From Bacilli bacterium (GTDB lineage Bacteria > Bacillota_I > Bacilli_A > ML615J-28 > CAG-698): a stretch of 64,000 nucleotides of DNA. The stretch spans positions 7,303-71,302 of the forward strand of contig JAZLLM010000085.1 in assembly GCA_045598145.1 (NCBI GenBank), in the 5' to 3' direction. The translations under genes and the position numbers were made by a program. Below are positions 1 through 64,000 of the stretch, piece by piece; positions within the stretch are counted from its first letter, which is position 1; each line of letters opens with the position of its first letter. Below the pieces are notes generated by a model, which saw nothing but the letters and a program-made list of their open reading frames with translations, made no database searches and was not told the DNA's origin.

Positions 1-1399
1 GAGCTTGTTTAAAGTAAGACTTCAATTCGCTCAAATCACCTTTACTAATTTTATCCCAATTCAATGAACATTCTGCAAATTTTAACTGTTCTTCTGTAAC
101 AGTTACCCATGCATTATTTTCTTTATCCCAACTTGTTGAATCAGGAATATTATATAAAGCTTTAATGAAGGCAGTTAATTCTTCTTCACCACGATGACAA
201 ACACGATATTTACCTACCATACGATTATTATGTTTAATACCTTGTTTGTATTCATCTTTCGTTACATAACAACATTCACCATAATTATCAATAACTCTAA
301 CTTTACTATTATCAGATGTCATTTTAGGTTCATTAGAACAGAAAAATGTAATTTTGTCGTGAAAATCAATTTCGCTATTTTCAGGTGAACCAAGATAATA
401 AGTAATTTGCTGTGTTACAATATTATCTTTTTGCATTGTATAGTTTGGTTCGTTAGTTAATTCACGACCAGTAAGTTCTTTAATTTTATTTTTGTCAGGA
501 TTAATTGATTCTACTTGTAATGAAGCAATACCGATATATCTTTTAAAATCAGATACATTTTCTGTAGATTTTTTACCAATTTGAATTGCCATATTGCAAA
601 ATTTTTTAATAAGAGTTTTAAAATTATTTGATTTTTTCGTTTTAATTAAAGTATTAACTGTTTTAATCGGTTTTGGATCGATTTTATAATATTTTTGAAC
701 ACAATCTTTTACATATGCAAGAGAATTTGGAATTTCAAAAGAAGGAAACATTCCAAGAGGAGCTTTTGCAGAAGAATGGTTTGCTTTTGTTTGAAAATAG
801 TATTCGTTTTCACCATTTTCTCCATATTCAACTCTTGTCATTAAAACAATAGAATAAAACGATTCTGGTGGATTTTTCTGTAATTTTTTACCAATAACTG
901 AAAATACTTTCTTTTCAGAACCATCGGGTTGTGTAACCATCATCGTATGTCCCATAATAAATACAATTTGATCAGGACGTAATAAAGTATTACATAACAT
1001 ATTTAATTCAATAACGTCATTTGCAATATCTCTCCACTGATCAAATGTCATTTTCTTTCTATCGTTAAATTCTCGCATTGCAAGATAACAATTAATAGTA
1101 TCAATAGAAATCGTTTTAATCTCTGGTTGTTTTGCGATAAATTGCAAAATTTGTTTTAATTGATTAAAATCTGTAGGTTCTGAATAATTTCTTTGTTCTC
1201 TACCCCACATACCAGCTGGAAACGGTAAATCTTTTCCATCTAAATTAATAATGAAATGTGTTTTAGGATCTAAACCTTGATACAACTTCATATCAAATTC
1301 CATATTATCATTTAGTGGTAATTTACCATTTGAACCAACTATAGTTGCGGTTGTTTTACCGTCACCGCTATCCCCAAGAATTGCAACAATTTTTGCCAT
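1..1399 (-). CDS. P-loop NTPase (RecA-like/AAA_24-like), N-terminal ~466 aa; 3' end lies beyond window start
   Basis: Minus-strand ATG at 1397-1399. The frame is open to position 1, and no complete ORF is listed there, consistent with it running off the window. N-terminus MAKIVAILGDSGDGKTTATIVG is a Walker A motif; a later hydrophobic stretch IVFIMGH looks like a Walker B strand. Overlaps the helicase gene's 3' end by ~60 nt in another frame. Confidence 0.5.
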   Translation of the reverse strand, partial: MAKIVAILGDSGDGKTTATIVGSNGKLPLNDNMEFDMKLYQGLDPKTHFIINLDGKDLPFPAGMWGREQRNYSEPTDFNQLKQILQFIAKQPEIKTISIDTINCYLAMREFNDRKKMTFDQWRDIANDVIELNMLCNTLLRPDQIVFIMGHTMMVTQPDGSEKKVFSVIGKKLQKNPPESFYSIVLMTRVEYGENGENEYYFQTKANHSSAKAPLGMFPSFEIPNSLAYVKDCVQKYYKIDPKPIKTVNTLIKTKKSNNFKTLIKKFCNMAIQIGKKSTENVSDFKRYIGIASLQVESINPDKNKIKELTGRELTNEPNYTMQKDNIVTQQITYYLGSPENSEIDFHDKITFFCSNEPKMTSDNSKVRVIDNYGECCYVTKDEYKQGIKHNNRMVGKYRVCHRGEEELTAFIKALYNIPDSTSWDKENNAWVTVTEEQLKFAECSLNWDKISKGDLSELKSYFKQA

Positions 1400-2547
1400 A
1401 ATTTTTTAGTTTTAGTTTTTGTTTTAATTAATAAATTAACCGTACGTATTTTTTCAATAGTGTTATAAAATGTTTGAATTTGTGGATCGTTAGGTAATGG
1501 TAATTCTTGAAAGAAATTCACAGCACCGTCGAAATATAAAGGACAAATACCATTTTGATCACCTTCACGATTAACAATTACTTCTAAAAATCTAATATTA
1601 TTACGAAATTTAGTTATATCGTAACCTAAATATTCTTTTATTTCGTGACGAAACGGACTAAATAAACCTAACATAATATCAACATCTCTTGCAATAGTTT
1701 TAGAATCTCCTAAACCATTAGCACTTGGTCTTAATTTTTTAAGTTTAAAGTTTTCAGAAGATTCCACATCAGCTGCTTGTTGAACAATTTCAACAGGACT
1801 AATATTATATCTATTACGAAGTTTTACAAGATATGAAGATAGTAAATCCATTGATTGTTTTAAACTCAAACCACTTTCAGTTTGTACTAATCCTAAATGA
1901 TCAATAATCGGAATAAAATAATTATCTGGATCATTTGGTTCATAATAATCAAAAGCTTCAACTTGTTCTTTTTCGCCAGTGAATTTATTAGTTATAGTAG
2001 TATTTTTGTAATGTGTTTTACCATTTTCTATAATGTACGATTCTAACGATTTTTTAATACCTGTAGGATGTCTTTCAGGTCTAAATTCTACACATTTATA
2101 ATAAAAATCCATTATAGATGAATACGGTTCTTGTTTTAATAAATTAAGAATACTTTCATCTAATGGTTTATTTGATTTAGTAGATTTTAAATCTTTAGTT
2201 GTAATATGTATTTTACCTTGCGAACATCTATATAACAAATACGATATAAATCTTAATGTTATATTTTCTTGAGATTCTTCAAGATTATAATAATAAATTT
2301 TTATTCGTACCTGTTCAGCATGTTCGTAGGCATATAAAAGAGTATTATATAAAAATATATAATTAGCAACTTGAGTTTTTCCTATTTTAGTATTCGCAGT
2401 AATCATATATAATTTACCGTGCTCAATACCAACAAAATCATTACTAAATCTAATAAAAGGAGAGGGAATACAATTGATTCTACCGTCAAGAATATTTTGT
2501 CTTCTTTGTTGTAGAAAACTAATTAGTGAGTTATAATTTTCATTCAT
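1339..2547 (-). CDS. DnaB-like replicative helicase (RecA-fold C-terminal domain)
   Basis: 402 aa. LYMITANTKIGKTQVANYI resembles the DnaB Walker A region (LIIIAARPSMGKTAFALN). IIDHLGLVQ resembles the DnaB H3 strand. GDSKTIARDVDIMLGLF resembles DnaB SGSIEQDADLIMFIYR. By-eye motif matching only. Confidence 0.6.
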   Translation of the reverse strand: MNENYNSLISFLQQRRQNILDGRINCIPSPFIRFSNDFVGIEHGKLYMITANTKIGKTQVANYIFLYNTLLYAYEHAEQVRIKIYYYNLEESQENITLRFISYLLYRCSQGKIHITTKDLKSTKSNKPLDESILNLLKQEPYSSIMDFYYKCVEFRPERHPTGIKKSLESYIIENGKTHYKNTTITNKFTGEKEQVEAFDYYEPNDPDNYFIPIIDHLGLVQTESGLSLKQSMDLLSSYLVKLRNRYNISPVEIVQQAADVESSENFKLKKLRPSANGLGDSKTIARDVDIMLGLFSPFRHEIKEYLGYDITKFRNNIRFLEVIVNREGDQNGICPLYFDGAVNFFQELPLPNDPQIQTFYNTIEKIRTVNLLIKTKTKTKKLWQKLLQFLGIAVTVKQPQL

Positions 2548-3143
2548 TATTTTAAATCAGCAACCCAATTACTATTTTGTTGTGGCACTTCTCCATCTTC
2601 TATATATGCAATATAAGTAAGTAAATCAGATTTAAATTCGTTTTCACCACCTTTTTCTTCATTTTTATATATAAAAAACGGTAATGTGCGCATTGTAGTT
2701 AAATCACCATTAAAAGATTCAATATATTTTTTACAAGCTTCCCTAACTTTATCATAATCAAGTAATTCATGTAAATATTTATCTTGTAAAGTAGTTAATC
2801 GTTTTGTTAATTCAAAAACACTACATCTCCAAGATTTATTAGTATTCGGCTTAATGCCTTTTGGATACATATTTATTAAATCTTTAGCTAATTTAATTGT
2901 TTCTTCTTTATCAACAAAAGTTACGATTTTAGTATTGGTTACATCTTGAATTGTTTTTATGATATTAATATCATTTATATGATAACTTTTCGTAATAGGA
3001 TTTTTTGTTACTTGTCCACTATCTAAAAATCTTTGTAATAAAGTTTTTAATGATAAATTTTTATAAACAAACAATAAAGCTAAATATTCTTCTGTTGAAA
3101 TATGTTGTTCTTTTAAACGATTTTTATTAATTATCAAATCCAT
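2547..3143 (-). CDS. hypothetical protein
   Basis: 198-aa ORF, start overlaps stop of helicase gene (coupled). Confidence 0.4.
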   Translation of the reverse strand: MDLIINKNRLKEQHISTEEYLALLFVYKNLSLKTLLQRFLDSGQVTKNPITKSYHINDINIIKTIQDVTNTKIVTFVDKEETIKLAKDLINMYPKGIKPNTNKSWRCSVFELTKRLTTLQDKYLHELLDYDKVREACKKYIESFNGDLTTMRTLPFFIYKNEEKGGENEFKSDLLTYIAYIEDGEVPQQNSNWVADLK

Positions 3144-3305
3144 TATCTATGTCATTTTGTGTTAAGTTTAGATTTAAAATTTGTTTACATATAGTATTAA
3201 TTTGATTTACATTAGTTGGTTGTAATGGTGAATTAACATCATATATAAACCATTCTGTTCTAAAAGCATCCATTAATAATGCTAATTTTTTTAATCGTTC
3301 TTCCA
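3127..3305 (-). CDS. small hypothetical protein (59 aa)
   Basis: Hand-translated minus-strand ORF MEERLKKLALLMDAFRTEWF...NGFDN. It is below the 60-aa track cutoff and overlaps the next gene's start by ~17 nt. Confidence 0.25.
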
Positions 3306-3362
3306 TAATTTAATTAATAAGTGTAACATTTCAGGTTCGTCACCCATTAATTCTGTAATAAA

Positions 3363-3390
3363 ATCTCCTATTCCCGCAAATGGGAATAGG
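3363..3390 (-). terminator. rho-independent terminator (11-bp perfect stem CTCCTATTCCC/GGGAATAGGAG) downstream of lysin gene
   Basis: Perfect inverted repeat with 6-nt loop. On the minus strand it is followed by TTTTATTAC. Confidence 0.55.
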
Positions 3391-3411
3391 AGAATAATAC
3401 TAATTTTTGTT

Positions 3412-3936
3412 TTACAATTTTTTAACAATTTGTTTGATTTTCTTAACATAGTTTTTATCAGAAGCGTAATGTTTTTCTAAGTAATTGTAGTATTGTTTTT
3501 CATTTAAATTACTACAATATTTTGATTGAAAAAAAGCATAATCTATTACAGCATCATACCAAGTATTAAAGACGCAATATTCTTCGTTTCCAATATTCAT
3601 TGTTGGTCTTTTTGATGGTACTTTCATACCAAATAAATTATTTTTCAAAAGCATTTTTTCATCTGTCAGATTACCAGTTTCTAATAATGCCTGTGCTAAT
3701 ACAATTTTAGGATGTTCAACTTTAATATCTAATAAATATTGATATAAAGTTTCTTGTGATAAGATTTCAATTTCTTCATCGTTACATTCAACTACAACAT
3801 TTTGTTGTACAGGTTGTTCAATTCGTTTAATTTCTTTTTTAATTTTATTAATCGAACTATATTCTATACAATATGCTGTAAAAAAGAATAATACGATAAT
3901 TATTACTACAATATCTGCTTTATTAAGTTTTTTCAT
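3412..3936 (-). CDS. peptidoglycan hydrolase, glucosaminidase (FlgJ/mannosyl-glycoprotein endo-beta-N-acetylglucosaminidase) family with N-terminal membrane anchor
   Basis: 174 aa. N-terminal hydrophobic helix IVVIIIVLFFFTAYCI. Motif VLAQALLETGNLTDEKMLLKNNLFGMK matches the glucosaminidase signature A-x-A-x-LESGWG...NNLFGIK. Confidence 0.6.
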   Translation of the reverse strand: MKKLNKADIVVIIIVLFFFTAYCIEYSSINKIKKEIKRIEQPVQQNVVVECNDEEIEILSQETLYQYLLDIKVEHPKIVLAQALLETGNLTDEKMLLKNNLFGMKVPSKRPTMNIGNEEYCVFNTWYDAVIDYAFFQSKYCSNLNEKQYYNYLEKHYASDKNYVKKIKQIVKKL

Positions 3937-3938
3937 TG

Positions 3939-4127
3939 TTAATTTGTTCTAATTGTACGATATCTATTAATACATTGCTGTACCGTAAATTTCGTACTAT
4001 TTTCACTTAAATAATTAATTTTATCGATAACTTTTGAGATAGCATCCTTCATACTATTTTTACGATTAGTAATTGCTTGAAGAATAAGACGATCTTGTTT
4101 TTTGTTAAATTTTGATGTAAAAAGCAT
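3939..4127 (-). CDS. small hypothetical protein
   Basis: 62-aa ORF immediately upstream of the lysin gene; basic, no TM. Confidence 0.3.
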   Translation of the reverse strand: MLFTSKFNKKQDRLILQAITNRKNSMKDAISKVIDKINYLSENSTKFTVQQCINRYRTIRTN

Positions 4128-4146
4128 AACTTTAAATTTTAAATTA

Positions 4147-4968
4147 TTAAAAGATTTTATATAATGTTATATTATTATATTGTGAAATATCCCAATTTTT
4201 ATAAGAATTAGTAATAACTACTTTATCAAAAGTATTAGATAGTTTTTGTAAACCTTCTTCGTTAACAACATGTGTTACAGCAATATTAATAGGAATTGAC
4301 CATATTTTTCTTAATTGTTTAGCAATAGAAATAAATGTATTACCACCATCACATAAATCATCAATTAAGAGAATACTTTCTGGTTGAAAATCACGTTCAA
4401 TTTGTGTTAACGTTATATCTTGTTCAATAAATTTAATTTTACCAGTAGATAAATCACGTACTTTCTTAAATGTCATATATGGATTATTGCTATAATGTCG
4501 CAAATATCTTTGATATGCACCATGATCAGGAAAGCACATAATAGTATTTTTATCTATTAATAAATTACCAACATGTGTATATGGTAAATAAATACTATTA
4601 TTAATAAACGTTGTTGTTTTAGAAGAATGAGGTTCTAAAATATTAACTACTTGCGGTTTTAAATTATTAATAATATTACTGACAATTTGTAAACTACAAG
4701 ATTCATTAAAAGACATTAGTCTATCCATACGCATACTCATAAGATAAGTAATTTCTAATTGCCATTCAATTAAATGTCTATTTAATATATCACCTATCTG
4801 CATAAGAATAAATAAATCATTTGCTGAAACAATACGCATACGAATACAATATGTTTCTTTATGATCTATAACGTCTTCAAATACAAAATGTTGTTCACCG
4901 TCTTTAAAATTAATAATTTTAAATTTAATATCTGATAATTCTGGATTTAATAAATTAATAATGTTCAT
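4147..4968 (-). CDS. ribose-phosphate pyrophosphokinase (Prs/PRPP synthetase)-like phosphoribosyltransferase; candidate ADPR-PP synthetase (Adps-like)
   Basis: 273 aa. C-terminal PRTase motif SILLIDDLCDGGNTF resembles Prs VLVDDMIDTGGTL. TYLMSMRMDR resembles Prs PYFGYARQDR. N-terminus LNPELSDI..FKDGEQ resembles Prs GNATPELAQ..FSDGE. The R5P-binding DLHA..QIQGFF region is diverged (EPHSSKTTTF). ATGA overlap with the upstream NAMPT-like gene. Confidence 0.65.
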   Translation of the reverse strand: MNIINLLNPELSDIKFKIINFKDGEQHFVFEDVIDHKETYCIRMRIVSANDLFILMQIGDILNRHLIEWQLEITYLMSMRMDRLMSFNESCSLQIVSNIINNLKPQVVNILEPHSSKTTTFINNSIYLPYTHVGNLLIDKNTIMCFPDHGAYQRYLRHYSNNPYMTFKKVRDLSTGKIKFIEQDITLTQIERDFQPESILLIDDLCDGGNTFISIAKQLRKIWSIPINIAVTHVVNEEGLQKLSNTFDKVVITNSYKNWDISQYNNITLYKIF

Positions 4969-6482
4969 TTTATTGAATTTAAAACATTTTTACGAATTTC
5001 AGTTAATGATGTTTCTTTAGTTATTTGACCATTTTTAAATACAGTTTGTAAACAACCACGTTTTTCAAGTTGTTTATTTACTTGATCTGTAGCAAAATAT
5101 TGACCATTTTCATCTTTATTAATGAAAATTAAACCCTTTAATGATTTTTTAATACCATTATCTGTTTTAGGATTTTTAAAGATTTCGTGAGGTTTTTTAT
5201 TAATTTCACAATATGTTGCTTTAACAGCTTGACCTAGTTGATCTCTTGTATTATATTGATATGTAAATGAACCGTAACCTAATACTAAGTTACTTGCAGC
5301 AAATCCTTTATCTTCAAGACGTTGATATATTCTAATTTGTCTTTCTAAGTTAATAGAATCTCCATAAATTATACCAATATGGTCATCTAAAATCTTATAA
5401 CCTTTTTCGTTTATATAACCACCAAATTCATTCCATAATGTTTCATACGAACCTTGTTTAATAGCTTGTAAAGTTTCTGTATCATATTTATTTTTATATT
5501 CGTCATAAGCATAAGTATCCCATTCTTGATTAGTATAACCACATATAATATGAACTGGGTCACCGCTATCTGGACGTATAACAACACGTCCATCACGTTT
5601 CATAATATCGTTATGTAATAATTTAGTGTAATTTACAATAACATTCCAATAATCCCAAGTATCAGATACAATAGAAACATAACCTGTTGGATAAATTTCA
5701 TTAATTAAACGTTTATATGTTTCTAATTCATTAACATCACCGCCAGCACACATAACAGAATGTTCTGTTGCAGGAACAGTACCAGCAATTAATTCTTTTG
5801 CCGCATCGATATTATAATATTCTTCTAGTGCTTCAATAGCTGGAATAGTTTCACTACCAGTAAATGCTGTTAAATGTGCCATACCACTTAAAGTTGCTGC
5901 TTCTAATCCAGCCATACCACGCATTGAAAAATCGTGTACTAAAAAAGGATTAACATCAATACCTGTTTTTCGACAATGTTCTGTTAAAGTTTTTAAACCT
6001 AAACGAGCATGTGTAGCACTTGTAACTGGAAGCCATAACTCACAAGAAATTAAAGTTTCCAAATAATTAGTTAACCAGAAAAATTCAGGTAATGTATTTT
6101 TAATAGTCATATAAGGTACTCTAATAGGACATAATGTTCCTTCAGGTAATGCTTTAATTTCAATAGGAAGATAACCTAAATCATGAAGTTTTTCAATATG
6201 CTCTGTTCCTACATTATTAGGACCTAAAAACAAATCAATTCTTCTTTTAAAAGAAGCAATTACTTCTTCTTTAGAACGTTTAAAGAAATTGTTATTAAAT
6301 TCTTTAATAAGATATTTTTTAATAAAATATTGAATACCAAAAACTACAGCACCTTCAGATGCCATTGGAAAGAATTTACGAGAACGTGGTGTTAAATTAG
6401 AATACACCATTGTAGTTCCTTTAGGATATTGATTATGATGGCCTAATTTATAACCATCTGTTGCTAAAATGATATTTTTCAT
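4965..6482 (-). CDS. nadV: nicotinamide phosphoribosyltransferase (NAMPT/NadV) family; candidate Namat-like
   Basis: 505 aa with end-to-end similarity to NAMPT. IILATDGYK vs NILLATDSYK. LPIEIKALPEG vs LPIEIKAVPEG. FWLTNYLETL vs YWLTNWIETIL. VHDFSMRG vs LHDFGYRG. IRPDSGDP vs IRPDSGNP. IYGDSI vs IQGDGV. Confidence 0.85.
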   Translation of the reverse strand: MKNIILATDGYKLGHHNQYPKGTTMVYSNLTPRSRKFFPMASEGAVVFGIQYFIKKYLIKEFNNNFFKRSKEEVIASFKRRIDLFLGPNNVGTEHIEKLHDLGYLPIEIKALPEGTLCPIRVPYMTIKNTLPEFFWLTNYLETLISCELWLPVTSATHARLGLKTLTEHCRKTGIDVNPFLVHDFSMRGMAGLEAATLSGMAHLTAFTGSETIPAIEALEEYYNIDAAKELIAGTVPATEHSVMCAGGDVNELETYKRLINEIYPTGYVSIVSDTWDYWNVIVNYTKLLHNDIMKRDGRVVIRPDSGDPVHIICGYTNQEWDTYAYDEYKNKYDTETLQAIKQGSYETLWNEFGGYINEKGYKILDDHIGIIYGDSINLERQIRIYQRLEDKGFAASNLVLGYGSFTYQYNTRDQLGQAVKATYCEINKKPHEIFKNPKTDNGIKKSLKGLIFINKDENGQYFATDQVNKQLEKRGCLQTVFKNGQITKETSLTEIRKNVLNSIK

Positions 6483-6711
6483 ATTGATTTGGAATTAAAA
6501 TTGTAGGAAACAAGAATATTGTAGCAATTATCAGAGAAATCTTGAGTGATTTCTTGGTAACGATATACTCATCATCATATTTATCATAATCTATTTTAAC
6601 AAAAATAAATGCTACTATAGATATTGATAATGCTATAAAAGCTACCACAAATACTGTTACAGATATGGTGCTTAATCGACCTAATACATTTAAAAAATAT
6701 AGTTCCTTCAT
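6448..6711 (-). CDS. small membrane protein (two predicted TM helices; holin-like candidate)
   Basis: 87 aa; hydrophobic stretches STISVTVFVVAFIALSISIVAFIFV and LIIATIFLFPTILI. Confidence 0.35.
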   Translation of the reverse strand: MKELYFLNVLGRLSTISVTVFVVAFIALSISIVAFIFVKIDYDKYDDEYIVTKKSLKISLIIATIFLFPTILIPNQYEKYHFSNRWL

Positions 6712-6712
6712 T

Positions 6713-6970
6713 TTAATTAATATTTTCTTTTGATTTCCATTTTAGTTTTGCATCTTCAAAATCATAACAATTTCCTTTTGGATGTGAACAATATGTTCCA
6801 TTATTATATTCACATGTTATACATTTAAATTTATAATCATCATTATTACATTTTTTATTCTTTTTTACTTTGGTATCTTTATAATAAAACAAATGATACC
6901 AAATATCAAATATTAACATTGTATTAGCAAGAATTAGTGCTGCTAATACAAAAAATGCTATATTGCTCAT
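6713..6970 (-). CDS. small membrane-anchored Cys-rich protein
   Basis: 85 aa. N-terminal TM segment IAFFVLAALILANTMLIF, then CNNDDYKFKCITCEYNNGTYCSHPKGNC. Confidence 0.35.
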   Translation of the reverse strand: MSNIAFFVLAALILANTMLIFDIWYHLFYYKDTKVKKNKKCNNDDYKFKCITCEYNNGTYCSHPKGNCYDFEDAKLKWKSKENIN

Positions 6971-7383
6971 TCTTCATCTCCTTTCTTCTTGAAGCATCCG
7001 TCTCCTAATTCAGCTTCAAATATTGAACACAGCGGTGATTTATATGGATACGGGCAAGTTTTAGCCAAGTCGCAGTGGTCGCAAGGGCAGCCTTCGGTGA
7101 CATAGTGGTCAAACTCGTACACTGTTCCATCAATAATGATGGTATTCTTCGGCAGTTCCTTTTCCTTTAATTTGTGAACGAATTTATTGATCTGCTTCTG
7201 CTTGTGGTTCATCTTACGTAAGTAGAACCTTTCAAGGCTAAGCATAAAGTCTTGAAATTCCTCTACTGCATCCGCATTTCTTATTTTCGATGAAAGACCA
7301 CAGCATTCTGCTATTTTGGCAAATGCTTTCTCAAAATTTATTTTACATCTGTCATTTACAATTTTTAATTTGTTACTTTTCAT
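6967..7383 (-). CDS. Cys-rich hypothetical protein (putative Zn-binding), compositionally GC-richer than surroundings
   Basis: 138 aa with cysteine cluster CPCDHCDLAKTCPYPYKSPLC...GDGC. Local GC is visibly higher (~45%) than flanks. Start overlaps the upstream gene's stop. Confidence 0.4.
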   Translation of the reverse strand: MKSNKLKIVNDRCKINFEKAFAKIAECCGLSSKIRNADAVEEFQDFMLSLERFYLRKMNHKQKQINKFVHKLKEKELPKNTIIIDGTVYEFDHYVTEGCPCDHCDLAKTCPYPYKSPLCSIFEAELGDGCFKKKGDEE

Positions 7384-7829
7384 TCCTTACCTCCTTTCCA
7401 CTCATCTTTTGTTCCGATGAGCTTTGCGGTTTGCTCATTGTAGGGAAGGCATTGTTCGTACCTATCGTTGATGCAAACATATTTATATACACGTGCTTCT
7501 ATATCCACGTGACTAAAAATAGTTGCTCTCCATGTATTGTCATTATAACGAACAACTACCCTATCAAACGGCTCAAACTTAGGCTTTTCGGGAAGTTTAT
7601 ACTCCTTCATCCAACCGTTTGCAACTGCTTCTTTGAAATCATCTGAATTGGTCCTATGAGAAGCAATTAAGCCCAATGCGTTGACATAGTAAATCATTTG
7701 ACTGTTATTGTACATATAACCAAACATGGTGCTTCCACCAAATTCATCTTTAAGGATGTGGCGAATTTCATCCGCTCTTTCTTCATTGCCGACAATGTAG
7801 AGTATCGGCTCTCTGTGTGTGTTCTTCAT
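7380..7829 (-). CDS. hypothetical protein (GC-richer two-gene module with 6967..7383)
   Basis: 149-aa ORF; ATGA overlap with downstream gene; no recognisable motif. Confidence 0.45.
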   Translation of the reverse strand: MKNTHREPILYIVGNEERADEIRHILKDEFGGSTMFGYMYNNSQMIYYVNALGLIASHRTNSDDFKEAVANGWMKEYKLPEKPKFEPFDRVVVRYNDNTWRATIFSHVDIEARVYKYVCINDRYEQCLPYNEQTAKLIGTKDEWKGGKE

Positions 7830-7872
7830 GTTTTTTATTTTTTATAAAAATACTATTTTTTTAATACAAAAC

Positions 7873-7894
7873 GGGTGCAAATTCATTTGCACCC
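7873..7894 (-). terminator. rho-independent terminator (10-bp perfect stem GGGTGCAAAT/ATTTGCACCC)
   Basis: Perfect hairpin. On the minus strand it is followed by GTTTTGTATT. ~140 nt of non-coding sequence lies between it and the upstream gene end at 8038. Confidence 0.5.
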
Positions 7895-8037
7895 GATATT
7901 ACTGCATCGTTGTTTGTCGAAGGAAATATTTTTAGTTCTCCCTTCTTTGTTAAAAGTTCTAATAACACTTTTGCTCTGTCAATTGCTTCCTTTGGAACAG
8001 AATGAGCTCCACATCCGTTCCAGTCTGATTTTATCTG

Positions 8038-8238
8038 TCACACTTTATTTGAATTAATGAACAAATTTAAAATCTCATCAGACACTCCTAATTCATCCAG
8101 CTTCTTTATGATAGTCTCATCTGTATCTTTATCATCTATATCAATTATTTCATCTTCCGTATAATCATAGTCATCATACGGATTGTCTTCTTGATAAAAA
8201 TATTCTATAATATCAAAGTAAAGGTTTTGCAATTTCAA
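8038..8238 (-). CDS. small acidic hypothetical protein
   Basis: 66 aa, D/E-rich (DDYDYTEDEIIDIDDKD). Confidence 0.3.
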   Translation of the reverse strand: MKLQNLYFDIIEYFYQEDNPYDDYDYTEDEIIDIDDKDTDETIIKKLDELGVSDEILNLFINSNKV

Positions 8239-8692
8239 TGAGGTCTTTAAAATTGTTTAAAAATTCACCACGTAATTCTTTTGTTTTAAATGCAAGAATA
8301 TGGTTATTACTGAAATATTCTACTGGTATAATTTTTTCATTACTATTTACAATAGCAAATTTAGACTCTTTGACATCTGTCCAATCAGGTTTCCATCCAT
8401 CATTATAACAGTCTCTTAATTGAATAAGCTGACATAATGCAAGCATTGCTTCAGCAGTCCGTTTGTCTGGTAATAAGTTTTTATCCTGAGTCGGAAATCT
8501 ATATCGGCTTCTTTCGTATTTTTCTATTCTAGAAGCTAAATCAATAGCACATTCTCCTTTTTTAACAGAATGTTTTTCACAAAATTCCTCCCAACTTTTA
8601 GGAAATGTGTTTGCTTTTTTAAGCAAACCGAGTGTTACTGCTTTTTCTACATCTAAGATGTATATTTCATTATTTATTTCAATCTTTACCAT
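8213..8692 (-). CDS. hypothetical protein
   Basis: 159-aa ORF in a tightly packed minus-strand array. Confidence 0.4.
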   Translation of the reverse strand: MVKIEINNEIYILDVEKAVTLGLLKKANTFPKSWEEFCEKHSVKKGECAIDLASRIEKYERSRYRFPTQDKNLLPDKRTAEAMLALCQLIQLRDCYNDGWKPDWTDVKESKFAIVNSNEKIIPVEYFSNNHILAFKTKELRGEFLNNFKDLIEIAKPLL

Positions 8693-8696
8693 TTTG

Positions 8697-9056
8697 TTAT
8701 TTTTTTATTTGATTCATAAAATGTTTTGTAATTAAATCAAGATTCATCTTAATTTGTTGAAACACATCTACTTTAATATGTTTCATTTGATTAGGCCAAT
8801 CTGATATAATTATTTCATATTCGCATCTTGACATAAATGTATAGCGAGAAACATTAAAAACAAATTCTTCAAATTCTTCAAATGTTTCTGGCATTTTGGT
8901 TACTTGGCCAATTTTATCTACACTACACCATATTTTATATTTTCTACGTTTATCTTCTTCCCAATTTCTTAGAAAATACGGCATAATATCTAAATACTTT
9001 AAATCATTTTGATTTATGTCCCAATTAAGAACATAAAAAGGTTCTATTTCTTTCAT
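8697..9056 (-). CDS. hypothetical protein
   Basis: 119-aa ORF. Confidence 0.4.
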   Translation of the reverse strand: MKEIEPFYVLNWDINQNDLKYLDIMPYFLRNWEEDKRRKYKIWCSVDKIGQVTKMPETFEEFEEFVFNVSRYTFMSRCEYEIIISDWPNQMKHIKVDVFQQIKMNLDLITKHFMNQIKK

Positions 9057-9112
9057 ATTAAATTATTTAAAAAATACCTCTAATATATTTCTATATCAGA
9101 GGTATTTTATTA

Positions 9113-16412: not shown

Positions 16413-17645
16413 ATGGATAATCAAGAGAAAGTAAATATACTAAATGATAATAGTATAATTACAAGGGAAAAGTATTATCGTATATTTGGTGAATGGGTTA
16501 GTAGAGATAAAGCCAAATATGCTTTAAATAAAATGAGGAAAGAATTAGGATTAGCTTTACCTCATAAAAATGTAGTAGATAAAGTTATTATAAATTCTGA
16601 TGGTAGTCAGCAAAGTGAAATTATAACTGATTGTGATGCAGAAAAATTAAAAGATTCAAAATTTTTATTAGATTTACATCATTATAATAATAATGAATTT
16701 GAATTAGTTAATGCACAATCAAGTATTTGGCAAGGTGGTAAAAACGGGAAAGAGTTACATTCCTCCAAAATAAAAGTAAAACCGATAAATTCTAAAAGTA
16801 ATATTGTAGAATTATCGGATAAAATGGTTGAAAAATATTTAAAAGTAAAAGATGTTGCTGAAAGAAAAGAAATAATCAACGATCATGTATTAGAAATATG
16901 TCTTCCTGATTTACATTTTGGATGTACAGAAAATGAAGTAGGTGACTTTACTTCATTACATGATCGACATAAAATAATTATTTTGACTGAACAATTAATA
17001 AATTATATTTCTTCAAGAGATATTAGAGAAATAAAATTAGTATTTTTGGGAGATATATTACATTATGATACTTTAGGTAAAACTACTAGTCACGGTACTC
17101 AACAATGCTCTAATATTCCTTTTCAAGAAATGTATGATAATGCTGTAGATTCTTTATCTTATTTGATTAGATCAATTAATGAGAATCTAAAACAAACTTA
17201 TAAAGATAGTTATGAATTAGAAATTATTTATGTACCAGGTAATCATGATACTTTATTAGGTTATACTTTAATGTCTGTATTAAAAGCATTATTTGGTAAT
17301 GAAGTTTTATTTGATATTAAACAAAAAGAAAGAAAATATATTACTATAGGTAATAACTTAATTGGTTATACTCATGGTGATATGGATAAAAAGAAAATAT
17401 TACAATGGGTATATACTGAAGCTAAATCGTTAATTAGTCAGTCGGAAAATATAGAAATACATGCTGGCCACTTTCATAGTGAACAAACGATTGAAGACAA
17501 CGGTGTAATTTTAAGATATTTACCTACAAGTGCAGCTGTATCTCCTTGGGAATACGGTAAAGGTTATAGTAGTAAAAGAAAGTTTGAATTATTTTTATGG
17601 GATAAAAATAATGGATTAGAAGATATACATTATATAAATTTATAA
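16413..17645 (+). CDS. calcineurin-like metallophosphoesterase with N-terminal extension
   Basis: 410 aa. Phosphoesterase motifs in order: DLHFG (D-x-H), LGDILHYD (GDxxD), GNHD, HAGHFH (GH-H). Confidence 0.6.
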   Translation: MDNQEKVNILNDNSIITREKYYRIFGEWVSRDKAKYALNKMRKELGLALPHKNVVDKVIINSDGSQQSEIITDCDAEKLKDSKFLLDLHHYNNNEFELVNAQSSIWQGGKNGKELHSSKIKVKPINSKSNIVELSDKMVEKYLKVKDVAERKEIINDHVLEICLPDLHFGCTENEVGDFTSLHDRHKIIILTEQLINYISSRDIREIKLVFLGDILHYDTLGKTTSHGTQQCSNIPFQEMYDNAVDSLSYLIRSINENLKQTYKDSYELEIIYVPGNHDTLLGYTLMSVLKALFGNEVLFDIKQKERKYITIGNNLIGYTHGDMDKKKILQWVYTEAKSLISQSENIEIHAGHFHSEQTIEDNGVILRYLPTSAAVSPWEYGKGYSSKRKFELFLWDKNNGLEDIHYINL

Positions 17646-17661
17646 ACAAAAATTAAAAAAA

Positions 17662-18873
17662 ATGACAAGAAAATTTCCAACGTACGAAGAATGGCGTAAA
17701 AAGAATGGTGGCGGCACTAAAGAACAATACCAAGGAGCAAAAGCTGAATATGATAGATATCAAGTGAGAAGAAAAGAAAATCAGCATAATTACATGAATG
17801 CGTTACGTTATTACGATATGCCTATTGCAACTCAGCAAAAACAAGAAGCTATCGATAACTTAGATGCTGCATTGTCTTCTGGACAAATTTCACAACAGCA
17901 GTACAATAATGCATTAAAAGCGGAGTTTAAAGATTCTATGATACAAGATGCTACACTACTAGGTAGTATGGCATTATCTAGAGGTTTAAGTTCGGCAGCA
18001 TCTAGAAATTTTAGCAATTCAGCAAAAAATTATGCAGCTGCTAATAAAATTAATACTGGTCTAAAAACAAAATATGATGCAGGTCAGATGTTACCAAAAC
18101 AATACACATCACGCGTACAAAATTTAGCAGAACCTTATCGTATAGAAGCTGAAAAAATGGCAGGTAGAGGTACATTTCAAGAATTTGGTGGTACGGCAAC
18201 TAAATACGGTGGTTATGGTTTATCGACTAGACCAGCTATTCCTAATGCGTATTCAGATTCTTATCAAAATGCAAATACAGCGAGATCTCAAACAACTCCA
18301 CAAGCAAGACAATCTGGAGATTTAAATGGTGGAACGCTACCAGAAGTGATAATTACACCAAAAAAACAATCTGAGACAATATCTCAAAAATGGACACGTA
18401 TTACAGGACTTCCGTGGTCTGAAGCAAAGAAACGTGGTTTTACAACTGGTAGTTATGACGATAATATACGCATAAGTAGAATGCTCGATAAAGGTTATTT
18501 TGATAAAGAAAATGCAGTATATTGGAATAACCAAAATGAAGCGAAACAGACTATGTATGATATGATGGTTCCTGCTTATGAACAAGGTATTAGTCCTTAT
18601 CAATACGCTTCACAAAAAGCAGATGCTGTAAATTATACTGCACCAGAAAATATAATAGTGACACCTCAACGAACACAGGAATCTTATATTAATAGATACA
18701 CTTTAGAAGATCCGTATGAATTTAGATACCAATATCAAGATTACGGTCCTGTTGGTCCACAACAAATAAACTTTAATGACTATGTTCCAGCAGTACAAGA
18801 AAGTCAAGAACCTGCATACGATTATATTCCAAGATATCAAATAGAAGATCCGTATAGTGATTATAATGTTTAA
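17662..18873 (+). CDS. hypothetical Q/Y-rich protein
   Basis: 403 aa, low-complexity Q-rich; repeated DPYE/DPYS..Y motifs at C-terminus. Confidence 0.45.
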   Translation: MTRKFPTYEEWRKKNGGGTKEQYQGAKAEYDRYQVRRKENQHNYMNALRYYDMPIATQQKQEAIDNLDAALSSGQISQQQYNNALKAEFKDSMIQDATLLGSMALSRGLSSAASRNFSNSAKNYAAANKINTGLKTKYDAGQMLPKQYTSRVQNLAEPYRIEAEKMAGRGTFQEFGGTATKYGGYGLSTRPAIPNAYSDSYQNANTARSQTTPQARQSGDLNGGTLPEVIITPKKQSETISQKWTRITGLPWSEAKKRGFTTGSYDDNIRISRMLDKGYFDKENAVYWNNQNEAKQTMYDMMVPAYEQGISPYQYASQKADAVNYTAPENIIVTPQRTQESYINRYTLEDPYEFRYQYQDYGPVGPQQINFNDYVPAVQESQEPAYDYIPRYQIEDPYSDYNV

Positions 18874-18980
18874 TTTTAAATTTTTTAAGTTATGAGAACG
18901 TAAATGTGGTGGTAAAAAAGGTCGTGGTGTAAAAAAAAATAAATTATTTTTTTATATTTCATTAAACTTTTAAATAAAAG

Positions 18981-19005
18981 CACTATCTATATAGTGCTTT
19001 TATAA
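18981..19005 (+). terminator. rho-independent terminator (GCACTAT-CTAT-ATAGTGC + TTTTAT)
   Basis: 7-bp perfect stem followed by T-tract, downstream of 17662..18873. Confidence 0.5.
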
Positions 19006-19007
19006 AA

Positions 19008-19126
19008 TGGGATGTATCCCCTCTGTCTTATAAACAGTTGAAAGGGTAGTTGGTTCCACGTGGGTTCAACCCCCACCGTCCCAACAAAAGTGAAGATCCC
19101 CAGTTCAAGTCTGGGATTCGCTACAT
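19008..19126 (+). other. two tandem tRNA T-arm/acceptor-like hairpins (tRNA-like remnants?)
   Basis: GTGGG-TTCAACC-CCCAC followed by CGTCCCA, which pairs with upstream TGGGATG at 19008-19014. CCCAG-TTCAAGT-CTGGG followed by ATTCGCTA. Neither could be folded into a complete canonical cloverleaf by hand. Confidence 0.3.
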
Positions 19127-19160
19127 GCCGAAGTGGTGGAATGGTAGACACGAGGGACTT

Positions 19161-19857
19161 TAACAATATGCTCGATATGAAATGGACAAAAGATGATTAT
19201 GCTAGGGCTGTCAAAAGCTCACAAAGTATAGCTGGAGTTTGTAGATTTATGGGATTGAAACCTATTGGTGGAAATTACAGAATAATACACAAAGCTATAG
19301 AAGACTTTAATTTGGACACTGCACATTTTACGGGTCAAGGATGGAACAAAGGATTAAAGTTCAATCCAAAGAAGAAACAAAGAATTGAAGATATTCTGAC
19401 AAAGAATTCTTCTTATCAGAGTTTCAAACTGAAAAAAAGACTCCTAAAAGAAGGTTTGAAAGCAGAGAAATGTGAACTTTGCGGTCTTGTGGAATGGAAA
19501 GGATTTCCGATACCTCTTGAACTTCATCATATCAATGGAGACAACAGAGACAACAGAATCCAAAACCTGCAGCTCATTTGCCCGAACTGCCACGCACTGA
19601 CAGACAATTATCGAGGATTGAACAAGAGTGCTCACAGGGAAACCGATGAAGTAGAATTGTCCTAACAAACAGAAACCTCTTTGATGGCGACATCTTAGAA
19701 GGCGGTGGCTCACTAAGTGGAAGAAATTCCTAAATGGCGTAGAGACTATACAGGCAACACCTAAACCTATCTGGTATATCATATAGGCATGGTGAAGAAA
19801 TAGTCCAGACTACAACATCTCACGTTAGATGGCCTGTGCAAAAGCAGGAGTAGCAAG
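19161..19857 (+). mobile_element. group I self-splicing intron (~697 nt) carrying an HNH homing endonuclease ORF
   Basis: Last exon nucleotide before the intron is U and the intron ends in G. The 3' core contains AGAGACTATA (19741-19750, R-like, P7 GACUA) and AGAAATAGTCC (19795-19805, S-like, P7' UAGUC). Insertion site matches the canonical cyanobacterial/plastid tRNA-Leu(UAA) intron position. Confidence 0.55.
19168..19665 (+). CDS. HNH homing endonuclease (intron-encoded)
   Basis: C-terminal motif ELHHINGDNRDNRIQNLQLICPNCHALTD (HNH with Zn-finger Cys pairs CELCG...CPNCH). The track ORF start (GTG at 19060) is an artefactual extension through upstream tRNA-like sequence. First in-frame ATG inside the intron is 19168 (MLDMKWTKDD). 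Confidence 0.7.
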   Translation: MLDMKWTKDDYARAVKSSQSIAGVCRFMGLKPIGGNYRIIHKAIEDFNLDTAHFTGQGWNKGLKFNPKKKQRIEDILTKNSSYQSFKLKKRLLKEGLKAEKCELCGLVEWKGFPIPLELHHINGDNRDNRIQNLQLICPNCHALTDNYRGLNKSAHRETDEVELS

Positions 19858-19912
19858 AAAATCCCTTGCTCATTGCGAGCGTGTGGGTTCAAGTCCCACC
19901 TTCGGTACATTT

Positions 19913-19983
19913 GCGTAAGTCAGTTAAAAGATAAGCCCCAATAAAAATAATTGGTAATATAGGTTTAAGTCCTATCTTACGCA
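19913..19983 (+). tRNA. tRNA-like element or pseudo-tRNA with A-rich anticodon loop
   Basis: Acceptor GCGTAAG/CTTACGC+A. T-arm ATAGG-TTTAAGT-CCTAT. Anticodon-like stem CCAAT/ATTGG with loop AAAAATA (no U33). D-arm weak. Non-canonical, so low confidence. Confidence 0.3.
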
Positions 19984-20003
19984 CAATTTAAAAATAAAAA
20001 TTT

Positions 20004-20189
20004 ATGAATAAAGAAGAATATAACGATATACCAGTATATTATTGCAAAGATTGTTTATCATTAAATATACGTACTATGGACGAACAATATGATTATTGCG
20101 GTAAGTGTGGTAGTTTACATATAGGTGTTTCTATGATAGATGATTGGAAACAATTATATGAAGGTAAATATTATAGACCTTTAATTTAA
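20004..20189 (+). CDS. small Zn-ribbon protein
   Basis: 61 aa with CKDC...CGKC (two CxxC pairs). Confidence 0.35.
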   Translation: MNKEEYNDIPVYYCKDCLSLNIRTMDEQYDYCGKCGSLHIGVSMIDDWKQLYEGKYYRPLI

Positions 20190-20208
20190 TAATTTAAAAT
20201 TTAAAAAA

Positions 20209-20496
20209 ATGGCTGAAACAAAAAAGAAACCTACAATGGAAGAAATTAAAAATGCTGCAGAACAATTAAATGAAATTAATCAAAGATTGCAGCAAGAAAA
20301 TGAGCAATTGAAAAATTATATTAAAGAAACACATACACAGGAAGCTATTGCACGTTTGAATTTTCTTTTTAAAATTGTCGAATTTGCAAAGGCTTTTGAT
20401 AAGGAATATGTTGCTGATGCTGTAGCAGATATTAAACGTATTTTGGTTATGGAAGATCCCAATATAGACGTTAACGAAACTGCAAAAACTGAATAA
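20209..20496 (+). CDS. small coiled-coil hypothetical protein
   Basis: 95-aa ORF, Q/E/K-rich heptad-like N-terminus. Confidence 0.35.
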   Translation: MAETKKKPTMEEIKNAAEQLNEINQRLQQENEQLKNYIKETHTQEAIARLNFLFKIVEFAKAFDKEYVADAVADIKRILVMEDPNIDVNETAKTE

Positions 20497-20498
20497 TT

Positions 20499-20888
20499 AT
20501 GATATTAAAAAACTCAACTGTTATAGGAATACCTACTAAACTAAATTTAAAGTTTTTTAGATATTGGGTTGAGATTTTAAGACCTCTTCATCATATTAAT
20601 CCAAAAGATGGTGAAATATTAGCTACATTTCTTTACGAAAGATATTTATTATCTAAAAAAATAAACGATGTTGAATTATTAGATACAATACTTATGAGTA
20701 AAGAAATTAAGGAAAAAGTCAGGGAGAAATGTAATATTCCTCCTGATTATTTTCCTGTAATTTTAAACCATTTGAGAAATAAAAAAGCAATTGTAAATAA
20801 TAAAATCGATACACGTTTCATACCTAAATTTGATACAGACGAAAGCGATTTTAAATTAATTTTTCATTTTCAATTTGATGAAGAGTAG
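20499..20888 (+). CDS. hypothetical protein
   Basis: 129-aa ORF. Confidence 0.35.
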   Translation: MILKNSTVIGIPTKLNLKFFRYWVEILRPLHHINPKDGEILATFLYERYLLSKKINDVELLDTILMSKEIKEKVREKCNIPPDYFPVILNHLRNKKAIVNNKIDTRFIPKFDTDESDFKLIFHFQFDEE

Positions 20889-21132
20889 TATTCCAGATCT
20901 CAAAACAATATCACAAAAACATAATGTTAGTGAAAAAGAGGTTTTAGAAATATATAAAAAATTATTTCTTTTTATAAGAAAAAAAATAGCTAATATACAA
21001 TTTACTGATATTAACGAAGAAGATTTTAAAAAACAAAAAGTAAATTTTAATATTCCTGAAATAGGTAAATTAGCGACAAGATTTGATAGAGTTGAATACA
21101 TAAATAATTTAAAATATAAAAAGCATGAATGA
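20875..21132 (+). CDS. hypothetical protein
   Basis: 85-aa ORF overlapping neighbours. Confidence 0.3.
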   Translation: MMKSSIPDLKTISQKHNVSEKEVLEIYKKLFLFIRKKIANIQFTDINEEDFKKQKVNFNIPEIGKLATRFDRVEYINNLKYKKHE

Positions 21133-21508
21133 TATCGAAATAAAAGAAATTAAACCAATGTTTACAAAAATTTTGTTAACAAAGGATGAATATACCGAAG
21201 CAGCATTTATTGAAGGTACAGGTTTAATTGACGCTTCTAAAATGAAACAAGGTGTAAAAGAATATCAAAAAGTTATTTCTGTTGGTAATATGGTTAGAGA
21301 AGTAAAACCTGGTGATCTTGTTTGTATTAATCCTGCAGCATATTCAATTAAAAAATACAAAAAAGGCGATACCAAAGAAATGATGGAAGAGTACACAAAT
21401 CAAATTATCGGTTATGCTTTTCCAACAGTAGAATTAGACGGTAAAGAATATCTTTATTTAGATGAAAGAGATATCGATTTTGTTATAACAAAATATAATG
21501 AAGTGTAA
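21125..21508 (+). CDS. hypothetical protein
   Basis: 127-aa ORF. Confidence 0.35.
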   Translation: MNDIEIKEIKPMFTKILLTKDEYTEAAFIEGTGLIDASKMKQGVKEYQKVISVGNMVREVKPGDLVCINPAAYSIKKYKKGDTKEMMEEYTNQIIGYAFPTVELDGKEYLYLDERDIDFVITKYNEV

Positions 21509-22065
21509 TGAAGTTATTTAATTTTGTTAATTTTCAAGTTAAAATATCCGAAGAAGCCTTGTCAATCAAGGCTTTTCGTGATATATGGAATAGAGATAAA
21601 TCAGTAGAAAAAATAAAAGCGATTCAAGAATTAGGTTTTGTATATTTTTATTGCGATCCAAGAAGTGATTATATGTTTTTGATTGATGAAGATACTCGTA
21701 TGCAAAAAATTATTGAACAAGAAGGATTACCTTCAAATTGGAAGCCTGATAAAGAAGTACAAAAAGCAATAGAAGTTTACAAATATTTAACAACAACACC
21801 TGGTTCATTACTTTTACAAGATACACGCGAACTTGTTGATAAATTACGTAATCAATTAAAAGAAATTGATTTAACTTTAATGGATGATAAAGGTAAGCCT
21901 GTCTATACATTAAATACTATAACATCAACAATTAAACAAATTCCAGATTTAATAAAAGACTTAAATGAAGCTGAAAAAACAATTGCAGATGAAATAGATG
22001 AAAATGCAAAAATGCGTGGTTCGGGTATAAAAAAGATTTTTGAAGATGGTTTTAAATTTCAATAA
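21508..22065 (+). CDS. hypothetical protein (position compatible with small terminase subunit)
   Basis: 185-aa ORF directly upstream of and overlapping TerL. No motif support for TerS. Confidence 0.35.
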   Translation: MKLFNFVNFQVKISEEALSIKAFRDIWNRDKSVEKIKAIQELGFVYFYCDPRSDYMFLIDEDTRMQKIIEQEGLPSNWKPDKEVQKAIEVYKYLTTTPGSLLLQDTRELVDKLRNQLKEIDLTLMDDKGKPVYTLNTITSTIKQIPDLIKDLNEAEKTIADEIDENAKMRGSGIKKIFEDGFKFQ

Positions 22066-24322
22066 TAAACAAACAGTTTTAACAGATGAAGTATTAAATT
22101 CTTTACCTACTGAAGTCAAAGAAGAACTTTTAACCAATATAAATGGAATTTCATTTATAAATAATTTAATTTCATCTGAAAGAAAATATGCTAAAGATTT
22201 ACCAAGAGATGATGAAGGTAAAATAATTGTAGATTTAATAAATCCTCATATTTTAGAAAATATGGATTATTTTAGACAAGCAGCTATACATTATAAAAAG
22301 TACGGTTGTTATACTAATTTACGTCCTAATAGTAATCCGAATAGTGAATATATGAAATGGGCTAGGGAAGAAATTAGACGTTGTTGGTACGGAATGGTTA
22401 GACCTTCAGATGGAGAATGGATTCCTGGGGATTTATATTTTTATTGGAATTATTGTCCTATACAACAAACAAAAGTTAAAGAAGGTTCACGTAAAGGTGA
22501 TCGTATTATAGATTTTCCAGAACCTTGGGATTCAACGTATTTTTGGGCACATTATGTTTATCAAGCTATGTATGGTGGTAAATATAATGATTACAAAGGT
22601 GGTAATCATTTTTTTGTTATTGCACGACGCGGTATTGGTAAATCATATTATTTATCCTCAAACTTAGCAAAAACTTTTATATTAGGTGAGAGTGCAGATG
22701 TTTGTGAATCAGTTAAAGGTACAATTGTCGCTGCTGATAAAACATATCTTATAGAAGATGGTACATTAAATAAATTTGAATATTATATAAATTTTTTATC
22801 TGAAAATACAGAATGGCCAGCTCAGCGTACTGGTAGTTTAAATGATATGTATTGGGAAATGAGTTATCGTGATAATGCTCATCCTGGTAAACAAGGTACT
22901 GGTAATGTAATAGTAGGTTTGTCTGTTAAAGATAAAGCAGGTAAAGTTCGTGGTAAACGTGCAGTTAGGACTTATTTTGAAGAAGTTGGTTCTTTTCCAA
23001 ATCTTATAGATACATATAATACTGCAAGATACAATGCTGAAGAAGGTGATATTTCATTTGGTGTTTTAGGATTAATTGGTACTGGTGGTGAAAAAGGTCA
23101 AAATTTTGCTGGTGCTCTTGAAATGATTTATAATCCACGAGGTTATGGTTTGTATCCATTACCAAATGTATTTGATAAAACTTCCAATGGTGGTGAAGTA
23201 ATTTTATTTTTAGGTGCGTATTTAAATCGTAAATTACATTACGATAAAGACGGTAATTCAGATGTTATTGGAGCCTTAATTGAAGTTCTAACAGAACGTT
23301 ATATGATTAAAAATACATCATCTGATCCAGCTACACTTACACAAAAGAAAGCAGAACTGCCTATTACTATTCAGGATTGTGTAATGAAAGTAGATGGTAA
23401 TTTTTATCCAGTTGCTGATATTACAGAACGTTTAAATCAACTTTCTGCTAATCCACGTTTATTAGATGATGTAGCTGTAGGTAAATTGAATATGGTCGGA
23501 GGAAAAGTTGAATTCCAAGCTGTATCTGATAAACCGATTAGAGAATTTCCTCATAAAACTAATAAACTTGAAGGTGCTATAGAATTTTTTAAAATGCCTG
23601 AAATTAATGGAGCTACTAATAGAGTGTTTGATAATAGATATATTGCTGGCGCAGATGTTTACGATAATGATGTTGCTAATTCATTATCATTAGGTTCCAT
23701 TTTAGTATTAGATTTATTTACTGACCAAATAGTATGTGAATATACAGGACGTCCTATGTTTGCTGATGATTTTTATGAAATATGCCGTAGAATATGTTTG
23801 TTTTATAATTGTAAAGTTAGTTATGAAAATAACAAAAAGGGTTTATATGGTTATTTCGGTAGAATGCATTCTTTATATCTTTTAAAAGAAAGATTACAAA
23901 TTGTACAAGATAAAGATTTAGCAAAAGGTGAACCTGTAGGTAACAATGCTTATGGTGTAACATCTACAGTGCCTATTAAAAATTATTCACGTGGTAGAAT
24001 ACGCGATTGGTTATTAAAACCTTATATTAAAACAGAATTACAAAATGGTGAAGAAGTTGAAGTTTCATATCCTCAATTATATAATATTCGCAATATAGCT
24101 TTATTAAAAGAATTATCAATGTACAATTTAGAAAATAACTTTGATAGACATGATGCGCTTGCAATGTTGATATTATATAGAGAAGATGTTTACAGATTGA
24201 CTTCTGGTGAACCAAACAAACAAGATAACAATTCAAGTGGTTTAGAGATAGATGACTTTTTTTCTTCTTATGAAAGAAAACAAGGAAAAGCTGTTAAAAA
24301 TAATAAATGGTTATTAGAATAA
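22040..24322 (+). CDS. terL: terminase large subunit (TerL)
   Basis: 760 aa. Walker A-like FFVIARRGIGKSYYL in the N-terminal ATPase region. Size and position (immediately upstream of portal) typical of crAss-like TerL. Confidence 0.7.
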   Translation: MKMVLNFNNKQTVLTDEVLNSLPTEVKEELLTNINGISFINNLISSERKYAKDLPRDDEGKIIVDLINPHILENMDYFRQAAIHYKKYGCYTNLRPNSNPNSEYMKWAREEIRRCWYGMVRPSDGEWIPGDLYFYWNYCPIQQTKVKEGSRKGDRIIDFPEPWDSTYFWAHYVYQAMYGGKYNDYKGGNHFFVIARRGIGKSYYLSSNLAKTFILGESADVCESVKGTIVAADKTYLIEDGTLNKFEYYINFLSENTEWPAQRTGSLNDMYWEMSYRDNAHPGKQGTGNVIVGLSVKDKAGKVRGKRAVRTYFEEVGSFPNLIDTYNTARYNAEEGDISFGVLGLIGTGGEKGQNFAGALEMIYNPRGYGLYPLPNVFDKTSNGGEVILFLGAYLNRKLHYDKDGNSDVIGALIEVLTERYMIKNTSSDPATLTQKKAELPITIQDCVMKVDGNFYPVADITERLNQLSANPRLLDDVAVGKLNMVGGKVEFQAVSDKPIREFPHKTNKLEGAIEFFKMPEINGATNRVFDNRYIAGADVYDNDVANSLSLGSILVLDLFTDQIVCEYTGRPMFADDFYEICRRICLFYNCKVSYENNKKGLYGYFGRMHSLYLLKERLQIVQDKDLAKGEPVGNNAYGVTSTVPIKNYSRGRIRDWLLKPYIKTELQNGEEVEVSYPQLYNIRNIALLKELSMYNLENNFDRHDALAMLILYREDVYRLTSGEPNKQDNNSSGLEIDDFFSSYERKQGKAVKNNKWLLE

Positions 24323-24383
24323 AAAATAAAGTAATAAATTATAAATTTAAAATTTAATTACTTGTTTTTTAGAAAAAATTTAT

Positions 24384-24391
24384 TATATTTG
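24384..24391 (+). promoter_or_regulatory. Bacteroidetes-type -7 promoter element TATATTTG upstream of portal gene
   Basis: TATATTTGCAAATT ~27 nt upstream of the ATG at 24418. Confidence 0.4.
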
Positions 24392-24417
24392 CAAATTAAC
24401 TTAAATTGAATAATTAT

Positions 24418-26853
24418 ATGGATGCGTTTAAAAATTTACCACCACAAAACCTTTCAATAAAACAAAAAGGTATTAGTTGGTGTAAAAAACATTTAGATTG
24501 GGCAGATCAAAGAAGTTTTTATAATAGTAGTAGAGTTCGACAATCTATACTCAATAAAAAAATAAATTACGATCTTGTGAATGGTAAAATTCACATGGAC
24601 GATTTAATGCTTATATTAAATCCAGGCAATTTAAATGCCGCTTTTATTCCAGAAAGTATTCAGCATTATTCAGTAATTAATTCTAAATTAAATGTTTTAC
24701 GTGGAGAAGAAATTAATCGTAGATTTGATTTTAAAGTTATATGTACAAATCCAGATGCAATTTCTAGTATAGAAGAACAAAAAAAAGAAGAATTTTTTCA
24801 AAATTTACAAAATATTATTCAATCAGAATCTACATCAGAAGACGAGTTGAAGGTTAAATTGGATAAATTACAAAAAGAATTTAAATATAATTGGCAAGAT
24901 ATTCGTGAAATTCGTGCAAACGCTCTTTTAAATCATTATATAAAAGAATTAAATATTAATAATTTATTTACTGAAGGATTTATGGATGCAATGATTATTG
25001 GTGAAGAAATATATCGTTGCGATGTTATAAGTGGAGAACCTGTAATTGAAAAAGTAAATCCTTTAAAATTAAGAGTTTATCGTTCTGGCTATTCTTCACA
25101 TATAGAAGATGCTGATATATTAGTATATGAAGATTGGTGGTCATTAGGTCGTATATATGATACATTTTATGATGAATTAAAACAAAGCGATATTCGTTAT
25201 CTAGAAAATTTACCACACATAGGTGATGCTGATGAAATGGATAATCGCGATGACCGTAAAGGATTTATTAATACTAGTGATTTATTAACAAATATGTCTG
25301 GTACTATCATAGATAGTTATTTACTTTTTACTGATTCTGGTGATAGTGAAATATACGACTCTGATGGTAATATTAGAGTATTACAAGTTTTTTGGAAATC
25401 ACGCAGAAAAATCAAAAAAGTAAAATCGTATGATCCAGAAAGCGGCGATGTAATAGAAAATTTTTATTCTGAAGATTATATAATCGATGAAAATAAAGGT
25501 GAAGAAGAAGAAATATATTGGGTAAATGAAGCATGGGAAGGATATAAAATCGGTAAAGAAGTTTATGTTCATATGGGACCATGTAAAATACAATATAATA
25601 GATTATCTAATCCTTCAAAATGTCATTTTGGTTTTATAGGTAGTTGTTATAATTTAAATGAGGATAGTGTATTTTCATTAGTTGATTCTTTAAAACCATT
25701 TGCTTATTTATATGATGTAATACATCAACGTTTAAATGAAGCTATCGAGTCTAATTTTGGACAAATGTTTGAGTTAGATTTAGCAAGTATTCCAAAAGGT
25801 TGGGAAGTTGAAAAATGGTATTATTATGCAAAGCAACATCATTTAGCTATAAAAGATTCTTTTAAAGAAGGTAATTATGGTTCTGCTACTGGTAAATTAG
25901 CAGGAGCATTCGCCGCTAATTCAAGAGGTATTATTGGTAATAATACAGGTGATTATATTCAACAACACATCAATTTATTGGAATATATAAAAAATGAAAT
26001 GTCTGAAGCTGTTGGTATTACTAAACAACGTGAAGGACAAATTTCAAATAGAGAAACAGTAGGTGGCGTTGAAAGAGCAACGTTGCAATCTTCATATATT
26101 ACAGAGTATTTATTTAATACACATACTGATGTAAAGAAAAGAGTTTTAGAGTGTTTTTTAGAAACTATTAAATACGCTTTACATTTACAAAAAACAAAGA
26201 AATTTCAATACTGTTTATCAGATTTATCATTAGCAACAATGGAAATTGATGGGGATGAATTTTCTGAAAATGACTATGGTTTGGTTGTTGATAATTCACC
26301 TTATTCACAAAATTTAAGTGGTAAGTTAGAAGGACTTGCGCAAGCAGCATTGCAAAATCAATTAATTAGTTTTTCTTCATTAATGAAGATTTATACAAAT
26401 ACCTCAATGATTGAAACAATTCGTTTAATTGAAGAAGAAGAACAATCGAAAATACAACAAATGCAATTAGCACAACAGCAACAAACTGAGCTTCAACAGC
26501 AACAAATACAAGCACAAATGGAGCAACAACAGTTACAATTGCAACTGCAGCAAGAAAATAATATTAGAGATAATGAAACTAAACTTCAAATAGCTCAAAT
26601 GCAATTAGAAGCAAAGTTACAAGAAATGCTTGCTCAGAGTCAATACGATGGTGAGTCAAATGAAAATAACGAGGAATTAAAAGAAAAAATTCGTCAATTT
26701 GATGAAAAAATAAAACTCGATAGAGAAAAATTAAAACTTGAAAAAGAACAGTTAAATAAAGAAAATAACTTTAAAAATCAAGAATTAAATATAAAAGAAC
26801 GCGAATTACAAATTAAACGAACTCAATCTAATAATCAAAAAACAACTAAATAA
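24418..26853 (+). CDS. portal protein
   Basis: ~812 aa following TerL. C-terminal Q-rich coiled coil (QQMQLAQQQQTELQQQQIQAQMEQQQLQLQLQ). Track start 24406 is TTG; the ATG at 24418 is preferred. Confidence 0.6.
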   Translation: MDAFKNLPPQNLSIKQKGISWCKKHLDWADQRSFYNSSRVRQSILNKKINYDLVNGKIHMDDLMLILNPGNLNAAFIPESIQHYSVINSKLNVLRGEEINRRFDFKVICTNPDAISSIEEQKKEEFFQNLQNIIQSESTSEDELKVKLDKLQKEFKYNWQDIREIRANALLNHYIKELNINNLFTEGFMDAMIIGEEIYRCDVISGEPVIEKVNPLKLRVYRSGYSSHIEDADILVYEDWWSLGRIYDTFYDELKQSDIRYLENLPHIGDADEMDNRDDRKGFINTSDLLTNMSGTIIDSYLLFTDSGDSEIYDSDGNIRVLQVFWKSRRKIKKVKSYDPESGDVIENFYSEDYIIDENKGEEEEIYWVNEAWEGYKIGKEVYVHMGPCKIQYNRLSNPSKCHFGFIGSCYNLNEDSVFSLVDSLKPFAYLYDVIHQRLNEAIESNFGQMFELDLASIPKGWEVEKWYYYAKQHHLAIKDSFKEGNYGSATGKLAGAFAANSRGIIGNNTGDYIQQHINLLEYIKNEMSEAVGITKQREGQISNRETVGGVERATLQSSYITEYLFNTHTDVKKRVLECFLETIKYALHLQKTKKFQYCLSDLSLATMEIDGDEFSENDYGLVVDNSPYSQNLSGKLEGLAQAALQNQLISFSSLMKIYTNTSMIETIRLIEEEEQSKIQQMQLAQQQQTELQQQQIQAQMEQQQLQLQLQQENNIRDNETKLQIAQMQLEAKLQEMLAQSQYDGESNENNEELKEKIRQFDEKIKLDREKLKLEKEQLNKENNFKNQELNIKERELQIKRTQSNNQKTTK

Positions 26854-27200
26854 TGACAGGAATAGAAATTTGTGTTGCTATTGCGGGTGCTATTGGTTTA
26901 GCTGATATTATTCGCATTATAATTGAAAAATTTTTCTCAAAAAAAAGTGATGATTTTGCTCGATTAAAAGAACGATTAGAATTTACTGAAAAAGAAACAA
27001 CTCGTTTAAACAAAGTAATAACTAGAACGAATATGAAAGTTTTAAGACTATATACTATGGTTACAGAGTTAGTTAAAAAAAGTTGTGGTAAAAATTGTCC
27101 TATGCGTGAAATTGTTGATATTGATTTAGAAAGTTTAAACGATATTGATGAAAATAGTGATGAAAACGACTTAACAGATCCTGAAATAAATGAACAGTAA
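26853..27200 (+). CDS. hypothetical protein (N-terminal TM helix)
   Basis: 115 aa; TAATG-coupled to portal. Confidence 0.4.
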   Translation: MTGIEICVAIAGAIGLADIIRIIIEKFFSKKSDDFARLKERLEFTEKETTRLNKVITRTNMKVLRLYTMVTELVKKSCGKNCPMREIVDIDLESLNDIDENSDENDLTDPEINEQ

Positions 27201-27648
27201 GTATTGGAAAGTTTTAAATATAATAGTTTTTTTATTTATTGTTTTAATGACTGCATCTATTACTTATAGATGTAGTACAAAAAATAATAAAGTAGAAACA
27301 GTACATATTACAGATACAATTGTAAAAAGAAAAATAGATTCTGTTTATTATAATAAATTTATTCAATTGCCTGGAAAAATTGATACTGTATTTATATTTA
27401 ATACTTATGATAGTTTAATAGTTTCTGGTTATATACATGATACAGTATATATTGAAAATTTACAATTAAAATTAATTACAAGAGATACTATCATTAAAGA
27501 TAGTATTTTAATAGAAAAGTATATTACAAATAAACCAAAACATTTTGGATTTGGTATAACTGCAGGAATATCAGGAACTTGCGGTTGTATTCATAAGCAA
27601 TTCGATGTTGGACCATCTGTTACATTAGGAATCACTTATAAATTTTAA
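27190..27648 (+). CDS. hypothetical membrane-anchored protein
   Basis: 152 aa; N-terminal hydrophobic helix NIIVFLFIVLMTASITY. Confidence 0.4.
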   Translation: MNSKYWKVLNIIVFLFIVLMTASITYRCSTKNNKVETVHITDTIVKRKIDSVYYNKFIQLPGKIDTVFIFNTYDSLIVSGYIHDTVYIENLQLKLITRDTIIKDSILIEKYITNKPKHFGFGITAGISGTCGCIHKQFDVGPSVTLGITYKF

Positions 27649-27742
27649 TTTAATAATATATTAAAATAGAATTTATTTTATTGCATTTTAAAATATTTTT
27701 TGTTATTTTTGTAAAATCTACTAATATAAAAATTTAATTACT

Positions 27743-28903
27743 ATGGAAGATATGAACGATTTGAGTCTGAATAACATTGTTTCAAGTAATGATGTTGAAA
27801 CTTTGTTTATGGACAATAATGTCGATTTAACAGAAGTAAAGGCTGAACCTTCTGACGACACTACAGAAAAGAAAAAAAATAATGAAACCATTGAGGTTCG
27901 TTCTGATAATTTATTTGATGATTCAGACGAATCGGAGAGCGTAGATGGTGAGGATAATAATCAAGGTGACGAGAACCCTACTTTTAACGAAACTGGGGAT
28001 TCTTCAGCCACATTCTATTCTTCCATAGCCAGTGCTCTAAAGAATGATGGGGTTCTCGAAAATCTTGACGAAGAACAAATTGGTGCTATAATGGACGCAG
28101 ATTCATTTAAAGCTGCAATTGAACAAGAAATTAGTTTAAGATTAAATGAATCCGATCGTCGTATAAAAGAAGCATTAGACTATGGTATCGAACCAACAGA
28201 AATTTCTAAATATCAAAACACATTACAGTATTTGAATGGTTTGAATGAAGAAATACTTTCTGCTGAAACAGAAGAAGCTGAATTGGAACGTAAACGTTTA
28301 ATTTTTCAAGATTGTATCAATCACGGAATGAGTGAACAACGTGCTTTAAGAGAAGTTGAAAAGTCATTAAATGCTGGTACAGATATTGAAGATGCTATTG
28401 AAGCTTTAACTACAAATAAAGAATTTTATCAAAAATCTTATGACAGTTTAATTAATGCTGCTAAAGAAGAAGAAGCGAATCGTCGTAAACAAATTGAAGA
28501 AAAAGAAGAAGAACTTCGTAATTTAGTTATTGATACAGAAGAGCCATTTGATGGAATTAGTATTGATAAAGCAACACGTAATAAAATATTAGAAAATATT
28601 GCCAAACCTACAATTAAAGACAAGGATGGTAATTATTATACTAAGTTGCAAGATTATCAATTAAGACATCCAAATGAATTTCTTCATAAACTTGGAGTGA
28701 TTTTTACTTTAACTGACGGTTTTAAAGATATTGATAAATTTGTTGGAAAAAAGGTTCGACAAGAAACGAATAAAAACATAAGAGGATTAGAACGCACTTT
28801 GAAGAATCAGAGAAATTATGGGAGCAATCCACGTTATATCGGTAACGGAAAAGATGACGATTCCTCAAGACAGAATTTTTCTAGATTCTCTTTAAATATT
28901 TAA
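27743..28903 (+). CDS. acidic helical protein; putative scaffolding protein
   Basis: 386 aa, very D/E-rich, between portal and capsid genes. Confidence 0.4.
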   Translation: MEDMNDLSLNNIVSSNDVETLFMDNNVDLTEVKAEPSDDTTEKKKNNETIEVRSDNLFDDSDESESVDGEDNNQGDENPTFNETGDSSATFYSSIASALKNDGVLENLDEEQIGAIMDADSFKAAIEQEISLRLNESDRRIKEALDYGIEPTEISKYQNTLQYLNGLNEEILSAETEEAELERKRLIFQDCINHGMSEQRALREVEKSLNAGTDIEDAIEALTTNKEFYQKSYDSLINAAKEEEANRRKQIEEKEEELRNLVIDTEEPFDGISIDKATRNKILENIAKPTIKDKDGNYYTKLQDYQLRHPNEFLHKLGVIFTLTDGFKDIDKFVGKKVRQETNKNIRGLERTLKNQRNYGSNPRYIGNGKDDDSSRQNFSRFSLNI

Positions 28904-29104
28904 TATTAACTTAATTAATTAATTTATGGCAGTTTTAGGAAAATTTCAAACTTTGACTTTTAATCATTGGAAGGGTAGACTAAACGGTTAGGCCCTCGTT
29001 AAATCGGGTAAAATCGGTGAACGCCTTCAATATAATATGGGTGAATACCGAGCTAATTTAAATGGTAATACATTTAAACAGTGTAACGCATAGAAGATGA
29101 AACT

Positions 29105-29564
29105 ATGAAAGGATTTATTTATATCATTAAAAATACTGTGAATTCGAAGGTTTACATCGGTCAAACAAAACAAGTGTAGATCAACATTGGAAAGAGCATT
29201 TAAGACATGCTCAATACGGTTCACAAGTAATTAATCGAGCTATGAAAAAATATGGTGTTGATAAATTTTACGTAGAAACGTTGGAAATTTGTGATAGAAC
29301 AATATTAGATGAACGTGAAATTTACTACATCGATTTATATGATTCAACTGATAAATCCAAAGGTTATAATGTTAGTATTGGTGGTAATACACCAAAATTT
29401 AAACGTAAAACTTTAAGTGTTACTGAGTTAATTGATTTACGAATTCTTTACGTCAAGCTGCAAAATTAATTCATGTACCTTATTCAACGTTCCGAAAAGC
29501 TTGTATTTATAATAACATAGAATATAATTCTTCCACGAGTGCCCGAAATCACTTTAGTGATTAA
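29105..29564 (+). pseudogene. decayed GIY-YIG homing endonuclease gene (two or more frameshifts)
   Basis: Frame A 29105-29179: MKGFIYIIKNTVNSKVYIGQTKQV* (GIY-YIG motif). Frame B (-1) 29131-29469: ...VDQHWKEHLRHAQYGSQVINRAMKKYGVDKFYVETLEICDRTILDEREIYYIDL...GYN (I-TevI-like catalytic domain). Frame C 29436-29564: LRQAAKLIHVPYSTFRKACIYNN (HTH DNA-binding motif). The A/B shift falls at the A-run ACAAAACAAG. Confidence 0.6.
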
Positions 29565-29633
29565 AATGTATGCTGAGCTTGTACGATGATAAAGTACAAG
29601 AACTATAGGATAAAAAGCCTATAGGATAACAAA

Positions 29634-31085
29634 ATGTTAACAAAAGAAAACCATTTAGGTTCAGCTTTCCAATTGGAACCACAAAAAGCAACTAATGTAA
29701 TGGTGCAATTACTTGCTACAAGACGTGGTAAATGTTTAGAGAGTTACTTATCTCAATTCCCTACAAAAACTTTTCAGACTGATGATGAATACACATGGGA
29801 TGTTGTATCTTCTTCACGTAGAAATATACGTTTAGTAGAAGCTCGTTCTATTGACGGTGCAGTTATTACTTCTGGTAATGCTGGTGTTGCAGGTGAACCG
29901 TTTTACGTTATATTCCCTGAAGATTGGTTTGCTGATGGTAATGTGATCGTTGGTGAATTAAATGAACAGTATCGTCTTCGTATTTTAGGTGAAGCACGTA
30001 TGGAAGGTACAAATGCTTGTTATAAAGTACAGTTAATGGGTGAAGTTACTGGTGGTATGCCTGCTGATCAGTTAAAGGCAAATAAACGTTTTAGCATTGA
30101 GTATTCTCCTGTTGAGAAAGAACTTTCTAGAGGTGTAGGTGATATTCATTTTACAGCTCCTGTTAGTATGCGTAACGAATGGTCTCGTATTCGTATCAAA
30201 CATAAAGTTCCAGGTTCTATGTTAAATAAAAAGCTTGCTGTTGGTATTTCTTTTATCGATAACAAGACTAATAAGGTTGTTACAAAGAACATGTGGATGC
30301 ATTATGTAGATTACGAACTCGAAGAACAATTCTCTGACGAAAAGAATAATCTTATGATGTATGGTCGTTCTAACCGTAATGAGAATGGCGAATATACTGA
30401 TTTTGGTAAATCTGGTAATGTTATTAAGATGGGCGCTGGTTTACGTGAACAAACTGAAATGGCTAATGTAACTTATTATCCTAAGTTCTCTTTGAAGTTA
30501 CTTGAAGACGCTTTGTATTCTTTATCTACTTCTAAATTAGCTATGAACGATCGTAGATTTGTACTTCGTACTGGTGAACGTGGTGCCGCTTTATTCCATA
30601 AGGCTGTATTAGACACTATTTCTGGTTGGAAAGCATTTGATATTGATGCTGCTGCATTAAATATGATTTCTAAGACAACTTCTCCAATGCATCAGACTTC
30701 ATTGGCTGCAGGTTTCCAATTTACAGAATGGCGTGCTCCGAACGGTGTAATTGTAACATTACAGATTGATCCTATGTACGATGATGTTGTACGTAATAAG
30801 ATTATGCATCCAGATGGTGGTGTTGCTGAATCTTATCGTTTTGATATTACTTACATTGGTTCTATGGATCAACCTAATATTCAAATGGCTCGTTTAGCTG
30901 GTTATGATGAATTACGTGGTTATAAGTGGGGCTTTAGAAATCCTTTCACTGGTGCTATTAATAATGAAAATATGAGTACTGATGAGGATTCTGCAGAAAT
31001 TCACAAGATGTGGACTGGTGGTATCTTTGTATTAGATCCTACAAGATCTATTTCTTTAATACCTGCAATTTTACAAGGCGAATAA
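29634..31085 (+). CDS. major capsid protein (putative, HK97-like)
   Basis: 483 aa. Positioned after TerL/portal/scaffold and followed by a strong terminator. Size matches crAss-like MCPs. No motif-level support. Confidence 0.5.
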   Translation: MLTKENHLGSAFQLEPQKATNVMVQLLATRRGKCLESYLSQFPTKTFQTDDEYTWDVVSSSRRNIRLVEARSIDGAVITSGNAGVAGEPFYVIFPEDWFADGNVIVGELNEQYRLRILGEARMEGTNACYKVQLMGEVTGGMPADQLKANKRFSIEYSPVEKELSRGVGDIHFTAPVSMRNEWSRIRIKHKVPGSMLNKKLAVGISFIDNKTNKVVTKNMWMHYVDYELEEQFSDEKNNLMMYGRSNRNENGEYTDFGKSGNVIKMGAGLREQTEMANVTYYPKFSLKLLEDALYSLSTSKLAMNDRRFVLRTGERGAALFHKAVLDTISGWKAFDIDAAALNMISKTTSPMHQTSLAAGFQFTEWRAPNGVIVTLQIDPMYDDVVRNKIMHPDGGVAESYRFDITYIGSMDQPNIQMARLAGYDELRGYKWGFRNPFTGAINNENMSTDEDSAEIHKMWTGGIFVLDPTRSISLIPAILQGE

Positions 31086-31098
31086 AAAAAATAATAAT

Positions 31099-31122
31099 GG
31101 GGATAGAATTATCTCTATCCCC
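31099..31122 (+). terminator. rho-independent terminator after capsid gene (GGGGATAGA-ATTATC-TCTATCCCC)
   Basis: 9-bp perfect GC-rich stem, then TTAATTTAAAAT. Confidence 0.55.
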
Positions 31123-31144
31123 TTAATTTAAAATATGGAAGAAA

Positions 31145-32053
31145 ATGGCTAAAAATAAAGAAGAAATTATTGATTTAGAAAATACTGAAGAACAAAAAAC
31201 ATATACTTGTTTACGTAACGAAACTATTACAGTTAAGTATTTACCGAAAGCGTCCTCTTTAGTAAAGAATCCCAAACATGTTTTGTATGGTGGTTTGGGT
31301 GAAGGTTGTTTTAGAGATTTTGTAGTACCAAAATATGCATCTAATGGAGCTTATTATAATGTTCTTACAAATGCTGAAAAAAAGTTTCTTGAAGAAACAA
31401 TGGGTATGGCTCCAAATAGATTATCTATTTATAATACTGAAAATAACTTTTGGGACGATTTTAAAGTACGTTTAACTAAAGATCCTATCAAACTTGATTT
31501 AAGAAATCCTATGGATTATATTAAATATAAAGTTTTGTTAGCAAACGGAATGTGGATAGCTAAATCTTTAAACGAATTAGAAGATAGACCTCTCGCCACT
31601 TATCAATTTGTAATGGTTAGTGAAAAAGAAGTTGACGATAACAATTTAAAGAAATTCAATACTACATCACAAGCATATATGTTGTTAGGTCAGTATCGTT
31701 ATGATATTGATACTTTAAGAGTTTTACTTGAATGTTTAGATGGAAGACCTGTAAGTAATCGTATTAGTACAGAAAGTGCTATTGCTAGATTAAATGAGTA
31801 TATTGAAGGTAATGCAAAACTTTTTGTTAAATTTGCAAGTGATCCTTTGTTAAATACTAAAGTAGTAATTAAAAAATGCGCAGAAGAACATTTGATTATT
31901 AAAAAAGGTACTTATTATTATCTTGCAAGTGATAATTCACCATTATGTGAAGAAAATGCAGAACCTATTTTAAGTGTAGCTGCTGCTTATTTAGCAAATC
32001 CTAAACATCAAGAATTATTATTTTCTCTTCAGGAAAAACTTAAAAATAAATAA
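31145..32053 (+). CDS. virion structural protein (hypothetical)
   Basis: 302-aa ORF in the head module. Confidence 0.45.
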   Translation: MAKNKEEIIDLENTEEQKTYTCLRNETITVKYLPKASSLVKNPKHVLYGGLGEGCFRDFVVPKYASNGAYYNVLTNAEKKFLEETMGMAPNRLSIYNTENNFWDDFKVRLTKDPIKLDLRNPMDYIKYKVLLANGMWIAKSLNELEDRPLATYQFVMVSEKEVDDNNLKKFNTTSQAYMLLGQYRYDIDTLRVLLECLDGRPVSNRISTESAIARLNEYIEGNAKLFVKFASDPLLNTKVVIKKCAEEHLIIKKGTYYYLASDNSPLCEENAEPILSVAAAYLANPKHQELLFSLQEKLKNK

Positions 32054-32058
32054 TATAA

Positions 32059-32772
32059 ATGACACTACCCGAAATAAAACACGAATTTGATATACTTTAT
32101 AATAATATAGCGGCAGGTGCAGCACCTCCTTTAAACGCATATGAAATTAGTGTGCTTTTAACAAAAGCGTGCGAAGAAATCGTTATAAATTATTATAATG
32201 GTGCTAACCAACGTTTTTCTTCTTTTGAATCTACAGAAGAAATTAGACGCTATTTAGATTCTTTAATTCGGGAAAGTCAATTAACATTATCTTCAGAAGA
32301 ATCTGATAATGGTTTTTATAAATATAATTATATTAAACCAAACGATTTATTATTTGTCGTAAGAGAATATGCTAAATCGTCTGGTAATGGTTGTATGAAT
32401 GGAAAAAATTTAATGATTAATCCTATTTCACACGAAGATACTAATCGTATATTAGAAGATCCATTCAAAGGTCCAAATGAACGTAAAGCTATAAGATTAG
32501 ATTTAGCTGATGATCAAACAGTTTACTTTACAGTATATAGTAAATATCCCATAGGAATATACAAAGTTGTATATTTACAAAGACCAAAACCTATTATATT
32601 AGAAGATTTATTTGATGGTTTTAGTATTAATGGTGAAACAGATGCTTCTGAAAATTTAAATATACCAGAAATACTTACACGAAAAGTTATAAATCGTGCA
32701 GTAGAATTAGCAAAGGTTGCATATATCGGTGATCTCAATGCAACACTTTCAGTTAATCAGAGATCCCAGTAA
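32059..32772 (+). CDS. virion structural protein (hypothetical)
   Basis: 237-aa ORF. Confidence 0.45.
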   Translation: MTLPEIKHEFDILYNNIAAGAAPPLNAYEISVLLTKACEEIVINYYNGANQRFSSFESTEEIRRYLDSLIRESQLTLSSEESDNGFYKYNYIKPNDLLFVVREYAKSSGNGCMNGKNLMINPISHEDTNRILEDPFKGPNERKAIRLDLADDQTVYFTVYSKYPIGIYKVVYLQRPKPIILEDLFDGFSINGETDASENLNIPEILTRKVINRAVELAKVAYIGDLNATLSVNQRSQ

Positions 32773-32802
32773 TATATTTAATAATTTAAAACTAAAAATA
32801 TT

Positions 32803-33936
32803 ATGAATTTTTCAACTAATCAGGTAAGACATTTATATGTCGTAGAGCATATTGATAGTAGTTTAGATGCTATAGGTGATATTTTTATGAAAAAGTTTGA
32901 TTATGAAAATTCTGAAGCTATGATTCTGAAGTATTTTAATGCTACAGAAGAATTAACGCATTCAGATATTGTTCGTAAAAATCAAATTCGTAAAATTACA
33001 GCTACTCCTTATACATCTTTACGTACTATATTGCCTAAGTATAGTATTACGAATACTTTAACTGCAGGTACAGATTATGATACTGGTGATTTATTTTATC
33101 TCAATTTTGTATTTCCAGCATATATTAGTTTAACTCCAGAGGAAACTATGGAAAAAACTATTTGTTTTAAATACAACTATAATGAAAACGGTATTGCATA
33201 TACTACCGAAACATATTCTATAGCTGGTACTCCAACCACATTGAAAGATAATTGGGCTGCACAAATGGCAAAAACTATTGATTTTGCTTTTAATAAACGT
33301 AATAATACGGACAATGAATTGATAAATATTGTTAGTATAACAAGTACTAATGTAGTTACAATTCGCGCAAAAGCTGCACGTTGGAAACGTGGTTTGTATG
33401 AAAATCGTCCGAATGATTTTAAGTTAAGCAACTTCACGTTTGAAGATTTAAATACTGCTAACTTATCAACATTGCCGCTTGAAAATAATTCAAGAATTAA
33501 AACTTACGGTTATGCTACTGAAATTGTTACTCCTACTGGATCTGCAGATTATATTGAAAACGGTCAAATGTTGGCTGATTTAGAATATTTCTGTATGGGT
33601 GAGCGTGGTGATATTTATCGTTATAAAGGATGGCCTAACTATATCGAAACTAAATATTTAGTTGATGCAAGTACATCTTACGATGTAGTAGATATTCATT
33701 ATTATTTCCAGGGTGAAGGTACAAACGATGATAAATCTGAAAAAGTATTAACATTGTTATTCCCAACATCTAGTGGTACTAGTGCAATTACATCTTTATT
33801 TGCAACTGATGACGATAGTAATGCAATAGTAACAAATATTACTACTGAAAATTTATTTACAACTACAGATAATACAACTCTTGGTGGTATTTTAGTTGGA
33901 GCTTCTGAACCTGAAAACGATACAGAAACTATTTAA
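32803..33936 (+). CDS. virion structural protein, T/S-rich
   Basis: 377-aa ORF followed by a terminator. Confidence 0.45.
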   Translation: MNFSTNQVRHLYVVEHIDSSLDAIGDIFMKKFDYENSEAMILKYFNATEELTHSDIVRKNQIRKITATPYTSLRTILPKYSITNTLTAGTDYDTGDLFYLNFVFPAYISLTPEETMEKTICFKYNYNENGIAYTTETYSIAGTPTTLKDNWAAQMAKTIDFAFNKRNNTDNELINIVSITSTNVVTIRAKAARWKRGLYENRPNDFKLSNFTFEDLNTANLSTLPLENNSRIKTYGYATEIVTPTGSADYIENGQMLADLEYFCMGERGDIYRYKGWPNYIETKYLVDASTSYDVVDIHYYFQGEGTNDDKSEKVLTLLFPTSSGTSAITSLFATDDDSNAIVTNITTENLFTTTDNTTLGGILVGASEPENDTETI

Positions 33937-33959
33937 TAATAAAAACAAAATGATTAATA

Positions 33960-33986
33960 GGGGAGGTTTACTCCTCCCCTTTATTT
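33960..33986 (+). terminator. rho-independent terminator (GGGGAGG-TTTACT-CCTCCCC + TTTATTT)
   Basis: 7-bp GC stem followed by a T-rich tract. Confidence 0.55.
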
Positions 33987-33999
33987 AAATTAAAATGAA

Positions 34000-34578
34000 A
34001 TGGGTAAGGTTTTACGTAGTAAATATGTTTTTAACAATGGTATCTTGCAAGTACAATTTCATTTAGACGATATTTATAGTGAAAGTAATCTTGCAATAGC
34101 TAAAGTGAAATTTTACAATTATGATGTTGATAGTAGCCAATATATTGAACTGAGTGAGGATGATGGTGAAGTTGTTGAATTAGATCAAAATCATACATTA
34201 TATGATGTAGATTTTAATGACCATAAAGATCATTTAGTAAAAGCAAAAATTTATGTTGATGCTAATAATTGGCCTAGTTCAAATGCTCCTTGTTGTGCCA
34301 CACAAGAAATTATTGGTGTTACTACTTATTGGATATTTACAGAATATTTTGTAGATCTTTATCAAATAAAAACAGAAATGTTAAATCAGTTGAATTTTAC
34401 TTGTAACGATGATTGTAATGTTTCATTAGATATTGCGAATAAGTTATTAAAAGTTACAACATTACAAGTAGCAACTGATACTAATAGCGATCAATTAGAA
34501 AGTATGTTTTCTTGTTTGATTGCAAATAAGAAATCTAATTTTAACGATACTCATTCAACTTGTAATTGTAATGGATAA
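34000..34578 (+). CDS. hypothetical structural protein
   Basis: 192-aa ORF, Cys-containing C-terminus. Confidence 0.4.
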   Translation: MGKVLRSKYVFNNGILQVQFHLDDIYSESNLAIAKVKFYNYDVDSSQYIELSEDDGEVVELDQNHTLYDVDFNDHKDHLVKAKIYVDANNWPSSNAPCCATQEIIGVTTYWIFTEYFVDLYQIKTEMLNQLNFTCNDDCNVSLDIANKLLKVTTLQVATDTNSDQLESMFSCLIANKKSNFNDTHSTCNCNG

Positions 34579-35005
34579 AATAGAAAAAATTTCTTGGAAT
34601 GCTTTTACCAATTATTTTCATATCGCTAAAAAGATTGGTTATATGAATTTACAAGATAGATCTAAATTATTAATTCTATCTTTTTTTTATGATTTGATTT
34701 ATAATAGTGATTATATGTACACATATATTCCTAATGAATCATCTACTTTAATTGGTAAATGGGAAATCGGTCGTAAACGAGAAAAAGAAGTTTATGCTAA
34801 ATTTAATCAATTAATGAAGTGTTTATCTAATAAATCTTGTTTTATTAAAAATGCGGATGGTTATTGTAGTAATTTAGATAAACCCACATGGAAATTTAGA
34901 AACGGTGTTGTTGTATTGGCAACAAATGATAGTATAGATGCTAATACTACAGTTTTAAATACAAATGAAAATACAAGTCCTGAAACAATTTTAATACCAA
35001 ATTAA
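34572..35005 (+). CDS. hypothetical protein
   Basis: ATG at 34572 overlaps the upstream stop (ATGGATAA coupling). The track's longer 34520 start is in the overlap and less likely. Confidence 0.4.
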
Positions 35006-35006
35006 T

Positions 35007-37439
35007 ATGGCAGAAAATATAAATGTAACTGGATATAAAAGATTTAAAGACTTTGAATTAGTTGAAAATATAGAAGATTTAAATCTTAGTAATTCTTTTT
35101 TTGTTGGTTACGATAGTGACGATCCAGCTAAAAAAGAATTTCAAGTAGCTATTGAAAATATTTTAAATCTAACAGAAGATACTAATAAAGTTAGTTTTCT
35201 TTATTTAGATTTAAATTTAGATATAACAAATGAAGAACAATTTCATCATGATATAGTTGACGAAGAAGTAAATGTTTACGAAATTGCTAACTTATATCAT
35301 AATAATTATAATGCATTAAAAGAAGCTATTGGTGACTTTCAAAGTCAAACCGCTCAACGTTTATGTCCAAAAGTTTTGCATGTAACATTTAGTGGTTCAA
35401 GTACACCAATAACAGTTATTCCAAATAATGCATTAGGACAGGTACATACTATACAAGGTACAACTACTCGTACATCTGATATGCGTGAAGTAGTTTATTA
35501 TTATCAGTATATAGATGGTAAATGGAAATATATTAGTATGTTAACCATACCTCTTGGTGGTATTGATAGTCATTATATTACTGACGTAGAATTAGTAACT
35601 AATGCTGATTCTTTTATAGGAAATCCTCCTTATCAAGAATGGAGATTTCGATTTGATGATGATACATATAGTTCTAATTTTAGAGTTTATAGAGGCAAAA
35701 ACGGTATTGCTCCAACAATTACTGCAAGTGCAATACAAGTTTCTGGCGCTCCTACTGTAAGTACTACAAAAGATGGTGATAATTATCATTTAACTTTTGG
35801 TTTAGTTAGAGGACCTCAAGGTGAGCCTGGTCTTACTGGACAAGATGGTTCTGACGGTAGTGACGGTGAAGATGGTGTAGGTATAGATACTATTACTACA
35901 GGTTATCACCTTGATAATAATGATGCTGCACATAAAACTATTGAACAATTAGATAATTTAGAATTTTATACAGCTCTTCCAAGTATTTCAGCAGCAAAAA
36001 ATACTTATTTATACACTCGTATTCTTGTTAATAAAACAGATAAAACTGTTGAAAAATATTATACTGAAACGTATATTCCTTCAACATCAACAAGTTTATT
36101 TGACGATCAATATTTGGAAGAAGTAAATTATTATGCTAATGGTGATTCTTATAAATCAAGCGATGTAACTAATGATGCTTGGAATAGTAATGTTGAATGT
36201 ACAGTAACGCCAGCTAATTTCTCTTCAAACGGCCCTTGGTTACGTTTTGAATGGAATTTGACATCATCTGGTAAAAAAATACAATATGTACAATTAACTG
36301 GTGTATTAAATAACACAATTAGTACTGTTACTAAATATAAAGAACAATCTACCCCATTTACTACAGTACCTACTTGTACAGATAATTTTAGTGATTTGAC
36401 ATTTACACAAGGTAATTGGATTGCTTCACAGACAAAAATTACTGATGCAAACGGTAATGAAGGATTGTTAACATCTATAAGTTATATTCCAGAAGATGGA
36501 GAAAAAGGCGATACTGGTGAGAAAGGCGATACAGGCGAAAAGGGAGATACTGGTGAAAAAGGTGAAACTGGCGAACCTGGTCAAAAAGGCGAAGATGGAC
36601 CATTTATTTTTAATCATAACGATAACACATTAAGAGGTAATACTGCTTCTACTGGTTATAATGCGACTTCTTTTGAAGGAAAAGTTATACGCATAAATGA
36701 TTATCATATTAATACACAAAGTGGTTCTTTTTATAAATGTACTTCTGTAGGTTCGACTAGCACTACTTGGGAATATTTAGGTTCTTTAATAGGACCTGTT
36801 GGTGCTATGGGACCTCAAGGTCCTCAAGGTTATACAGGTGCTCAAGGTCCAGTTGGTCCTCAAGGCCCTGCAGGTGCTGATGGTATTAACGGATTAAATG
36901 GTAATGACGGTAATGGTATTGCTTCAATAACTGGTCCTACAACTTCTGGTTTAAATGATACTTACACAATTAATTATACTAATGGTAATACTTCATCTTT
37001 TATAGTAAAGAATGGTGCAAAAGGTGATACTGGTGCAACTGGTCCTCAAGGTCCTACTGGTCCACAAGGCGCAACAGGTCCTAGAGGTAAAGATGGTATT
37101 AGTTTTGAAGATTATTTAATTCGTGTTGATTCTAATACTGTATGGGAACAACAGTTTACTGAAAATAATACTATATATTATAAACCACAAAGTGTTCGTT
37201 ATTTGAAAAATAATATAGATGTTTCCTTACCACCAATAGATTTAAATACAAATATAGACGCATCGTATTATGAAGAAACAAGTGCTAAAAATATTTTAAA
37301 TTGTATGGATTATGGTATGTGGGTAGCTAATTATAATACAAGTTCTTCTTATCCTTTAATGATGTATAGTAAATTAAATCCAGATTCTAGTAAAGAATAT
37401 ACTATGCGTGTACGTATTTATATAATGCCTGAAGAATAA
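35007..37439 (+). CDS. tail fibre protein with collagen-like (G-X-Y) repeats
   Basis: 810 aa. GEKGDTGEKGDTGEKGDTGEKGETGEPGQKGEDGP, GPVGAMGPQGPQGYTGAQGPVGPQGPAGADG and GAKGDTGATGPQGPTGPQGATGPRGKDG. Confidence 0.6.
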   Translation: MAENINVTGYKRFKDFELVENIEDLNLSNSFFVGYDSDDPAKKEFQVAIENILNLTEDTNKVSFLYLDLNLDITNEEQFHHDIVDEEVNVYEIANLYHNNYNALKEAIGDFQSQTAQRLCPKVLHVTFSGSSTPITVIPNNALGQVHTIQGTTTRTSDMREVVYYYQYIDGKWKYISMLTIPLGGIDSHYITDVELVTNADSFIGNPPYQEWRFRFDDDTYSSNFRVYRGKNGIAPTITASAIQVSGAPTVSTTKDGDNYHLTFGLVRGPQGEPGLTGQDGSDGSDGEDGVGIDTITTGYHLDNNDAAHKTIEQLDNLEFYTALPSISAAKNTYLYTRILVNKTDKTVEKYYTETYIPSTSTSLFDDQYLEEVNYYANGDSYKSSDVTNDAWNSNVECTVTPANFSSNGPWLRFEWNLTSSGKKIQYVQLTGVLNNTISTVTKYKEQSTPFTTVPTCTDNFSDLTFTQGNWIASQTKITDANGNEGLLTSISYIPEDGEKGDTGEKGDTGEKGDTGEKGETGEPGQKGEDGPFIFNHNDNTLRGNTASTGYNATSFEGKVIRINDYHINTQSGSFYKCTSVGSTSTTWEYLGSLIGPVGAMGPQGPQGYTGAQGPVGPQGPAGADGINGLNGNDGNGIASITGPTTSGLNDTYTINYTNGNTSSFIVKNGAKGDTGATGPQGPTGPQGATGPRGKDGISFEDYLIRVDSNTVWEQQFTENNTIYYKPQSVRYLKNNIDVSLPPIDLNTNIDASYYEETSAKNILNCMDYGMWVANYNTSSSYPLMMYSKLNPDSSKEYTMRVRIYIMPEE

Positions 37440-37450
37440 AATTATTTATT

Positions 37451-37843
37451 ATGCCTATATATAATAAAATACCAATGTTTTTCCCTCAACAAATTGTTTG
37501 TCAATATACTTTAGATGGTGGTGTGACTTGGCAAACATTCAATTATGATGAAAACGGCCAATATATCTCAGGACAAATATTTTCTAATAGAAAGTTTCGT
37601 ATTAGAATTTCAAAACCTAATTATATAAATAGTATTACTTATTATAATGCATATACACATCTTTGGACTACACTATTAGGCGGTTATTCATCTTTTGAAT
37701 ATGATACTTCTGATCCAAATTTTAATATCATTATTTGGAATTATAATGCCGATGAAGGCAAACAATTTAATACGGATGAAACTATTAACGATGACGAATG
37801 TTTATTTGTTACAAATAATACTTTTAATATTACTTTATCATAA
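37451..37843 (+). CDS. hypothetical tail-associated protein
   Basis: 130-aa ORF. Confidence 0.35.
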   Translation: MPIYNKIPMFFPQQIVCQYTLDGGVTWQTFNYDENGQYISGQIFSNRKFRIRISKPNYINSITYYNAYTHLWTTLLGGYSSFEYDTSDPNFNIIIWNYNADEGKQFNTDETINDDECLFVTNNTFNITLS

Positions 37844-38253
37844 TGTCCAGACCATATAACGATAATACTTTTGTACAATACGGTTTTGAAATAAATGCTA
37901 CAGCTCCAATCGATGAACGTTTTGTATTAAGATATCGTTCAGATTTAACCGATTCTAATAATTGGGATGAGCATCATCCTCTTTATAACGGCATTTTTAT
38001 TGCAGTAGTAGCAGATAGTATTCCATCTAACAATGGAATTTATATGTTATTAAAACAAAGTAAATATCGTTATTTTCGTGATCCGCAAGGAGGAGAATTG
38101 TATCATCCAGAAGGATGGATTCAAATAAATGCAACTAACGCTCCTGTTATATTAGATCAATATACAATTAAAGATGGAAATGCTGAATCATTAGACACTG
38201 ATGTACAACAAAATGGTTTACACGTAGTACGTGTAGATGGAGGAATTTTTTAA
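37843..38253 (+). CDS. hypothetical tail-associated protein
   Basis: 136-aa ORF. Confidence 0.35.
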   Translation: MSRPYNDNTFVQYGFEINATAPIDERFVLRYRSDLTDSNNWDEHHPLYNGIFIAVVADSIPSNNGIYMLLKQSKYRYFRDPQGGELYHPEGWIQINATNAPVILDQYTIKDGNAESLDTDVQQNGLHVVRVDGGIF

Positions 38254-38275
38254 TAATAACTTAAAATAAAATAAA

Positions 38276-39052
38276 ATGGCAAATACAAAAATAAATTTTA
38301 AACGTGGTGCACAATTATTTAATACAAATACACAAACTGCAGTAACTACATTAACGTTAACTAATTCGATGCGTTTTTGTGAACCTTGGGTTAATACTAC
38401 TGCAAAACAATTATGGGTGGATGATGCTTGTATTAATCCAAATCCAATAAGTACCAATAACGCATTAACTATTAACGAACCGTCATTATCATCAACTTCT
38501 CCTTATAGAGTTAGTAGGGCATTTACTATTAATATTAGCGGAGACGCAAATAACGCATTAGTACTTCGAGCAGATGGTTTATATTCGTCAGATACAAATA
38601 CACATTATAATTCAAAAAATATTATAACAAATACTACTAGTTCTATAACAGAAACTACTACAAGTTTAGTAAACGGTAATGTATGTTTAAATCATATAGA
38701 AAACGATGAAACAGCAACAAGTGGGCATCGTATTGTTGGTACTGGTGTTGCTACTGTTACTTGGAATGCAAGTAGTAATCAAATTGAAATTTATGCACCT
38801 AATCAGGAAGTTGGTGATATCTCTTTAGGTCGTTTGTGTGAAAATACTGGTCTTACAAGCGGTTGGTTTTATACTGGTGGTTTTTATGCTGGTGACGATA
38901 CCGATTCTTTAAAATGGGGTATTTATCATACACCAAGAGTAAATTCTGAAGGTTCATTGATTGAATTTAAACTTGGCGAAGCTAGCGATATAACTAATGG
39001 TAATGTACAAATTCAATGTAAAGTTACAATTATTGATGGAGGTACATTCTAA
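38276..39052 (+). CDS. tail fibre/tailspike paralogue A (shared N-terminal domain with 39052..40278)
   Basis: 258 aa. N-terminus MANTKINFKRG...CEPWVNTTAKQLWVDDACINP parallels the next gene's MATTTINLRRG...CEPWVNKKNRQMWIDGLCVNP. Confidence 0.45.
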   Translation: MANTKINFKRGAQLFNTNTQTAVTTLTLTNSMRFCEPWVNTTAKQLWVDDACINPNPISTNNALTINEPSLSSTSPYRVSRAFTINISGDANNALVLRADGLYSSDTNTHYNSKNIITNTTSSITETTTSLVNGNVCLNHIENDETATSGHRIVGTGVATVTWNASSNQIEIYAPNQEVGDISLGRLCENTGLTSGWFYTGGFYAGDDTDSLKWGIYHTPRVNSEGSLIEFKLGEASDITNGNVQIQCKVTIIDGGTF

Positions 39053-40278
39053 TGGCAACAACAACGATTAATTTGCGTAGAGGTGTAACTACTAATAGTG
39101 AATATCAATCAGATATTACAAGTTATATAAATCCCATTACTAATGAATATGCCATAAGTACTGTTTTATTCCATAATTGCGAACCTTGGGTGAATAAAAA
39201 AAATAGACAAATGTGGATTGACGGATTATGTGTCAATCCTTATTTACCAGGGTCTACTAATACTATTAGAAATGAATACGTTAACGATGAAAGAAGTAGT
39301 CAAGGTAATGAAAGAATACTATTGAAGAGTGAAGTTATTTTAAAACCAAATGGTGGAATTTTAGCTGACGTTAATGGACAAGGTTTATATATTGATGGAT
39401 CATATTTAACACATTTAACTGATTATTTTACAACAAGTGTTGATGGTATTGTACATTGTTATGACGATAATCATTCTGATTTACAAAATCTTAGTAAGGA
39501 TAGATTTTGGTTATCACATAAAAACACTTGGCATCAGTTCAATGCATTACAAATTACCGATAATTATTTTCATAACATAATGTTTTATCCTTATATAAGG
39601 GATAATAACGATACAGTAATAACAGTTTCTTCATCATTTAATATAACACCTGTGTCCTCTAATGTACTTGGTGGAACAATTAATTTGAAACAAGCAACTA
39701 CTACATTATTAGGTGGTGTTAAATTGAGTTGTCCTAATAATTTAACAGTTACGCAACCAGATTTCTTTGGTAATACGTATTATCCTATCGGTATGAATAA
39801 TACGACCGAACAAATATTCGCTATTGCTAGCAAAGCAACACCTGTAAATTTTGGTGTTGTTACAAGAAGTGGAACTAATAAAAGAAACGATGTTGTTGGA
39901 GATACTATTATAAGTAAGGCTACTATAGGTGATAGTGATATTTTAGTTGCTGAATTAGATGCTTGTAAAAATTGTATTACTTATTCTGTTGATGGTAAAA
40001 ATGTTTTTAAATTTTTACAAATCGTATGTGGTTTAAAAACACCGTATACTGAACATTATATTATATTAGATAATACAGAAAGTGGTAAAGATTTAGTATT
40101 TGATAATATTGAAATTATTGACAGAGACGGACGTGAGTTTGATTGCCATTTTCCGTATAATTCAAGTATCACAATACCTCCTTTAACATGGATGAAAATT
40201 ACAATATTGTTAGCGACAAATCCTACAGAAACACAATTTAAAGCGTATGTTACTTATAATTATGATACGATAAGTTAA
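39052..40278 (+). CDS. tail fibre/tailspike paralogue B
   Basis: 408 aa; conserved N-terminal anchor-like domain, divergent C-terminus. Confidence 0.45.
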   Translation: MATTTINLRRGVTTNSEYQSDITSYINPITNEYAISTVLFHNCEPWVNKKNRQMWIDGLCVNPYLPGSTNTIRNEYVNDERSSQGNERILLKSEVILKPNGGILADVNGQGLYIDGSYLTHLTDYFTTSVDGIVHCYDDNHSDLQNLSKDRFWLSHKNTWHQFNALQITDNYFHNIMFYPYIRDNNDTVITVSSSFNITPVSSNVLGGTINLKQATTTLLGGVKLSCPNNLTVTQPDFFGNTYYPIGMNNTTEQIFAIASKATPVNFGVVTRSGTNKRNDVVGDTIISKATIGDSDILVAELDACKNCITYSVDGKNVFKFLQIVCGLKTPYTEHYIILDNTESGKDLVFDNIEIIDRDGREFDCHFPYNSSITIPPLTWMKITILLATNPTETQFKAYVTYNYDTIS

Positions 40279-40309
40279 ACTTTTCTATAAATAAATAATC
40301 ACATTAATT

Positions 40310-40639
40310 ATGTTAATACAAGGTGATACTACTTCTATAAGTATAAAATTAAGTGAAAACTTAGAAAAAAACCAAGATATTAAAATTGGTTTTTATCGTA
40401 ACGATACTACACCAGTATATGAAGCATATTTAAGTGACAATACTGTTTTACAGCGTGTAGATAAACATAATGATAAAAATTTTATTTGTGTATTAACACC
40501 TGATATTTCGATGAAATTATTAGGCAATTTAGAATTTAGAGCTGTTATTTTTGATAAAAAAATGCCTTTTGTAAATTCGTCTGAAAATCATTTAGATGTA
40601 AATTTTAAACGTGCTATTGCAAATCGTAAATTAAAATAG
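40310..40639 (+). CDS. hypothetical protein
   Basis: 109-aa ORF. Confidence 0.35.
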   Translation: MLIQGDTTSISIKLSENLEKNQDIKIGFYRNDTTPVYEAYLSDNTVLQRVDKHNDKNFICVLTPDISMKLLGNLEFRAVIFDKKMPFVNSSENHLDVNFKRAIANRKLK

Positions 40640-40640
40640 T

Positions 40641-43600
40641 ATGGAAGTTAAGAAACAATTAATGAATATTAAAATTTCGCAACCTCAATTAAATATTGAG
40701 TTAGCTAAAGATTCTGAAGTTGTTGGAACTTTAGTATTTTCTCAATATTATAAAGGTGATGATGGTTCTAAAGGCGATAAAGGAGATAAAGGAGATAAAG
40801 GAGATACTGGTCCTATAGGACCTAAAGGAAACGATGCTGTAATTAACGGTAGAAATGTATTAAATATACAAGGTGGTCCTAATATTAATATTACACAGGA
40901 AGATGATTTGATGATTATTTCTGCAAGTGTAGCTACACAAAAACAAGCAGATTGGAATCAAACAGATTCTACACAAAAAGATTATATTAAAAATAAACCA
41001 TTACCATATAAATCGTTAGAAAAATTTACAGATTATACTTATAAAATCTATTGCGATTATTTAGATTATGAATTAGCTAAGAATTATTTTAATAATCCGA
41101 ATAATATTAATAGTATTGGTTCTTGTAGTTCTGTAAGAAAAAATAATTTATACGGACGTAATTACGATTGGATATATAACAATAGTGTCGATTTTGTAGT
41201 TTTTACTCCAAATCGATTAGGTAGATATGCAACTATTGGTTTTGGTGGTATATTAAACGAACTAACTGCTGATTTTGTTGAATCGAGAGAGTATTCAGAA
41301 TTATATAAAATTGTACCATTTAAAATTGTTGATGGTATTAATGAAAAAGGAGTTGTAGTTAATTCAAATGTGGTACCTAAACAAAAAGGTGAAACTACTG
41401 GTACATATCCTATTATTACAGAAAAACATAAGATATGTAATCGTATGCTACCAAGATTTATTCTTGATAATTTTGATAACGCTTATGATGCAACAGAATA
41501 TATAAAAAATTATGTATCTGTTTATAATCATTCAGATTTATCTGAAAATTACGGTTACGATTTGCATTTTATGGTAGGTGATAAAACATCTACTTATCTG
41601 ATTGAATTTGTCAACAATACTACTATTGTAACAGATATTTCAGAGAAATCTTTTATGACTAATTTTCACTTAAACGGTGTCAATTTTAATGAAGATGGTA
41701 GTGTATATACACCTTACGATAAAAACTTAGATTCTTCACACGATGCTGTAATAGTTAATCGTATTGAAACACACGGTTCAGGTCTTGAAAGATACAATTT
41801 AATTAACACAAACTATTCTTCATTAGAAGATGAAGAAGATATGCGTTCTTTATTAAACTTATTAACTTATACTAACACTTATAAAGATGCAACAAATCCT
41901 CGTTGGTATACTGAAGGCGTAGGAGAAAATGAATTTTACGATGTTACAGTTAATTCGCCTATAAATATACATCAAGAAGTGTATAGTATAATGAAAAGTT
42001 TATATCAAACACGAAATCGTAATACTGGTTTAACTTGGCAAACTATTCATAGTTGTATATACGATATTAATAAAAAAACAGTTAAAGTAATTTTTCAAGA
42101 AAACAACGAAGAGTTTACTTTTGATTTTGAAAGTGAATATTTTGAAAAAATATCAAATAAAGTTACTAGTTGGAGTCAAACTACTACAGATACACATTAT
42201 CCTTCTGAAAAACTTGTAAAGGATAATTTGGACACCAAAGTTATAGAAGCTGGTGAGGGAACAAATTCGGCGATACAAATAAACTTAGCCAATTCCGCAA
42301 CTGGTATGGGTGCAATTGCAGTTAACGGTTCAAACTCGGCAAGTGGAGATTACTCCCTTGCAGAAGGTTCGCACACATGTTCAACGGGACGTGCAACGCA
42401 CGCAGAAGGAAACACTACACTTGCAAGTGGCGATTATTCTCATGCAGAAGGCGCTGGTTCTGGGGCTATAGGGATTGCTTCACACGCGGAAGGAAACGGA
42501 ACATCAGCCCAAAACTTTGCCGAACACGCTGAAGGTAGTCACAATGTTACACACATAGACTCAGATGAGTTTGGAAGTTCTGGAAACACCATCCATTCCA
42601 TAGGCATAGGCACAGGTCTTCAGACTGCAAAAAACGCCGTTGAAGTAATGCAAAATGGAGACGTTTATATAATTGGTGTTGGAAATTATGATGGTTCGGA
42701 CATATCATCGTCTAATAGCATACAGAACGTTTTAGACGGAAAACAGGACACTATTACCGACTTGGATGACATACGTAGCGGTGCCGAAAAGGGAGAAACA
42801 GCCGTACAGCCCTCAGTATTGGAAGACTATGATACAAGTTTAGAAGTAGACAGCAAGATATCAACTCATAATAGCAGCAGTTCTGCTCACTCTGATATTC
42901 GCGGAAGTATAGAGGCTGTGAATAGTGTGATACCCTCGCAGGCATCACAATCAAACCAACTTGCTGACAAAGACTTCGTAAACTCATCTCTCAACAGCAT
43001 TACTGCGTTCTATATTACAAAAGACGCACAAGGAACTCAGTTTTCTACAAAAGCACAATTAGACAGTACAACTGTATTTTATTCTGGAGGAGAAGTCAGA
43101 GTCCCGACACGCAATGACTACTGTATAGTTCTTGCAGACGAGACGAAAACTGACCCTGTTACAGGCGAGAATCCTACAACGAGATACGTATATCAGAATG
43201 GTTGGGAATTTCAATATATAGTCAATAAAACTACTCTTACCGCTACACAATTTGCTGCAATAAACAGTGGCATCACAAGCGGAAAGGTAACTCAGTATGA
43301 CGGCTATGCAACAAGCAAGCAGGACAAAATAAACGACCTTGCAACTATTAGAAGCGGTGCTGCTGCTGGTGCAACGGCATATCAAAAGCCTCCAACTGGC
43401 ATACCTGTGACTGACTTGGCTACAGGTGTGATTCCAGACGTTAGTGGTAAGGAAAACACTTCTAACAAAGTAACATTGTTTCAGAATATACCAGACAACA
43501 TCCATTATCCCACCGAGAAACTTGTATATGACAGTCTTGCGCAAAAATTAAGCACTTACGACTTTACATTCTTATCACTTGATAAGAATACCACATCATT

Positions 43601-43880
43601 CACTTTTTCTGCCAACCAACGTTGTTACCAAAGTGTCAACCTCTCTGCTGGCGCTACACTTACATTTGCGGTCAACAACAAGGCTGACAACTACCTGAGA
43701 ATCCATAATACGGGAAGCAGTGAGACAACAATCGTGATAGGAACAGTTACTTATAATTCAACAACCCAGACGGTTATCAAGCCCGCAGAAATCAAAGTAG
43801 GCACAGGCAAGTACATTGAATTGTCAGTGATAACTGATGGCACAACGGCTATATTCACGGCAAGTTCAGATTTACAATAA
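40641..43880 (+). CDS. large tail fibre with collagen-like repeat and Hep_Hag/YadA-like Ala-Gly repeats; C-terminal part in GC-richer DNA
   Basis: 1079 aa. GDDGSKGDKGDKGDKGDTGPIGPKGNDA near the N-terminus. Repeated (S/T)HAEG(N/S) and NSA.G..A motifs around residues 540-640. From ~42.2 kb the nucleotide composition shifts to visibly higher GC. Confidence 0.55.
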   Translation: MEVKKQLMNIKISQPQLNIELAKDSEVVGTLVFSQYYKGDDGSKGDKGDKGDKGDTGPIGPKGNDAVINGRNVLNIQGGPNINITQEDDLMIISASVATQKQADWNQTDSTQKDYIKNKPLPYKSLEKFTDYTYKIYCDYLDYELAKNYFNNPNNINSIGSCSSVRKNNLYGRNYDWIYNNSVDFVVFTPNRLGRYATIGFGGILNELTADFVESREYSELYKIVPFKIVDGINEKGVVVNSNVVPKQKGETTGTYPIITEKHKICNRMLPRFILDNFDNAYDATEYIKNYVSVYNHSDLSENYGYDLHFMVGDKTSTYLIEFVNNTTIVTDISEKSFMTNFHLNGVNFNEDGSVYTPYDKNLDSSHDAVIVNRIETHGSGLERYNLINTNYSSLEDEEDMRSLLNLLTYTNTYKDATNPRWYTEGVGENEFYDVTVNSPINIHQEVYSIMKSLYQTRNRNTGLTWQTIHSCIYDINKKTVKVIFQENNEEFTFDFESEYFEKISNKVTSWSQTTTDTHYPSEKLVKDNLDTKVIEAGEGTNSAIQINLANSATGMGAIAVNGSNSASGDYSLAEGSHTCSTGRATHAEGNTTLASGDYSHAEGAGSGAIGIASHAEGNGTSAQNFAEHAEGSHNVTHIDSDEFGSSGNTIHSIGIGTGLQTAKNAVEVMQNGDVYIIGVGNYDGSDISSSNSIQNVLDGKQDTITDLDDIRSGAEKGETAVQPSVLEDYDTSLEVDSKISTHNSSSSAHSDIRGSIEAVNSVIPSQASQSNQLADKDFVNSSLNSITAFYITKDAQGTQFSTKAQLDSTTVFYSGGEVRVPTRNDYCIVLADETKTDPVTGENPTTRYVYQNGWEFQYIVNKTTLTATQFAAINSGITSGKVTQYDGYATSKQDKINDLATIRSGAAAGATAYQKPPTGIPVTDLATGVIPDVSGKENTSNKVTLFQNIPDNIHYPTEKLVYDSLAQKLSTYDFTFLSLDKNTTSFTFSANQRCYQSVNLSAGATLTFAVNNKADNYLRIHNTGSSETTIVIGTVTYNSTTQTVIKPAEIKVGTGKYIELSVITDGTTAIFTASSDLQ

Positions 43881-43899
43881 CAATTAAAGACACAATATT

Positions 43900-44424
43900 A
43901 TGGCAGTAATAAACGAACCAAGATACTATTACTATTTCGTCACTCACTTATTTGGCAGAGTGACCATTGAGAAATTTATCACCCCGATGCTGCTGCTCGG
44001 CTACGAGGCACTAACCGATGAACAGGTTGAGTTCTATTTGGCAAATCCGACAGCTTCGGTTGAAGAGGTGCGGAAATGCGAATTGGACCCGCCTTATGTG
44101 CCTCCTGCACCATCAATCATACAACTGCAAGAGGATGCCAAACAACAGCTGAAAGAGGCATACATTGCCAAGATGAACAGATACAGCGATTTGGATGTTG
44201 TTGGGGCAATATCAAGCCACTATGCGCTCATAACACTCACCATTGGCGACAATGTGCCATACACGTTGAGCGAGGCAAAGAATATCATTGAAGGCTTCAA
44301 TTCGCTAATGAAGTCAGCAAAGAAGGTTTACGATAAATACTATACCTTATTGGGTGAGCAGATGACACAGGAGGCCATTGACAGCACATTGGAGGCTGGA
44401 CTGGCGGAAATGGAGGCGTTATGA
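43900..44424 (+). CDS. putative tail fibre assembly/chaperone protein
   Basis: 174 aa, directly downstream of the fibre gene, GC-richer. Assignment by position only. Confidence 0.3.
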   Translation: MAVINEPRYYYYFVTHLFGRVTIEKFITPMLLLGYEALTDEQVEFYLANPTASVEEVRKCELDPPYVPPAPSIIQLQEDAKQQLKEAYIAKMNRYSDLDVVGAISSHYALITLTIGDNVPYTLSEAKNIIEGFNSLMKSAKKVYDKYYTLLGEQMTQEAIDSTLEAGLAEMEAL

Positions 44425-45083
44425 GGAGAGGGTATAAAATAATAGAAGGCGAGCTGTTGCCGCCATTTGCAGAAAACCTCGTGTTTTGGGCTCCGCTGAC
44501 GGAAGGCGATTTGACTGACCATATTAGCGGAGTTGAACTTAAACATACCGATGAATCGTATGTTAAGTATGATAGTTCAATGAACGCATATCAGTTTTTC
44601 AAAAAGAGAAAACCAGACTACAACGGATGGGACACAAGCATTCTTTTTGATGCCGTCAACTTTCCAAAAGGTCTTAAAAAAGAGGCCACGCAAGGATATA
44701 CAATTACTGCGCTATGCAAGAGGTCTTATATACAGAAATATAACTATCCTCCTTACGTGGTATTGGGATTATACACCAACAATGATACTTGGCGACCAAG
44801 TATTGCATTCAGTAATGATGAGCCAAGCTCTATAAAAGAACAATTTGCGAGAAGGACTTTTGTATATGACAACGGAATTGCCAAGCGTTTCATCAACGGA
44901 GAATTGGTTTTGCAAGGCAATTCTGAAAGTCTAGCTAATTACATTTCTCAAAATACTGACGTTGGTAACTATATCGGTGTTAATCTTGACAGAGATGGGA
45001 AGGATACGAATCAAAAGCCGTGGATTGCAGACATAAGAATCTACAACCGCGCGCTCACAGCCTCGGAGGTGGCTCAATTATGA
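44421..45083 (+). CDS. LamG/concanavalin-A-like lectin domain protein
   Basis: 220 aa. C-terminal signature WIADIRIYNRALTASEVAQL matches the LamG-type jelly-roll motif (..DE.RIYNRALSA.EI). Confidence 0.5.
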   Translation: MRRGYKIIEGELLPPFAENLVFWAPLTEGDLTDHISGVELKHTDESYVKYDSSMNAYQFFKKRKPDYNGWDTSILFDAVNFPKGLKKEATQGYTITALCKRSYIQKYNYPPYVVLGLYTNNDTWRPSIAFSNDEPSSIKEQFARRTFVYDNGIAKRFINGELVLQGNSESLANYISQNTDVGNYIGVNLDRDGKDTNQKPWIADIRIYNRALTASEVAQL

Positions 45084-45706
45084 GAATGAATTACAAACAG
45101 CAGGAGCAAATGTTGGATTACACAATACTGACAGCAATAGTTGGAAAATCAAACCCAAAAACGGCTCCATTTATTGATACGTTATATATTCCGAATAATG
45201 AGACTGGTATATATCTTGATATGTCAGATCTATACATTTCGAGTACAGACTTTAATTTCTTCGGTTGCAAAAACAATGATGGAGACAGTGCGAGATTCAT
45301 GCTCAACGCATCGAACGGTAAGTTTTGTTTCGGCTTCAATACATTCGCAGTCACTAACGAGATTATCGTAGACCGGCAGGTAGTGGAGATGAATTTTGGC
45401 AATGACAGAAAATTCAAAGTGGACGGTGCTAATTTGGCAGCATTGCCGTCAAGCCTCCCAGCAATGCTACACCCAATAGGTATTATGGGTTCAATTCAAT
45501 ATTACGATAATCAAAGAAATAATGGATATGATTATGCAATATATAGCGTGAAAATATCACAAGGGACTAATATTGTTCGTGACTTTGTCCCGGCAATAAG
45601 AAATGCAGATGGAAAGGTCGGAATGTTGGATGTTACTGGACACAATTCAAGCAACGGGACTCCGTTCTTCGAACCCGTAAGAAATACTTTTGATTATATA
45701 CTTTAG
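45080..45706 (+). CDS. hypothetical protein (GC-richer cassette)
   Basis: ATGA overlap with the upstream stop. The track's 45020 start lies inside the previous gene. Confidence 0.4.
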   Translation: MRMNYKQQEQMLDYTILTAIVGKSNPKTAPFIDTLYIPNNETGIYLDMSDLYISSTDFNFFGCKNNDGDSARFMLNASNGKFCFGFNTFAVTNEIIVDRQVVEMNFGNDRKFKVDGANLAALPSSLPAMLHPIGIMGSIQYYDNQRNNGYDYAIYSVKISQGTNIVRDFVPAIRNADGKVGMLDVTGHNSSNGTPFFEPVRNTFDYIL

Positions 45707-45919
45707 CAATATGACAATCAAACTCAATATCAATATCAGAAATATCATCTCAGCCATGCTGATAGCATTATCGGCAGCGGCAATGCTTACATTGGCAATG
45801 CGCACGGAAAGAACCGCTGCGTTACCAGCAACATCAACTATGCAGTGGCATATGGACACCTGCTGGGGGGGATGGAGGAATATTAATTATTAAATTATTA
45901 CAATCAGGACGGAAGCACG

Positions 45920-46534
45920 TTGTCTATGCTAACGCAACTCGCAACACATCCTGACCTCAAGTACAGCACAGACAAGGTTAATTGGACTCAATGGCAGTTT
46001 ACCGCAGATGAAGAAGACTCTATGGCTGACATCATCACGCTTGACGAAGGTGAGAAGGTGTACCTCAAGGGCATAAATCCTAACGGATTTGCAAAACTTG
46101 AAGAAGATGGTGTATCTGTATTTGTGATGACTGGAATTATTGCGGCGAGCGGTGATATCGGAACCATTACAGACGAGATTGGCGGCGCAGACTGTGTTTT
46201 GGCTGATGGTTGTTATACTGCAATATTTAGCGAAAACACCTCTTTAACTGTCGCACCGTCACTGCCTGCAACTACACTTGCTGAAGGTTGCTACATTGGA
46301 ATGTTTAGCGATTGTACATCACTAACCGCAGCGCCAGCATTGCCAGCAACTACATTGGCGGACAGCTGCTACGAGGAAATGTTCAATAATTGTACCTTCC
46401 AGATGAGTGACGATGGTACGACATTCAACTTTGACTTTGGTGCAACATTACCGCAAACGGTAGGTGAAGATACGTTTAACACTCACAAAGATGTGGCAAT
46501 TTGGATGGAAAATACAAATGGATTTAACGAATAA
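45920..46534 (+). CDS. hypothetical protein with internal SLT(V/A)AP.LPATTLA..CY repeats
   Basis: 204 aa; three near-identical ~19-aa repeats. Confidence 0.4.
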   Translation: MSMLTQLATHPDLKYSTDKVNWTQWQFTADEEDSMADIITLDEGEKVYLKGINPNGFAKLEEDGVSVFVMTGIIAASGDIGTITDEIGGADCVLADGCYTAIFSENTSLTVAPSLPATTLAEGCYIGMFSDCTSLTAAPALPATTLADSCYEEMFNNCTFQMSDDGTTFNFDFGATLPQTVGEDTFNTHKDVAIWMENTNGFNE

Positions 46535-46545
46535 AAATCAATGAT

Positions 46546-46635
46546 ATGAAAGTAACAAAACCAACAAAGACGCAGATGAAGAAGGCTGCAGAGAAAGCCG
46601 CCAGACTACGCAAGGAAAGAAAAGGAAGAAACTAA
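46546..46635 (+). CDS. small basic ORF (29 aa)
   Basis: MKVTKPTKTQMKKAAEKAARLRKERKGRN; at end of the GC-richer block; speculative. Confidence 0.2.
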   Translation: MKVTKPTKTQMKKAAEKAARLRKERKGRN

Positions 46636-46726
46636 TCTTATAAATAAAAATAAATAAATTATAAAAAATATTTTTATTTAATCTAATTATTTTTTTAACA
46701 ATCTTGTATTTATACTATTTTATTAG

Positions 46727-46734
46727 TATATTTG
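46727..46734 (+). promoter_or_regulatory. Bacteroidetes-type -7 promoter element TATATTTG bracketed by a 10-bp inverted repeat
   Basis: TATATTTGCAAG, ~36 nt upstream of the ATG at 46771. AACAATCTTG (46697-46706) and CAAGATTGTT (46735-46744) flank it. Confidence 0.4.
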
Positions 46735-46770
46735 CAAGATTGTTATTTTTTTAATTAAAATAAAAAATTT

Positions 46771-47538
46771 ATGAGTACATTTCGTCAAATGGTTTATATG
46801 GTATTAGACCATAACAAATTAAGCGGAGATGATTCTTATGTTGAACCAGAACACGTTATTTATATACTTTCAAAAATAAGAGCTTATTTATTAACAACAA
46901 AGTATAAACAATTATCGTCTCAAGTTGCTAATTCAAATTTTCAAACTATATGTGTTCCATTAGAACGTATTGATGATAATATATCATCTTGTATAGACGG
47001 ACAAAATTTTTATATAGTACGTAGTACTAAAAAAATTCCAAATCTTTTAGAATTAGGGAGTAGTAATGTAACTATTATACAGCCTAATGGTACGTTTGGA
47101 ACCAATTTAAATTATAATTTTATTGGACGAAATAGATTCAATTCGATAGTTTTTAATAAATGGATGCGTAATCAAAATTATGTTACAATAGGTCCAGATA
47201 ATTATTTATATATTAAATCACCCGATGAAAATATTTTATTAATGGATAGTATCACATTAAATGGTGTATTTGAAGATATCGAATCTGCAAGTCAATTAGT
47301 ATGTCAAGAATGTACTGATGGAGAAATTATAGAAAATGATTGTGATATATTAGATAGTAATTTTCCTTTAGAGGAGGGATTAGTAACTTCTTTATTGCAA
47401 ACAGCTATTCAATTCTTTACCACAATGGCTGTTCGTTCTAAAGATAATACTAATAATGCAACTGATGATTTAAGCAATATAGAACGTTATTTGAACTCAA
47501 TCATTAAAGAACGTTATAGACAATATGGAGAAAATTAA
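46771..47538 (+). CDS. hypothetical virion protein
   Basis: 255-aa ORF. Confidence 0.45.
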   Translation: MSTFRQMVYMVLDHNKLSGDDSYVEPEHVIYILSKIRAYLLTTKYKQLSSQVANSNFQTICVPLERIDDNISSCIDGQNFYIVRSTKKIPNLLELGSSNVTIIQPNGTFGTNLNYNFIGRNRFNSIVFNKWMRNQNYVTIGPDNYLYIKSPDENILLMDSITLNGVFEDIESASQLVCQECTDGEIIENDCDILDSNFPLEEGLVTSLLQTAIQFFTTMAVRSKDNTNNATDDLSNIERYLNSIIKERYRQYGEN

Positions 47539-48049
47539 CGAACAAATAAATTTAATTAAAAAAGTTAAATGTCCACGTAAGCATAAAATATTTAATTCTT
47601 ATGGTTGTGAAGATTATTATTTAGATTATAAACGTAAAACTAAAAGTAATTTAACTCAAAAAGAATATTCTGCTATTGTAAGAGATATAATGTTATCTTT
47701 AATAAATAAATATTTCTTAAAAAGAATTAACATTATTTTTCCATATCGTATGGGATATTTGTCTTTTAAACAACGATCTGTTAAATTTAAACATAAGGAC
47801 AATAAAATAATACCGAGTTGTAATATCGATTGGGATAAAACTTTAAAACTATGGATTGAAGAACCTGAATTATATCAAAAAAGATATTTAGTATATAGAA
47901 CAAATAAAGAAAATTTATTTATCAATTATGATAAAAAAGAAAAATCTTTTAAAAATCAAAAATACTATTATTTACAACCAGCAAGAAAATTAAAGAAATT
48001 AATAACAAATAAAATTATTATTAACGATAATTATAATATAAATGGCTGA
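47525..48049 (+). CDS. hypothetical protein, very basic
   Basis: 174-aa ORF, K-rich. Confidence 0.4.
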   Translation: MEKINEQINLIKKVKCPRKHKIFNSYGCEDYYLDYKRKTKSNLTQKEYSAIVRDIMLSLINKYFLKRINIIFPYRMGYLSFKQRSVKFKHKDNKIIPSCNIDWDKTLKLWIEEPELYQKRYLVYRTNKENLFINYDKKEKSFKNQKYYYLQPARKLKKLITNKIIINDNYNING

Positions 48050-48866
48050 ACAATATACTTCATTAAAAACTATTTACAGTAGATTGTTACGACATCCATT
48101 ATTGCAAGATTTAACAATGGATGCTGTTATAGATTATACAATTGATTTTATGAGAATAGTTGGTGTACCAAACTTTTTTATAAATAAAGTTGCAGATTTA
48201 TCTACTGATAATTATAAAATAAAATTACCTTGTGATTTTATTGATTTGGTACAAATGAAAGGACATCGTGGAATGTATAGAGCATCTACAGATACCTTTC
48301 ATTTACAACATAAACATCCTAATAATACAACTACAGTAACACATGAAACATTTATTCCAAATAAAGATTATTGTTTAGAATGTCCAAATTTAGAAACGTG
48401 TAAAAAATACCATTATACTGTAAATGGTGTAGAGTGTATTTCAATGATACATAACGTATCAAAACACCATCGTAAATCAAATACATTCATTATTCAAAAC
48501 AATTATATTTATTTATCAAATAAACACGATAACGTATCTATATCGTATTTAGCTATTTTAACTGATAATGAAGGTTACCCTATGATACCTGACAATAGTA
48601 ATTTTATTCGTGCTTTAATGGCATATATTAAAAAAGAAGAATTTACTATCAAATTTGATTTATCAGCAATTAATCCACAAATATTACAACAAGCACAACA
48701 AGATTATGCTTGGGCTGTTGGTAGTTGTGAAACAGATGCAAATAAAATGAATTTATCTAAAGCTGAATCATTTTTAAATTCTATTAAAACAATTATAAAT
48801 AAAAATAACGAATTTGTAGATGGTTTTGAATCTAATGGTGATAAAGTAATATTTAAAACACACTAA
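48042..48866 (+). CDS. hypothetical virion protein
   Basis: 274-aa ORF. Confidence 0.45.
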   Translation: MAEQYTSLKTIYSRLLRHPLLQDLTMDAVIDYTIDFMRIVGVPNFFINKVADLSTDNYKIKLPCDFIDLVQMKGHRGMYRASTDTFHLQHKHPNNTTTVTHETFIPNKDYCLECPNLETCKKYHYTVNGVECISMIHNVSKHHRKSNTFIIQNNYIYLSNKHDNVSISYLAILTDNEGYPMIPDNSNFIRALMAYIKKEEFTIKFDLSAINPQILQQAQQDYAWAVGSCETDANKMNLSKAESFLNSIKTIINKNNEFVDGFESNGDKVIFKTH

Positions 48867-48868
48867 TT

Positions 48869-51800
48869 ATGGCATTTAAAACAGATACTTATATTATAAA
48901 AGGTATGCGTCAAGATACTTCAGATGCTGTATATGATACTTCATTTGCATTTGAAAATAAAAATATACGTATTGATGCAAGAGAAAATAATACTTCTTTA
49001 AGTATTGTTCAAGAAATGGGCAATGAACAAATTCAAAAAATTAATTTATACAATGATATAAATTATACATCTTTGAATACAGAATTATCTTCATTGCCAT
49101 TTACTGTTATAGGTCATTGTGAAATTGATAAATATTGTGTATTATTTGGTAAATCGTTAGATAATGATATCATTGCGCGTTTGGAACTATTAAATGGTAT
49201 TTATCAATTAGTATATTTATATAACGGCAACTTATTAAATTTTGATACAGAGCATCCAATAGAATGTATTGCTAATATTGAAACCGAGCAAGTTAAAAAA
49301 GTATATTTTGTTGATGGTAAAAATAAACCCAGAGTAATTGATATTAATAAACAATACGATACTACAAATATTGGTAATATTAATTTAGGATTTCATTTGC
49401 AGTTAAATGAAAAGTTTACTGTTGAAAAAATATGGCAACATGGTAATTATCCAGGAGGTAAAGTTCAATTTGCTTTTAGTTACGTTAATGATCAGGCAAC
49501 AGAAACTAATTTGGTCGAAATATCACCAATGTTTGATTGTACTGCTACGCATAGTGGTTTGAGTAACACTACAGATAATTATTCTGAACATTCATTCGTT
49601 ATTAATATTGAAAATTTAGATACCCAATATAATTTTATTCGTGTATATTTATTTATGACTACCTCAGCTGGTACAACAGTAATTAAATACATAGAGCGTA
49701 ATATTGAAAATATTGAAACATTTACTGAACGTATAGATTATGACGAAATTGATTTAATTAACTATAGTGGAACTTATTCAGATTTAATCGGTAAAACATC
49801 TTGCATTATACCATATACAATTGCTTCTAAAGATAATTATTTATTTTATGGTAATATTAAAGACGGTTTTCCTGATTTAACGTTATTTAAATTTAACGAA
49901 AATGATTTTAATTGTAAATTTACTTTAAAATCTATAGGTAAAGAAACATTTAAAGATAATTTAGTATATCAGTACGATCCTAAAGATACAACGTATCAAG
50001 GTTCTAATTTTGAGTATAAAGGTTACCGTAAAGATAATTGGTATAGATTTGGAATTATCGCACAATATGAAACAGGTCAATGGTCCGATGTTTTATTTTT
50101 ATGCGATAAACAATGTGATAAAACCAGTAAAACATTAGTACATTATACTAACGATAATATACCATTATATACTGAATATTTTATTCCACGTTTTCAAATC
50201 GAATGGACTTCTTCTGGTAAAGAAAAAATTGAATATTTGTATAGTTTAGGTTTTCGTAAAATTAAACCTGTTTGTGTAGTACCTCCACAAAAATATCGAA
50301 ACGTTTTAAGTCAAGGTATTGTAGCACCAACTATGTACAAAGGTGAGAATCGTTTAAAAGAAAATTTAAATAATAAAACTTTTGTATTCCCTTCATATTT
50401 TTATAGACCGAAACCATTAACAAGTCCATATTCTAAAATAATTGATAAAACTACAAACAATGTAATTGTAAAACCAAATTACATATATACTATTCGTAAT
50501 GTCAGAGATTTAACTTTACGTAAAAATTATTCAGACGAAAATGGAAATGGATTTTTAACTAATCCTACTTTTACAAGACCAACAGATACTATTCGTTTTA
50601 ATGCTCCTTATAGAGAATACAGACACGGTTTTAGTTTACCACCTAAAGATACATTAAACGCAGAATTTGAATTTAGCGAGTTATCATTAAATGAATATTT
50701 TTTTATGAATGATGATAATTCAATTAATAAGTTATTTATTGACGGAAAAAATTCTACAAATATTTTAGCTGGAATGTATGGAAATAATAATATGAGTGAT
50801 CCTAAAGATACGAATTTTGATGAAACATTTCATTTAAAAATTTTAGATGCTGGTATATTTAATACTAATTTTCCAATATCAGAAGCAAAAGATTCAATGT
50901 TGCCTAAAACATTAACAACCAATTGTTATAGTGATACAATATTTATTGATGAAAGTGTTTGTACATTTAATTCTCCAGAAGTAGATTTAAACGATATGTT
51001 TATTTCTAATATAAAGTCACAATTAGACAATTGCGATATTAAAGTATGTGGTTATGCACAAATAACAAATAGTTATACAAGAATGAATGCAGCTTCCACA
51101 TACTTTCAAAAAGATTCAAGTATTTTCCAAGGAGGAAGTTCTGATATTGGAAGACACTTATTTAGTATTCCAGAAAGTGATAATAATGATATTAAAAAAA
51201 TATTAGAGTTTACAAGACGCATAAATACGCCAAATCAGCCACTATCTTATCACAGTGGACCATTTTATCTTAGTCCGATTAAAGTACTCGGATATCGTGG
51301 TTTAGACGGCAATTATGATGCAAAACCATATAATATTGATATTGCTGATGTAATATGGGAGGGACATAATGATTTTGAAGAATATATTTGTCCAACCTAT
51401 AGTGATTACGAATTAGAAAATAATGCTCGACATCTTTCAAAAACATATTTTAAAGATAAAGACGGATTGTCATTTGATATTAGTTGGCACGGTGAATTAA
51501 AACAACGTAAACAAAAATTAATTATTTCTAATGACACAGCTTTATTGTTATTTCAAGGAGGTGTATCAGATAGTAAATATTATATTTTATTTCCACATGA
51601 TTTTTATACACAAGATGCAGGTCGTTATACAGCATCTCTTGTGTCAAAACATATAAGAGGATTATACACAGGTTTAACGTTAAATACATTAAGTAAATTT
51701 AAACTTTGGGATAGACCAGAAAATGTTTGTAATCTTTCATTAAGACGTTATGATGAACCAACAGTAACATTATCTGTTGAAAACTTTGGTGATAATAGAC

Positions 51801-54800
51801 CTATATATCAAAACCCATACGATAAAGTTTATTACTTTAATGATTATAATGAAACTATACCATTTCACAGAACATTATATAACGAAGATGAATGGTACTG
51901 TTTAGGTTATTATTACTTCTATCCTTATTATTTAAAAAACTTTACTTATTATCGTAGAAACGAATTACCACCAATTTGTCCAATGATTTTACCGTTGGTT
52001 ACAAATTCAATTAAAGACAGCTACTATTTTAAAACAAGTAATTTTACTAATATAGATAAGTTAGTAGAAAGTCATTTTAATGACTGTATGGAAATAAACG
52101 AATACGGTTGTCATTACTATATGCCATTTTCAACAGTATTTCCTCATTCAGCTTTTGATCCGTTATATTTATGTGCTACGTATCCTTTTATGCACACAGA
52201 CGAATATGTAGGATTTAATGGCAATAGTTCAGCTTATAATGGGGAATATGTTCGTCCGTTATATAATACAACATCTTCAGTTTTATATTCCAACGTAACA
52301 AATTATTTTGAACCGATTGAATCTGAAACAATACAAGATTTTTATAACGCTGCTGAAGGAACCGATATTACTTTTGATAATATTGAATGGTTAAAACATA
52401 ATAATACTTATACTACATTACGTTATAGTTATGGTATTGAAAATAATAATATTGTTTGCAAATCAAACACGTTACCGTTAATTGCTGCTACTAAATGGTA
52501 TAGGGGTTTTACTACTTATAAAAATATTGAAGAAGAAAGCACTGTTATGTTAGGTAATCCATTGACATATGCAGAACTTTATGGCAATGTTATGTTTAGT
52601 GGCTTATTACCTCAATTATATACTAAATGCGGTTATTTACCACATTTATATTTTGATGGTACAAATGTAGGTACTGGTGAATATTATTGGAAACATATAC
52701 AAAATTATAATACAATCAAATTGAATTTTAGAAATAAAATATCAGCAAATAAAAGTTTAACATGTGAATTAAATAATACTATGTCTGCCCATATAATATT
52801 TACTAATAAAAATAAAGTACAGTTGTTACCGCAATTTAAATTTAACAACAATTTATTAGAAATAATCGATGATGATTTAGACCTAGATGATATTTTACAT
52901 AATGCGCAGCATAAATTATTCATAAATAATGAACTATCATTAAATGATATTGTTCAGTTCCAATCACATTACTATTATAAAGTATTTATACACTTATATG
53001 ATTTTTATTATCAAGATAATAATGCAAAATTATGCTTAAGACCGTTTGAAGAATACGACCAAGATTTAATTATTAATTTTGCAAATGCTCCTTATTTAAG
53101 TATTTATCCGCATACTGGTAAATGGAGAGAAATATCTGTTAAACCGCTAAATCGTTCAAGTTTTAAATTACCATTCTGGCGACATAATTATAGTATTAGT
53201 AATAACGAATTTAATAATTCTTGTTTTAATTATGATAGGGATTATAAAGAATATAGACATACACAAGTATTAGATAAAGATAAAGAATCATTATTAATTT
53301 ACGATCAAGAAGGTAAAGAACGTAATATTAAAAATTATTGGTTATTACAAATAGCAAATATTTATAATAATGATATAGAAGGTAATCCTTACATTACCGA
53401 CGAAGGATTGTCTGTTAATACTTGGAATTGGATGCCGTGTGGATATTCTGAAAATATTAACAATATATTATCTAACAACTTTACAAATAGTTTTCTTATA
53501 TTTGATGAAGGAGATACATATTTCCAAAAATATAACAGTATGAAAACTTTTGCACATCCTGGTCAAAATCGTAAGAATGACGTTAGTGAAGTTGCATCAG
53601 TAATGATAGAATCGTATATTAACCTTGATGGATATTATTTCGATTATGACGAATTAAAAAATATTGATAGTAGTCCGTTAACCTTCCCAGAAGAATCTAA
53701 ACAAAAAAGTATTAATCCTGTATATTCTTTATCGGATGATTATATGACTTTATATCATCAAATAGATACCAACTATCAATCAGCATATTTAAAAACGTTT
53801 CCTACACGTATTATGTGGTCATTACATAAAACAAATGGAGAAGCTATTGACAGTTGGGGAATTATACCTGAAATTAATACTTTTGATACTATAGGTGAAT
53901 GTGGAGCTATACATAAATTAGTATCATTTAACGATAACGTTTATTGTTTACAAGAGCATGGTTTGTCTTTATTAGATTTTAATAGTAAATCTTTAATTGA
54001 ATCTTCTACAGGTAATCCAATTTCAGTTTATTTCCAAGAAACATTAAGATTGCAACATAATACTTATTTTAGTAGAACTGTTGGTACTTTAAATAAATGG
54101 TCTGTAATTGTTGCGAAAAATGGTATTTATTGGATAGATGATACATTGAAATCATTTTATCGTTTTCCAGCAGATAATAATTCTATGACTCCATTAGATT
54201 TATCATTAAGTATGGGATTTAAATCTTGGAGCAATAATACGTTTGGCATCGATAATACTTCTTGGACTTCAAATATATTTATAAACTCTAATAATATCAA
54301 ATCTTTTAAAGCAAATTATGATTATAAGAATAATGATATTTATTGGGCAAATAAAGATATTTGTATTAATTTTAATGAATTATTCAATTCATTTGTATCA
54401 TTTTATAGTTATAATAATATACCTTATATCTTTAATTATAAAGACAACGTATATTCTTTATTATATAATGATGACCAAACCGATTTATATTTGCAATTTG
54501 CAAATTATAAACATAAACTATATAATAAACCTATTGAAAGTTATATTGAGTTGTTAGTTAATCCTGCACCCATATATGATAAAGTATTTAACTTTATTGA
54601 ATATGGTACAGAATGTTTCTATACTGAAGGTGAACAAAAAGATTTTATAATACCTTATAAAAACGCTTATAATAAATTATATGTTCGTAATTCATTTCAA
54701 GAAGGTTTATTATCATTTGATTATCATAATACTCGTGAAAAATTTAGAGTATGGCGTACCGAATTACCTCGTGAAAATGGAACAATAAATCGTATTAGAA

Positions 54801-54931
54801 GTCCTTGGTGTAAAATTAAATTATGGAAAACTGGCGAAGAAGATATTGAATATAGAGATCAATTACATTACATCTCAGTTAACTATACAATACCAGAACA
54901 ACCAATGAAAACTAATATAAGTAACAATTAA
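48869..54931 (+). CDS. giant virion protein (2020 aa), putative tail/ejection component
   Basis: Uninterrupted 6063-nt ORF in the standard code, N/Y-rich; followed by a terminator. Confidence 0.55.
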   Translation: MAFKTDTYIIKGMRQDTSDAVYDTSFAFENKNIRIDARENNTSLSIVQEMGNEQIQKINLYNDINYTSLNTELSSLPFTVIGHCEIDKYCVLFGKSLDNDIIARLELLNGIYQLVYLYNGNLLNFDTEHPIECIANIETEQVKKVYFVDGKNKPRVIDINKQYDTTNIGNINLGFHLQLNEKFTVEKIWQHGNYPGGKVQFAFSYVNDQATETNLVEISPMFDCTATHSGLSNTTDNYSEHSFVINIENLDTQYNFIRVYLFMTTSAGTTVIKYIERNIENIETFTERIDYDEIDLINYSGTYSDLIGKTSCIIPYTIASKDNYLFYGNIKDGFPDLTLFKFNENDFNCKFTLKSIGKETFKDNLVYQYDPKDTTYQGSNFEYKGYRKDNWYRFGIIAQYETGQWSDVLFLCDKQCDKTSKTLVHYTNDNIPLYTEYFIPRFQIEWTSSGKEKIEYLYSLGFRKIKPVCVVPPQKYRNVLSQGIVAPTMYKGENRLKENLNNKTFVFPSYFYRPKPLTSPYSKIIDKTTNNVIVKPNYIYTIRNVRDLTLRKNYSDENGNGFLTNPTFTRPTDTIRFNAPYREYRHGFSLPPKDTLNAEFEFSELSLNEYFFMNDDNSINKLFIDGKNSTNILAGMYGNNNMSDPKDTNFDETFHLKILDAGIFNTNFPISEAKDSMLPKTLTTNCYSDTIFIDESVCTFNSPEVDLNDMFISNIKSQLDNCDIKVCGYAQITNSYTRMNAASTYFQKDSSIFQGGSSDIGRHLFSIPESDNNDIKKILEFTRRINTPNQPLSYHSGPFYLSPIKVLGYRGLDGNYDAKPYNIDIADVIWEGHNDFEEYICPTYSDYELENNARHLSKTYFKDKDGLSFDISWHGELKQRKQKLIISNDTALLLFQGGVSDSKYYILFPHDFYTQDAGRYTASLVSKHIRGLYTGLTLNTLSKFKLWDRPENVCNLSLRRYDEPTVTLSVENFGDNRPIYQNPYDKVYYFNDYNETIPFHRTLYNEDEWYCLGYYYFYPYYLKNFTYYRRNELPPICPMILPLVTNSIKDSYYFKTSNFTNIDKLVESHFNDCMEINEYGCHYYMPFSTVFPHSAFDPLYLCATYPFMHTDEYVGFNGNSSAYNGEYVRPLYNTTSSVLYSNVTNYFEPIESETIQDFYNAAEGTDITFDNIEWLKHNNTYTTLRYSYGIENNNIVCKSNTLPLIAATKWYRGFTTYKNIEEESTVMLGNPLTYAELYGNVMFSGLLPQLYTKCGYLPHLYFDGTNVGTGEYYWKHIQNYNTIKLNFRNKISANKSLTCELNNTMSAHIIFTNKNKVQLLPQFKFNNNLLEIIDDDLDLDDILHNAQHKLFINNELSLNDIVQFQSHYYYKVFIHLYDFYYQDNNAKLCLRPFEEYDQDLIINFANAPYLSIYPHTGKWREISVKPLNRSSFKLPFWRHNYSISNNEFNNSCFNYDRDYKEYRHTQVLDKDKESLLIYDQEGKERNIKNYWLLQIANIYNNDIEGNPYITDEGLSVNTWNWMPCGYSENINNILSNNFTNSFLIFDEGDTYFQKYNSMKTFAHPGQNRKNDVSEVASVMIESYINLDGYYFDYDELKNIDSSPLTFPEESKQKSINPVYSLSDDYMTLYHQIDTNYQSAYLKTFPTRIMWSLHKTNGEAIDSWGIIPEINTFDTIGECGAIHKLVSFNDNVYCLQEHGLSLLDFNSKSLIESSTGNPISVYFQETLRLQHNTYFSRTVGTLNKWSVIVAKNGIYWIDDTLKSFYRFPADNNSMTPLDLSLSMGFKSWSNNTFGIDNTSWTSNIFINSNNIKSFKANYDYKNNDIYWANKDICINFNELFNSFVSFYSYNNIPYIFNYKDNVYSLLYNDDQTDLYLQFANYKHKLYNKPIESYIELLVNPAPIYDKVFNFIEYGTECFYTEGEQKDFIIPYKNAYNKLYVRNSFQEGLLSFDYHNTREKFRVWRTELPRENGTINRIRSPWCKIKLWKTGEEDIEYRDQLHYISVNYTIPEQPMKTNISNN

Positions 54932-54978
54932 AAATAAATTTATTTAAAATAAAAATTAAAATTAATTTTTATTAAAAA

Positions 54979-55010
54979 ACAGTATAGTCTATTGATTATA
55001 CTGTTTTTTT
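54979..55010 (+). terminator. rho-independent terminator (ACAGTATA...TATACTGT + TTTTTT)
   Basis: 8-11-bp stem with 10-nt loop followed by T6. Confidence 0.55.
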
Positions 55011-55014
55011 ATTG

Positions 55015-55022
55015 TATATTTG
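55015..55022 (+). promoter_or_regulatory. Bacteroidetes-type -7 promoter element TATATTTG
   Basis: TATATTTGCATAC, 32 nt upstream of the ATG at 55054. Confidence 0.4.
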
Positions 55023-55053
55023 CATACTATTCTAAAATTTAAATTATTGAATT

Positions 55054-58000
55054 ATGGTTTATCAAATACCTCCTTATTTATTAGGTTTAGATTATTACAA
55101 ATATTCAGAAGATAATAATAACATTTTAAATAATTCTTTTGACTTATCAAATATAAAATGGGATTGGTCAAATAATAATAATCAAGATTCGTATGAATAT
55201 GCAAATAGTAATTTAAATCCTAATTATAATACTTTTAGTAAATTTGAAACTTTACCTGACCAATCTAAAGTTTTAAGTACTAATCCAGATACTTACATGT
55301 TAGGAAATAAACAAATTACTCCTAAAAAATCTAATTTTAATGGTAGTAAAATAAGTGGAATTTCAAATTTAGTACAAACTGGTTTAGGTGACATATTTTC
55401 TGTTGTAGATAGTAGTAAAAGTAAATTAGATTATGGTACACATCGACCATTTCAATATACAAATAACTATAATGATTTAAGTCACGAAAGAGCTAATTAT
55501 TTAGATACAAGTAATTTACATGCTCCTACTGTAGGAGAAGCAGCTATTGATTTAAATATGCGTACAGCAAAAGGTGCAATGGCTGGTTTAAGTTTAGGAC
55601 CTTGGGGAGCATTAGCTGGAGCTATTGCTGGTAGTGTTATGAGTGGAATTAATATGGGTACAAAAGCTGCTACTTATAAAAAAGATATAGCAAAAGCTAA
55701 TAATTTAAATCAACAATTTTATAACAGTTATTTAAGAAATTTCAATAATAATTTTAATGATATAACTTTAGCAAATCAAGAGCGTATGAATAAATGGCGT
55801 AGTGGTAAAATTATGGCAGAAGGTGGTGAATTAAATACATATCCTTTATTAGATACAAATATTATAGGTAATGGTGGTTCACATGAACAAAATCCAAATA
55901 ATGGAGTTCAATATGGAGTTGATCAAAACGGTACACCTAATCTTGTACAAGAAGGTGAAGTTGTTTGGAATAATTTTGTATTTTCAAATGAAATTAAACC
56001 TGATGAAAATATACTTAAAAAATTTTCAATATATTTTCGTAAAAAATTTCTATCTTATGCAGATGTCGCAAAACATATAATAAATCTTCATAAAGATTAT
56101 CAATACGATGCTCCACATCAAAATTCTTATGAAGTTGAAATGGAACGACTTAAAAATTCTCAGGAATATCAAAAAATAAGTGAAGAAGCTGCTGAATTTG
56201 GTATGGAACCAGAAGAATATATACAATATCAACAAAATCAACAAAATCAACAAATGCAACAACAAATGGCAATGGAGCAACAAGCACAGTCTGATATTCA
56301 AATGCAACAACAATTACAAGATGTAAATACACAATTACCATCGTTTGAACAAAATCAAATTATGGCATTTGGTGGTAATTTATATAAAGACGGTGGTGAT
56401 TTTAACGCTTTAAATAGTCCACATGATCAAACTAAACTTGTTCGTCATTATTATAGAGATTCGCAAACTAAAAATGCTGCATATCAATTAGATCGTTTAG
56501 GTTATTATTTAGATATTTTAATGTATCGTCCATTAGAAAACGACGAACAAGAACGATTTAATTGGACATTACAACACGCTTTACCTTATTTACAAAACGA
56601 TCCAAAAGCACAAGTTTATTTAAAAGATCGTATGGGTTGGTCTAATGAAATACTAAATGGTATTTTATCTGATTATGAAATACCGTCTGCTCATGGTTTA
56701 CCAACAAATAACTTATCTGCACAAGAAAAACGTATTGAACGTGTAAATTATCACGGTAGCAAAAATACTCCGTCACGTAGAGCTAATTTTGAATTTGGAG
56801 AAATTCCTCGTCAACTATATTCAAATACTCCAGTACAAACTCAAACTGTAAGTAGTTTACAACCTAATACTACTTCAAATGGTGTAGCATATTATAATGT
56901 CAATAGAACTATAAATAATCCACAATATCAATATTGGGATCCAAAACAAAGATCTTTAATATCACAATCAACATATTCCAATTTAACTCCTGAAGAACAA
57001 GGTCGTATGTATAAAATTGGTATTAAAGGTGGTAAAGGTTATGACGGTAGAATTAATTATCCTGATAATCCAGAATATATAAATAAATACAATGCTTTAA
57101 CTGATGACGATTGGCAAAAAATTAAAGAAACGTTAGGTGATAATTATAAAAACTATACAGTCGATGCTTTAAAAAAAGGTGGTAATGATAATTTATTTGG
57201 TAATATTCATAAAGCTGCAATTAATTATATTTACGATAGAGATGCTAATATTCCAATTCCAGAAACTATTACAGAGGAACCGATAATTAATACTACTACT
57301 GAAGAACCAAAAGTTCAATTAAAATCTCTTGAATCAAATAATATTCAAGAAAGTAATCCTACGTCAAAATGGGAAGCTATTTTAGGAGCTAATAATCCAT
57401 TTAGATATGCTCCAGTTTTTGATAACATAAGAAGTGTAATTGAACAAAATAAACCAGATTATACATATTCTAATCAAATTGCTTCTTTATATCAACCTGC
57501 TACATATAATCCACAAGGTGAAAGAATGTATTATACTCCAGTAGATCAATATTACCTTGCAAATCAAGCACAACAAAGAGCTAATACATTTTTAGGTGGT
57601 GTTAAAAATAATGCAGCAACGAATAATGCAAATGCGTATATGCAATCAATGGCAAATCAACAATATCAAAATGAAATTGCCAATAATTACTTACAAGCAA
57701 TTAATAATAATAATCAGCAACGAAATACATCATTACAATATAATAATCAGTTAGATTTACAAAATGAACAGAATCGAATGGCTGTTGAACAATATAATTT
57801 ATCTAATCGTCAACAAATTATGGCTAATGCATATCAAGCTGCTGAAGAAGAACGTCTCGCAGTTGAAAATGCACGTGAAGCAAATAAACAAAATTTAGCA
57901 AACAATTTAGGCTTAATTGGAAAAGAACAGTCTGATTATTACAATGTAAATCATAATCCAGCTTTAATGTATGGTGCATTTGGTACTTTCTATAAAAATT

Positions 58001-58083
58001 TAACACCAGAACAACAAAAAGCATTTGATACTACTTGGAATAATATTTATGGTAATAATATAAATCAAAAACAAACAGTATAA
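55054..58083 (+). CDS. large virion protein (1009 aa) with glycine-zipper hydrophobic segment and Q/N-rich regions
   Basis: AMAGLSLGPWGALAGAIAGSVMSGINMG membrane-like segment. QQNQQNQQMQQQMAMEQQ low-complexity region. Confidence 0.5.
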   Translation: MVYQIPPYLLGLDYYKYSEDNNNILNNSFDLSNIKWDWSNNNNQDSYEYANSNLNPNYNTFSKFETLPDQSKVLSTNPDTYMLGNKQITPKKSNFNGSKISGISNLVQTGLGDIFSVVDSSKSKLDYGTHRPFQYTNNYNDLSHERANYLDTSNLHAPTVGEAAIDLNMRTAKGAMAGLSLGPWGALAGAIAGSVMSGINMGTKAATYKKDIAKANNLNQQFYNSYLRNFNNNFNDITLANQERMNKWRSGKIMAEGGELNTYPLLDTNIIGNGGSHEQNPNNGVQYGVDQNGTPNLVQEGEVVWNNFVFSNEIKPDENILKKFSIYFRKKFLSYADVAKHIINLHKDYQYDAPHQNSYEVEMERLKNSQEYQKISEEAAEFGMEPEEYIQYQQNQQNQQMQQQMAMEQQAQSDIQMQQQLQDVNTQLPSFEQNQIMAFGGNLYKDGGDFNALNSPHDQTKLVRHYYRDSQTKNAAYQLDRLGYYLDILMYRPLENDEQERFNWTLQHALPYLQNDPKAQVYLKDRMGWSNEILNGILSDYEIPSAHGLPTNNLSAQEKRIERVNYHGSKNTPSRRANFEFGEIPRQLYSNTPVQTQTVSSLQPNTTSNGVAYYNVNRTINNPQYQYWDPKQRSLISQSTYSNLTPEEQGRMYKIGIKGGKGYDGRINYPDNPEYINKYNALTDDDWQKIKETLGDNYKNYTVDALKKGGNDNLFGNIHKAAINYIYDRDANIPIPETITEEPIINTTTEEPKVQLKSLESNNIQESNPTSKWEAILGANNPFRYAPVFDNIRSVIEQNKPDYTYSNQIASLYQPATYNPQGERMYYTPVDQYYLANQAQQRANTFLGGVKNNAATNNANAYMQSMANQQYQNEIANNYLQAINNNNQQRNTSLQYNNQLDLQNEQNRMAVEQYNLSNRQQIMANAYQAAEEERLAVENAREANKQNLANNLGLIGKEQSDYYNVNHNPALMYGAFGTFYKNLTPEQQKAFDTTWNNIYGNNINQKQTV

Positions 58084-59546
58084 TGGCTAGAAGATATATA
58101 AATACATCACAATTTAATCCGTATTCTTTTCAAGAAATGTGGGAACCTGCGTTAGCAGCTACACAAGCACATCAACAACAAATGGGTGCTATGGCAGAAA
58201 TGAACGCTAAAAGTTCATTTATTGGTAATATGATAGACCCTGAAAAAGATCCTGAGGAATATGCTGCTTGGCAGCAATATAATTTAGGAATCAATCAAGC
58301 ATCAAAAGACTTAATGGCAAAAGGTTTATCGAACGCTACGTATAATAATATATACGGTTTAACTATTAATTATCAAAAGAATATTAAACCTATTGAAGTA
58401 TCGTTAGAAAATCAACAAAAGTTTGCTAATTTGCAACAAGAAACAAAATTAAAAAATCCTAAAATGTTCTTTGCAAGAACAGCATCTGATTATTCATTAA
58501 AAGATTTTCGTAACGGTTTACCACAAATGGATTTAGTAGATGGCGATGAAGCACAAAAACAGGCAGTATTAATGGCAAGTGCTTACGCTAATGGCCATTT
58601 AGAAATGTTACCACCACAAGCTTATAGTAAATTTAAAATGTTAGTGGAAACTGCTGTTGTAGATCCTATTACTGGTCAACGTTTATCATTTGAAAATGCT
58701 TTAGCACAATTAAATAGTAAAGATCCAAATACTTTAATGAATATTATGAAGCGTACAGTAATGGAAACTGTAGGCGGAAGTCGTTTACGTGATAATAATA
58801 AAATGAATGATTATACTCAATTAAATAGTTTAATTGATAATGCGCTTATGGGTGCTATTATACAAAAACCAGATTTAAAACTTGAGGATAATGGTTATGC
58901 ACAAGAGCAATCGATTGCACAAGGTTGGGCAAAAATTGCTCAAGATGAAAGACATTTTCAACAAACTCTTGCAACTAAAAAACAAGAACAAGCAGCAGCT
59001 TCTGCAACACATTTTGCTTATAGGAACGAAAAAGATTCACATGGTAATTCACGCAATACAGTTTATTTTGCACCAGCAGGTGGTAAAGAAAAGAATTACG
59101 CATTGGCAATACAAAATTTAATGCAAGGTTCTGCTATTAGTAAAAAAGGTAGAAAAGGTAAATATGATATTAATATTACTGACGCTCAAGGTAAAAAAAT
59201 AAGTTTACCAAAAGATTGGGCAGAAAAAGCGAAATCGTTTAGTTTAGAAGTACCACTTATAGTTAATAATCAAATTACTACAAAAATTGCATTACGTGTT
59301 GATGGTAAAACATATTATTGTCAACCTGATGATTTAGGTATAAATCCTCAATGGATTAAAGCGTTTAATGATGAAGTTAAATATAACCCTGTATATTCAA
59401 AATATTTAAAAACTCCACAATATTTAACTGAAGAGGAAAGAAATGGAATTATTGAAACTCAAACTAACGTATTAGATTTAATTGTACGTGAATTAAATGA
59501 TTTAGCGAATTATAATCCGCAAGATGTTTATAAAAATGTAGAATAA
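58083..59546 (+). CDS. hypothetical virion protein
   Basis: 487-aa ORF; ATGG/TAATG coupling to neighbours. Confidence 0.45.
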   Translation: MARRYINTSQFNPYSFQEMWEPALAATQAHQQQMGAMAEMNAKSSFIGNMIDPEKDPEEYAAWQQYNLGINQASKDLMAKGLSNATYNNIYGLTINYQKNIKPIEVSLENQQKFANLQQETKLKNPKMFFARTASDYSLKDFRNGLPQMDLVDGDEAQKQAVLMASAYANGHLEMLPPQAYSKFKMLVETAVVDPITGQRLSFENALAQLNSKDPNTLMNIMKRTVMETVGGSRLRDNNKMNDYTQLNSLIDNALMGAIIQKPDLKLEDNGYAQEQSIAQGWAKIAQDERHFQQTLATKKQEQAAASATHFAYRNEKDSHGNSRNTVYFAPAGGKEKNYALAIQNLMQGSAISKKGRKGKYDINITDAQGKKISLPKDWAEKAKSFSLEVPLIVNNQITTKIALRVDGKTYYCQPDDLGINPQWIKAFNDEVKYNPVYSKYLKTPQYLTEEERNGIIETQTNVLDLIVRELNDLANYNPQDVYKNVE

Positions 59547-59548
59547 TT

Positions 59549-62500
59549 ATGGCAGATTTAACTTATATTGAAAATTATCGTTTACATAACAATACCCAAC
59601 AAACGCAACAATCGTTAGCGGCAAGTAGAAATTTTAACGATTATACATCTCTTGCAATTAAGCAACAATCTTTATATAATAAACTTTTCCCAGTTGCTGC
59701 TTATGAAGAATTAGATCCTGTATATAAACAAAACGGTTTTGGTCAATCTCGTTTTGATAAAAGAGCTCGTTATCTTGAAGATATTATTGATCCTACCGAT
59801 TTACGTGCAAGAGAACAAACTTTTTTAGGACGTTTAGGAAATGATATTGTAAAAACTGCAGTAATGACTGGAACAACTGCAGTTAACTTGTTTGGTTTAT
59901 TAACAGCTGGTGTTGGAAATGGAATTGCACAATCTGTTAAAAAACAAAAAGCTGGTGAAGATAATCAATCACAAAATAATGCATTTTTACAGGGATTAAT
60001 TGATAATCCTATTACTAATGCTATGAATGCTATTGATGATTATTTTGAAAAAATTATGCCTAATTATCGTTCTTATGAAGAACAAGATACGAAATGGTAT
60101 AAACGTGCATTTACACCAGGAATGGCTGCAAACTTTTGGTTTGATGACGTAATGAAAAATGTAGGTTTTAGTATAGGTTCAATGGCTGCAGCTAAAGGTG
60201 TAACAAATTTAGTAGGTAAAACTTTACGTTTAGCAGAACGTAAATCTTATCGTGAAGCTTTTGAAACATTAGGTAAAACATTAACACAGCCAAATATTAG
60301 TAAAGAAGTTGGAGAATTAGTACAACAATTAACAAAAGAAGGAGTATTACCTACAGCTAAACGTGCAGCATTAAACAAATTAAAACAATTATCAAAAAGA
60401 GATGAATTAGTTACTTCTTTAGTTGGTTCTTCACTTGGTGCAGTAGGAGAAGCACAATTTGAAGCTAATAACGCTTTACATGATTTTAAAGATAAAAATA
60501 ATAAATTGTTAGATGAATGGATGGAAAATAATGAAAATCATCTTTTACGTATGTATGAAAAAGCAAACGGTTTAGATGATCAAGGAAAACCTATCACATT
60601 TGAACAGTTTAAAAATAATAAAAAAGCAGAAGCTCAATCTGAAATAGATACACAAGCTAATCGTGTAGCTAATTCAGTATTTGGTTGGGAAACTGGATTA
60701 TTAACATTAACGAATTTTAGTGCATTTAGAAGATTTTTTTCTGGAGGATTTAGAAATTTTAATGCTGCTGCAGTAAAAGCTGGTATAGAAAACGGTGGAA
60801 ATGAAATAATTTCCAATATAGGTAAACGTATTGCTAAAAACGGAACTACAGAAGCATTTAATAAATTAACGAAAGCAAAAAAAATAACTGCTATTGCTAA
60901 ACCGTTAATAACAGAAGGTCCTGTAGAAGAAATGGGCCAAAATTTTATTAATAAAGCAAGTGAATTTTATCACGGTTCTTATTTAAATGAGCAATTAGGT
61001 TACTTACTTAATCCTGATTATAATAACGAAGCTGTTAATCGTATAAATGCGATAGGTAAAGGTTTAACTCGTTCTTATGGTAATATAGATGAATGGTTAG
61101 ATGGTTTTGCTGGTTCAATTATGGGTGCATTTGGTTTACCTAATATACATCATAATAAAAAAGCAGAACGTGAAAAAGATTCTTCTAAAAAACGTTTTGA
61201 ATTTTCTTTAGATAGTGGTATATATGGAGAATGGAAAAAAATTCACGAAACTGATAAGTTAGTAAATGAAGCAGTATCTGCTGTTAATTCTTATTTACAA
61301 TCTCCAGATAAGATAAAAGAATTTCAAAATACTATTGCACAAATAGCACTAGATGATAAAATGACTAGTGCTGGATTAATTAATGATCCTTTAGAATTTA
61401 AAGATTCAGAACATATATCATTAATGAAAACGATTTCTGCATTTAAAAATGCAGGTATGGAAGATATATTAGATAAGTATATCGATAGTGCATCAAATGA
61501 TTTAACTGACGAACAAATTGATACTATTCGTCAAGGTTTAAATACCACAGACGCACAATCATTAACTAATGATCAAGTACGTGAACGTATTAAACATGAA
61601 GCTTCAGATATGAAAGAATTAATAAAATCGTATCGTGAAATAAATGATAATTTATTACGTTCTTATAGTAATAATACAACTAGTTCACAAATAGATTTAT
61701 TGAGCGAAATGTTATCTTTATCTGATTATAAGTTACAACGTGTACTTAAAACAATTAAAGAAAATAAACATTTATTTACAGATTTAAATTTATATGAAGC
61801 TGATGGAAAGACTATAAATATAAGTAATGCAGTTAAAGCACTTACTGATATATTGCAATTAAACGATGAATCTTTTGATGCAGTACATGCAAAAAACACT
61901 CAAAATGAAAACATTTTAACACAAGAACAAATAAATCGTATTGCTGATCATCATACACAAAAAATATTAAATAGTTTTCCTCAAGCGTGGAATCAATCTC
62001 GTAAAGAAGAAACTTATCATCAACTTGTAGATGCATATGTAAATTTAAAAGATAGTATTGCATTAAATAATGAATTTGCAGTATTAATTAATAATCCATC
62101 TATCTTACACTATATATCTAAACAAATTTTTGATAATACTTTAAGTGATGCTGAAAAAAAACAAGTTAACGATTTAGTTTTAAAATTTAAAGATTTATCT
62201 TCTGAAGATAAAATTAAAAGTGAAATAGATAATATTTCTAACGATGCTATAAAAAATCAAGTATTGAAAACTCTTGAAAAAGACGGTAACGATACTGTTA
62301 AAAAAGTAATTAAACAATTACGTGATGAAAACTGGTGGCAATTTTATTTAGATACTTATAATAATTTAAGTGACGATGAGTTTAGTTCTCCAGAAGAAGC
62401 AAGTGAAATAAAAGAGTTAATTAAAAAATTAAAAGATGTACCATACTCTGAAGCTATTGATACATTAGAAACTATGGCAAATAGCGGTAATGTTACAGAC

Positions 62501-64000
62501 ATACAACAAAAATTCATTAGTCGTTTATTATCACAAATTAAACAAGAAAAACAAAAAGAAGAAAAAAGAAAATCAACTACTACTGAAAATTCAAATAAAG
62601 CTAAAAAAGCATTCGAGCTGTTAATGAATAAAGATAGCGAATTTAGAAAAAAATTATTAGAAGTTATATCTAAACGTAATAAAAATATTAAGATAAATTC
62701 GCAAAATACTATTTATAATTTGATATATAATGAAGATAATTTAAATATTGGATTAAATAGTAATCTATTAGAACATAAAACTACGATACGTATTATTTAT
62801 AATAATAAAAACGTATTAGATAAAAGTATATTTGTAGAAGAAATTATCGATAATAGTTCTGCTATTTTTGATGAAAATGAAATTCAATTCGATTCCGAAA
62901 TAGTAAGTAAATTACAAGCACAATTACAAAAAAAATTAAATAATACTACTTTATCTAAAGAAACTATTCAACAAATTATAAATAAGTTAAATCAAAACTT
63001 ATCTTCTAAGAAGAAATATGTAACTCCTTTATCTAATAATGATATTGAAAAAATAATTGAAGATGATAATGTTAAAGATTTATGGGAGCAATATTTAAAT
63101 CCAGAGCTTATTAAAGATGAAGAACCAACTCAAAAAACACAAAAACGCAAAAGTGGAAATACGGTAGAGTTTTTTAATTGGATTATTGCAGAAGAAGATA
63201 TGAAAGAAATACGTAAACGCGGTTTAGATACATTTGAAAATATAACAAAACCTGAACTTTCAAAAAAAGAAGAAAAAGCGTGGAGTGAAAAACATTATCC
63301 AGACGCTACTTATTTAATTAAGTTAAAAGAAGATATTGATTTGTTAAAAGCATTACAAGAAAATTATCCTGGTATGAAAGGTGATATACGAACTTATCGT
63401 ACTAGAATGATTAACATTTTAAAATCTAGATATATAAATTTAAAGGACAAGATTACTCCTGAAATTCAAAGTTATTTAGATTTACAAAAATCTTTAAACC
63501 GTGCTAAAGAATCATTATATAATCATATAAGTGTATTTGAAATATCTACATTTGATAAAACAAATATAGAAGATTTAAAAACATTAGTACAAAAAATAGA
63601 AAACAATATTAACTTAATAAAGCAATTTATACCAAATATTGAATCTTTAAGTGGTGAATATAAAAACGGTATGTTATCTGACATCAATGCTGTTATAACA
63701 AATGCAGAACGTGTTTTAAAAAATATAAACGCGTTAATCGATAAACTATCTGAAGAAACAGGAGAAAACCTAAATAATGGTGGACAACCTAAGAAAAGTA
63801 CAAAAGAAAGAATACCTTACAATGTTGATGCTGTATCTGAAGAAGATTGGTATGGTGTTAGAGATAAAGAAAAAAAGCATACCCATTCAAATTCAAAATG
63901 GGAAGAATCTTCGAGATTAGCAAATAGATTGGAACAAGATAGAATAATTCATACGTTTTTAACACGATTTGGTGCTTATTTATTCAAAGATAAAGGACGA
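59549..64000 (+). CDS. giant virion protein, >1484 aa, 3' end beyond window
   Basis: ATG at 59549; open frame to the window end (no complete ORF listed here). Predominantly helical K/E-rich sequence with glycine-zipper hydrophobic segments near the N-terminus (TAVMTGTTAVNLFGLLTAGVGNGIAQS). Confidence 0.5.
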   Translation, partial: MADLTYIENYRLHNNTQQTQQSLAASRNFNDYTSLAIKQQSLYNKLFPVAAYEELDPVYKQNGFGQSRFDKRARYLEDIIDPTDLRAREQTFLGRLGNDIVKTAVMTGTTAVNLFGLLTAGVGNGIAQSVKKQKAGEDNQSQNNAFLQGLIDNPITNAMNAIDDYFEKIMPNYRSYEEQDTKWYKRAFTPGMAANFWFDDVMKNVGFSIGSMAAAKGVTNLVGKTLRLAERKSYREAFETLGKTLTQPNISKEVGELVQQLTKEGVLPTAKRAALNKLKQLSKRDELVTSLVGSSLGAVGEAQFEANNALHDFKDKNNKLLDEWMENNENHLLRMYEKANGLDDQGKPITFEQFKNNKKAEAQSEIDTQANRVANSVFGWETGLLTLTNFSAFRRFFSGGFRNFNAAAVKAGIENGGNEIISNIGKRIAKNGTTEAFNKLTKAKKITAIAKPLITEGPVEEMGQNFINKASEFYHGSYLNEQLGYLLNPDYNNEAVNRINAIGKGLTRSYGNIDEWLDGFAGSIMGAFGLPNIHHNKKAEREKDSSKKRFEFSLDSGIYGEWKKIHETDKLVNEAVSAVNSYLQSPDKIKEFQNTIAQIALDDKMTSAGLINDPLEFKDSEHISLMKTISAFKNAGMEDILDKYIDSASNDLTDEQIDTIRQGLNTTDAQSLTNDQVRERIKHEASDMKELIKSYREINDNLLRSYSNNTTSSQIDLLSEMLSLSDYKLQRVLKTIKENKHLFTDLNLYEADGKTINISNAVKALTDILQLNDESFDAVHAKNTQNENILTQEQINRIADHHTQKILNSFPQAWNQSRKEETYHQLVDAYVNLKDSIALNNEFAVLINNPSILHYISKQIFDNTLSDAEKKQVNDLVLKFKDLSSEDKIKSEIDNISNDAIKNQVLKTLEKDGNDTVKKVIKQLRDENWWQFYLDTYNNLSDDEFSSPEEASEIKELIKKLKDVPYSEAIDTLETMANSGNVTDIQQKFISRLLSQIKQEKQKEEKRKSTTTENSNKAKKAFELLMNKDSEFRKKLLEVISKRNKNIKINSQNTIYNLIYNEDNLNIGLNSNLLEHKTTIRIIYNNKNVLDKSIFVEEIIDNSSAIFDENEIQFDSEIVSKLQAQLQKKLNNTTLSKETIQQIINKLNQNLSSKKKYVTPLSNNDIEKIIEDDNVKDLWEQYLNPELIKDEEPTQKTQKRKSGNTVEFFNWIIAEEDMKEIRKRGLDTFENITKPELSKKEEKAWSEKHYPDATYLIKLKEDIDLLKALQENYPGMKGDIRTYRTRMINILKSRYINLKDKITPEIQSYLDLQKSLNRAKESLYNHISVFEISTFDKTNIEDLKTLVQKIENNINLIKQFIPNIESLSGEYKNGMLSDINAVITNAERVLKNINALIDKLSEETGENLNNGGQPKKSTKERIPYNVDAVSEEDWYGVRDKEKKHTHSNSKWEESSRLANRLEQDRIIHTFLTRFGAYLFKDKGR

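Follow-up and report, generated by a model that had tools for sequence, protein, structure and literature searches.

A probable minimal NARP1 module of overlapping namat-like and adps-like genes in an uncultured crAss-like gut phage

The window (the whole 64-kb stretch of DNA that was analysed) contains an overlapping pair of genes on the (-) strand, a namat-like gene followed by an adps-like gene (table 1). The preliminary description had read two overlapping genes here, and the list of open reading frames (ORFs) gives identical boundaries. The junction reads AAAATGAAC, in which the upstream stop codon (TGA) and the downstream start codon (ATG) are merged in a 4-nt overlap, ATGA, an arrangement that suggests translational coupling of the two genes. 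A scan for sigma-70 promoters found no excess over shuffled sequences, with a consensus that is inappropriate for Bacteroidota. The genome that carries the pair belongs to the Crassvirales (crAss-like phages) and its host is presumably a member of the Bacteroidota. At the nucleotide level the window shares only short patches with phage records and no longer match. The association of the two genes extends to related loci, where namat and the adps-like gene lie at most two genes apart in all six examined. A Namat homologue is found within ten genes in 97% of the Adps clade (Osterman et al. 2024); here the two genes are adjacent. The two window proteins also match different halves of phrog_12872 (one family of 547-amino acid [aa] phage proteins), and a Foldseek search with the model of the Adps-like protein found a phrog_12872-type protein, the 547-aa "Nicotinamide phosphoribosyltransferase" of Shigella phage Ag3. 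The matching halves and the Ag3 hit hint at natural fusions.

Table 1. Coordinates of the gene pair and of its diagnostic segments within the window.
Feature	Position	Strand	Description
namat-like gene	4965..6482	(-)	505 aa; nicotinamide ADP-ribose transferase homologue, NAMPT family
adps-like gene	4147..4968	(-)	273 aa; ADP-ribose pyrophosphokinase homologue, Prs fold
ATGA stop/start overlap of the two genes	4965..4968	(-)	Junction sequence
Selectivity-clamp loop (SCL) R35-K36-F37 of Namat	6372..6380	(-)	K36 aligned with SpβL1 R40, followed by an aromatic residue
E211 of Namat	5850..5852	(-)	Takes the place of the Asp that contacts nicotinamide (D215 in SpβL1); confined to the crAss-type clade
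Catalytic-histidine segment PATEHSVMCA (H241) of Namat	5745..5774	(-)	Namat-type flanks
Selectivity-clamp helix (SCH) GSFTYQYNTRD, residues 404-414 of Namat	5241..5273	(-)	F406 and Y410 are the adenine-stacking aromatics
EPHSSKTTTFINN, residues 112-124 of the Adps-like protein	4597..4635	(-)	Adps-type segment at the place of Prs DLHA.QIQGFF
K169-V-R171 of the Adps-like protein	4456..4464	(-)	Catalytic Lys and Arg; equivalent to SpβL1 Adps K162/R164, E. coli Prs K194/R196 and B. subtilis Prs K197
DDLCDGGNTF, residues 203-212 of the Adps-like protein	4333..4362	(-)	Ribose/5-phosphate-binding loop

The 505-aa protein matches the Pfam families NAPRTase (9e-37) and NAMPT_N (2e-13) and the NCBIfam model NF006629 (534 bits vs. 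a cut-off of 405), scores far beyond chance that bear out its first identification as a NAMPT homologue. Its subfamily was assigned from closer comparisons. The crystal structures of SpβL1 Namat (9W5X/9W5W) gave 515 bits vs. 232 bits for human NAMPT, and the protein is 51% identical to the Namat enzymes of SpβL1 and FADO vs. 28% to a KVP40-like Nampt. In a neighbor-joining tree, the four Nampt references (KVP40-like Vibrio phage K567, two T4-like NARP2-type phages, and a rodent) were split from all other sequences in 100% of 300 bootstraps and the window protein fell on the Namat side. It matches 23 of the 26 Namat-specific alignment columns and 3 of the 30 Nampt-specific ones. On this sequence evidence the 505-aa protein is a Namat and not a Nampt, and it would prefer ADPR-pyrophosphate (ADPR-PP) over PRPP and form NAD+ directly. 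PDB entries 9KE8/9KEO score 405 bits against the window Namat yet lack the aromatic clamp residues (best phage match 56%).

The residues that distinguish Namat are present. The published SCH signature is GS-X-Φ1-X-Φ2-X-Φ3-TRD with an aromatic X at positions 3 and 7 (PMC12774641), to which the window helix conforms exactly; it is identical to the helices of SpβL1 and FADO (F392/Y396/T398/R399/D400), and this position is occupied by GGGLLQx or GGALLQK in the four Nampt references. In the SCL the stacking residue is an Arg, or else the residue that follows a Lys or Tyr, and a variant in which a Lys is present and the next residue stacks has been described (PMC12774641). The K36-F37 dipeptide would supply the stacking residue in this way, and a Lys followed by Y or W is also found in the proteins of FADO, C600M2, and the Staphylococcus phage (K-Y in FADO, K-W in the Felix-O1-type protein). 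The catalytic-histidine segment is identical in five out of six Adps-associated references, among them SpβL1, FADO, C600M2, and the Staphylococcus phage, and in both crAss relatives; it varies slightly in PaoP5 and ICP1 and reads PA(R/A)EHST in the Nampt references. The Nampt-like catalytic core (SpβL1 D13, Y15, F189, R192, D215, the His, R306, D308, and R399) is represented by D9, Y11, F185, R188, H241, R303, D305, and R413, and the sole change is the conservative replacement of D215 by E211. Position 211 is an E in the window, cr126_1, and "frurule" and a D in every other Namat and Nampt reference, so that the change is common to the crAss relatives. All NAD+-contact residues are kept except for D215E and A362S, the latter being a Ser that FADO and the other Namat references share.

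Every Pfam and NCBIfam match of the 273-aa protein lies under its curated cut-off (TIGR01251, 68.8 bits vs. 113; NF002320, 43 bits vs. 297). On the TIGR01251 scale, validated or near-validated Adps score 96-118 bits and E. coli Prs scores 423 bits. An AlphaFold model (pLDDT 92.4, pTM 0.87) superimposes on solved Prs structures with TM scores of 0.74-0.82 at 14-20% identity, in agreement with the PRPP-synthetase fold proposed for this gene in the preliminary description. The protein is confidently predicted to adopt the full two-domain Prs fold, and its homology is remote but real. No solved Adps structure was found for a comparison of the substrate pocket.

Several comparisons place the protein with Adps. 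It scores 66-89 bits against the SpβL1, FADO, and Felix-O1-type Adps vs. 26 bits against E. coli Prs, and an HMM built from Adps only gives 144.7 bits vs. 41.9 bits for an HMM built from Prs only (log-odds of ~103 bits for Adps), a score within the leave-one-out range of true Adps. Adps has been described as a well-supported phage clade apart from prokaryotic Prs (Osterman et al. 2024, Fig. 3C). In a neighbor-joining tree, the validated Adps and the window clade were split from five Prs (including E. coli, human, and archaeal sequences) with 100% bootstrap support. A clade of the known Adps without the window clade received 0% support and a sister relationship of the window clade to the group of SpβL1, FADO, and Staphylococcus phage Adps received 81%; the crAss-type Adps-like clade is thus nested inside the known Adps and bracketed by experimentally validated lineages. 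Both trees are based on small reference sets and bipartition counts, and some of the Prs sequences are partial PDB alignments. The divergence is considerable: identity to the reference Adps, validated and unvalidated, is only 24-30%, and the closest non-self relative among 1.84 billion representatives is 47% identical. Only six columns fully separate Adps from Prs, of which the window protein has the Adps state at four and the Prs state at one (F121). By its phylogenetic position the 273-aa protein belongs to the Adps clade, and it would use ADP-ribose and ATP to form ADPR-PP. Matches to profile families were dropped as discriminators for either protein because calibration showed that E. coli Prs and KVP40-type Nampt match too: phrog_448 and NF006629 both recognize KVP40-type Nampt, and phrog_619 gives E. 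coli Prs 193 bits, more than the window protein.

The motif quotations in the preliminary description (LLIDDLCDGGNTF, YLMSMRMDR, and EPHSSKTTTF) are all present in the 273-aa protein, and both motifs that accompany the TIGR01251/NF002320 cut-offs in housekeeping Prs, DLHA.QIQGFF and DDxxDTGGT, are replaced. In Prs, the DDxxDTGGT loop binds the 5-phosphate and the DLHA/QIQGFF region is not the main ribose-5-phosphate site. The divergence of the latter region that had been pointed out earlier is real and common to validated Adps (SpβL1 IIEPHSDVTPALINNS, window ILEPHSSKTTTFINNS); only its designation as the ribose-5-phosphate site calls for correction. The residue that follows the conserved His of this region is an S in six out of six Adps references (PHS in five, AHS in the Staphylococcus phage) and A, K, E, or D in the Prs references; H114 and S115 are invariant in the Adps-like clade of the window. 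The 5-phosphate loop reads DDxxDTGGT(L/I/M) in the Prs references and DDICDGGxTF or DDLSS(F/Y)GGTF in the Adps references. Where the five Prs references share a Thr, none of the six reference Adps has one; the window protein has G208 there, and the Adps-type F212 comes right after the loop. The catalytic Lys is retained as K169, aligned with B. subtilis Prs K197 and with SpβL1 K162, the residue mutated for inactivation in the NARP1 paper (Osterman et al. 2024). Conservation of K169 and R171 within the clade is 90% or higher, and the active-site positions are invariant across 76 members.

Judged by the observed gene structure, folds, clade membership, and retained catalytic and selectivity residues, the overlapping pair of this crAss-like phage is very probably a minimal module of NAD+ reconstitution pathway 1 (NARP1). 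The preliminary description set NARP1 against a Prs and NadV salvage pair, to be told apart by phylogenetic placement, and that placement puts both proteins with validated NARP1 enzymes. The enzyme activities and the anti-defence effect of the pair are predicted by analogy, with a mechanism modelled by homology on the SpβL1, Bas63, and FADO systems. A host defence of the TIR, SIR2, or SEFIR type would deplete NAD+ by splitting it into ADP-ribose and nicotinamide. The Adps (273 aa) would use ATP to pyrophosphorylate ADP-ribose at its free ribose, yielding ADPR-PP, and the Namat (505 aa) would swap the pyrophosphate for nicotinamide to give NAD+ directly, so that the regenerated NAD+ would allow phage replication to continue. 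The NAD+-depleting defences countered by NARP1 are Thoeris I, DSR1/2, SIR2-HerA, and SEFIR. Observations that count against NARP1 include the gene order (namat then adps, opposite to the validated operons) and the Glu at the nicotinamide-contact Asp in the crAss-type clade.

A search for additional NAD+-related genes gave negative results. Pfam identified no NMNAT, Nudix, or Macro domains in 61 scanned ORFs of the window and no RyR or NADAR domains in the window, and tblastn found neither NMNAT/Nudix homologues nor a HAD-like or PaoP5 phosphatase there. This negative result for NMNAT concerns the window, 64 kb out of a contig that measures at least 74.7 kb, and not the whole genome. The NARP1-AP variant is defined by a Macro-domain Adpp, and no Macro domain was present in the eight flanking ORFs on each side or in the wider window. 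NARP2 combines a KVP40-type Nampt with an Nmnat in the same genome; here the NAMPT-family protein belongs to the wrong clade and neither Pfam nor tblastn detected an NMNAT or Nudix gene in the 64-kb window.

Conventional salvage, in which the Prs-like protein makes PRPP and a NadV makes NMN from PRPP and nicotinamide, is an unlikely explanation for the pair. It would be completed by an NMN adenylyltransferase that comes from the host or is encoded by the phage outside the window, and its role would be NARP2-like or a metabolic boost. The two proteins are indeed members of the Prs and NAMPT superfamilies, and related phage records are annotated in this way, but the NAMPT-like protein has an adenine-clamp motif that is absent from every Nampt reference, and it is on the Namat side in 100% of the bootstraps. 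Likewise, F121 keeps the Prs-like state, but the Adps-like protein is far under all curated Prs cut-offs, groups with Adps, and lacks the 5-phosphate-loop Thr of the five reference Prs. The window is only part of the genome (contig of 74.7 kb), which leaves room for an Nmnat elsewhere; against this stand the failure to find NMNAT/Nudix within it and two published observations, that an Nmnat accompanies the KVP40-type Nampt in 94% of the phages that have the latter and that NARP1 and NARP2 were found together in no phage (Osterman et al. 2024). Some contribution to salvage is possible because Namat enzymes keep PRPP-dependent NMN synthesis in vitro, at about half of the NMN-forming activity of human Nampt.

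It is very unlikely that the pair derives from NARP1 with a changed chemistry and acts on another donor or base, such as a modified form of ADP-ribose or an analogue of nicotinamide. Such a derivative could account for D215E, for how extremely the Adps-like protein has diverged (47% identity to the nearest non-self relative among the 1.84 billion representatives), and for the HAD-like, NADAR, and NUDIX genes that are inserted into the operons of relatives. However, the restriction of E211 to the crAss-type clade concerns a conservative Asp to Glu exchange with the other NAD+ contacts and the adenine clamp kept, the Adps-like protein retains its catalytic residues, and the accessory genes are absent from the window. 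That the genes are decaying, non-functional remnants is hardly credible. Nothing but the high divergence of the Prs-like protein speaks for it, whereas neither reading frame is interrupted or truncated, the structure is modelled with confidence, the active-site residues are invariant in 76 relatives, and the coupled ATGA overlap is kept.

The NARP1 system and its occurrence in crAss-like phages are already on record. The supplementary tables of the NARP1 paper list cr126_1 (Kolpuevirus hominis) and the Bacteroides phages DAC15 and DAC17 as associated with Adps/Namat, and the novelty claimed in the preliminary description was therefore overstated. On the NARP1 reading, a further uncultured crAss-like gut phage joins the ~4% of phages with NARP1, while knowledge of the pathway itself stays unchanged. 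The pair suggests that crAss-like phages are confronted with NAD+-depleting defences of gut Bacteroidota. Even a pair as divergent as this is sorted cleanly by the published clamp signature of Namat together with the Adps/Prs clade test. A more useful lead is offered by the HAD-like phosphatase, NADAR, and NUDIX genes of related crAss-type operons, which are absent here. It is conceivable, if doubtful, that crAss-type NARP1 is a functionally shifted sub-family in which the very divergent Adps-like enzyme and the Namat with Glu for Asp in its nicotinamide pocket have an altered substrate spectrum. In many relatives they would recycle non-canonical NAD+ breakdown products of Bacteroidota defences with the aid of these helpers, among them a HAD-type phosphatase of a non-Macro kind not described before, in which case the window would contain the stripped-down core.

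Compared with known systems, the 273-aa protein shares with housekeeping Prs (TIGR01251) the two-domain fold (TM ~0.8), the F-x-D-G-E of the ATP site, the R-x-D-R motif, the His, and both catalytic residues (Lys and Arg). It differs in having EPHS...INN for DLHA.QIQGFF and Gly for the 5-phosphate-loop Thr, in lacking the C-terminal extension of E. coli Prs, and in belonging to a separate clade (100% bootstrap; 69 bits vs. the cut-off of 113). The NARP2 of Vibrio phage KVP40 consists of Nampt/NadV and the bifunctional Nmnat/Nudix NatV. It resembles the window pair in its NAMPT-family enzyme and in replenishing NAD+ during infection, whereas KVP40-type Nampt has GGGLLQ without an aromatic clamp (28% identity between the window protein and the KVP40-like Nampt) and the partner in the window is a Prs-fold gene and not an Nmnat, which was not found in the window. 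The NARP1 of the Bacillus phages SpβL1 and FADO (Osterman et al. 2024; Namat structures 9W5X/9W5W, Lan et al. 2026) is made up of the same two enzyme families, Adps and Namat, in adjoining genes. Likeness extends to Namat (51% identity, identical clamp helix and catalytic-His segment) and, in the Adps-like protein, to the PHS motif, the two catalytic residues (K and R), the 5-phosphate loop with its Thr replaced, and the Phe that follows this loop. In contrast to these Bacillus phages, the Crassvirales window has the reversed order (namat then adps) with a 4-nt overlap, an Adps only ~27-29% identical to theirs, a Lys followed by Phe in the SCL where SpβL1 has Arg (the Lys as in FADO), and Glu for Asp at the nicotinamide contact. 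Further counterparts are the crAss-like pairs in the tables of the NARP1 paper. In cr126_1 and several metagenomic relatives a gene for a HAD-like phosphatase is located between namat and adps, and some crAss-type relatives contain NADAR and NUDIX genes too, whereas the window has the bare overlapping pair. These phages nevertheless share with the window the same clade (64% identity for Namat, 38-45% for the Adps-like protein), the namat-then-adps order, and the position upstream of the glucosaminidase/replisome block.

The window contains a Crassvirales genome, as judged by Pfam matches to the crassvirus major capsid protein (8e-189) and to muzzle, ring 1-4, cargo and tail-hub proteins, and no close nucleotide relative was found among 50,697 phage records. 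ORF calling agrees with the preliminary description in placing two overlapping minus-strand genes in this genome, one namat-like (NAMPT-family) and one adps-like (Prs-like), joined by an overlap (ATGA) between the namat-like stop codon and the adps-like start codon; the sequence motifs quoted in that description are also present. The pair is part of a gene block on the minus strand, upstream of genes for a glucosaminidase and for a DnaB-like helicase, in a layout syntenic with the crAss-like phages cr126_1 and Kolpuevirus "frurule". The two genes are at most two genes apart in 6/6 related loci examined, always namat then adps, whereas the order is opposite in SpβL1 and FADO (Bacillus phages with validated NARP1, the Adps/Namat pathway of NAD+ reconstitution), a Felix-O1-type phage, a Staphylococcus phage and PaoP5.

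None of the small ORFs on either side of the pair matches Pfam; they may represent additional early or anti-defence genes. A weak PHROG match of unknown function (phrog_3878) was obtained for one of them, and the 87-aa ORF upstream of namat, which is membrane-protein-like, shares 35 nt with the start of namat. Two strong terminator-like hairpins, each followed by a T-run, bracket an eight-gene minus-strand block; besides the pair, it includes the glucosaminidase gene and four small ORFs without assigned function. Terminator-like sites in the region number 6 against 1.3 expected. At each end of the window a long ORF runs off the edge, so the window is an inner segment of a larger genome and gene absences hold for these 64 kb only.

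Coordinates of features in the window and of the HAD-like gene in related crAss-type loci
Feature	Sequence	Coordinates	Strand	Basis or size
namat-like gene	window	4965..6482	-	ORF call, 505 aa
adps-like gene	window	4147..4968	-	ORF call, 273 aa
Small flanking ORF	window	6448..6711	-	ORF call
Small flanking ORF	window	6713..6970	-	ORF call
Small flanking ORF	window	6967..7383	-	ORF call
Small flanking ORF	window	7380..7829	-	ORF call
Small flanking ORF	window	3939..4127	-	ORF call
Terminator-like hairpin	window	7872..7895	-	stem 10 bp
Terminator-like hairpin	window	3364..3393	-	stem 12 bp
Long ORF off window end	window	59534..64000	+	>1489 aa
Long ORF off window end	window	1..1405	-	>468 aa
Candidate type III hammerhead ribozyme	window	15018..15078	-	Rfam RF00008
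HAD-like phosphatase gene between namat and adps-like	L003 (cr126_1)	9487-9912
HAD-like phosphatase gene between namat and adps-like	L015	4616-5026
HAD-like phosphatase gene between namat and adps-like	L017	4598-5041

The PHROG matches of the pair (phrog_619, 1e-51; phrog_448, 3e-191) do not decide between NARP1 and ordinary salvage because Escherichia coli Prs (193 bits on phrog_619) and a Nampt like that of Vibrio phage KVP40 (526 bits on phrog_448, also passing NF006629) match them too. TIGR01251 is more informative, with 423 bits for E. coli Prs, 96-118 for the SpβL1, FADO and Felix-O1-type Adps and 69 for the window protein. Both window proteins match phrog_12872, a 547-aa phage family, in different halves, and by Foldseek the adps-like model matches a 547-aa protein of Shigella phage Ag3 annotated as nicotinamide phosphoribosyltransferase; together these matches hint at natural fusions of both activities.

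By its sequence the 505-aa protein belongs unambiguously to the NAMPT family (Pfam NAPRTase 9e-37, NAMPT_N 2e-13; NCBIfam NF006629 534 bits, cut-off 405), bearing out its earlier description as a nicotinamide phosphoribosyltransferase homologue. Its top PDB matches are the SpβL1 Namat structures 9W5X and 9W5W (515 bits), compared with approximately 232 bits for human and rodent NAMPT, and it shares 51% identity with the Namat of SpβL1 and FADO, taken from experimentally validated NARP1 operons, and 28% with a KVP40-like Nampt. Namat is defined by an adenine "selectivity clamp" composed of a helix signature (GS-X-Φ1-X-Φ2-X-Φ3-TRD, X aromatic) and a variable loop that gives Arg, or Lys/Tyr with a stacking residue after it (Lan et al. 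2026, PMC12774641). The window protein carries the same helix as SpβL1 and FADO (G404-S-F-T-Y-Q-Y-N-T-R-D414) and K36 then F37 in the loop; 4/4 Nampt references read GGGLLQx or GGALLQK at the helix. The catalytic segment reads PATEHSVMCA, a Namat-type sequence where Nampt has PA(R/A)EHST. At Namat-specific columns, defined by a residue class common to six Adps-associated proteins and found in no Nampt, the window protein is in the Namat state at 23/26, and it is in the Nampt state at 3/30 Nampt-specific columns. The split of Nampt from the rest was recovered in 100% of 300 neighbor-joining bootstraps with the window protein on the Namat side, within which its position is not supported. Where SpβL1 has the nicotinamide-contacting D215, the window protein and both crAss relatives have Glu (E211). 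On these sequence features the protein is classified as a Namat. A solved "nicotinamide phosphoribosyltransferase" from outside the window (PDB 9KE8/9KEO), of which no mention was found in the literature searched, also groups with the Namat proteins, scoring 405 bits against that of the window and sharing 22/26 Namat-specific columns; the two aromatic clamp positions are occupied by Gln and Arg, respectively (GAQTYQRNTRD), and its closest phage match shows 56% identity.

The 273-aa protein resembles Prs only remotely in sequence, with all Pfam and NCBIfam matches under curated cut-offs (TIGR01251 68.8 bits, cut-off 113) and no more than 47% identity to any of the other representatives in a set of 1.84 billion. 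An exact copy of it is recorded in NCBI on one 74.7-kb contig. The PRPP-synthetase fold proposed for it was recovered in a confident AlphaFold2 model built on 76 relatives (pLDDT 92.4, pTM 0.87), which shows both Prs domains in full and aligns with solved Prs structures at TM 0.74-0.82 and 14-20% identity. No solved Adps structure was found, so the Adps test is phylogenetic and motif-based. In BLAST the Adps of SpβL1, FADO and the Felix-O1-type (Bas63-like) phage score 66-89 bits, E. coli Prs 26. A neighbor-joining tree was built from 34 proteins: 23 of the crAss type (the window protein among them), six reference Adps and five Prs (that of E. coli, and the human and three archaeal ones from PDB alignments). 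It separates Adps plus the window clade from all Prs with 100% support. Monophyly of known Adps without the window clade receives 0%, and the SpβL1/FADO/Staphylococcus-phage group is its sister (81%), so that validated lineages bracket the window clade. An HMM of six non-crAss Adps scores the window protein at 144.7 bits and a Prs-only HMM at 41.9; in leave-one-out controls true Adps differ by +86 to +186 bits and true Prs by -93 to -138. The ATP-site F21-x-D-G-E25 is kept, as are R80-x-D-R83, H114 and the catalytic K169/R171 (SpβL1 K162/R164). Ser follows the conserved His (EPHS) in place of Prs DLHA, as in 6/6 reference Adps (5/6 read PHS), and the 5-phosphate loop, followed by a Phe, lacks the Thr of 5/5 reference Prs (DDLCDGGNTF; G208 at E. 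coli T225). Across 76 clade members, each of these motif positions is invariant or conserved to at least 90%. Full discrimination between Adps and Prs is limited to six columns, of which the window protein shows the Adps state in four and a Prs state in one (F121). The evidence from trees, profiles and motifs identifies this protein as an Adps.

Overall, the trees, HMM scores, clamp and motif residues support the NARP1 reading of the preliminary description, and the pair is very probably NARP1; by homology, it would have the corresponding enzyme activity and anti-defence function. The alternative raised there, an ordinary salvage pair (Prs + NadV), keeps some weight because Namat enzymes form NMN from PRPP in vitro; phylogenetic placement, named there as the test between the two, put both proteins with Namat/Adps and not Nampt/Prs (100% bootstrap for each split). 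Among the 61 window ORFs scanned, Pfam detects no domain of the NMNAT, Nudix, Macro, RyR or NADAR families, and tblastn finds no NMNAT or Nudix homologue in the window; thus neither a NARP2-type (Nampt + Nmnat) nor a NARP1-AP-type arrangement is seen there, with at least 10 kb of contig lying outside.

Three of the six related crAss-type loci carry a conserved HAD-like phosphatase gene (136-147 aa, mutual identity 45-57%; phrog_1238 3e-24; NCBIfam BT0820-family HAD phosphatase 35 bits, under cut-off) between namat and adps-like that is absent from the window. Since the published NARP1-AP accessory is a Macro-domain ADPR-1''P phosphatase, a HAD-type enzyme at this site may be an accessory of analogous role that has yet to be described. 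An extended operon is present in the closest metagenomic relative, at 47% identity (L015 2114-5816 and L016, ENA metagenome contigs) of NUDIX, NAMPT-like, NADAR (PF08719), HAD-like and Adps-like genes, NADAR and NUDIX each being an ADP-ribose-handling domain. On a 228-kb contig (GCA_965317565.1) a crAss-type pair adjoins a phage integrase approximately 2.5 kb from the genes for ribosomal proteins L21 and L27, which points to an element integrated into a bacterial chromosome.

Elsewhere in the window, the candidate ribozyme (reverse complement ...CUGAUGAG-stem-GAAAC...) lies in the intergenic region where minus- and plus-strand gene blocks diverge and covers the full model at 42.9 bits (gathering score 48.5, E = 2e-7). 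A 35-nt part is 100% identical in unannotated DNA of cr53_1, cr131_1 and cr272_1, crAss-like phages dissimilar to the window apart from this patch.

NARP1 is known as a two-gene Adps/Namat operon in 4.3% of phages that counters Thoeris I, DSR1/2, SIR2-HerA and SEFIR (Osterman et al. 2024). In the literature searched no paper was found on NARP1 in crAss-like phages specifically or assaying a crAss-type enzyme. The supplementary tables of Osterman et al. (2024) already contain cr126_1, with its NAMPT-like protein as "Adps-associated" and its Prs-like protein marked Namat-associated, and the Bacteroides phages DAC15 and DAC17, so that the clade of the window proteins was previously counted as NARP1. 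The window pair is a divergent addition to known NARP1, with minor peculiarities in its reversed order and ATGA coupling, the Glu that replaces Asp in the nicotinamide pocket and the divergent Adps-like protein.

What the first reader, a model, noticed from the sequence alone, without database searches (positions are those of the whole stretch)
19127..19907. Phage tRNA-Leu(UAA) split by a group I intron at U34/A35 carrying an HNH homing endonuclease
Both tRNA halves fold by hand into a complete class II tRNA-Leu once ~697 nt are removed. The 5' exon ends ...AGGGA-CUU and the 3' exon begins AAAA-UCCCU. The intervening sequence begins after a U, ends in G, and contains group I R/S core elements (AGAGACUAUA and AGAAAUAGUCC, which form P7). 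It encodes a protein with the HNH motif ELHHINGDNRDNRIQNLQLICPNCH. The insertion point between anticodon positions 34 and 35 is the position of the ancient cyanobacterial/plastid tRNA-Leu(UAA) intron. Finding it in a Bacteroidota-type phage, with a homing endonuclease aboard, is unusual. Whether the intron was acquired or this is a mobile variant is open.
Basis: partly seen in the sequence, partly recalled or inferred. Interest (0 to 1): 0.8.

Follow-up and report, generated by a model that had tools for sequence, protein, structure and literature searches.

The report
Mobile self-splicing intron in phage tRNA-Leu
A crAss-like gut phage carries a leucine tRNA gene interrupted by a 697-base group I (self-splicing type) intron that encodes its own DNA-cutting enzyme. 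Gut Bacteroidales chromosomes carry the same mobile element, so it is a real but not unique case that standard annotation tools miss.

Summary
Removing 19161-19857 (697 nt) joins 19127-19160 and 19858-19907 into a clean class II tRNA-Leu(UAA). ARAGORN finds this only when intron search is switched on.

The insert has the group I hallmarks:
- a U·G pair at the 5' splice site in P1;
- a terminal G;
- a P3/P7 pseudoknot with near-consensus R and S elements;
- helices P2, P3, P5a, P6, P8 and P9 supported by covariation across relatives.

An intact HNH endonuclease gene (162-165 aa) fills the P1 loop. Its last codons overlap P1', P2 and P3.

Rfam RF00028 does not hit this intron. I read that as a false negative: sister introns that share the 3' core do pass RF00028.

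The element is not rare. An exact core pattern finds it in 32 viral contigs and 58 genome contigs, almost all of the latter from Bacteroidales. The closest relatives (about 74% nt identity, HNH 68-73% aa, same layout) sit in chromosomal Prevotellaceae and Bacteroidaceae tRNA-Leu(UAA) genes. Intron-less alleles with an identical 29-bp target are abundant, including in other crAss-like phages.

Verdict: a new member of a known kind, a mobile IC3-like tRNA-Leu intron shared between host and phage. Splicing and cleavage are inferred, not shown.

The parts
19127..19160 (+). tRNA-Leu(UAA) 5' exon: acceptor 5' strand, D arm, 5' half of the anticodon arm through U34.
   Evidence: ARAGORN with intron search, and on the spliced sequence; sequence.
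19161..19857 (+). Group I intron, 697 nt. It follows U34 (19160) and ends in the terminal G (omega-G) at 19857.
   Evidence: Homologous ORF-less and ORF-bearing introns at the same site. Covariation.
19858..19907 (+). tRNA-Leu(UAA) 3' exon: A35 onward, long variable arm, T arm, acceptor 3' strand, discriminator A73. CCA is not encoded (the sequence continues ACAU).
19157..19160 (+). P1 5' strand (exon ACUU). U19160 forms the U·G wobble with G19626 at the 5' splice site.
   Evidence: Alignment to ORF-less relatives such as Lak-B2 and L012. The exon and guide sequence co-vary between classes: ACUU/GAGU versus CUCU/GGAG.
19626..19629 (+). P1 3' strand, the internal guide sequence GAGU. It lies inside the K-S-A codons of the HNH ORF.
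19168..19665 (+). HNH homing endonuclease ORF in the P1 loop (L1). It is 165 aa from ATG 19168; the conserved start is ATG 19177 (162 aa). Its 3' end overlaps P1', P2 and the P3 5' strand, and the stop codon UAA lies in J3/4.
19471..19593 (+). HNH catalytic and zinc-binding motif region (CELCG...ELHHINGDN...NLQLICPNCH), residues 102-142.
   Evidence: Pfam HNH and HNH_3, both above their curated cut-offs.
19632..19649 (+). P2 hairpin capped by a GAAA tetraloop (19639-19642). Relatives have 7 bp. Here two positions (19635-36 against 19645-46) are mismatched.
   Evidence: RNAfold of 30 distinct relatives shows a covarying 7-bp stem with a GAAA loop.
19657..19661 (+). P3 5' strand (UUGUC). It pairs with 19753-19757.
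   Evidence: Four of five pairs show changes on both sides (helix 2).
19670..19707 (+). P4-P5 domain. P4 has only two demonstrable pairs (19670-71 with 19706-07). J4/5 is GAA. P5 is 19675-77 with 19701-03. The P5a hairpin is 19680-86 with 19691-97, closed by a GCGA loop.
   Evidence: Pair 19671-19706 is AU 48, GC 11, CG 4 in 63 distinct sequences. P5a has 6 of 7 pairs with double changes.
19708..19738 (+). P6. The outer GC/GC pairs (19708-09 with 19737-38) are inferred by analogy with the RF00028 alignment of L008. The inner hairpin is 19719-22 with 19727-30, closed by a GAAA loop.
   Evidence: Inner hairpin: 4 of 4 pairs with double changes. Outer pairs are invariant and therefore only inferred.
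19737..19750 (+). R element GCGUAGAGACUAUA. It includes the P7 5' strand (19744-19749).
   Evidence: Invariant in all 16 aligned relatives.
19753..19757 (+). P3 3' strand (GGCAA).
19758..19794 (+). P8. The stem is CACC/GGUG. It carries a motif like the 11-nt GAAA-tetraloop receptor (CCUAAA...CAUGG) and an extended hairpin (CCUAU/AUAGG).
   Evidence: Covariation at 19758-19794: five pair types and four (CG, AU, UA, GC) on A1. The receptor role is inferred from the sequence motif.
19795..19806 (+). S element AAGAAAUAGUCC: J8/7 plus the P7 3' strand (19800-19805).
   Evidence: invariant.
19810..19857 (+). P9 domain. The outer stem is 19810-13 with 19850-53. P9a is 19816-20 with 19827-31. P9b is 19833-37 with 19844-48. 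The terminal G is at 19857.
   Evidence: P9a has 5 of 5 and P9b 4 of 5 pairs with double changes.
19143..19160 (+). Upstream half of the presumed homing site (GGTAGACACGAGGGACTT). It is identical in the Bacteroidales intron-containing alleles recovered with intact exons.
   Evidence: The spliced 29-mer occurs in at least 120 metagenome contigs.
19858..19868 (+). Downstream half of the presumed homing site (AAAATCCCTTG).

Best explanation
The gene at 19127-19907 is a tRNA-Leu(UAA) gene of a crAss-like (Crassvirales) phage, interrupted between U34 and A35 by a mobile group I intron with IC3-like architecture.

Splicing (inferred from the anatomy). The precursor folds so that exon ACUU pairs with the guide GAGU, placing U19160·G19626 at the splice site. 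An external guanosine attacks there. The terminal G19857 then occupies the P7 guanosine site and the exons are ligated, while the anticodon stem helps hold them together. The product is an 85-nt tRNA that host enzymes must finish with CCA. It decodes UUA, which makes up 70% of this phage's leucine codons.

Mobility (inferred). The 162-165-aa HNH endonuclease is encoded in the P1 loop. It is presumed to nick or cut intron-less tRNA-Leu(UAA) genes at the conserved anticodon-arm sequence. Repair from the intron-bearing copy then spreads the intron by homing. The same intron and endonuclease occupy chromosomal tRNA-Leu(UAA) genes of Prevotellaceae and Bacteroidaceae, and only the roughly 29 bp around the site are identical between phage and host alleles. 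The phage copy was therefore most likely invaded by homing from a host allele during infection, or the reverse.

Shown here: tRNA integrity after excision, group I anatomy with covariation, an intact HNH ORF, presence/absence polymorphism, and host-phage sharing. Inferred: catalysis, the endonuclease target, and the direction of transfer.
For: 1. tRNA. ARAGORN -i finds tRNA-Leu(taa) with a 697-nt intron, and the spliced sequence is a clean class II tRNA.

2. Group I anatomy.
- U·G at the 5' splice site and a terminal G.
- R = GCGUAGAGACUAUA and S = AAGAAAUAGUCC.
- On a 16-sequence alignment, the P3/P4/P5/P5a/P6/P7/P8/P9 structure I named has 94.8% of cells paired, against 79.6% in shuffles and 35-45% when partners are slid. 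28 of 49 pairs change on both sides. The covariation score is 0.444 against 0.159, with 0 of 500 shuffles as high.
- P2 is a covarying 7-bp stem with a GAAA loop in relatives.
- The P4 pair 19671-19706 is AU/GC/CG in 63 sequences with no exception.
- The guide sequence co-varies with the exon across host tRNAs.

3. Link to validated group I introns. Family-B relatives found with the same R...S pattern pass the RF00028 gathering score: L008 at 56.3 bits and L022 at 50.5 bits. They are 61-68% identical to this intron from R to the terminal G.

4. ORF-less versions sit at the identical site: Lak-B2, L012, L047 and others, 230-290 nt.

5. HNH. Pfam HNH_3 and HNH pass their cut-offs and PHROG 10822 matches at 1.5e-50. 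The protein aligns at full length, 68-73% identical, to ORFs in the same intron position in Bacteroidales contigs.

6. Host sharing. About 72-75% nt identity over about 770 nt to L080, L096, L098, L051, L058 and others. L058 and L095 are flanked by KsgA, LPG synthase, SpoIID and adenylosuccinate lyase genes. The 29 bp around the site are identical while the rest of the exons differ.

7. Empty sites. Intron-less tRNA-Leu(UAA) occurs in IAS virus and cr127_1, both crAss-like. The exact 29-mer occurs in at least 120 metagenome contigs, as 61 distinct tRNAs.

8. The phage is crAss-like: TerL is about 50% identical to those of cr108_1 and IAS virus. UUA accounts for 677 of 961 Leu codons.
Against: - No RF00028 hit on this intron or on any family-A relative, even at permissive thresholds.
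- P4, normally 5-7 bp, can be shown for only two Watson-Crick pairs. The flanking sequence is invariant, so covariation is silent there.
- P2 in this copy has two mismatches that its relatives lack: -4.4 against about -9 to -13 kcal/mol in its closest relatives.
- No P10 pairing with the 3' exon is evident in this copy. The bases just 5' of GAGU are AA, opposite the AAA that begins the 3' exon.
- No RNA data exist, so splicing, endonuclease activity and expression are all unproven.
- Two relatives (L007, L017) lack a terminal G, which shows that some family members may be defective.
Confidence: 0.85

Rival explanations
1. Decaying relic. The insert descends from a group I intron but no longer splices in this phage, so the tRNA-Leu gene is a pseudogene and the HNH gene persists as a selfish passenger.
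For: This copy has two P2 mismatches that its relatives lack and no obvious P10. ARAGORN calls none of the neighbouring tRNA-like units at 19008-19085, 19090-19126 and 19913-19983; the first and last are degenerate or non-canonical and the middle one is only a 3' half. That suggests a decaying tRNA cluster. L007 and L017 show that defective-looking copies exist.
Against: The core helices are as intact here as in relatives: 3 non-pairs of 49, one of which is the family-wide A·C. The P5 irregularities are shared with the closest host alleles. R, S, U·G and the terminal G are all intact. Both exons still form a perfect tRNA. The ORF is full length with all HNH and Cys residues. UUA is the dominant Leu codon, so the tRNA is plausibly under selection.
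Confidence: 0.1
2. Not an intron. A free-standing HNH endonuclease gene inserted into the tRNA gene and destroyed it, and the R/S-like motifs are coincidental.
For: The same HNH family is free-standing between tRNA genes in S-CRM01 and GodonK. In Dulem virus 42 a 54%-identical HNH sits in a tRNA anticodon loop with no recognisable ribozyme core. There is no RF00028 hit.
Against: About 230 nt of non-coding, covarying RNA structure flanks the ORF. ORF-less versions of the same RNA sit at the same site. The insert boundaries obey the U|...G| rule, with a matching guide sequence. Related introns pass RF00028.
Confidence: 0.03
3. Assembly or binning artefact. The intron-bearing tRNA belongs to a Bacteroidales chromosome and was joined to phage sequence by mis-assembly.
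For: The nearest relatives are chromosomal Bacteroidales alleles.
Against: The exons outside the 29-bp site differ from all host alleles seen. The locus lies among tRNA-like units upstream of TerL, and IAS virus likewise carries its tRNA array, including an intron-less tRNA-Leu(UAA), upstream of TerL. Identity to host copies is only about 74%, not near 100%. Other complete phage genomes (cr115_1, Lak, LR756511) carry the same kind of intron.
Confidence: 0.02

Closest known systems
[quoted passage not shown] Listed in the 2026 survey of bacterial tRNA introns (PMC13011429, Fig. 6 legend). Seen here as L098, L051, L052, L046, L058, L080, L095 and L096.
   Same: Same insertion site (34/35). Same family-A ribozyme. 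Same HNH family in the same place (the P1 loop, with the ORF end overlapping P1'/P2/P3). About 72-75% nt identity over the whole element and 68-73% aa identity.
   Different: This copy is in a crAss-like phage genome, inside a phage-type tRNA-Leu whose acceptor, variable and T arms differ from the host alleles. It has two P2 mismatches and an extra upstream ATG. I could not confirm that the published Bacteroidota case is this exact family, because the supplement was not readable.
[quoted passage not shown]
   Same: Insertion between U34 and A35. Small IC3-like core with near-identical R/S elements. A short P1 built on exon ...CUU. Exons held together by the anticodon stem.
   Different: The cyanobacterial and plastid introns carry no ORF (my background knowledge; the 2026 survey lists HEGs only for other cyanobacterial tRNA introns). 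They have a canonical 6-7-bp P4 (my background knowledge). This family has a highly conserved, apparently reduced P4 region and is not recognised by RF00028. No direct sequence comparison with Anabaena was run here.
Family-B phage tRNA introns found here (L008, L022, L015, L026, L031, LR756511 = L039).
   Same: Same R...S core pattern. 61-68% identity from R to the terminal G. Many sit at 34/35 of tRNA-Leu(UAA), and several carry the same HNH family.
   Different: They have a canonical P4 (UUCGGCG/CGCCGAG). Two pass RF00028. The HNH ORF is often in the P6 loop rather than the P1 loop (L026, L031, L039).
Synechocystis tRNA-fMet intron encoding I-Ssp6803I (Bonocora & Shub 2001, cited in PMC3984707).
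   Same: A group I intron in a tRNA anticodon loop that carries its own homing endonuclease targeting the anticodon region.
   Different: The endonuclease is PD-(D/E)XK, not HNH. The site is 33/34 of tRNA-fMet. It is bacterial, not phage.
Phage group I introns with HNH endonucleases in protein-coding genes (for example SPO1 I-HmuI; Twort and Bastille-type introns), and group I introns in crAss-like and Jug phage protein genes (PMC7886860, PMC12880540).
   Same: Phage-borne group I intron plus HNH homing endonuclease. crAss-like phages are already known to be rich in group I introns.
   Different: Those interrupt protein-coding genes. The 2014 review states that all phage introns then known were in protein-coding genes despite many phage tRNA genes (PMC3984707). 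This one interrupts a tRNA gene.
Free-standing homing endonuclease genes in phage tRNA clusters (the same HNH family in S-CRM01 and GodonK; by background knowledge also T4 SegB and the T5 F-Tfl enzymes).
   Same: Same protein family (35-40% identity) and an association with tRNA genes.
   Different: Those genes lie between tRNA genes and have no ribozyme around them.

Membership tests
Group I intron | The 5' splice site follows a U that forms a U·G wobble with an internal guide sequence (P1). | tested here: met
   U19160·G19626 within ACUU/GAGU. The guide is conserved as GAGUGC in all class-i relatives and switches to GGAGC where the exon is CUCU.
Group I intron | The intron ends in a guanosine (omega-G). 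| tested here: met
   G19857 precedes the AAAAUCCCU exon. A G holds this position in 17 of 19 relatives tabulated.
Group I intron | Conserved catalytic core: a P3/P7 pseudoknot with R and S elements forming P7, and P8 between them. | tested here: met
   R = GCGUAGAGACUAUA and S = AAGAAAUAGUCC. P7 is invariant. P3 has 4 of 5 and P8 2 of 4 pairs with double changes.
Group I intron | P4-P6 domain: P4, an A-rich J4/5, P5 and P6. | tested here: inconclusive
   P5a and P6 covary strongly and J4/5 is GAA. P4 shows only two Watson-Crick pairs, one of them covarying AU/GC/CG. The rest is invariant sequence.
Group I intron | Match to the Rfam RF00028 covariance model. | tested here: not met
   No hit at E<=10 on 18900-20100, nor on ORF-less relatives. 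Family-B relatives that share the 3' core do reach the gathering score. This is a model-sensitivity criterion, not a biochemical one.
Group I intron | Guanosine-dependent self-splicing. | not testable with these tools
   Needs in vitro transcription with GTP and Mg2+, or RNA sequencing.
IC3 subgroup (tRNA-type group I introns) | Compact core, a P2 capped by a GNRA loop that docks on a receptor in P8, and a P9 with GNRA-type loops. | tested here: inconclusive
   The L2 loop is GAAA (19639-42). P8 carries CCUAAA...CAUGG, which resembles the 11-nt receptor. No subgroup-specific covariance models were available.
HNH homing endonuclease (intron-encoded) | HNH catalytic motif with zinc-binding cysteines. 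| tested here: met
   Pfam HNH_3 25.9 bits (cut-off 24.8) and HNH 23.0 bits (cut-off 21.4). PHROG 10822 at E = 1.5e-50. CxxC...HH...N...CxxCH is present.
HNH homing endonuclease (intron-encoded) | Encoded in a peripheral loop of the intron, with intron-plus and intron-minus alleles of a conserved target in related genomes. | tested here: met
   The ORF lies in L1. ORF-less and ORF-bearing introns and empty sites all exist in Bacteroidales and crAss-like phages.
HNH homing endonuclease (intron-encoded) | Site-specific nicking or cleavage of the intron-less allele. | not testable with these tools
   Needs a protein expression and cleavage assay.
tRNA-Leu(UAA), bacterial class II | Cloverleaf with a long variable arm, anticodon UAA and discriminator A73 after intron removal. 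| tested here: met
   ARAGORN on the spliced sequence: 85 nt, tRNA-Leu(taa).

The most novel reading that the evidence does not exclude
The intron and HNH element may be more than a passenger. It may shuttle between Bacteroidales chromosomes and their phages and work as a weapon. The phage's own tRNA-Leu(UAA) gene is immune because the intron splits the target. The endonuclease would cut the intron-less tRNA-Leu(UAA) gene of the host or of co-infecting phages, whose 29-bp site is identical. That would damage competitors or force them to take up the element, a form of marker exclusion.

A linked possibility is that 'family A' is a structurally distinct group I subclass with a minimal P4, invisible to RF00028. 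It has colonised many phage tRNA genes, including genes whose anticodon I read as CUA (amber-suppressor type). Splicing could then gate tRNA supply during infection.
Probability: 0.12. Interest if true: 0.7.

Novelty: new member of a known kind. Interest (0 to 1): 0.45.

Why it matters
1. Annotation. Default tRNA finders report no tRNA in this 64-kb window, and RF00028 reports no intron. Phage tRNA sets, codon-adaptation analyses and searches for suppressor tRNAs in recoded phages will miss intron-split genes of this family.

2. Biology of mobile introns. A 2014 review held that phage group I introns are confined to protein-coding genes. Here a tRNA-borne intron is shown by sequence to be shared between a phage and the chromosomes of its host order, with a perfectly conserved 29-bp site. 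That gives a concrete system for studying host-phage intron traffic in the gut.

3. RNA structure. The family keeps a textbook P3-P7-P8-P9 core but has an unusually conserved, apparently reduced P4 region. This may explain the covariance-model blind spot and is worth a structural look.

None of this changes the basic classification. It is a group I intron with a homing endonuclease at the classic tRNA-Leu site.

Tried and rejected
- Rfam at the gathering and permissive thresholds found no group I hit on the window or on family-A relatives. The only nearby oddity was a sub-threshold LOOT RNA match over P8-P9 (29 bits, gathering score 46). I attribute it to the shared CCUAAAC...GCAUGG receptor-like motif.
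- A first guess placed the guide sequence inside the ORF (GGAGU at about 19234). I dropped it once ORF-less relatives showed the conserved GAGUGC at 19626.
- I looked for a longer P4 by covariation on 22 and then 63 sequences. Only one covarying pair emerged; the rest is invariant.
- RNAalifold recovers P3, P5a, P6, P8 and P9 but not P7, because P7 forms a pseudoknot.
- I looked for the same phage with an empty site in IMG/VR, using the 3' exon and then the T-arm plus acceptor. The first search found no match and the second found only an unrelated tRNA-Leu(CAA).
- The promoter and terminator scan was uninformative.
- A PDB sequence search with the HNH protein found nothing significant.
- A loose R/S pattern search found no second group I core in the window.
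- The supplement of the 2026 tRNA-intron paper held no searchable HNH entries.
- I did not run structure prediction or the large protein-database searches, because the HNH assignment was already firm.
Full report
**1. Observation**

Default ARAGORN finds no tRNA in the whole window. With intron search enabled it calls tRNA-Leu(taa) at 19127-19908 with a 697-nt intron after position 34. The spliced sequence folds into an 85-nt class II tRNA-Leu(UAA). The intron is therefore 19161-19857. It follows U34 (19160) and ends in G19857, and the 3' exon starts AAAAUCCCU. The R-like element is at 19741-19750 and the S-like element at 19796-19806. The ORF 19168-19665 carries the quoted HNH motif.

**2. 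Is it a group I intron?**

Rfam RF00028 gives no hit on the window at the gathering threshold or at E<=10 on 18900-20100.

- blastn against GenBank phages matched the 3' 200 nt to an unannotated stretch of the crAss-like phage cr115_1 and to Lak megaphages.
- In those genomes ARAGORN -i also finds tRNAs split in the anticodon loop, by ORF-less inserts of 228-245 nt (cr115_1, Lak-B1). Lak-B2 has a tRNA-Leu(UAA) split at exactly U34|A35.
- Aligning the window to the ORF-less Lak-B2 intron located the internal guide sequence, GAGU at 19626-19629. It pairs with exon ACUU 19157-19160 and places U19160·G19626 at the splice site.
- The HNH ORF therefore sits in the loop of P1. Its last roughly 13 codons run through P1', P2 and the 5' strand of P3, and the stop codon lies in J3/4.

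An exact-pattern scan (GTAGAGACTATA, 25-55 nt, AAATAGTCCAGAC) found 32 viral contigs. ARAGORN -i placed the match inside an intron-split tRNA in 28 of the 32. They fall into two families.

| Family | P4 region | RF00028 | Examples |
|---|---|---|---|
| A (this window) | Strongly conserved CUAAYAAACNGAARCC ... GGYGRNGGCUYACUAAAU | No hit | WIN, L005, L012, cr115_1, Lak-B1, Lak-B2 |
| B | Canonical P4 (UUCGGCG/CGCCGAG) | Two members pass: L008 at 56.3 bits, L022 at 50.5 bits | L008, L022, L015, L026, L031 |

From R to the terminal G, the window is 61-68% identical to family-B members, including the two that pass RF00028.

I trimmed the P1 loop and aligned 16 distinct family-A sequences (A1). I then tested a structure that I named: P3, P4, P5, P5a, P6, P7 as a pseudoknot, P8, P9, P9a and P9b. 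The results:

| Measure | Named structure | Shuffled | Partners slid |
|---|---|---|---|
| Cells paired | 94.8% | 79.6% | 35-45% |
| Covariation score | 0.444 | 0.159 (0 of 500 as high) | at most 0.094 |

- 28 of 49 pairs change on both sides.
- P3, P5a, P6, P8, P9a and P9b each carry compensatory changes. P7 is invariant.
- P2 is a 7-bp stem capped by GAAA, with abundant covariation.
- P8 carries CCUAAA...CAUGG, which resembles the classic GAAA-tetraloop receptor. This suggests the L2-P8 docking typical of IC3 introns, but that is inference.
- The guide sequence tracks the exon. It is ACUU/GAGU in tRNA-Leu(UAA) and tRNA-Lys(UUU), and CUCU/GGAG in a second class.
- The window copy is not an outlier in the core: 3 non-pairs of 49, one of which is the family-wide A·C.

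Three weak points remain. P4 can be shown for only two pairs, although 19671-19706 is AU 48, GC 11, CG 4 in 63 distinct sequences. This copy has two P2 mismatches that its relatives lack. No P10 pairing is evident.

**3. The endonuclease**

Pfam HNH_3 and HNH both pass their curated cut-offs, and PHROG 10822 'HNH endonuclease' matches at E = 1.5e-50. tblastn finds the family in 227 GenBank phage records.

The family appears in three settings:
- free-standing between tRNA genes (S-CRM01, GodonK);
- in the P6 loop of family-B tRNA-Leu introns (L026, L031, and the 595-kb phage LR756511);
- in the P1 loop, as here (L005, L015).

Relatives start at the ATG that corresponds to 19177 (162 aa). The ATG at 19168 is specific to this window. 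No solved structure matches by sequence.

**4. Context and origin**

The window is from a crAss-like phage. The 760-aa ORF at 22040-24322 is about 50% identical to the large terminases of cr108_1, IAS virus and others. Related crAss-like phages carry intron-less tRNA-Leu(UAA) genes. IAS virus has one in an 18-tRNA array upstream of TerL, and cr127_1 has one as well.

The same core pattern scanned against one genome per species gave 58 contigs. Almost all come from Bacteroidales MAGs (Prevotellaceae, Bacteroidaceae, Cryptobacteroides, Paludibacteraceae). Nearly all hold a family-A intron in tRNA-Leu(UAA), either ORF-less (230-290 nt) or ORF-bearing (680-750 nt).

These are the closest relatives of the window element. 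Identity is 72-75% over about 770 nt, and the HNH protein is 68-73% identical over its full length with the same layout. Two of the contigs are clearly chromosomal. L058 is flanked by KsgA, an LPG-synthase-type membrane protein and SpoIID. L095 is flanked by adenylosuccinate lyase and a tyrosine recombinase.

Split by region, identity to host alleles whose regions were recovered intact:

| Region | Identity |
|---|---|
| 5' exon | 86-89% |
| ORF | 68-72% |
| Ribozyme | 78-81% |
| 3' exon | 68-72% |

The 18 nt before the site and the 11 nt after it are identical, whereas the acceptor, variable and T arms differ. That is what homing into a pre-existing phage tRNA gene predicts. It does not fit capture of a whole host gene.

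Among the 80 loci retrieved there are 61 distinct intron-less tRNA-Leu(UAA) sequences, some on megabase contigs. Some have exons that match intron-bearing Prevotellaceae alleles. Empty targets are therefore plentiful.

UUA is 677 of 961 leucine codons in the window's long ORFs, so the tRNA is plausibly useful to the phage.

**5. Literature**

- A 2014 review states that all phage group I introns then known were in protein-coding genes, despite many phage tRNA genes (PMC3984707).
- crAss-like and Jug phages are known to be rich in group I introns in protein-coding genes (PMC7886860; PMC12880540).
- A 2026 survey of bacterial tRNA introns lists 34/35 of tRNA-Leu as a classic site. It reports that 12 of 333 introns carry endonuclease genes, among them an HNH in tRNA-Leu(UAA) of Bacteroidota. 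It also notes that RF00028 misses some tRNA introns (PMC13011429).
- I found no paper describing group I introns in phage tRNA genes. The library is incomplete, so this is not proof of absence.

**6. Verdict**

The finding is real and correctly interpreted. It is a mobile group I intron of IC3-like design with an HNH homing endonuclease, at the classic tRNA-Leu(UAA) site, in a crAss-like phage. It is a new member of a known kind. The same element lives in the host order's chromosomes and in many other phage contigs. Its value lies in the annotation blind spot it exposes, in the host-phage sharing, and in the unusual P4 region of its family. Splicing and endonuclease activity remain to be demonstrated.

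Noticed in passing
window 19008-19086; also L040 601-679 (Streptomyces phage Mildred21) and L101-L112: A tRNA-like RNA with rewired topology. It has a 7-bp acceptor stem and a normal T arm, but the anticodon arm (CUGU-CU[U/G]AUAA-ACAG, anticodon UAU or GAU, both isoleucine) comes directly after positions 8-13. It is closed by a 3-bp stem (11-13 with 37-39), and a D-loop-like UAGUUGGUU follows the anticodon arm instead of preceding it.

It is 86% identical between this 29%-GC crAss-like phage and about 82 Streptomyces phages, where it is unannotated and, in Mildred21, lies just downstream of a tRNA nucleotidyltransferase gene. Twelve further viral contigs carry it. The named structure is 100% paired, with 9 of 20 pairs changed on both sides. 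A covariance model built from it aligns ordinary tRNAs only through the acceptor, D-loop and T arm. ARAGORN misses it, and I found no literature on it. It may be a functional non-canonical tRNA-Ile.
   Followed up: partly
L001 1422-1722 (cr115_1, NC_055898.1); L002 1423-1740 (Lak-B1); L009, L019-L021, L023, L032, L034: Family-A introns of 205-245 nt split type I tRNAs. Under the group I rule (exon ...CUCU| paired to guide GGAGC, terminal G, then AA(A/C)), these tRNAs have anticodon CUA. They would be amber-suppressor tRNAs interrupted at 35/36. ARAGORN mislabels them Ser(cga), His or Arg, and default searches miss them. This is relevant to stop-codon-recoded crAss-like and Lak phages. I did not check whether these genomes actually recode TAG.
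   Followed up: partly
L003 872-1615 (Prevotella phage Lak-B2; the same match in Lak-B4, B5, B7, B8 and C1): One tRNA-Leu(UAA) gene appears to carry two group-I-like introns. One is in the D loop (GGU|AAAGUG...UUUUUG|AGACAC, with R = GCAGAGACUAUA and S = AAGAUAUAGUCC). The other is at 34/35. The 2026 survey of bacterial tRNA introns I read describes group I insertions only within the anticodon loop, so a D-loop site would be unusual. RF00028 hits neither intron.
   Followed up: partly
window 19089-19126: An acceptor plus T-arm 'minihelix' (AGUGAA/UUCGCU stem, CCCAG-UUCAAGU-CUGGG, then ACA) with no D or anticodon arms. It lies directly between the odd tRNA-like unit and tRNA-Leu. Folding z-score is -2.6. 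It may be a tRNA remnant or a processing element.
   Followed up: no
window 19913-19985: A weak tRNA-like unit: Rfam tRNA 30.5 bits, folding z-score -3.4. It has a poor D stem and an anticodon loop AAAAAUA with no U33. ARAGORN does not call it.
   Followed up: no
L004 1392-2009 (Dulem virus 42, PP511876.1): The closest HNH homologue in GenBank phages (54% aa) sits in a 532-nt insert in the anticodon loop of a class II-type tRNA, with no recognisable R/S ribozyme core around it. The record annotates it as 'NinG'. Just upstream (941-1332) is a sub-threshold permuted-tmRNA match (37.4 bits, gathering score 47).
   Followed up: no
L007 and L017 (IMG/VR contigs): Two independent family-A introns end ...GUAGUAC|AAAC, with no terminal G, and their exon boundaries do not fit the usual U|...G| rule. 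They may be defective copies or use an atypical 3' splice site.
   Followed up: no
window 19652 with 19856 (alignment A1 columns 72 and 295): The base just before the terminal G co-varies with a base in J2/3 upstream of P3: UA, AU, GC and GU, with 14 of 16 paired. It may be a tertiary or P9.0-like contact that positions the 3' splice site.
   Followed up: partly
L026 75-721 (IMG/VR contig 3300028591_003923): A full-length ROOL RNA (255.8 bits) lies in a phage contig a few kb upstream of its tRNA cluster.
   Followed up: no
L041 (IAS virus NC_049978.1) 2281-4679: The RefSeq record annotates its 18 tRNA genes on the strand opposite to the one on which ARAGORN and my blastn match place them. This is a likely strand error in the record.
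   Followed up: no

Follow-up and report, generated by a model that had tools for sequence, protein, structure and literature searches.

Probable acquisition by recombination of a GC-rich distal tail fibre and accessory genes in an AT-rich crAss-like phage

A tail fibre gene that changes base composition within its reading frame raises the question of whether its two halves, and the genes that follow it, share one origin. The window (the whole 64,000-nt stretch of DNA analysed) is very AT-rich Crassvirales (crAss-like gut phage) DNA of 28.5% GC, carrying the hallmarks Crass_capsid (E = 8e-189), crAss muzzle (E = 7e-134) and CrAss_Ring_2. An earlier note had described GC-richer DNA from about 42.2 kb to about 46.6 kb, starting mid-gene in the fibre, and had read it as a recently exchanged receptor-binding module. 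The features of the fibre region are as follows.

40310..40639, +, 109-aa ORF adjoining the fibre on its upstream side (GC3 0.11, backbone-like)
40641..43880, +, 1079-aa chimeric tail fibre gene, N-half of backbone composition, C-half foreign
40641..41000, +, residues 1-120 of the fibre: N-terminal anchor, collagen-like (GDK)n tract, linker QADWNQTDSTQKDYIKNKP (Collagen Pfam/PHROG matches)
41001..42131, +, residues 121-497 of the fibre: Ntn-hydrolase domain of AAT/CBAH-like type (by homology), AT-rich as the backbone
42140..42229, +, linker motif SNKVTSWSQTTTDTHYPSEKLVKD, aa ~501-530, putative crossover and left edge of the island
42229..46615, +, whole GC-rich island, 42% GC, ~4.4 kb
42354..42536, +, 14-aa xxAEG repeat in five copies (beta-roll shaft of YadA-head/Hep_Hag-like type), local GC 48-51%
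42897..43331, +, widely shared shaft domain, aa 753-897 (DKDFVNSSLNSITAFYITKD..., by homology)
43440..43550, +, insertion of 37 aa (aa 934-970) that P0001/P0002 lack in pairwise alignments
43554..43877, +, residues 972-1079: tip domain of the fibre (by homology), putatively the receptor-binding end

GC content was 42.2% in 42230-46560 vs 28.5% in the remainder of the window, and other 4.33-kb windows averaged 28.9% (sd 2.2, maximum 34.4), placing the island at z = 6.1. Maximum-likelihood change points fell at 42229 (GC 27.4 to 42.9%) and 46615 (41.9 to 22.7%), where the earlier note had given 42200 and 46640; the left one lies at about aa 520-530 of the 1079-aa ORF, confirming that the shift begins mid-gene. 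GC3 was 0.35-0.54 across all six island ORFs vs 0.08-0.23 for backbone ORFs, stepping from 0.12 in the fibre N-half to 0.35 in its C-half, continuing at 0.54, 0.40, 0.38, 0.49 and 0.40 in the five ORFs downstream, and standing at 0.125 in the ring protein 2 gene next after the island. Uniform composition, which the earlier note had named as the finding that would speak against its reading, was thus looked for by both GC and GC3, and the window proved sharply non-uniform.

The N-half of the fibre belongs with the backbone in composition. PHROG tail-fibre matches cover aa 38-126, a collagen-like repeat occupies aa 39-63, and no homologues of aa 1-80 appeared among the matches listed; linker QADWNQTDSTQKDYIKNKP was found again at module borders in the fibre proteins P0001, P0002, P0121 and P0124. 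A search with aa 121-497 retrieved about 240 Ntn-hydrolase fibre proteins, the best being P0121 (63%; from locus L044, a myovirus-like contig or module with sheath, TMP and Gp10_C) and P0122 (60%). The Pfam AAT score of the window fibre itself was 21.8 bits, under the 23.2 cutoff, and its homologues carry PF03417/PF02275. The occurrence of this domain within a fibre is a side observation; across 120 homologues its residues C162, R173, D176, N341 and R384 show conservation of 98% or more. The 109-aa ORF upstream aligns by tblastn (25% over 102 aa) with positions 6592-6885 of locus L076, directly upstream of the L076 fibre, and is a distant relative of that preceding ORF. A conserved hammerhead and a hyper-structured GC-rich element were also noted.

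The distal 560 aa, within the island, comprise the YadA-like repeats, the widely shared shaft domain and the tip. A separate search with aa 501-1079 gave a different homologue set (2659 proteins at E<=0.001), so that the single history for the whole fibre that would have counted against the earlier note was not found. Among the best 120 of the 2659, the closest were P0006 (locus L046; 83% aa and 83% nt identity over aa 501-701, or 82.9% over 566 nt) and P0001/P0002 (59-62% over aa 659-1079). The (S/T)HAEG repeats described earlier as Hep_Hag-like are real and keep a strict 14-aa period (SLAEG, THAEG, SHAEG, SHAEG and EHAEG at aa 572, 586, 600, 614 and 628), with a phrog_25468 match over aa 566-640; Pfam YadA_head on the 1079-aa fibre was not significant (E = 3.2). 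Loci with the shaft domain number 41 in IMG/VR and 13 among genomes, with hosts from many phyla; aa identity is up to 77%, and nt identity to L043 reaches 86.1% over 510 nt (42930-43439). The tip, which had no Pfam or PDB sequence match, is 74% identical to the C-terminus of the 359-aa L076 fibre and about 62% to P0001/P0002; two small proteins of L046 end in distant copies of it.

The left junction lies in a conserved linker, SNKVTSWS..THYPSEKLVKD. DNA similarity to L046 begins at about 42140, is weak and AT-recoded to about 42203, and rises to about 85% from 42204 on, opening with a perfect 19-nt match (42204-42222); this alignment places the probable crossover inside the linker. A second copy of the motif, SNKVT..HYPTEKLVYD, occurs at aa 956 as a direct repeat borne by the 37-aa insertion. 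The features that follow the fibre are listed here.

43900..44424, +, 174-aa DUF4376-like tail-fibre chaperone candidate (o174; by fold and linkage)
44421..45083, +, 220-aa single-domain LamG/ConA-like lectin, start overlapping the o174 stop (ATGA)
45080..45706, +, 208-aa protein (o208), ATG 45080 overlapping the LamG stop
45711..45893, +, 60-aa membrane protein with one N-terminal hydrophobic helix
45926..46534, +, 202-aa BspA-type leucine-rich-repeat (LRR) protein, short form, about 3 repeat units
46546..46635, +, 29-aa lysine/arginine-rich ORF (MKVTKPTKTQMKKAAEKAARLRKERKGRN), read from sequence, status uncertain
46695..46737, +, backbone promoter-like box (TTG.A.TT.A..N..TATATTTGCAA), just past the island, ahead of ring protein 2
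46771-47538, ring protein 2 gene (PF25702, E = 5e-34)

Relatives of o174 always lie directly 3' of a tip-bearing fibre, in L042 and L043 (57-58% identity) and L076 (69%). The family is small (41 representatives), and PF14301 was matched by 2/34 of its members; the window protein itself gave no Pfam DUF4376 match. Its AF2 model, built with an MSA (pLDDT 94.9), shows a beta-hairpin and a helical body, and DUF4376 proteins account for nine of the 50 BFVD fold matches listed, ranks 3 and 4 included, six of the nine at probability >=0.96; TM-scores are 0.3-0.5. This modelled fold and the linkage to the tip, together with published work (PMC10579305), support a resemblance of o174 to DUF4376 tail-fibre chaperones and bear out its earlier description as chaperone-like.

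The lectin assignment was also confirmed: the LamG protein matches Pfam Laminin_G_3 at E = 5e-8 (33.6 bits vs a cutoff of 27.6), and a profile of its family matches 4qvs and 4c1w, both structures of LamG/CBM40 sialic-acid lectins. The gene is syntenic in L042, L043, L076 and L046, and aligned with the L043 protein its ends are nearly identical and its core is divergent. The 228-aa ORF that follows more plausibly starts at ATG 45080, giving the 208 aa of o208, which is 25% identical to L046 12095-12709, itself paralogous to L046 8219-8848. No match to o208 was found in Pfam, PHROG, PDB or GenBank-phage, an hhalign comparison with the LamG family was negative, and o208 is absent at the corresponding position in L042 and L043. 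The 60-aa protein has a conserved tail (TMQW..DTC.WG.GW), and in L042, L043 and L076 a small homologous ORF comes after LamG. The LRR protein has 1853 homologues, many with PF13306 LRR_5, and itself gave no Pfam match, LRR_5 included; its best full-length relative, P0276 (49% identity), comes from a 27-kb phage contig of 51% GC. Its gene has a 78-nt tandem repeat, and of the three SLTxAPxLPATTLAxxCY repeats previously reported only two are full motifs, within three 26-aa CYxxxF units (the first partial). The count of four ORFs downstream of the fibre needed correction to five plus the 29-aa ORF, the additions being the 60-aa membrane protein and the basic peptide. The 29-aa ORF is the last GC-rich stretch and contains the change point at 46615; the 43-nt promoter-like motif beyond it also occurs at 9498, 16065 and 27672.

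In L042, L043 and L076, as in the island, the fibre tip is followed by the 174-aa gene, then LamG and then the small membrane protein, and no crAss hallmark genes were found in these loci within the stretches retrieved. Contigs with relatives of the island genes have 45.5% (L042), 47.3% (L043), 40.8% (L046) and 41.5% GC (L076), and those relatives have GC3 of 0.35-0.47, except the L042 LamG gene (0.21). Nearest relatives differ by segment (aa 501-701, L046; shaft, L043/L042; tip and chaperone, L076; LRR, L047), so that the island is itself composite. In all loci retrieved the 208-aa and LRR genes were unlinked to the tip module. The best nt identity to any sampled relative was 83-86% over at most 570 nt, and a search for a close backbone relative found none, and hence no lineage carrying a different cassette, or lacking one, at the fibre site.

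We therefore asked which history best accounts for the island, and favour, at a probability of about 0.82, gain of the distal fibre and accessory genes by recombination from unrelated tailed phages, of host-like composition and about 41-47% GC. The left crossover would have occurred in frame inside the short linker, and the right end would coincide with the end of a transcription unit, just ahead of the ring-protein gene and its backbone promoter. The DNA gained would itself be a patchwork, with three affinities: the YadA-like repeat shaft (nearest L046); the promiscuous shaft domain with tip, cognate DUF4376-like chaperone, LamG and 60-aa protein (nearest L042, L043 and L076); and the LRR gene, of other affinity (L047). 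The resident N-terminal anchor would keep the fibre attached to the crAss virion. The chaperone transferred along with the imported tip may fold or cap it, and tip and lectin-type proteins together could determine the surface glycan or host strain that the phage recognises. Composition, separate fibre histories and synteny all back the exchange proposed in the earlier note, whose host-range role is presumptive. Since no donor above 86% nucleotide identity was found, direction and recency of transfer are read from composition only; "recent" would follow solely from a lack of amelioration, and the window copy showed no consistent AT-ward substitution bias.

Whether one event brought in the whole 4.4 kb, from a donor already having this exact gene order, is a separate matter. 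Composition is fairly even, no backbone-like DNA separates the island genes, packing is tight with stop/start overlaps at o174/LamG and LamG/o208, and arrays of LamG-type and o208-type genes following a fibre are natural in L046 and L076. We nevertheless regard single-block capture as possible but doubtful, as the identical gene combination occurs in none of the loci retrieved, o208 breaks the LamG/membrane-protein adjacency conserved in L042 and L043, and the different affinity of the LRR gene and the several nearest relatives count against a one-block, single-donor origin; the variation by segment would also be compatible with a mosaic donor.

A metagenome assembly chimera, in which a GC-richer phage fragment was misjoined at a k-mer shared in the fibre linker, appears improbable. 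It is consistent with a left junction in a motif common to foreign fibres and bearing the 19-nt L046 match, a source consisting of a single 74.7-kb NCBI contig, cassette proteins that are all singleton clusters, and related phages co-occurring in one sequencing project (SRR21150xxx-SRR21151xxx). However, it requires two independent misjoins, the right one without shared sequence; the same backbone resumes in the expected order (fibre block, ring protein 2, muzzle); the in-frame fusion yields a complete fibre with anchor, shaft and tip, which without the island would lack any distal end; and P0002, a natural fibre, has the same domain order (Ntn domain, then shaft, tip). More improbable still is that selection on resident genes, through Gly/Ala-rich repeats, expression level or codon adaptation, raised GC without transfer. 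The repeat region is Gly, Ala and Ser-rich with up to 51% GC, and the capsid gene, which is highly expressed, likewise lies somewhat above the average (36% GC, GC3 0.21), but the shift is greatest at synonymous third positions in six consecutive unrelated ORFs, and the collagen-rich 810-aa fibre (35007-37439) retains GC3 0.10. Moreover, the shaft domain is itself AT-rich in AT-rich phages (31-35% GC in L001-L012, of 30-32% GC), so protein composition does not account for the shift, and step-like boundaries and 83-86% nucleotide identity to foreign contigs argue likewise. Programmed switching, by an invertible, shufflon-like segment or a diversity-generating retroelement (DGR) target, is the least credible reading. 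The invertible G segment of Mu and C segment of P1 begin in the middle of a fibre gene and include the chaperone; as with Mu Sc/Sv, the variable part here starts within the fibre ORF, and the chaperone candidate follows. Crass-like phages are also known to have DGRs that act on fibres (PMC12386605). Yet all island ORFs lie on one strand and the opposite strand has no alternative tip/chaperone set, flanking inverted repeats are only chance-level 26-nt matches at 77%, no island part is repeated and no TR/VR pair occurs within the 64 kb, and no recombinase or reverse transcriptase was found among the ORFs scanned, part of the window being annotated.

On the favoured reading of recombinational gain, the cassette would be a clear, ordinary case of phages swapping host-recognition parts, a well-known phenomenon.

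The stretch is part of a crAss-like (Crassvirales) phage, in which the capsid, muzzle and tail ring protein hallmarks were all matched. The features on which the analysis bears are, in window positions:

29634–31085: Crassvirus major capsid protein (PF23898, E = 8e-189)
35007–46534: fibre block, with collagen-like proteins and several fibre-like ORFs, the 1079-aa fibre being the last
40641–43880 (+): the 1079-aa tail fibre, N-terminal half in the backbone, C-terminal half in the island
42229–46615: the GC-rich island
43900–44424 (+): 174-aa ORF, o174, chaperone candidate
44421–45083 (+): LamG protein
45080–45706 (+): 208-aa ORF, o208
45711–45893 (+): 60-aa small membrane protein
45926–46534 (+): 202-aa leucine-rich repeat (LRR) protein
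46546–46635 (+): 29-aa basic ORF
46771–47538: tail ring protein 2 (PF25702, E = 5e-34)
48869–54931: muzzle protein (PF25731, E = 7e-134)

The earlier note had counted four ORFs downstream of the fibre in the GC-rich DNA; those four are present, but the count was too low, as the island also includes the 60-aa membrane protein and the 29-aa basic ORF, and o208, at first read as 228 aa, probably begins at the ATG at 45080. Ring protein 2 displays only 32–38% identity to its counterparts in crAss001 (gp40), IAS virus and the cr-series phages, placing the lineage at a distance from the described crAss-like ones. Searches of IMG/VR, JGI metagenomes and GenBank phages with the fibre N-half and ring protein 2 found no close relatives of the backbone, GenBank phages gave no nucleotide match to the island or its surroundings, and the cassette proteins were singletons in clustering. 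Upstream in the fibre block, 35007–40278 encodes at least three more fibre-like proteins, all with backbone composition and one of them an 810-aa protein with three collagen stretches; block proteins of 258 and 408 aa have a common N-terminal motif, I.(F/L).RG...CEPWVN.

Base composition sets the island apart sharply. At 1-kb resolution GC climbs from 27% to 40–44% across 42–46.5 kb and falls back to 23–26%, and at 200-nt resolution both edges are sharp steps, with likelihood change points at 42229 and 46615. The segment 42230–46560 has 42.2% GC against 28.5% in the remainder of the window, whereas other 4.33-kb windows average 28.9% (sd 2.2, maximum 34.4%), giving the island a z of 6.1. The shift is strongest at synonymous positions: GC3 of the fibre is 0.12 over its first 520 codons and 0.35 over the last 559, the five following island ORFs have, in order, 0.54, 0.40, 0.38, 0.49 and 0.40, and the next gene returns to 0.125, all backbone ORFs lying at 0.08–0.23. 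The GC-richer block beginning within the fibre gene is thus real, and the uniform composition that would have spoken against it was not seen; a step-like deviation of this kind, in base composition and synonymous-site usage together, is one mark of a horizontally acquired island. On its right, the island stops where a transcription unit ends; a promoter-like box follows some 60 nt on, and this box recurs three times elsewhere in the backbone. The box is 43 nt long (copies at 9498–9540, 16065–16107, 27672–27714 and 46695–46737) and terminates in TATATTTGCAA, similar to the Bacteroidota -7 element, TAnnTTTG. Scanning 40–47 kb for promoter and terminator consensus sequences gave chance-level results only.

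To compare the histories of the two fibre halves, residues 1–520 and 521–1079 were searched apart against 5.8 billion proteins. The N-half matched 246 proteins, nearly all at residues 121–497, with best identities of 63% (P0121) and 60% (P0122); P0121 is encoded after a sheath, tape measure and baseplate module on a contig of 38% GC (L044). The C-half matched 2659 proteins and, among the matches listed, its relatives form a patchwork along the fibre, with 83% identity to P0006 over residues 501–701, 60–77% to dozens of fibres over 740–900 and 59–62% to P0001 and P0002 over 659–1079. The two halves therefore have separate sets of homologues, and one shared history for the whole fibre is not supported. 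The C-half relatives carry differing tips (Phage_tail_C, BppL_N or fibre repeats), as expected of modular fibres, and crAss hallmark genes were absent from the flanks, fetched up to 10 kb, at all these foreign loci. Against GenBank phages by tblastn, the sole match to the C-half was a partial one of 27% in the crAss-like phage cr131_1. The best match to the shaft domain in a genome collection was a Prevotellaceae metagenome-assembled genome, a weak hint at the host.

The earlier note had also read Hep_Hag-like (S/T)HAEG repeats at the start of the island. Five xxAEG copies with a strict 14-residue period and small residues are there, but the fibre matches the YadA_head/Hep_Hag model PF05658 only at E = 3.2 (8.7 bits, not significant); several homologous fibres carry PF05658. 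Since the periodicity and motif are present while the model is not matched, we regard this as a resemblance to the left-handed YadA-head beta-roll in period, small residues and xxAEG, and not as demonstrated family membership; unlike in the trimeric autotransporter YadA, the repeats here lie in a phage fibre shaft.

The left junction could be placed by comparison with the 41% GC contig that encodes P0006 (L046), which is 82.9% identical to the window over 566 nt (42140–42704). The first ~60 nt of this match (coding SNKVTSWSQTTTDTHYP) are similar, yet AT-recoded in the window, and from GAAAAACTTGTAAAGGAT (42204) on the two are about 85% identical. Together with the change point at 42229, this indicates a crossover inside a conserved linker. 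A second linker copy, HYPTEKLVYD, sits within a 37-aa insertion at residues 934–970, and a linker DWNQxDxxxxDYIKNKP (residues 103–119) recurs at the module borders of P0001, P0002, P0121 and P0124, so that short conserved linkers may plausibly serve as recombination sites.

The AT-rich stem of the fibre (41001–42131, residues 121–497) bears a probable Ntn-hydrolase domain of the AAT/CBAH family, with ~240 phage-borne homologues. It scores 21.8 bits against a Pfam cutoff of 23.2, and homologues of up to 63% identity carry PF03417/PF02275. C162, R173, D176, N341 and R384 are 98–100% conserved among 120 homologues, and conservation of the Cys nucleophile with its Arg/Asp/Asn/Arg set implies that the domain is probably an active enzyme. 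To be active, the nucleophile would need self-cleavage between Ser161 and Cys162, a cut that would leave the virion anchor detached from the remaining fibre. We found no paper tying the AAT/CBAH Ntn-hydrolase family to tail fibres.

Directly downstream of the fibre tip lies o174, which the earlier note had called chaperone-like. With 41 representatives in 1.84 billion proteins, its family is a small one; a DUF4376 (PF14301) match was obtained for 2 of 34 family members (best E = 9e-7), o174 itself had no Pfam match at E ≤ 0.01, PF14301 included, and tblastn against GenBank phages returned nothing. Folded without an alignment, o174 gave an unusable model (pLDDT 43). With a 34-sequence alignment, AlphaFold2 returned a confident model (pLDDT 94.9), consisting of an N-terminal beta-hairpin region (strands 10–15, 21–26 and 35–37) followed by a helical body of six helices. 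Among the viral predicted structures of BFVD, 9 of the 50 listed matches to this model were DUF4376 proteins, six of them with a probability of at least 0.96, and those at ranks 3, 4, 9, 13 and 14 had E = 2e-3 to 9e-2 and TM-scores of 0.34–0.51; TM-scores of the DUF4376 matches were modest overall, about 0.3–0.5. Matches in the PDB were generic helical bundles only. In Alteromonas phages V22 and A5, the tail-fibre chaperones have the DUF4376 domain; their helical body with beta-hairpin ‘tentacles’ resembles intramolecular chaperone domains, and they move together with their fibres from one phage to another, unrelated one (PMC10579305). On the grounds of its predicted fold, the DUF4376 structure matches and the architecture described in Alteromonas phages, we accept chaperone-like as the best reading of o174.

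The arrangement of the cassette recurs in foreign phages. In L042, a 38-kb contig of 45.5% GC, and L043 (47% GC), the gene after the homologous fibre is a 174-aa one (57–58% identical to o174), and then come a LamG gene of 214–215 aa and a 57-aa ORF homologous to the 60-aa membrane protein, an endolysin being next in L042. L076 (41.5% GC, with myovirus-like baseplate genes) encodes a 359-aa collagen-plus-tip fibre, the tip of which is 74% identical to residues 972–1079, followed by the closest homologue of o174 (69%), one ORF similar to the LamG protein of the window, three Laminin_G_3 genes, and a small membrane protein; the ORF upstream of the L076 fibre resembles window ORF 40310–40639. Identities of tip and 174-aa protein track each other (74%/69% in L076, ~62%/57–58% in L042 and L043) with the genes adjacent in all, a covariation that a cognate pair would be expected to show. 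At the nucleotide level the window is up to 86% identical to L043 (510 nt, 42930–43439) and 70% to L076 (952 nt, 43587–44533). By nucleotide matches of 83–86% over 510–566 nt and by synteny, the homologues of the island thus reside in composition-matched foreign contigs (L042, L043, L046 and L076, 41–47% GC).

As the earlier note had proposed, a LamG domain is present in the protein following o174: Laminin_G_3 scores 33.6 bits against a cutoff of 27.6 at residues 133–218, and a profile of seven sequences (the LamG protein and six relatives) matches the LamG and CBM40 lectin structures PDB 4qvs (E = 5e-7) and 4c1w (E = 4e-6). The protein is like LamG/ConA-like lectins (PF13385; CBM40 sialic-acid-binding, PDB 4c1w) in scoring above the Pfam cutoff and differs from them in being free-standing, ~210–220 aa long and found as tandem arrays of paralogues behind fibre genes (L046, L076). 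Free-standing ORFs of 200–236 aa stand in tandem after fibre genes, nine in L046 (6825–12709), three of them with Laminin_G_3, and a run of four, again three with Laminin_G_3, in L076 (8522–11098); the Laminin_G_3 genes form tandem arrays of three or four within these larger runs. Compared with the L043 copy (4671–5315), the first ~37 and last 16 residues of the LamG protein are nearly identical and the core is only ~20–30% so, which suggests that lectin cores may be exchanged like cassettes between conserved ends. o208 is a member of another small family, of which L046 has copies too; it had no tblastn match in GenBank phages, and its family showed no relationship to the LamG family by hhalign. 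After the lectin genes, every relative encodes a conserved protein of 57–60 aa that combines a single hydrophobic helix with a TMQW..DTC.WG.GW tail:

Window, 45711–45893 (+): small membrane protein
L042, 12859–13032: small membrane protein, preceding the endolysin
L043, ~5330–5500: small membrane protein
L076, ~11113–11298: small membrane protein

The LRR protein is short and probably of BspA type. It had no Pfam match, PF13306 included, even at E ≤ 5, and is assigned to the BspA-type LRR proteins through homologues (37–77% identity) bearing PF13306 (LRR_5). It has the signature LPxxxLxxxCYxxMFxxCTSLT and is shorter than the typical 320–350 aa, with ~3 units in 202 aa; two full copies of its repeat motif were found where three had been claimed. 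Its best full-length relative (49%) is on a 27-kb phage contig of 51% GC that has no further similarity to the island. With different relatives for different segments, the LRR gene included, the island is composite.

Four other accounts of the island were weighed against transfer. A chimera of the assembly is unlikely, since it would take two misjoins that restored both the backbone order and an intact frame of 1079 aa. Selection on composition without any transfer is contradicted by the synonymous-site signal and by AT-rich homologues: fibre residues 753–897, which of the whole C-half are shared most widely, occur in 41 IMG/VR loci, and those loci that lie in phages of 30–32% GC have homologous DNA of 31–35% GC; the collagen-rich 810-aa fibre of the same phage has a GC3 of 0.10. 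High GC is not forced by the encoded proteins; composition follows the resident genome, and the copy in the window is out of place. An invertible segment of the Mu G or P1 C type is at odds with island genes that are all on one strand, with the lack of flanking inverted repeats and with the lack of an invertase among the ORFs scanned. A diversity-generating retroelement target is likewise contradicted, as no island segment is repeated elsewhere in the 64 kb, no template/variable pair was found, and no reverse transcriptase is among the ORFs scanned.

With separate histories, foreign composition and synteny of tip, chaperone and lectin, the reading of the island as an exchanged receptor-binding module proved essentially right. 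Its composition equals that of its relatives, and a test for AT-ward substitution (amelioration) of the window copy revealed no consistent bias, the one exception being the segment compared with L046, in which L046 itself is locally richer in GC. Foreign phages share the Ntn-hydrolase module too, yet in the window it is fully AT-rich (GC3 0.12), which would fit an older resident stem with a newer distal replacement. The most far-reaching reading, to which we give a probability of about one in four, is that a virulent-type Crassvirales phage captured from myovirus- or siphovirus-like phages with bacterial-host GC a complete host-recognition kit (shaft, tip, cognate chaperone, free-standing lectins and small membrane protein), grafted on a stem with a catalytically intact Ntn domain. 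If true, this would mean that genes flow often across orders into crAss-like phages, at defined linker ‘sockets’, and that an enzymatic fibre can be combined with exchangeable lectin cassettes of conserved ends and variable cores, an architecture not described before.

Several elements elsewhere in the window were recorded. A candidate type III hammerhead ribozyme with a complete catalytic core lies at 15018–15078 (−); it scores 42.9 bits (local E = 1.6e-8), short of Rfam's gathering score, 48.5. Thirteen IMG/VR contigs, mostly of ~95–101 kb, share an identical 32-nt core with it, the crAss-like phages cr53_1, cr131_1 and cr272_1 match it exactly over 35–36 nt, and stem II displays compensatory changes between contigs. 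Upstream of it on the minus strand is a GC-rich 650-nt element (15380–16030, both strands, up to 51% GC) at a strand switch and GC-skew minimum, with dense long hairpins (folding z against shuffled sequence: minus strand −20.8, plus strand −17.0) and flanked by the complementary boxes GGGGGAGTGGGTGGG and CCCACCCACCCCC. Within it runs a 148-aa ORF (15885 to 15439, GC3 0.58), for which Pfam, PHROG and GenBank phages gave no match. Near the cumulative GC-skew minimum (~14.0–15.0 kb), 15199–15411 holds iteron-like direct repeats, three of 42 nt and three of 27 nt, which mark a possible replication origin. A second small GC-rich island (18951–20000) holds an HNH endonuclease ORF (19060–19665; HNH_3 E = 1e-5, GC3 0.38); on either side of it lies a weak tRNA-like match (19008–19084 and 19913–19983, ~30 bits each), and ARAGORN calls neither. 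Adjacent ORFs of 138 and 149 aa at 6967–7829 (−), with GC3 ~0.40 in the AT-rich early region and no informative family match, are probably another foreign insert. The Ntn-hydrolase stem, the conserved hammerhead and the GC-rich 650-nt element seem less ordinary than the fibre exchange.

To our knowledge, neither the hosts nor the host-range determinants of most crAss-like phages are known. A delimited foreign receptor-binding cassette points to the genes that set specificity, shows abundant gut phages drawing on the fibre repertoire of unrelated co-resident phages, and offers linker junction motifs and tip–chaperone pairing as guides for predicting or engineering host range. That fibres are mosaic is in the textbooks; what this case offers is a clean example, along with accessory families that await characterisation: those of the 174-aa chaperone and the 208-aa protein, the LamG arrays and the 60-aa membrane protein.

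The island is a clean new instance, here in Crassvirales, of the well-known exchange of tail-fibre modules with chaperone co-transfer. Classical tail-fibre mosaicism is that of Mu, P1, P2, lambda and T4 (reported, for example, by Haggard-Ljungquist et al. 1992, as cited in PMC10579305). As in those phages, the breakpoint lies within the fibre gene, the constant N-terminal virion-attachment part is retained, and the C-terminal receptor-binding part is swapped along with the adjacent assembly gene; the protein families are other ones and there is no invertase system here. Because donor and recipient differ so strongly in base composition, the event is visible without comparison genomes. In crAss-like phages, fibre diversification driven by diversity-generating retroelements and polymerase swapping are known (PMC12386605); those phages, of the same order, face the same problem of adapting host recognition, whereas here a module was replaced wholesale instead of being mutagenised at targeted sites. 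Another close parallel is the host-recognition module that Alteromonas phages A5, V22 and P24 have in common, a tail fibre with its DUF4376 chaperone (Gonzalez-Serrano et al. 2023; PMC10579305), in which the distal part of the fibre and the chaperone likewise move together, there across morphotypes. Its proteins have no detectable sequence relationship to those of the cassette, and unlike that module the island has a Crassvirales recipient, comes with a 14-point jump in GC, and adds lectin-type, LRR and small membrane proteins.
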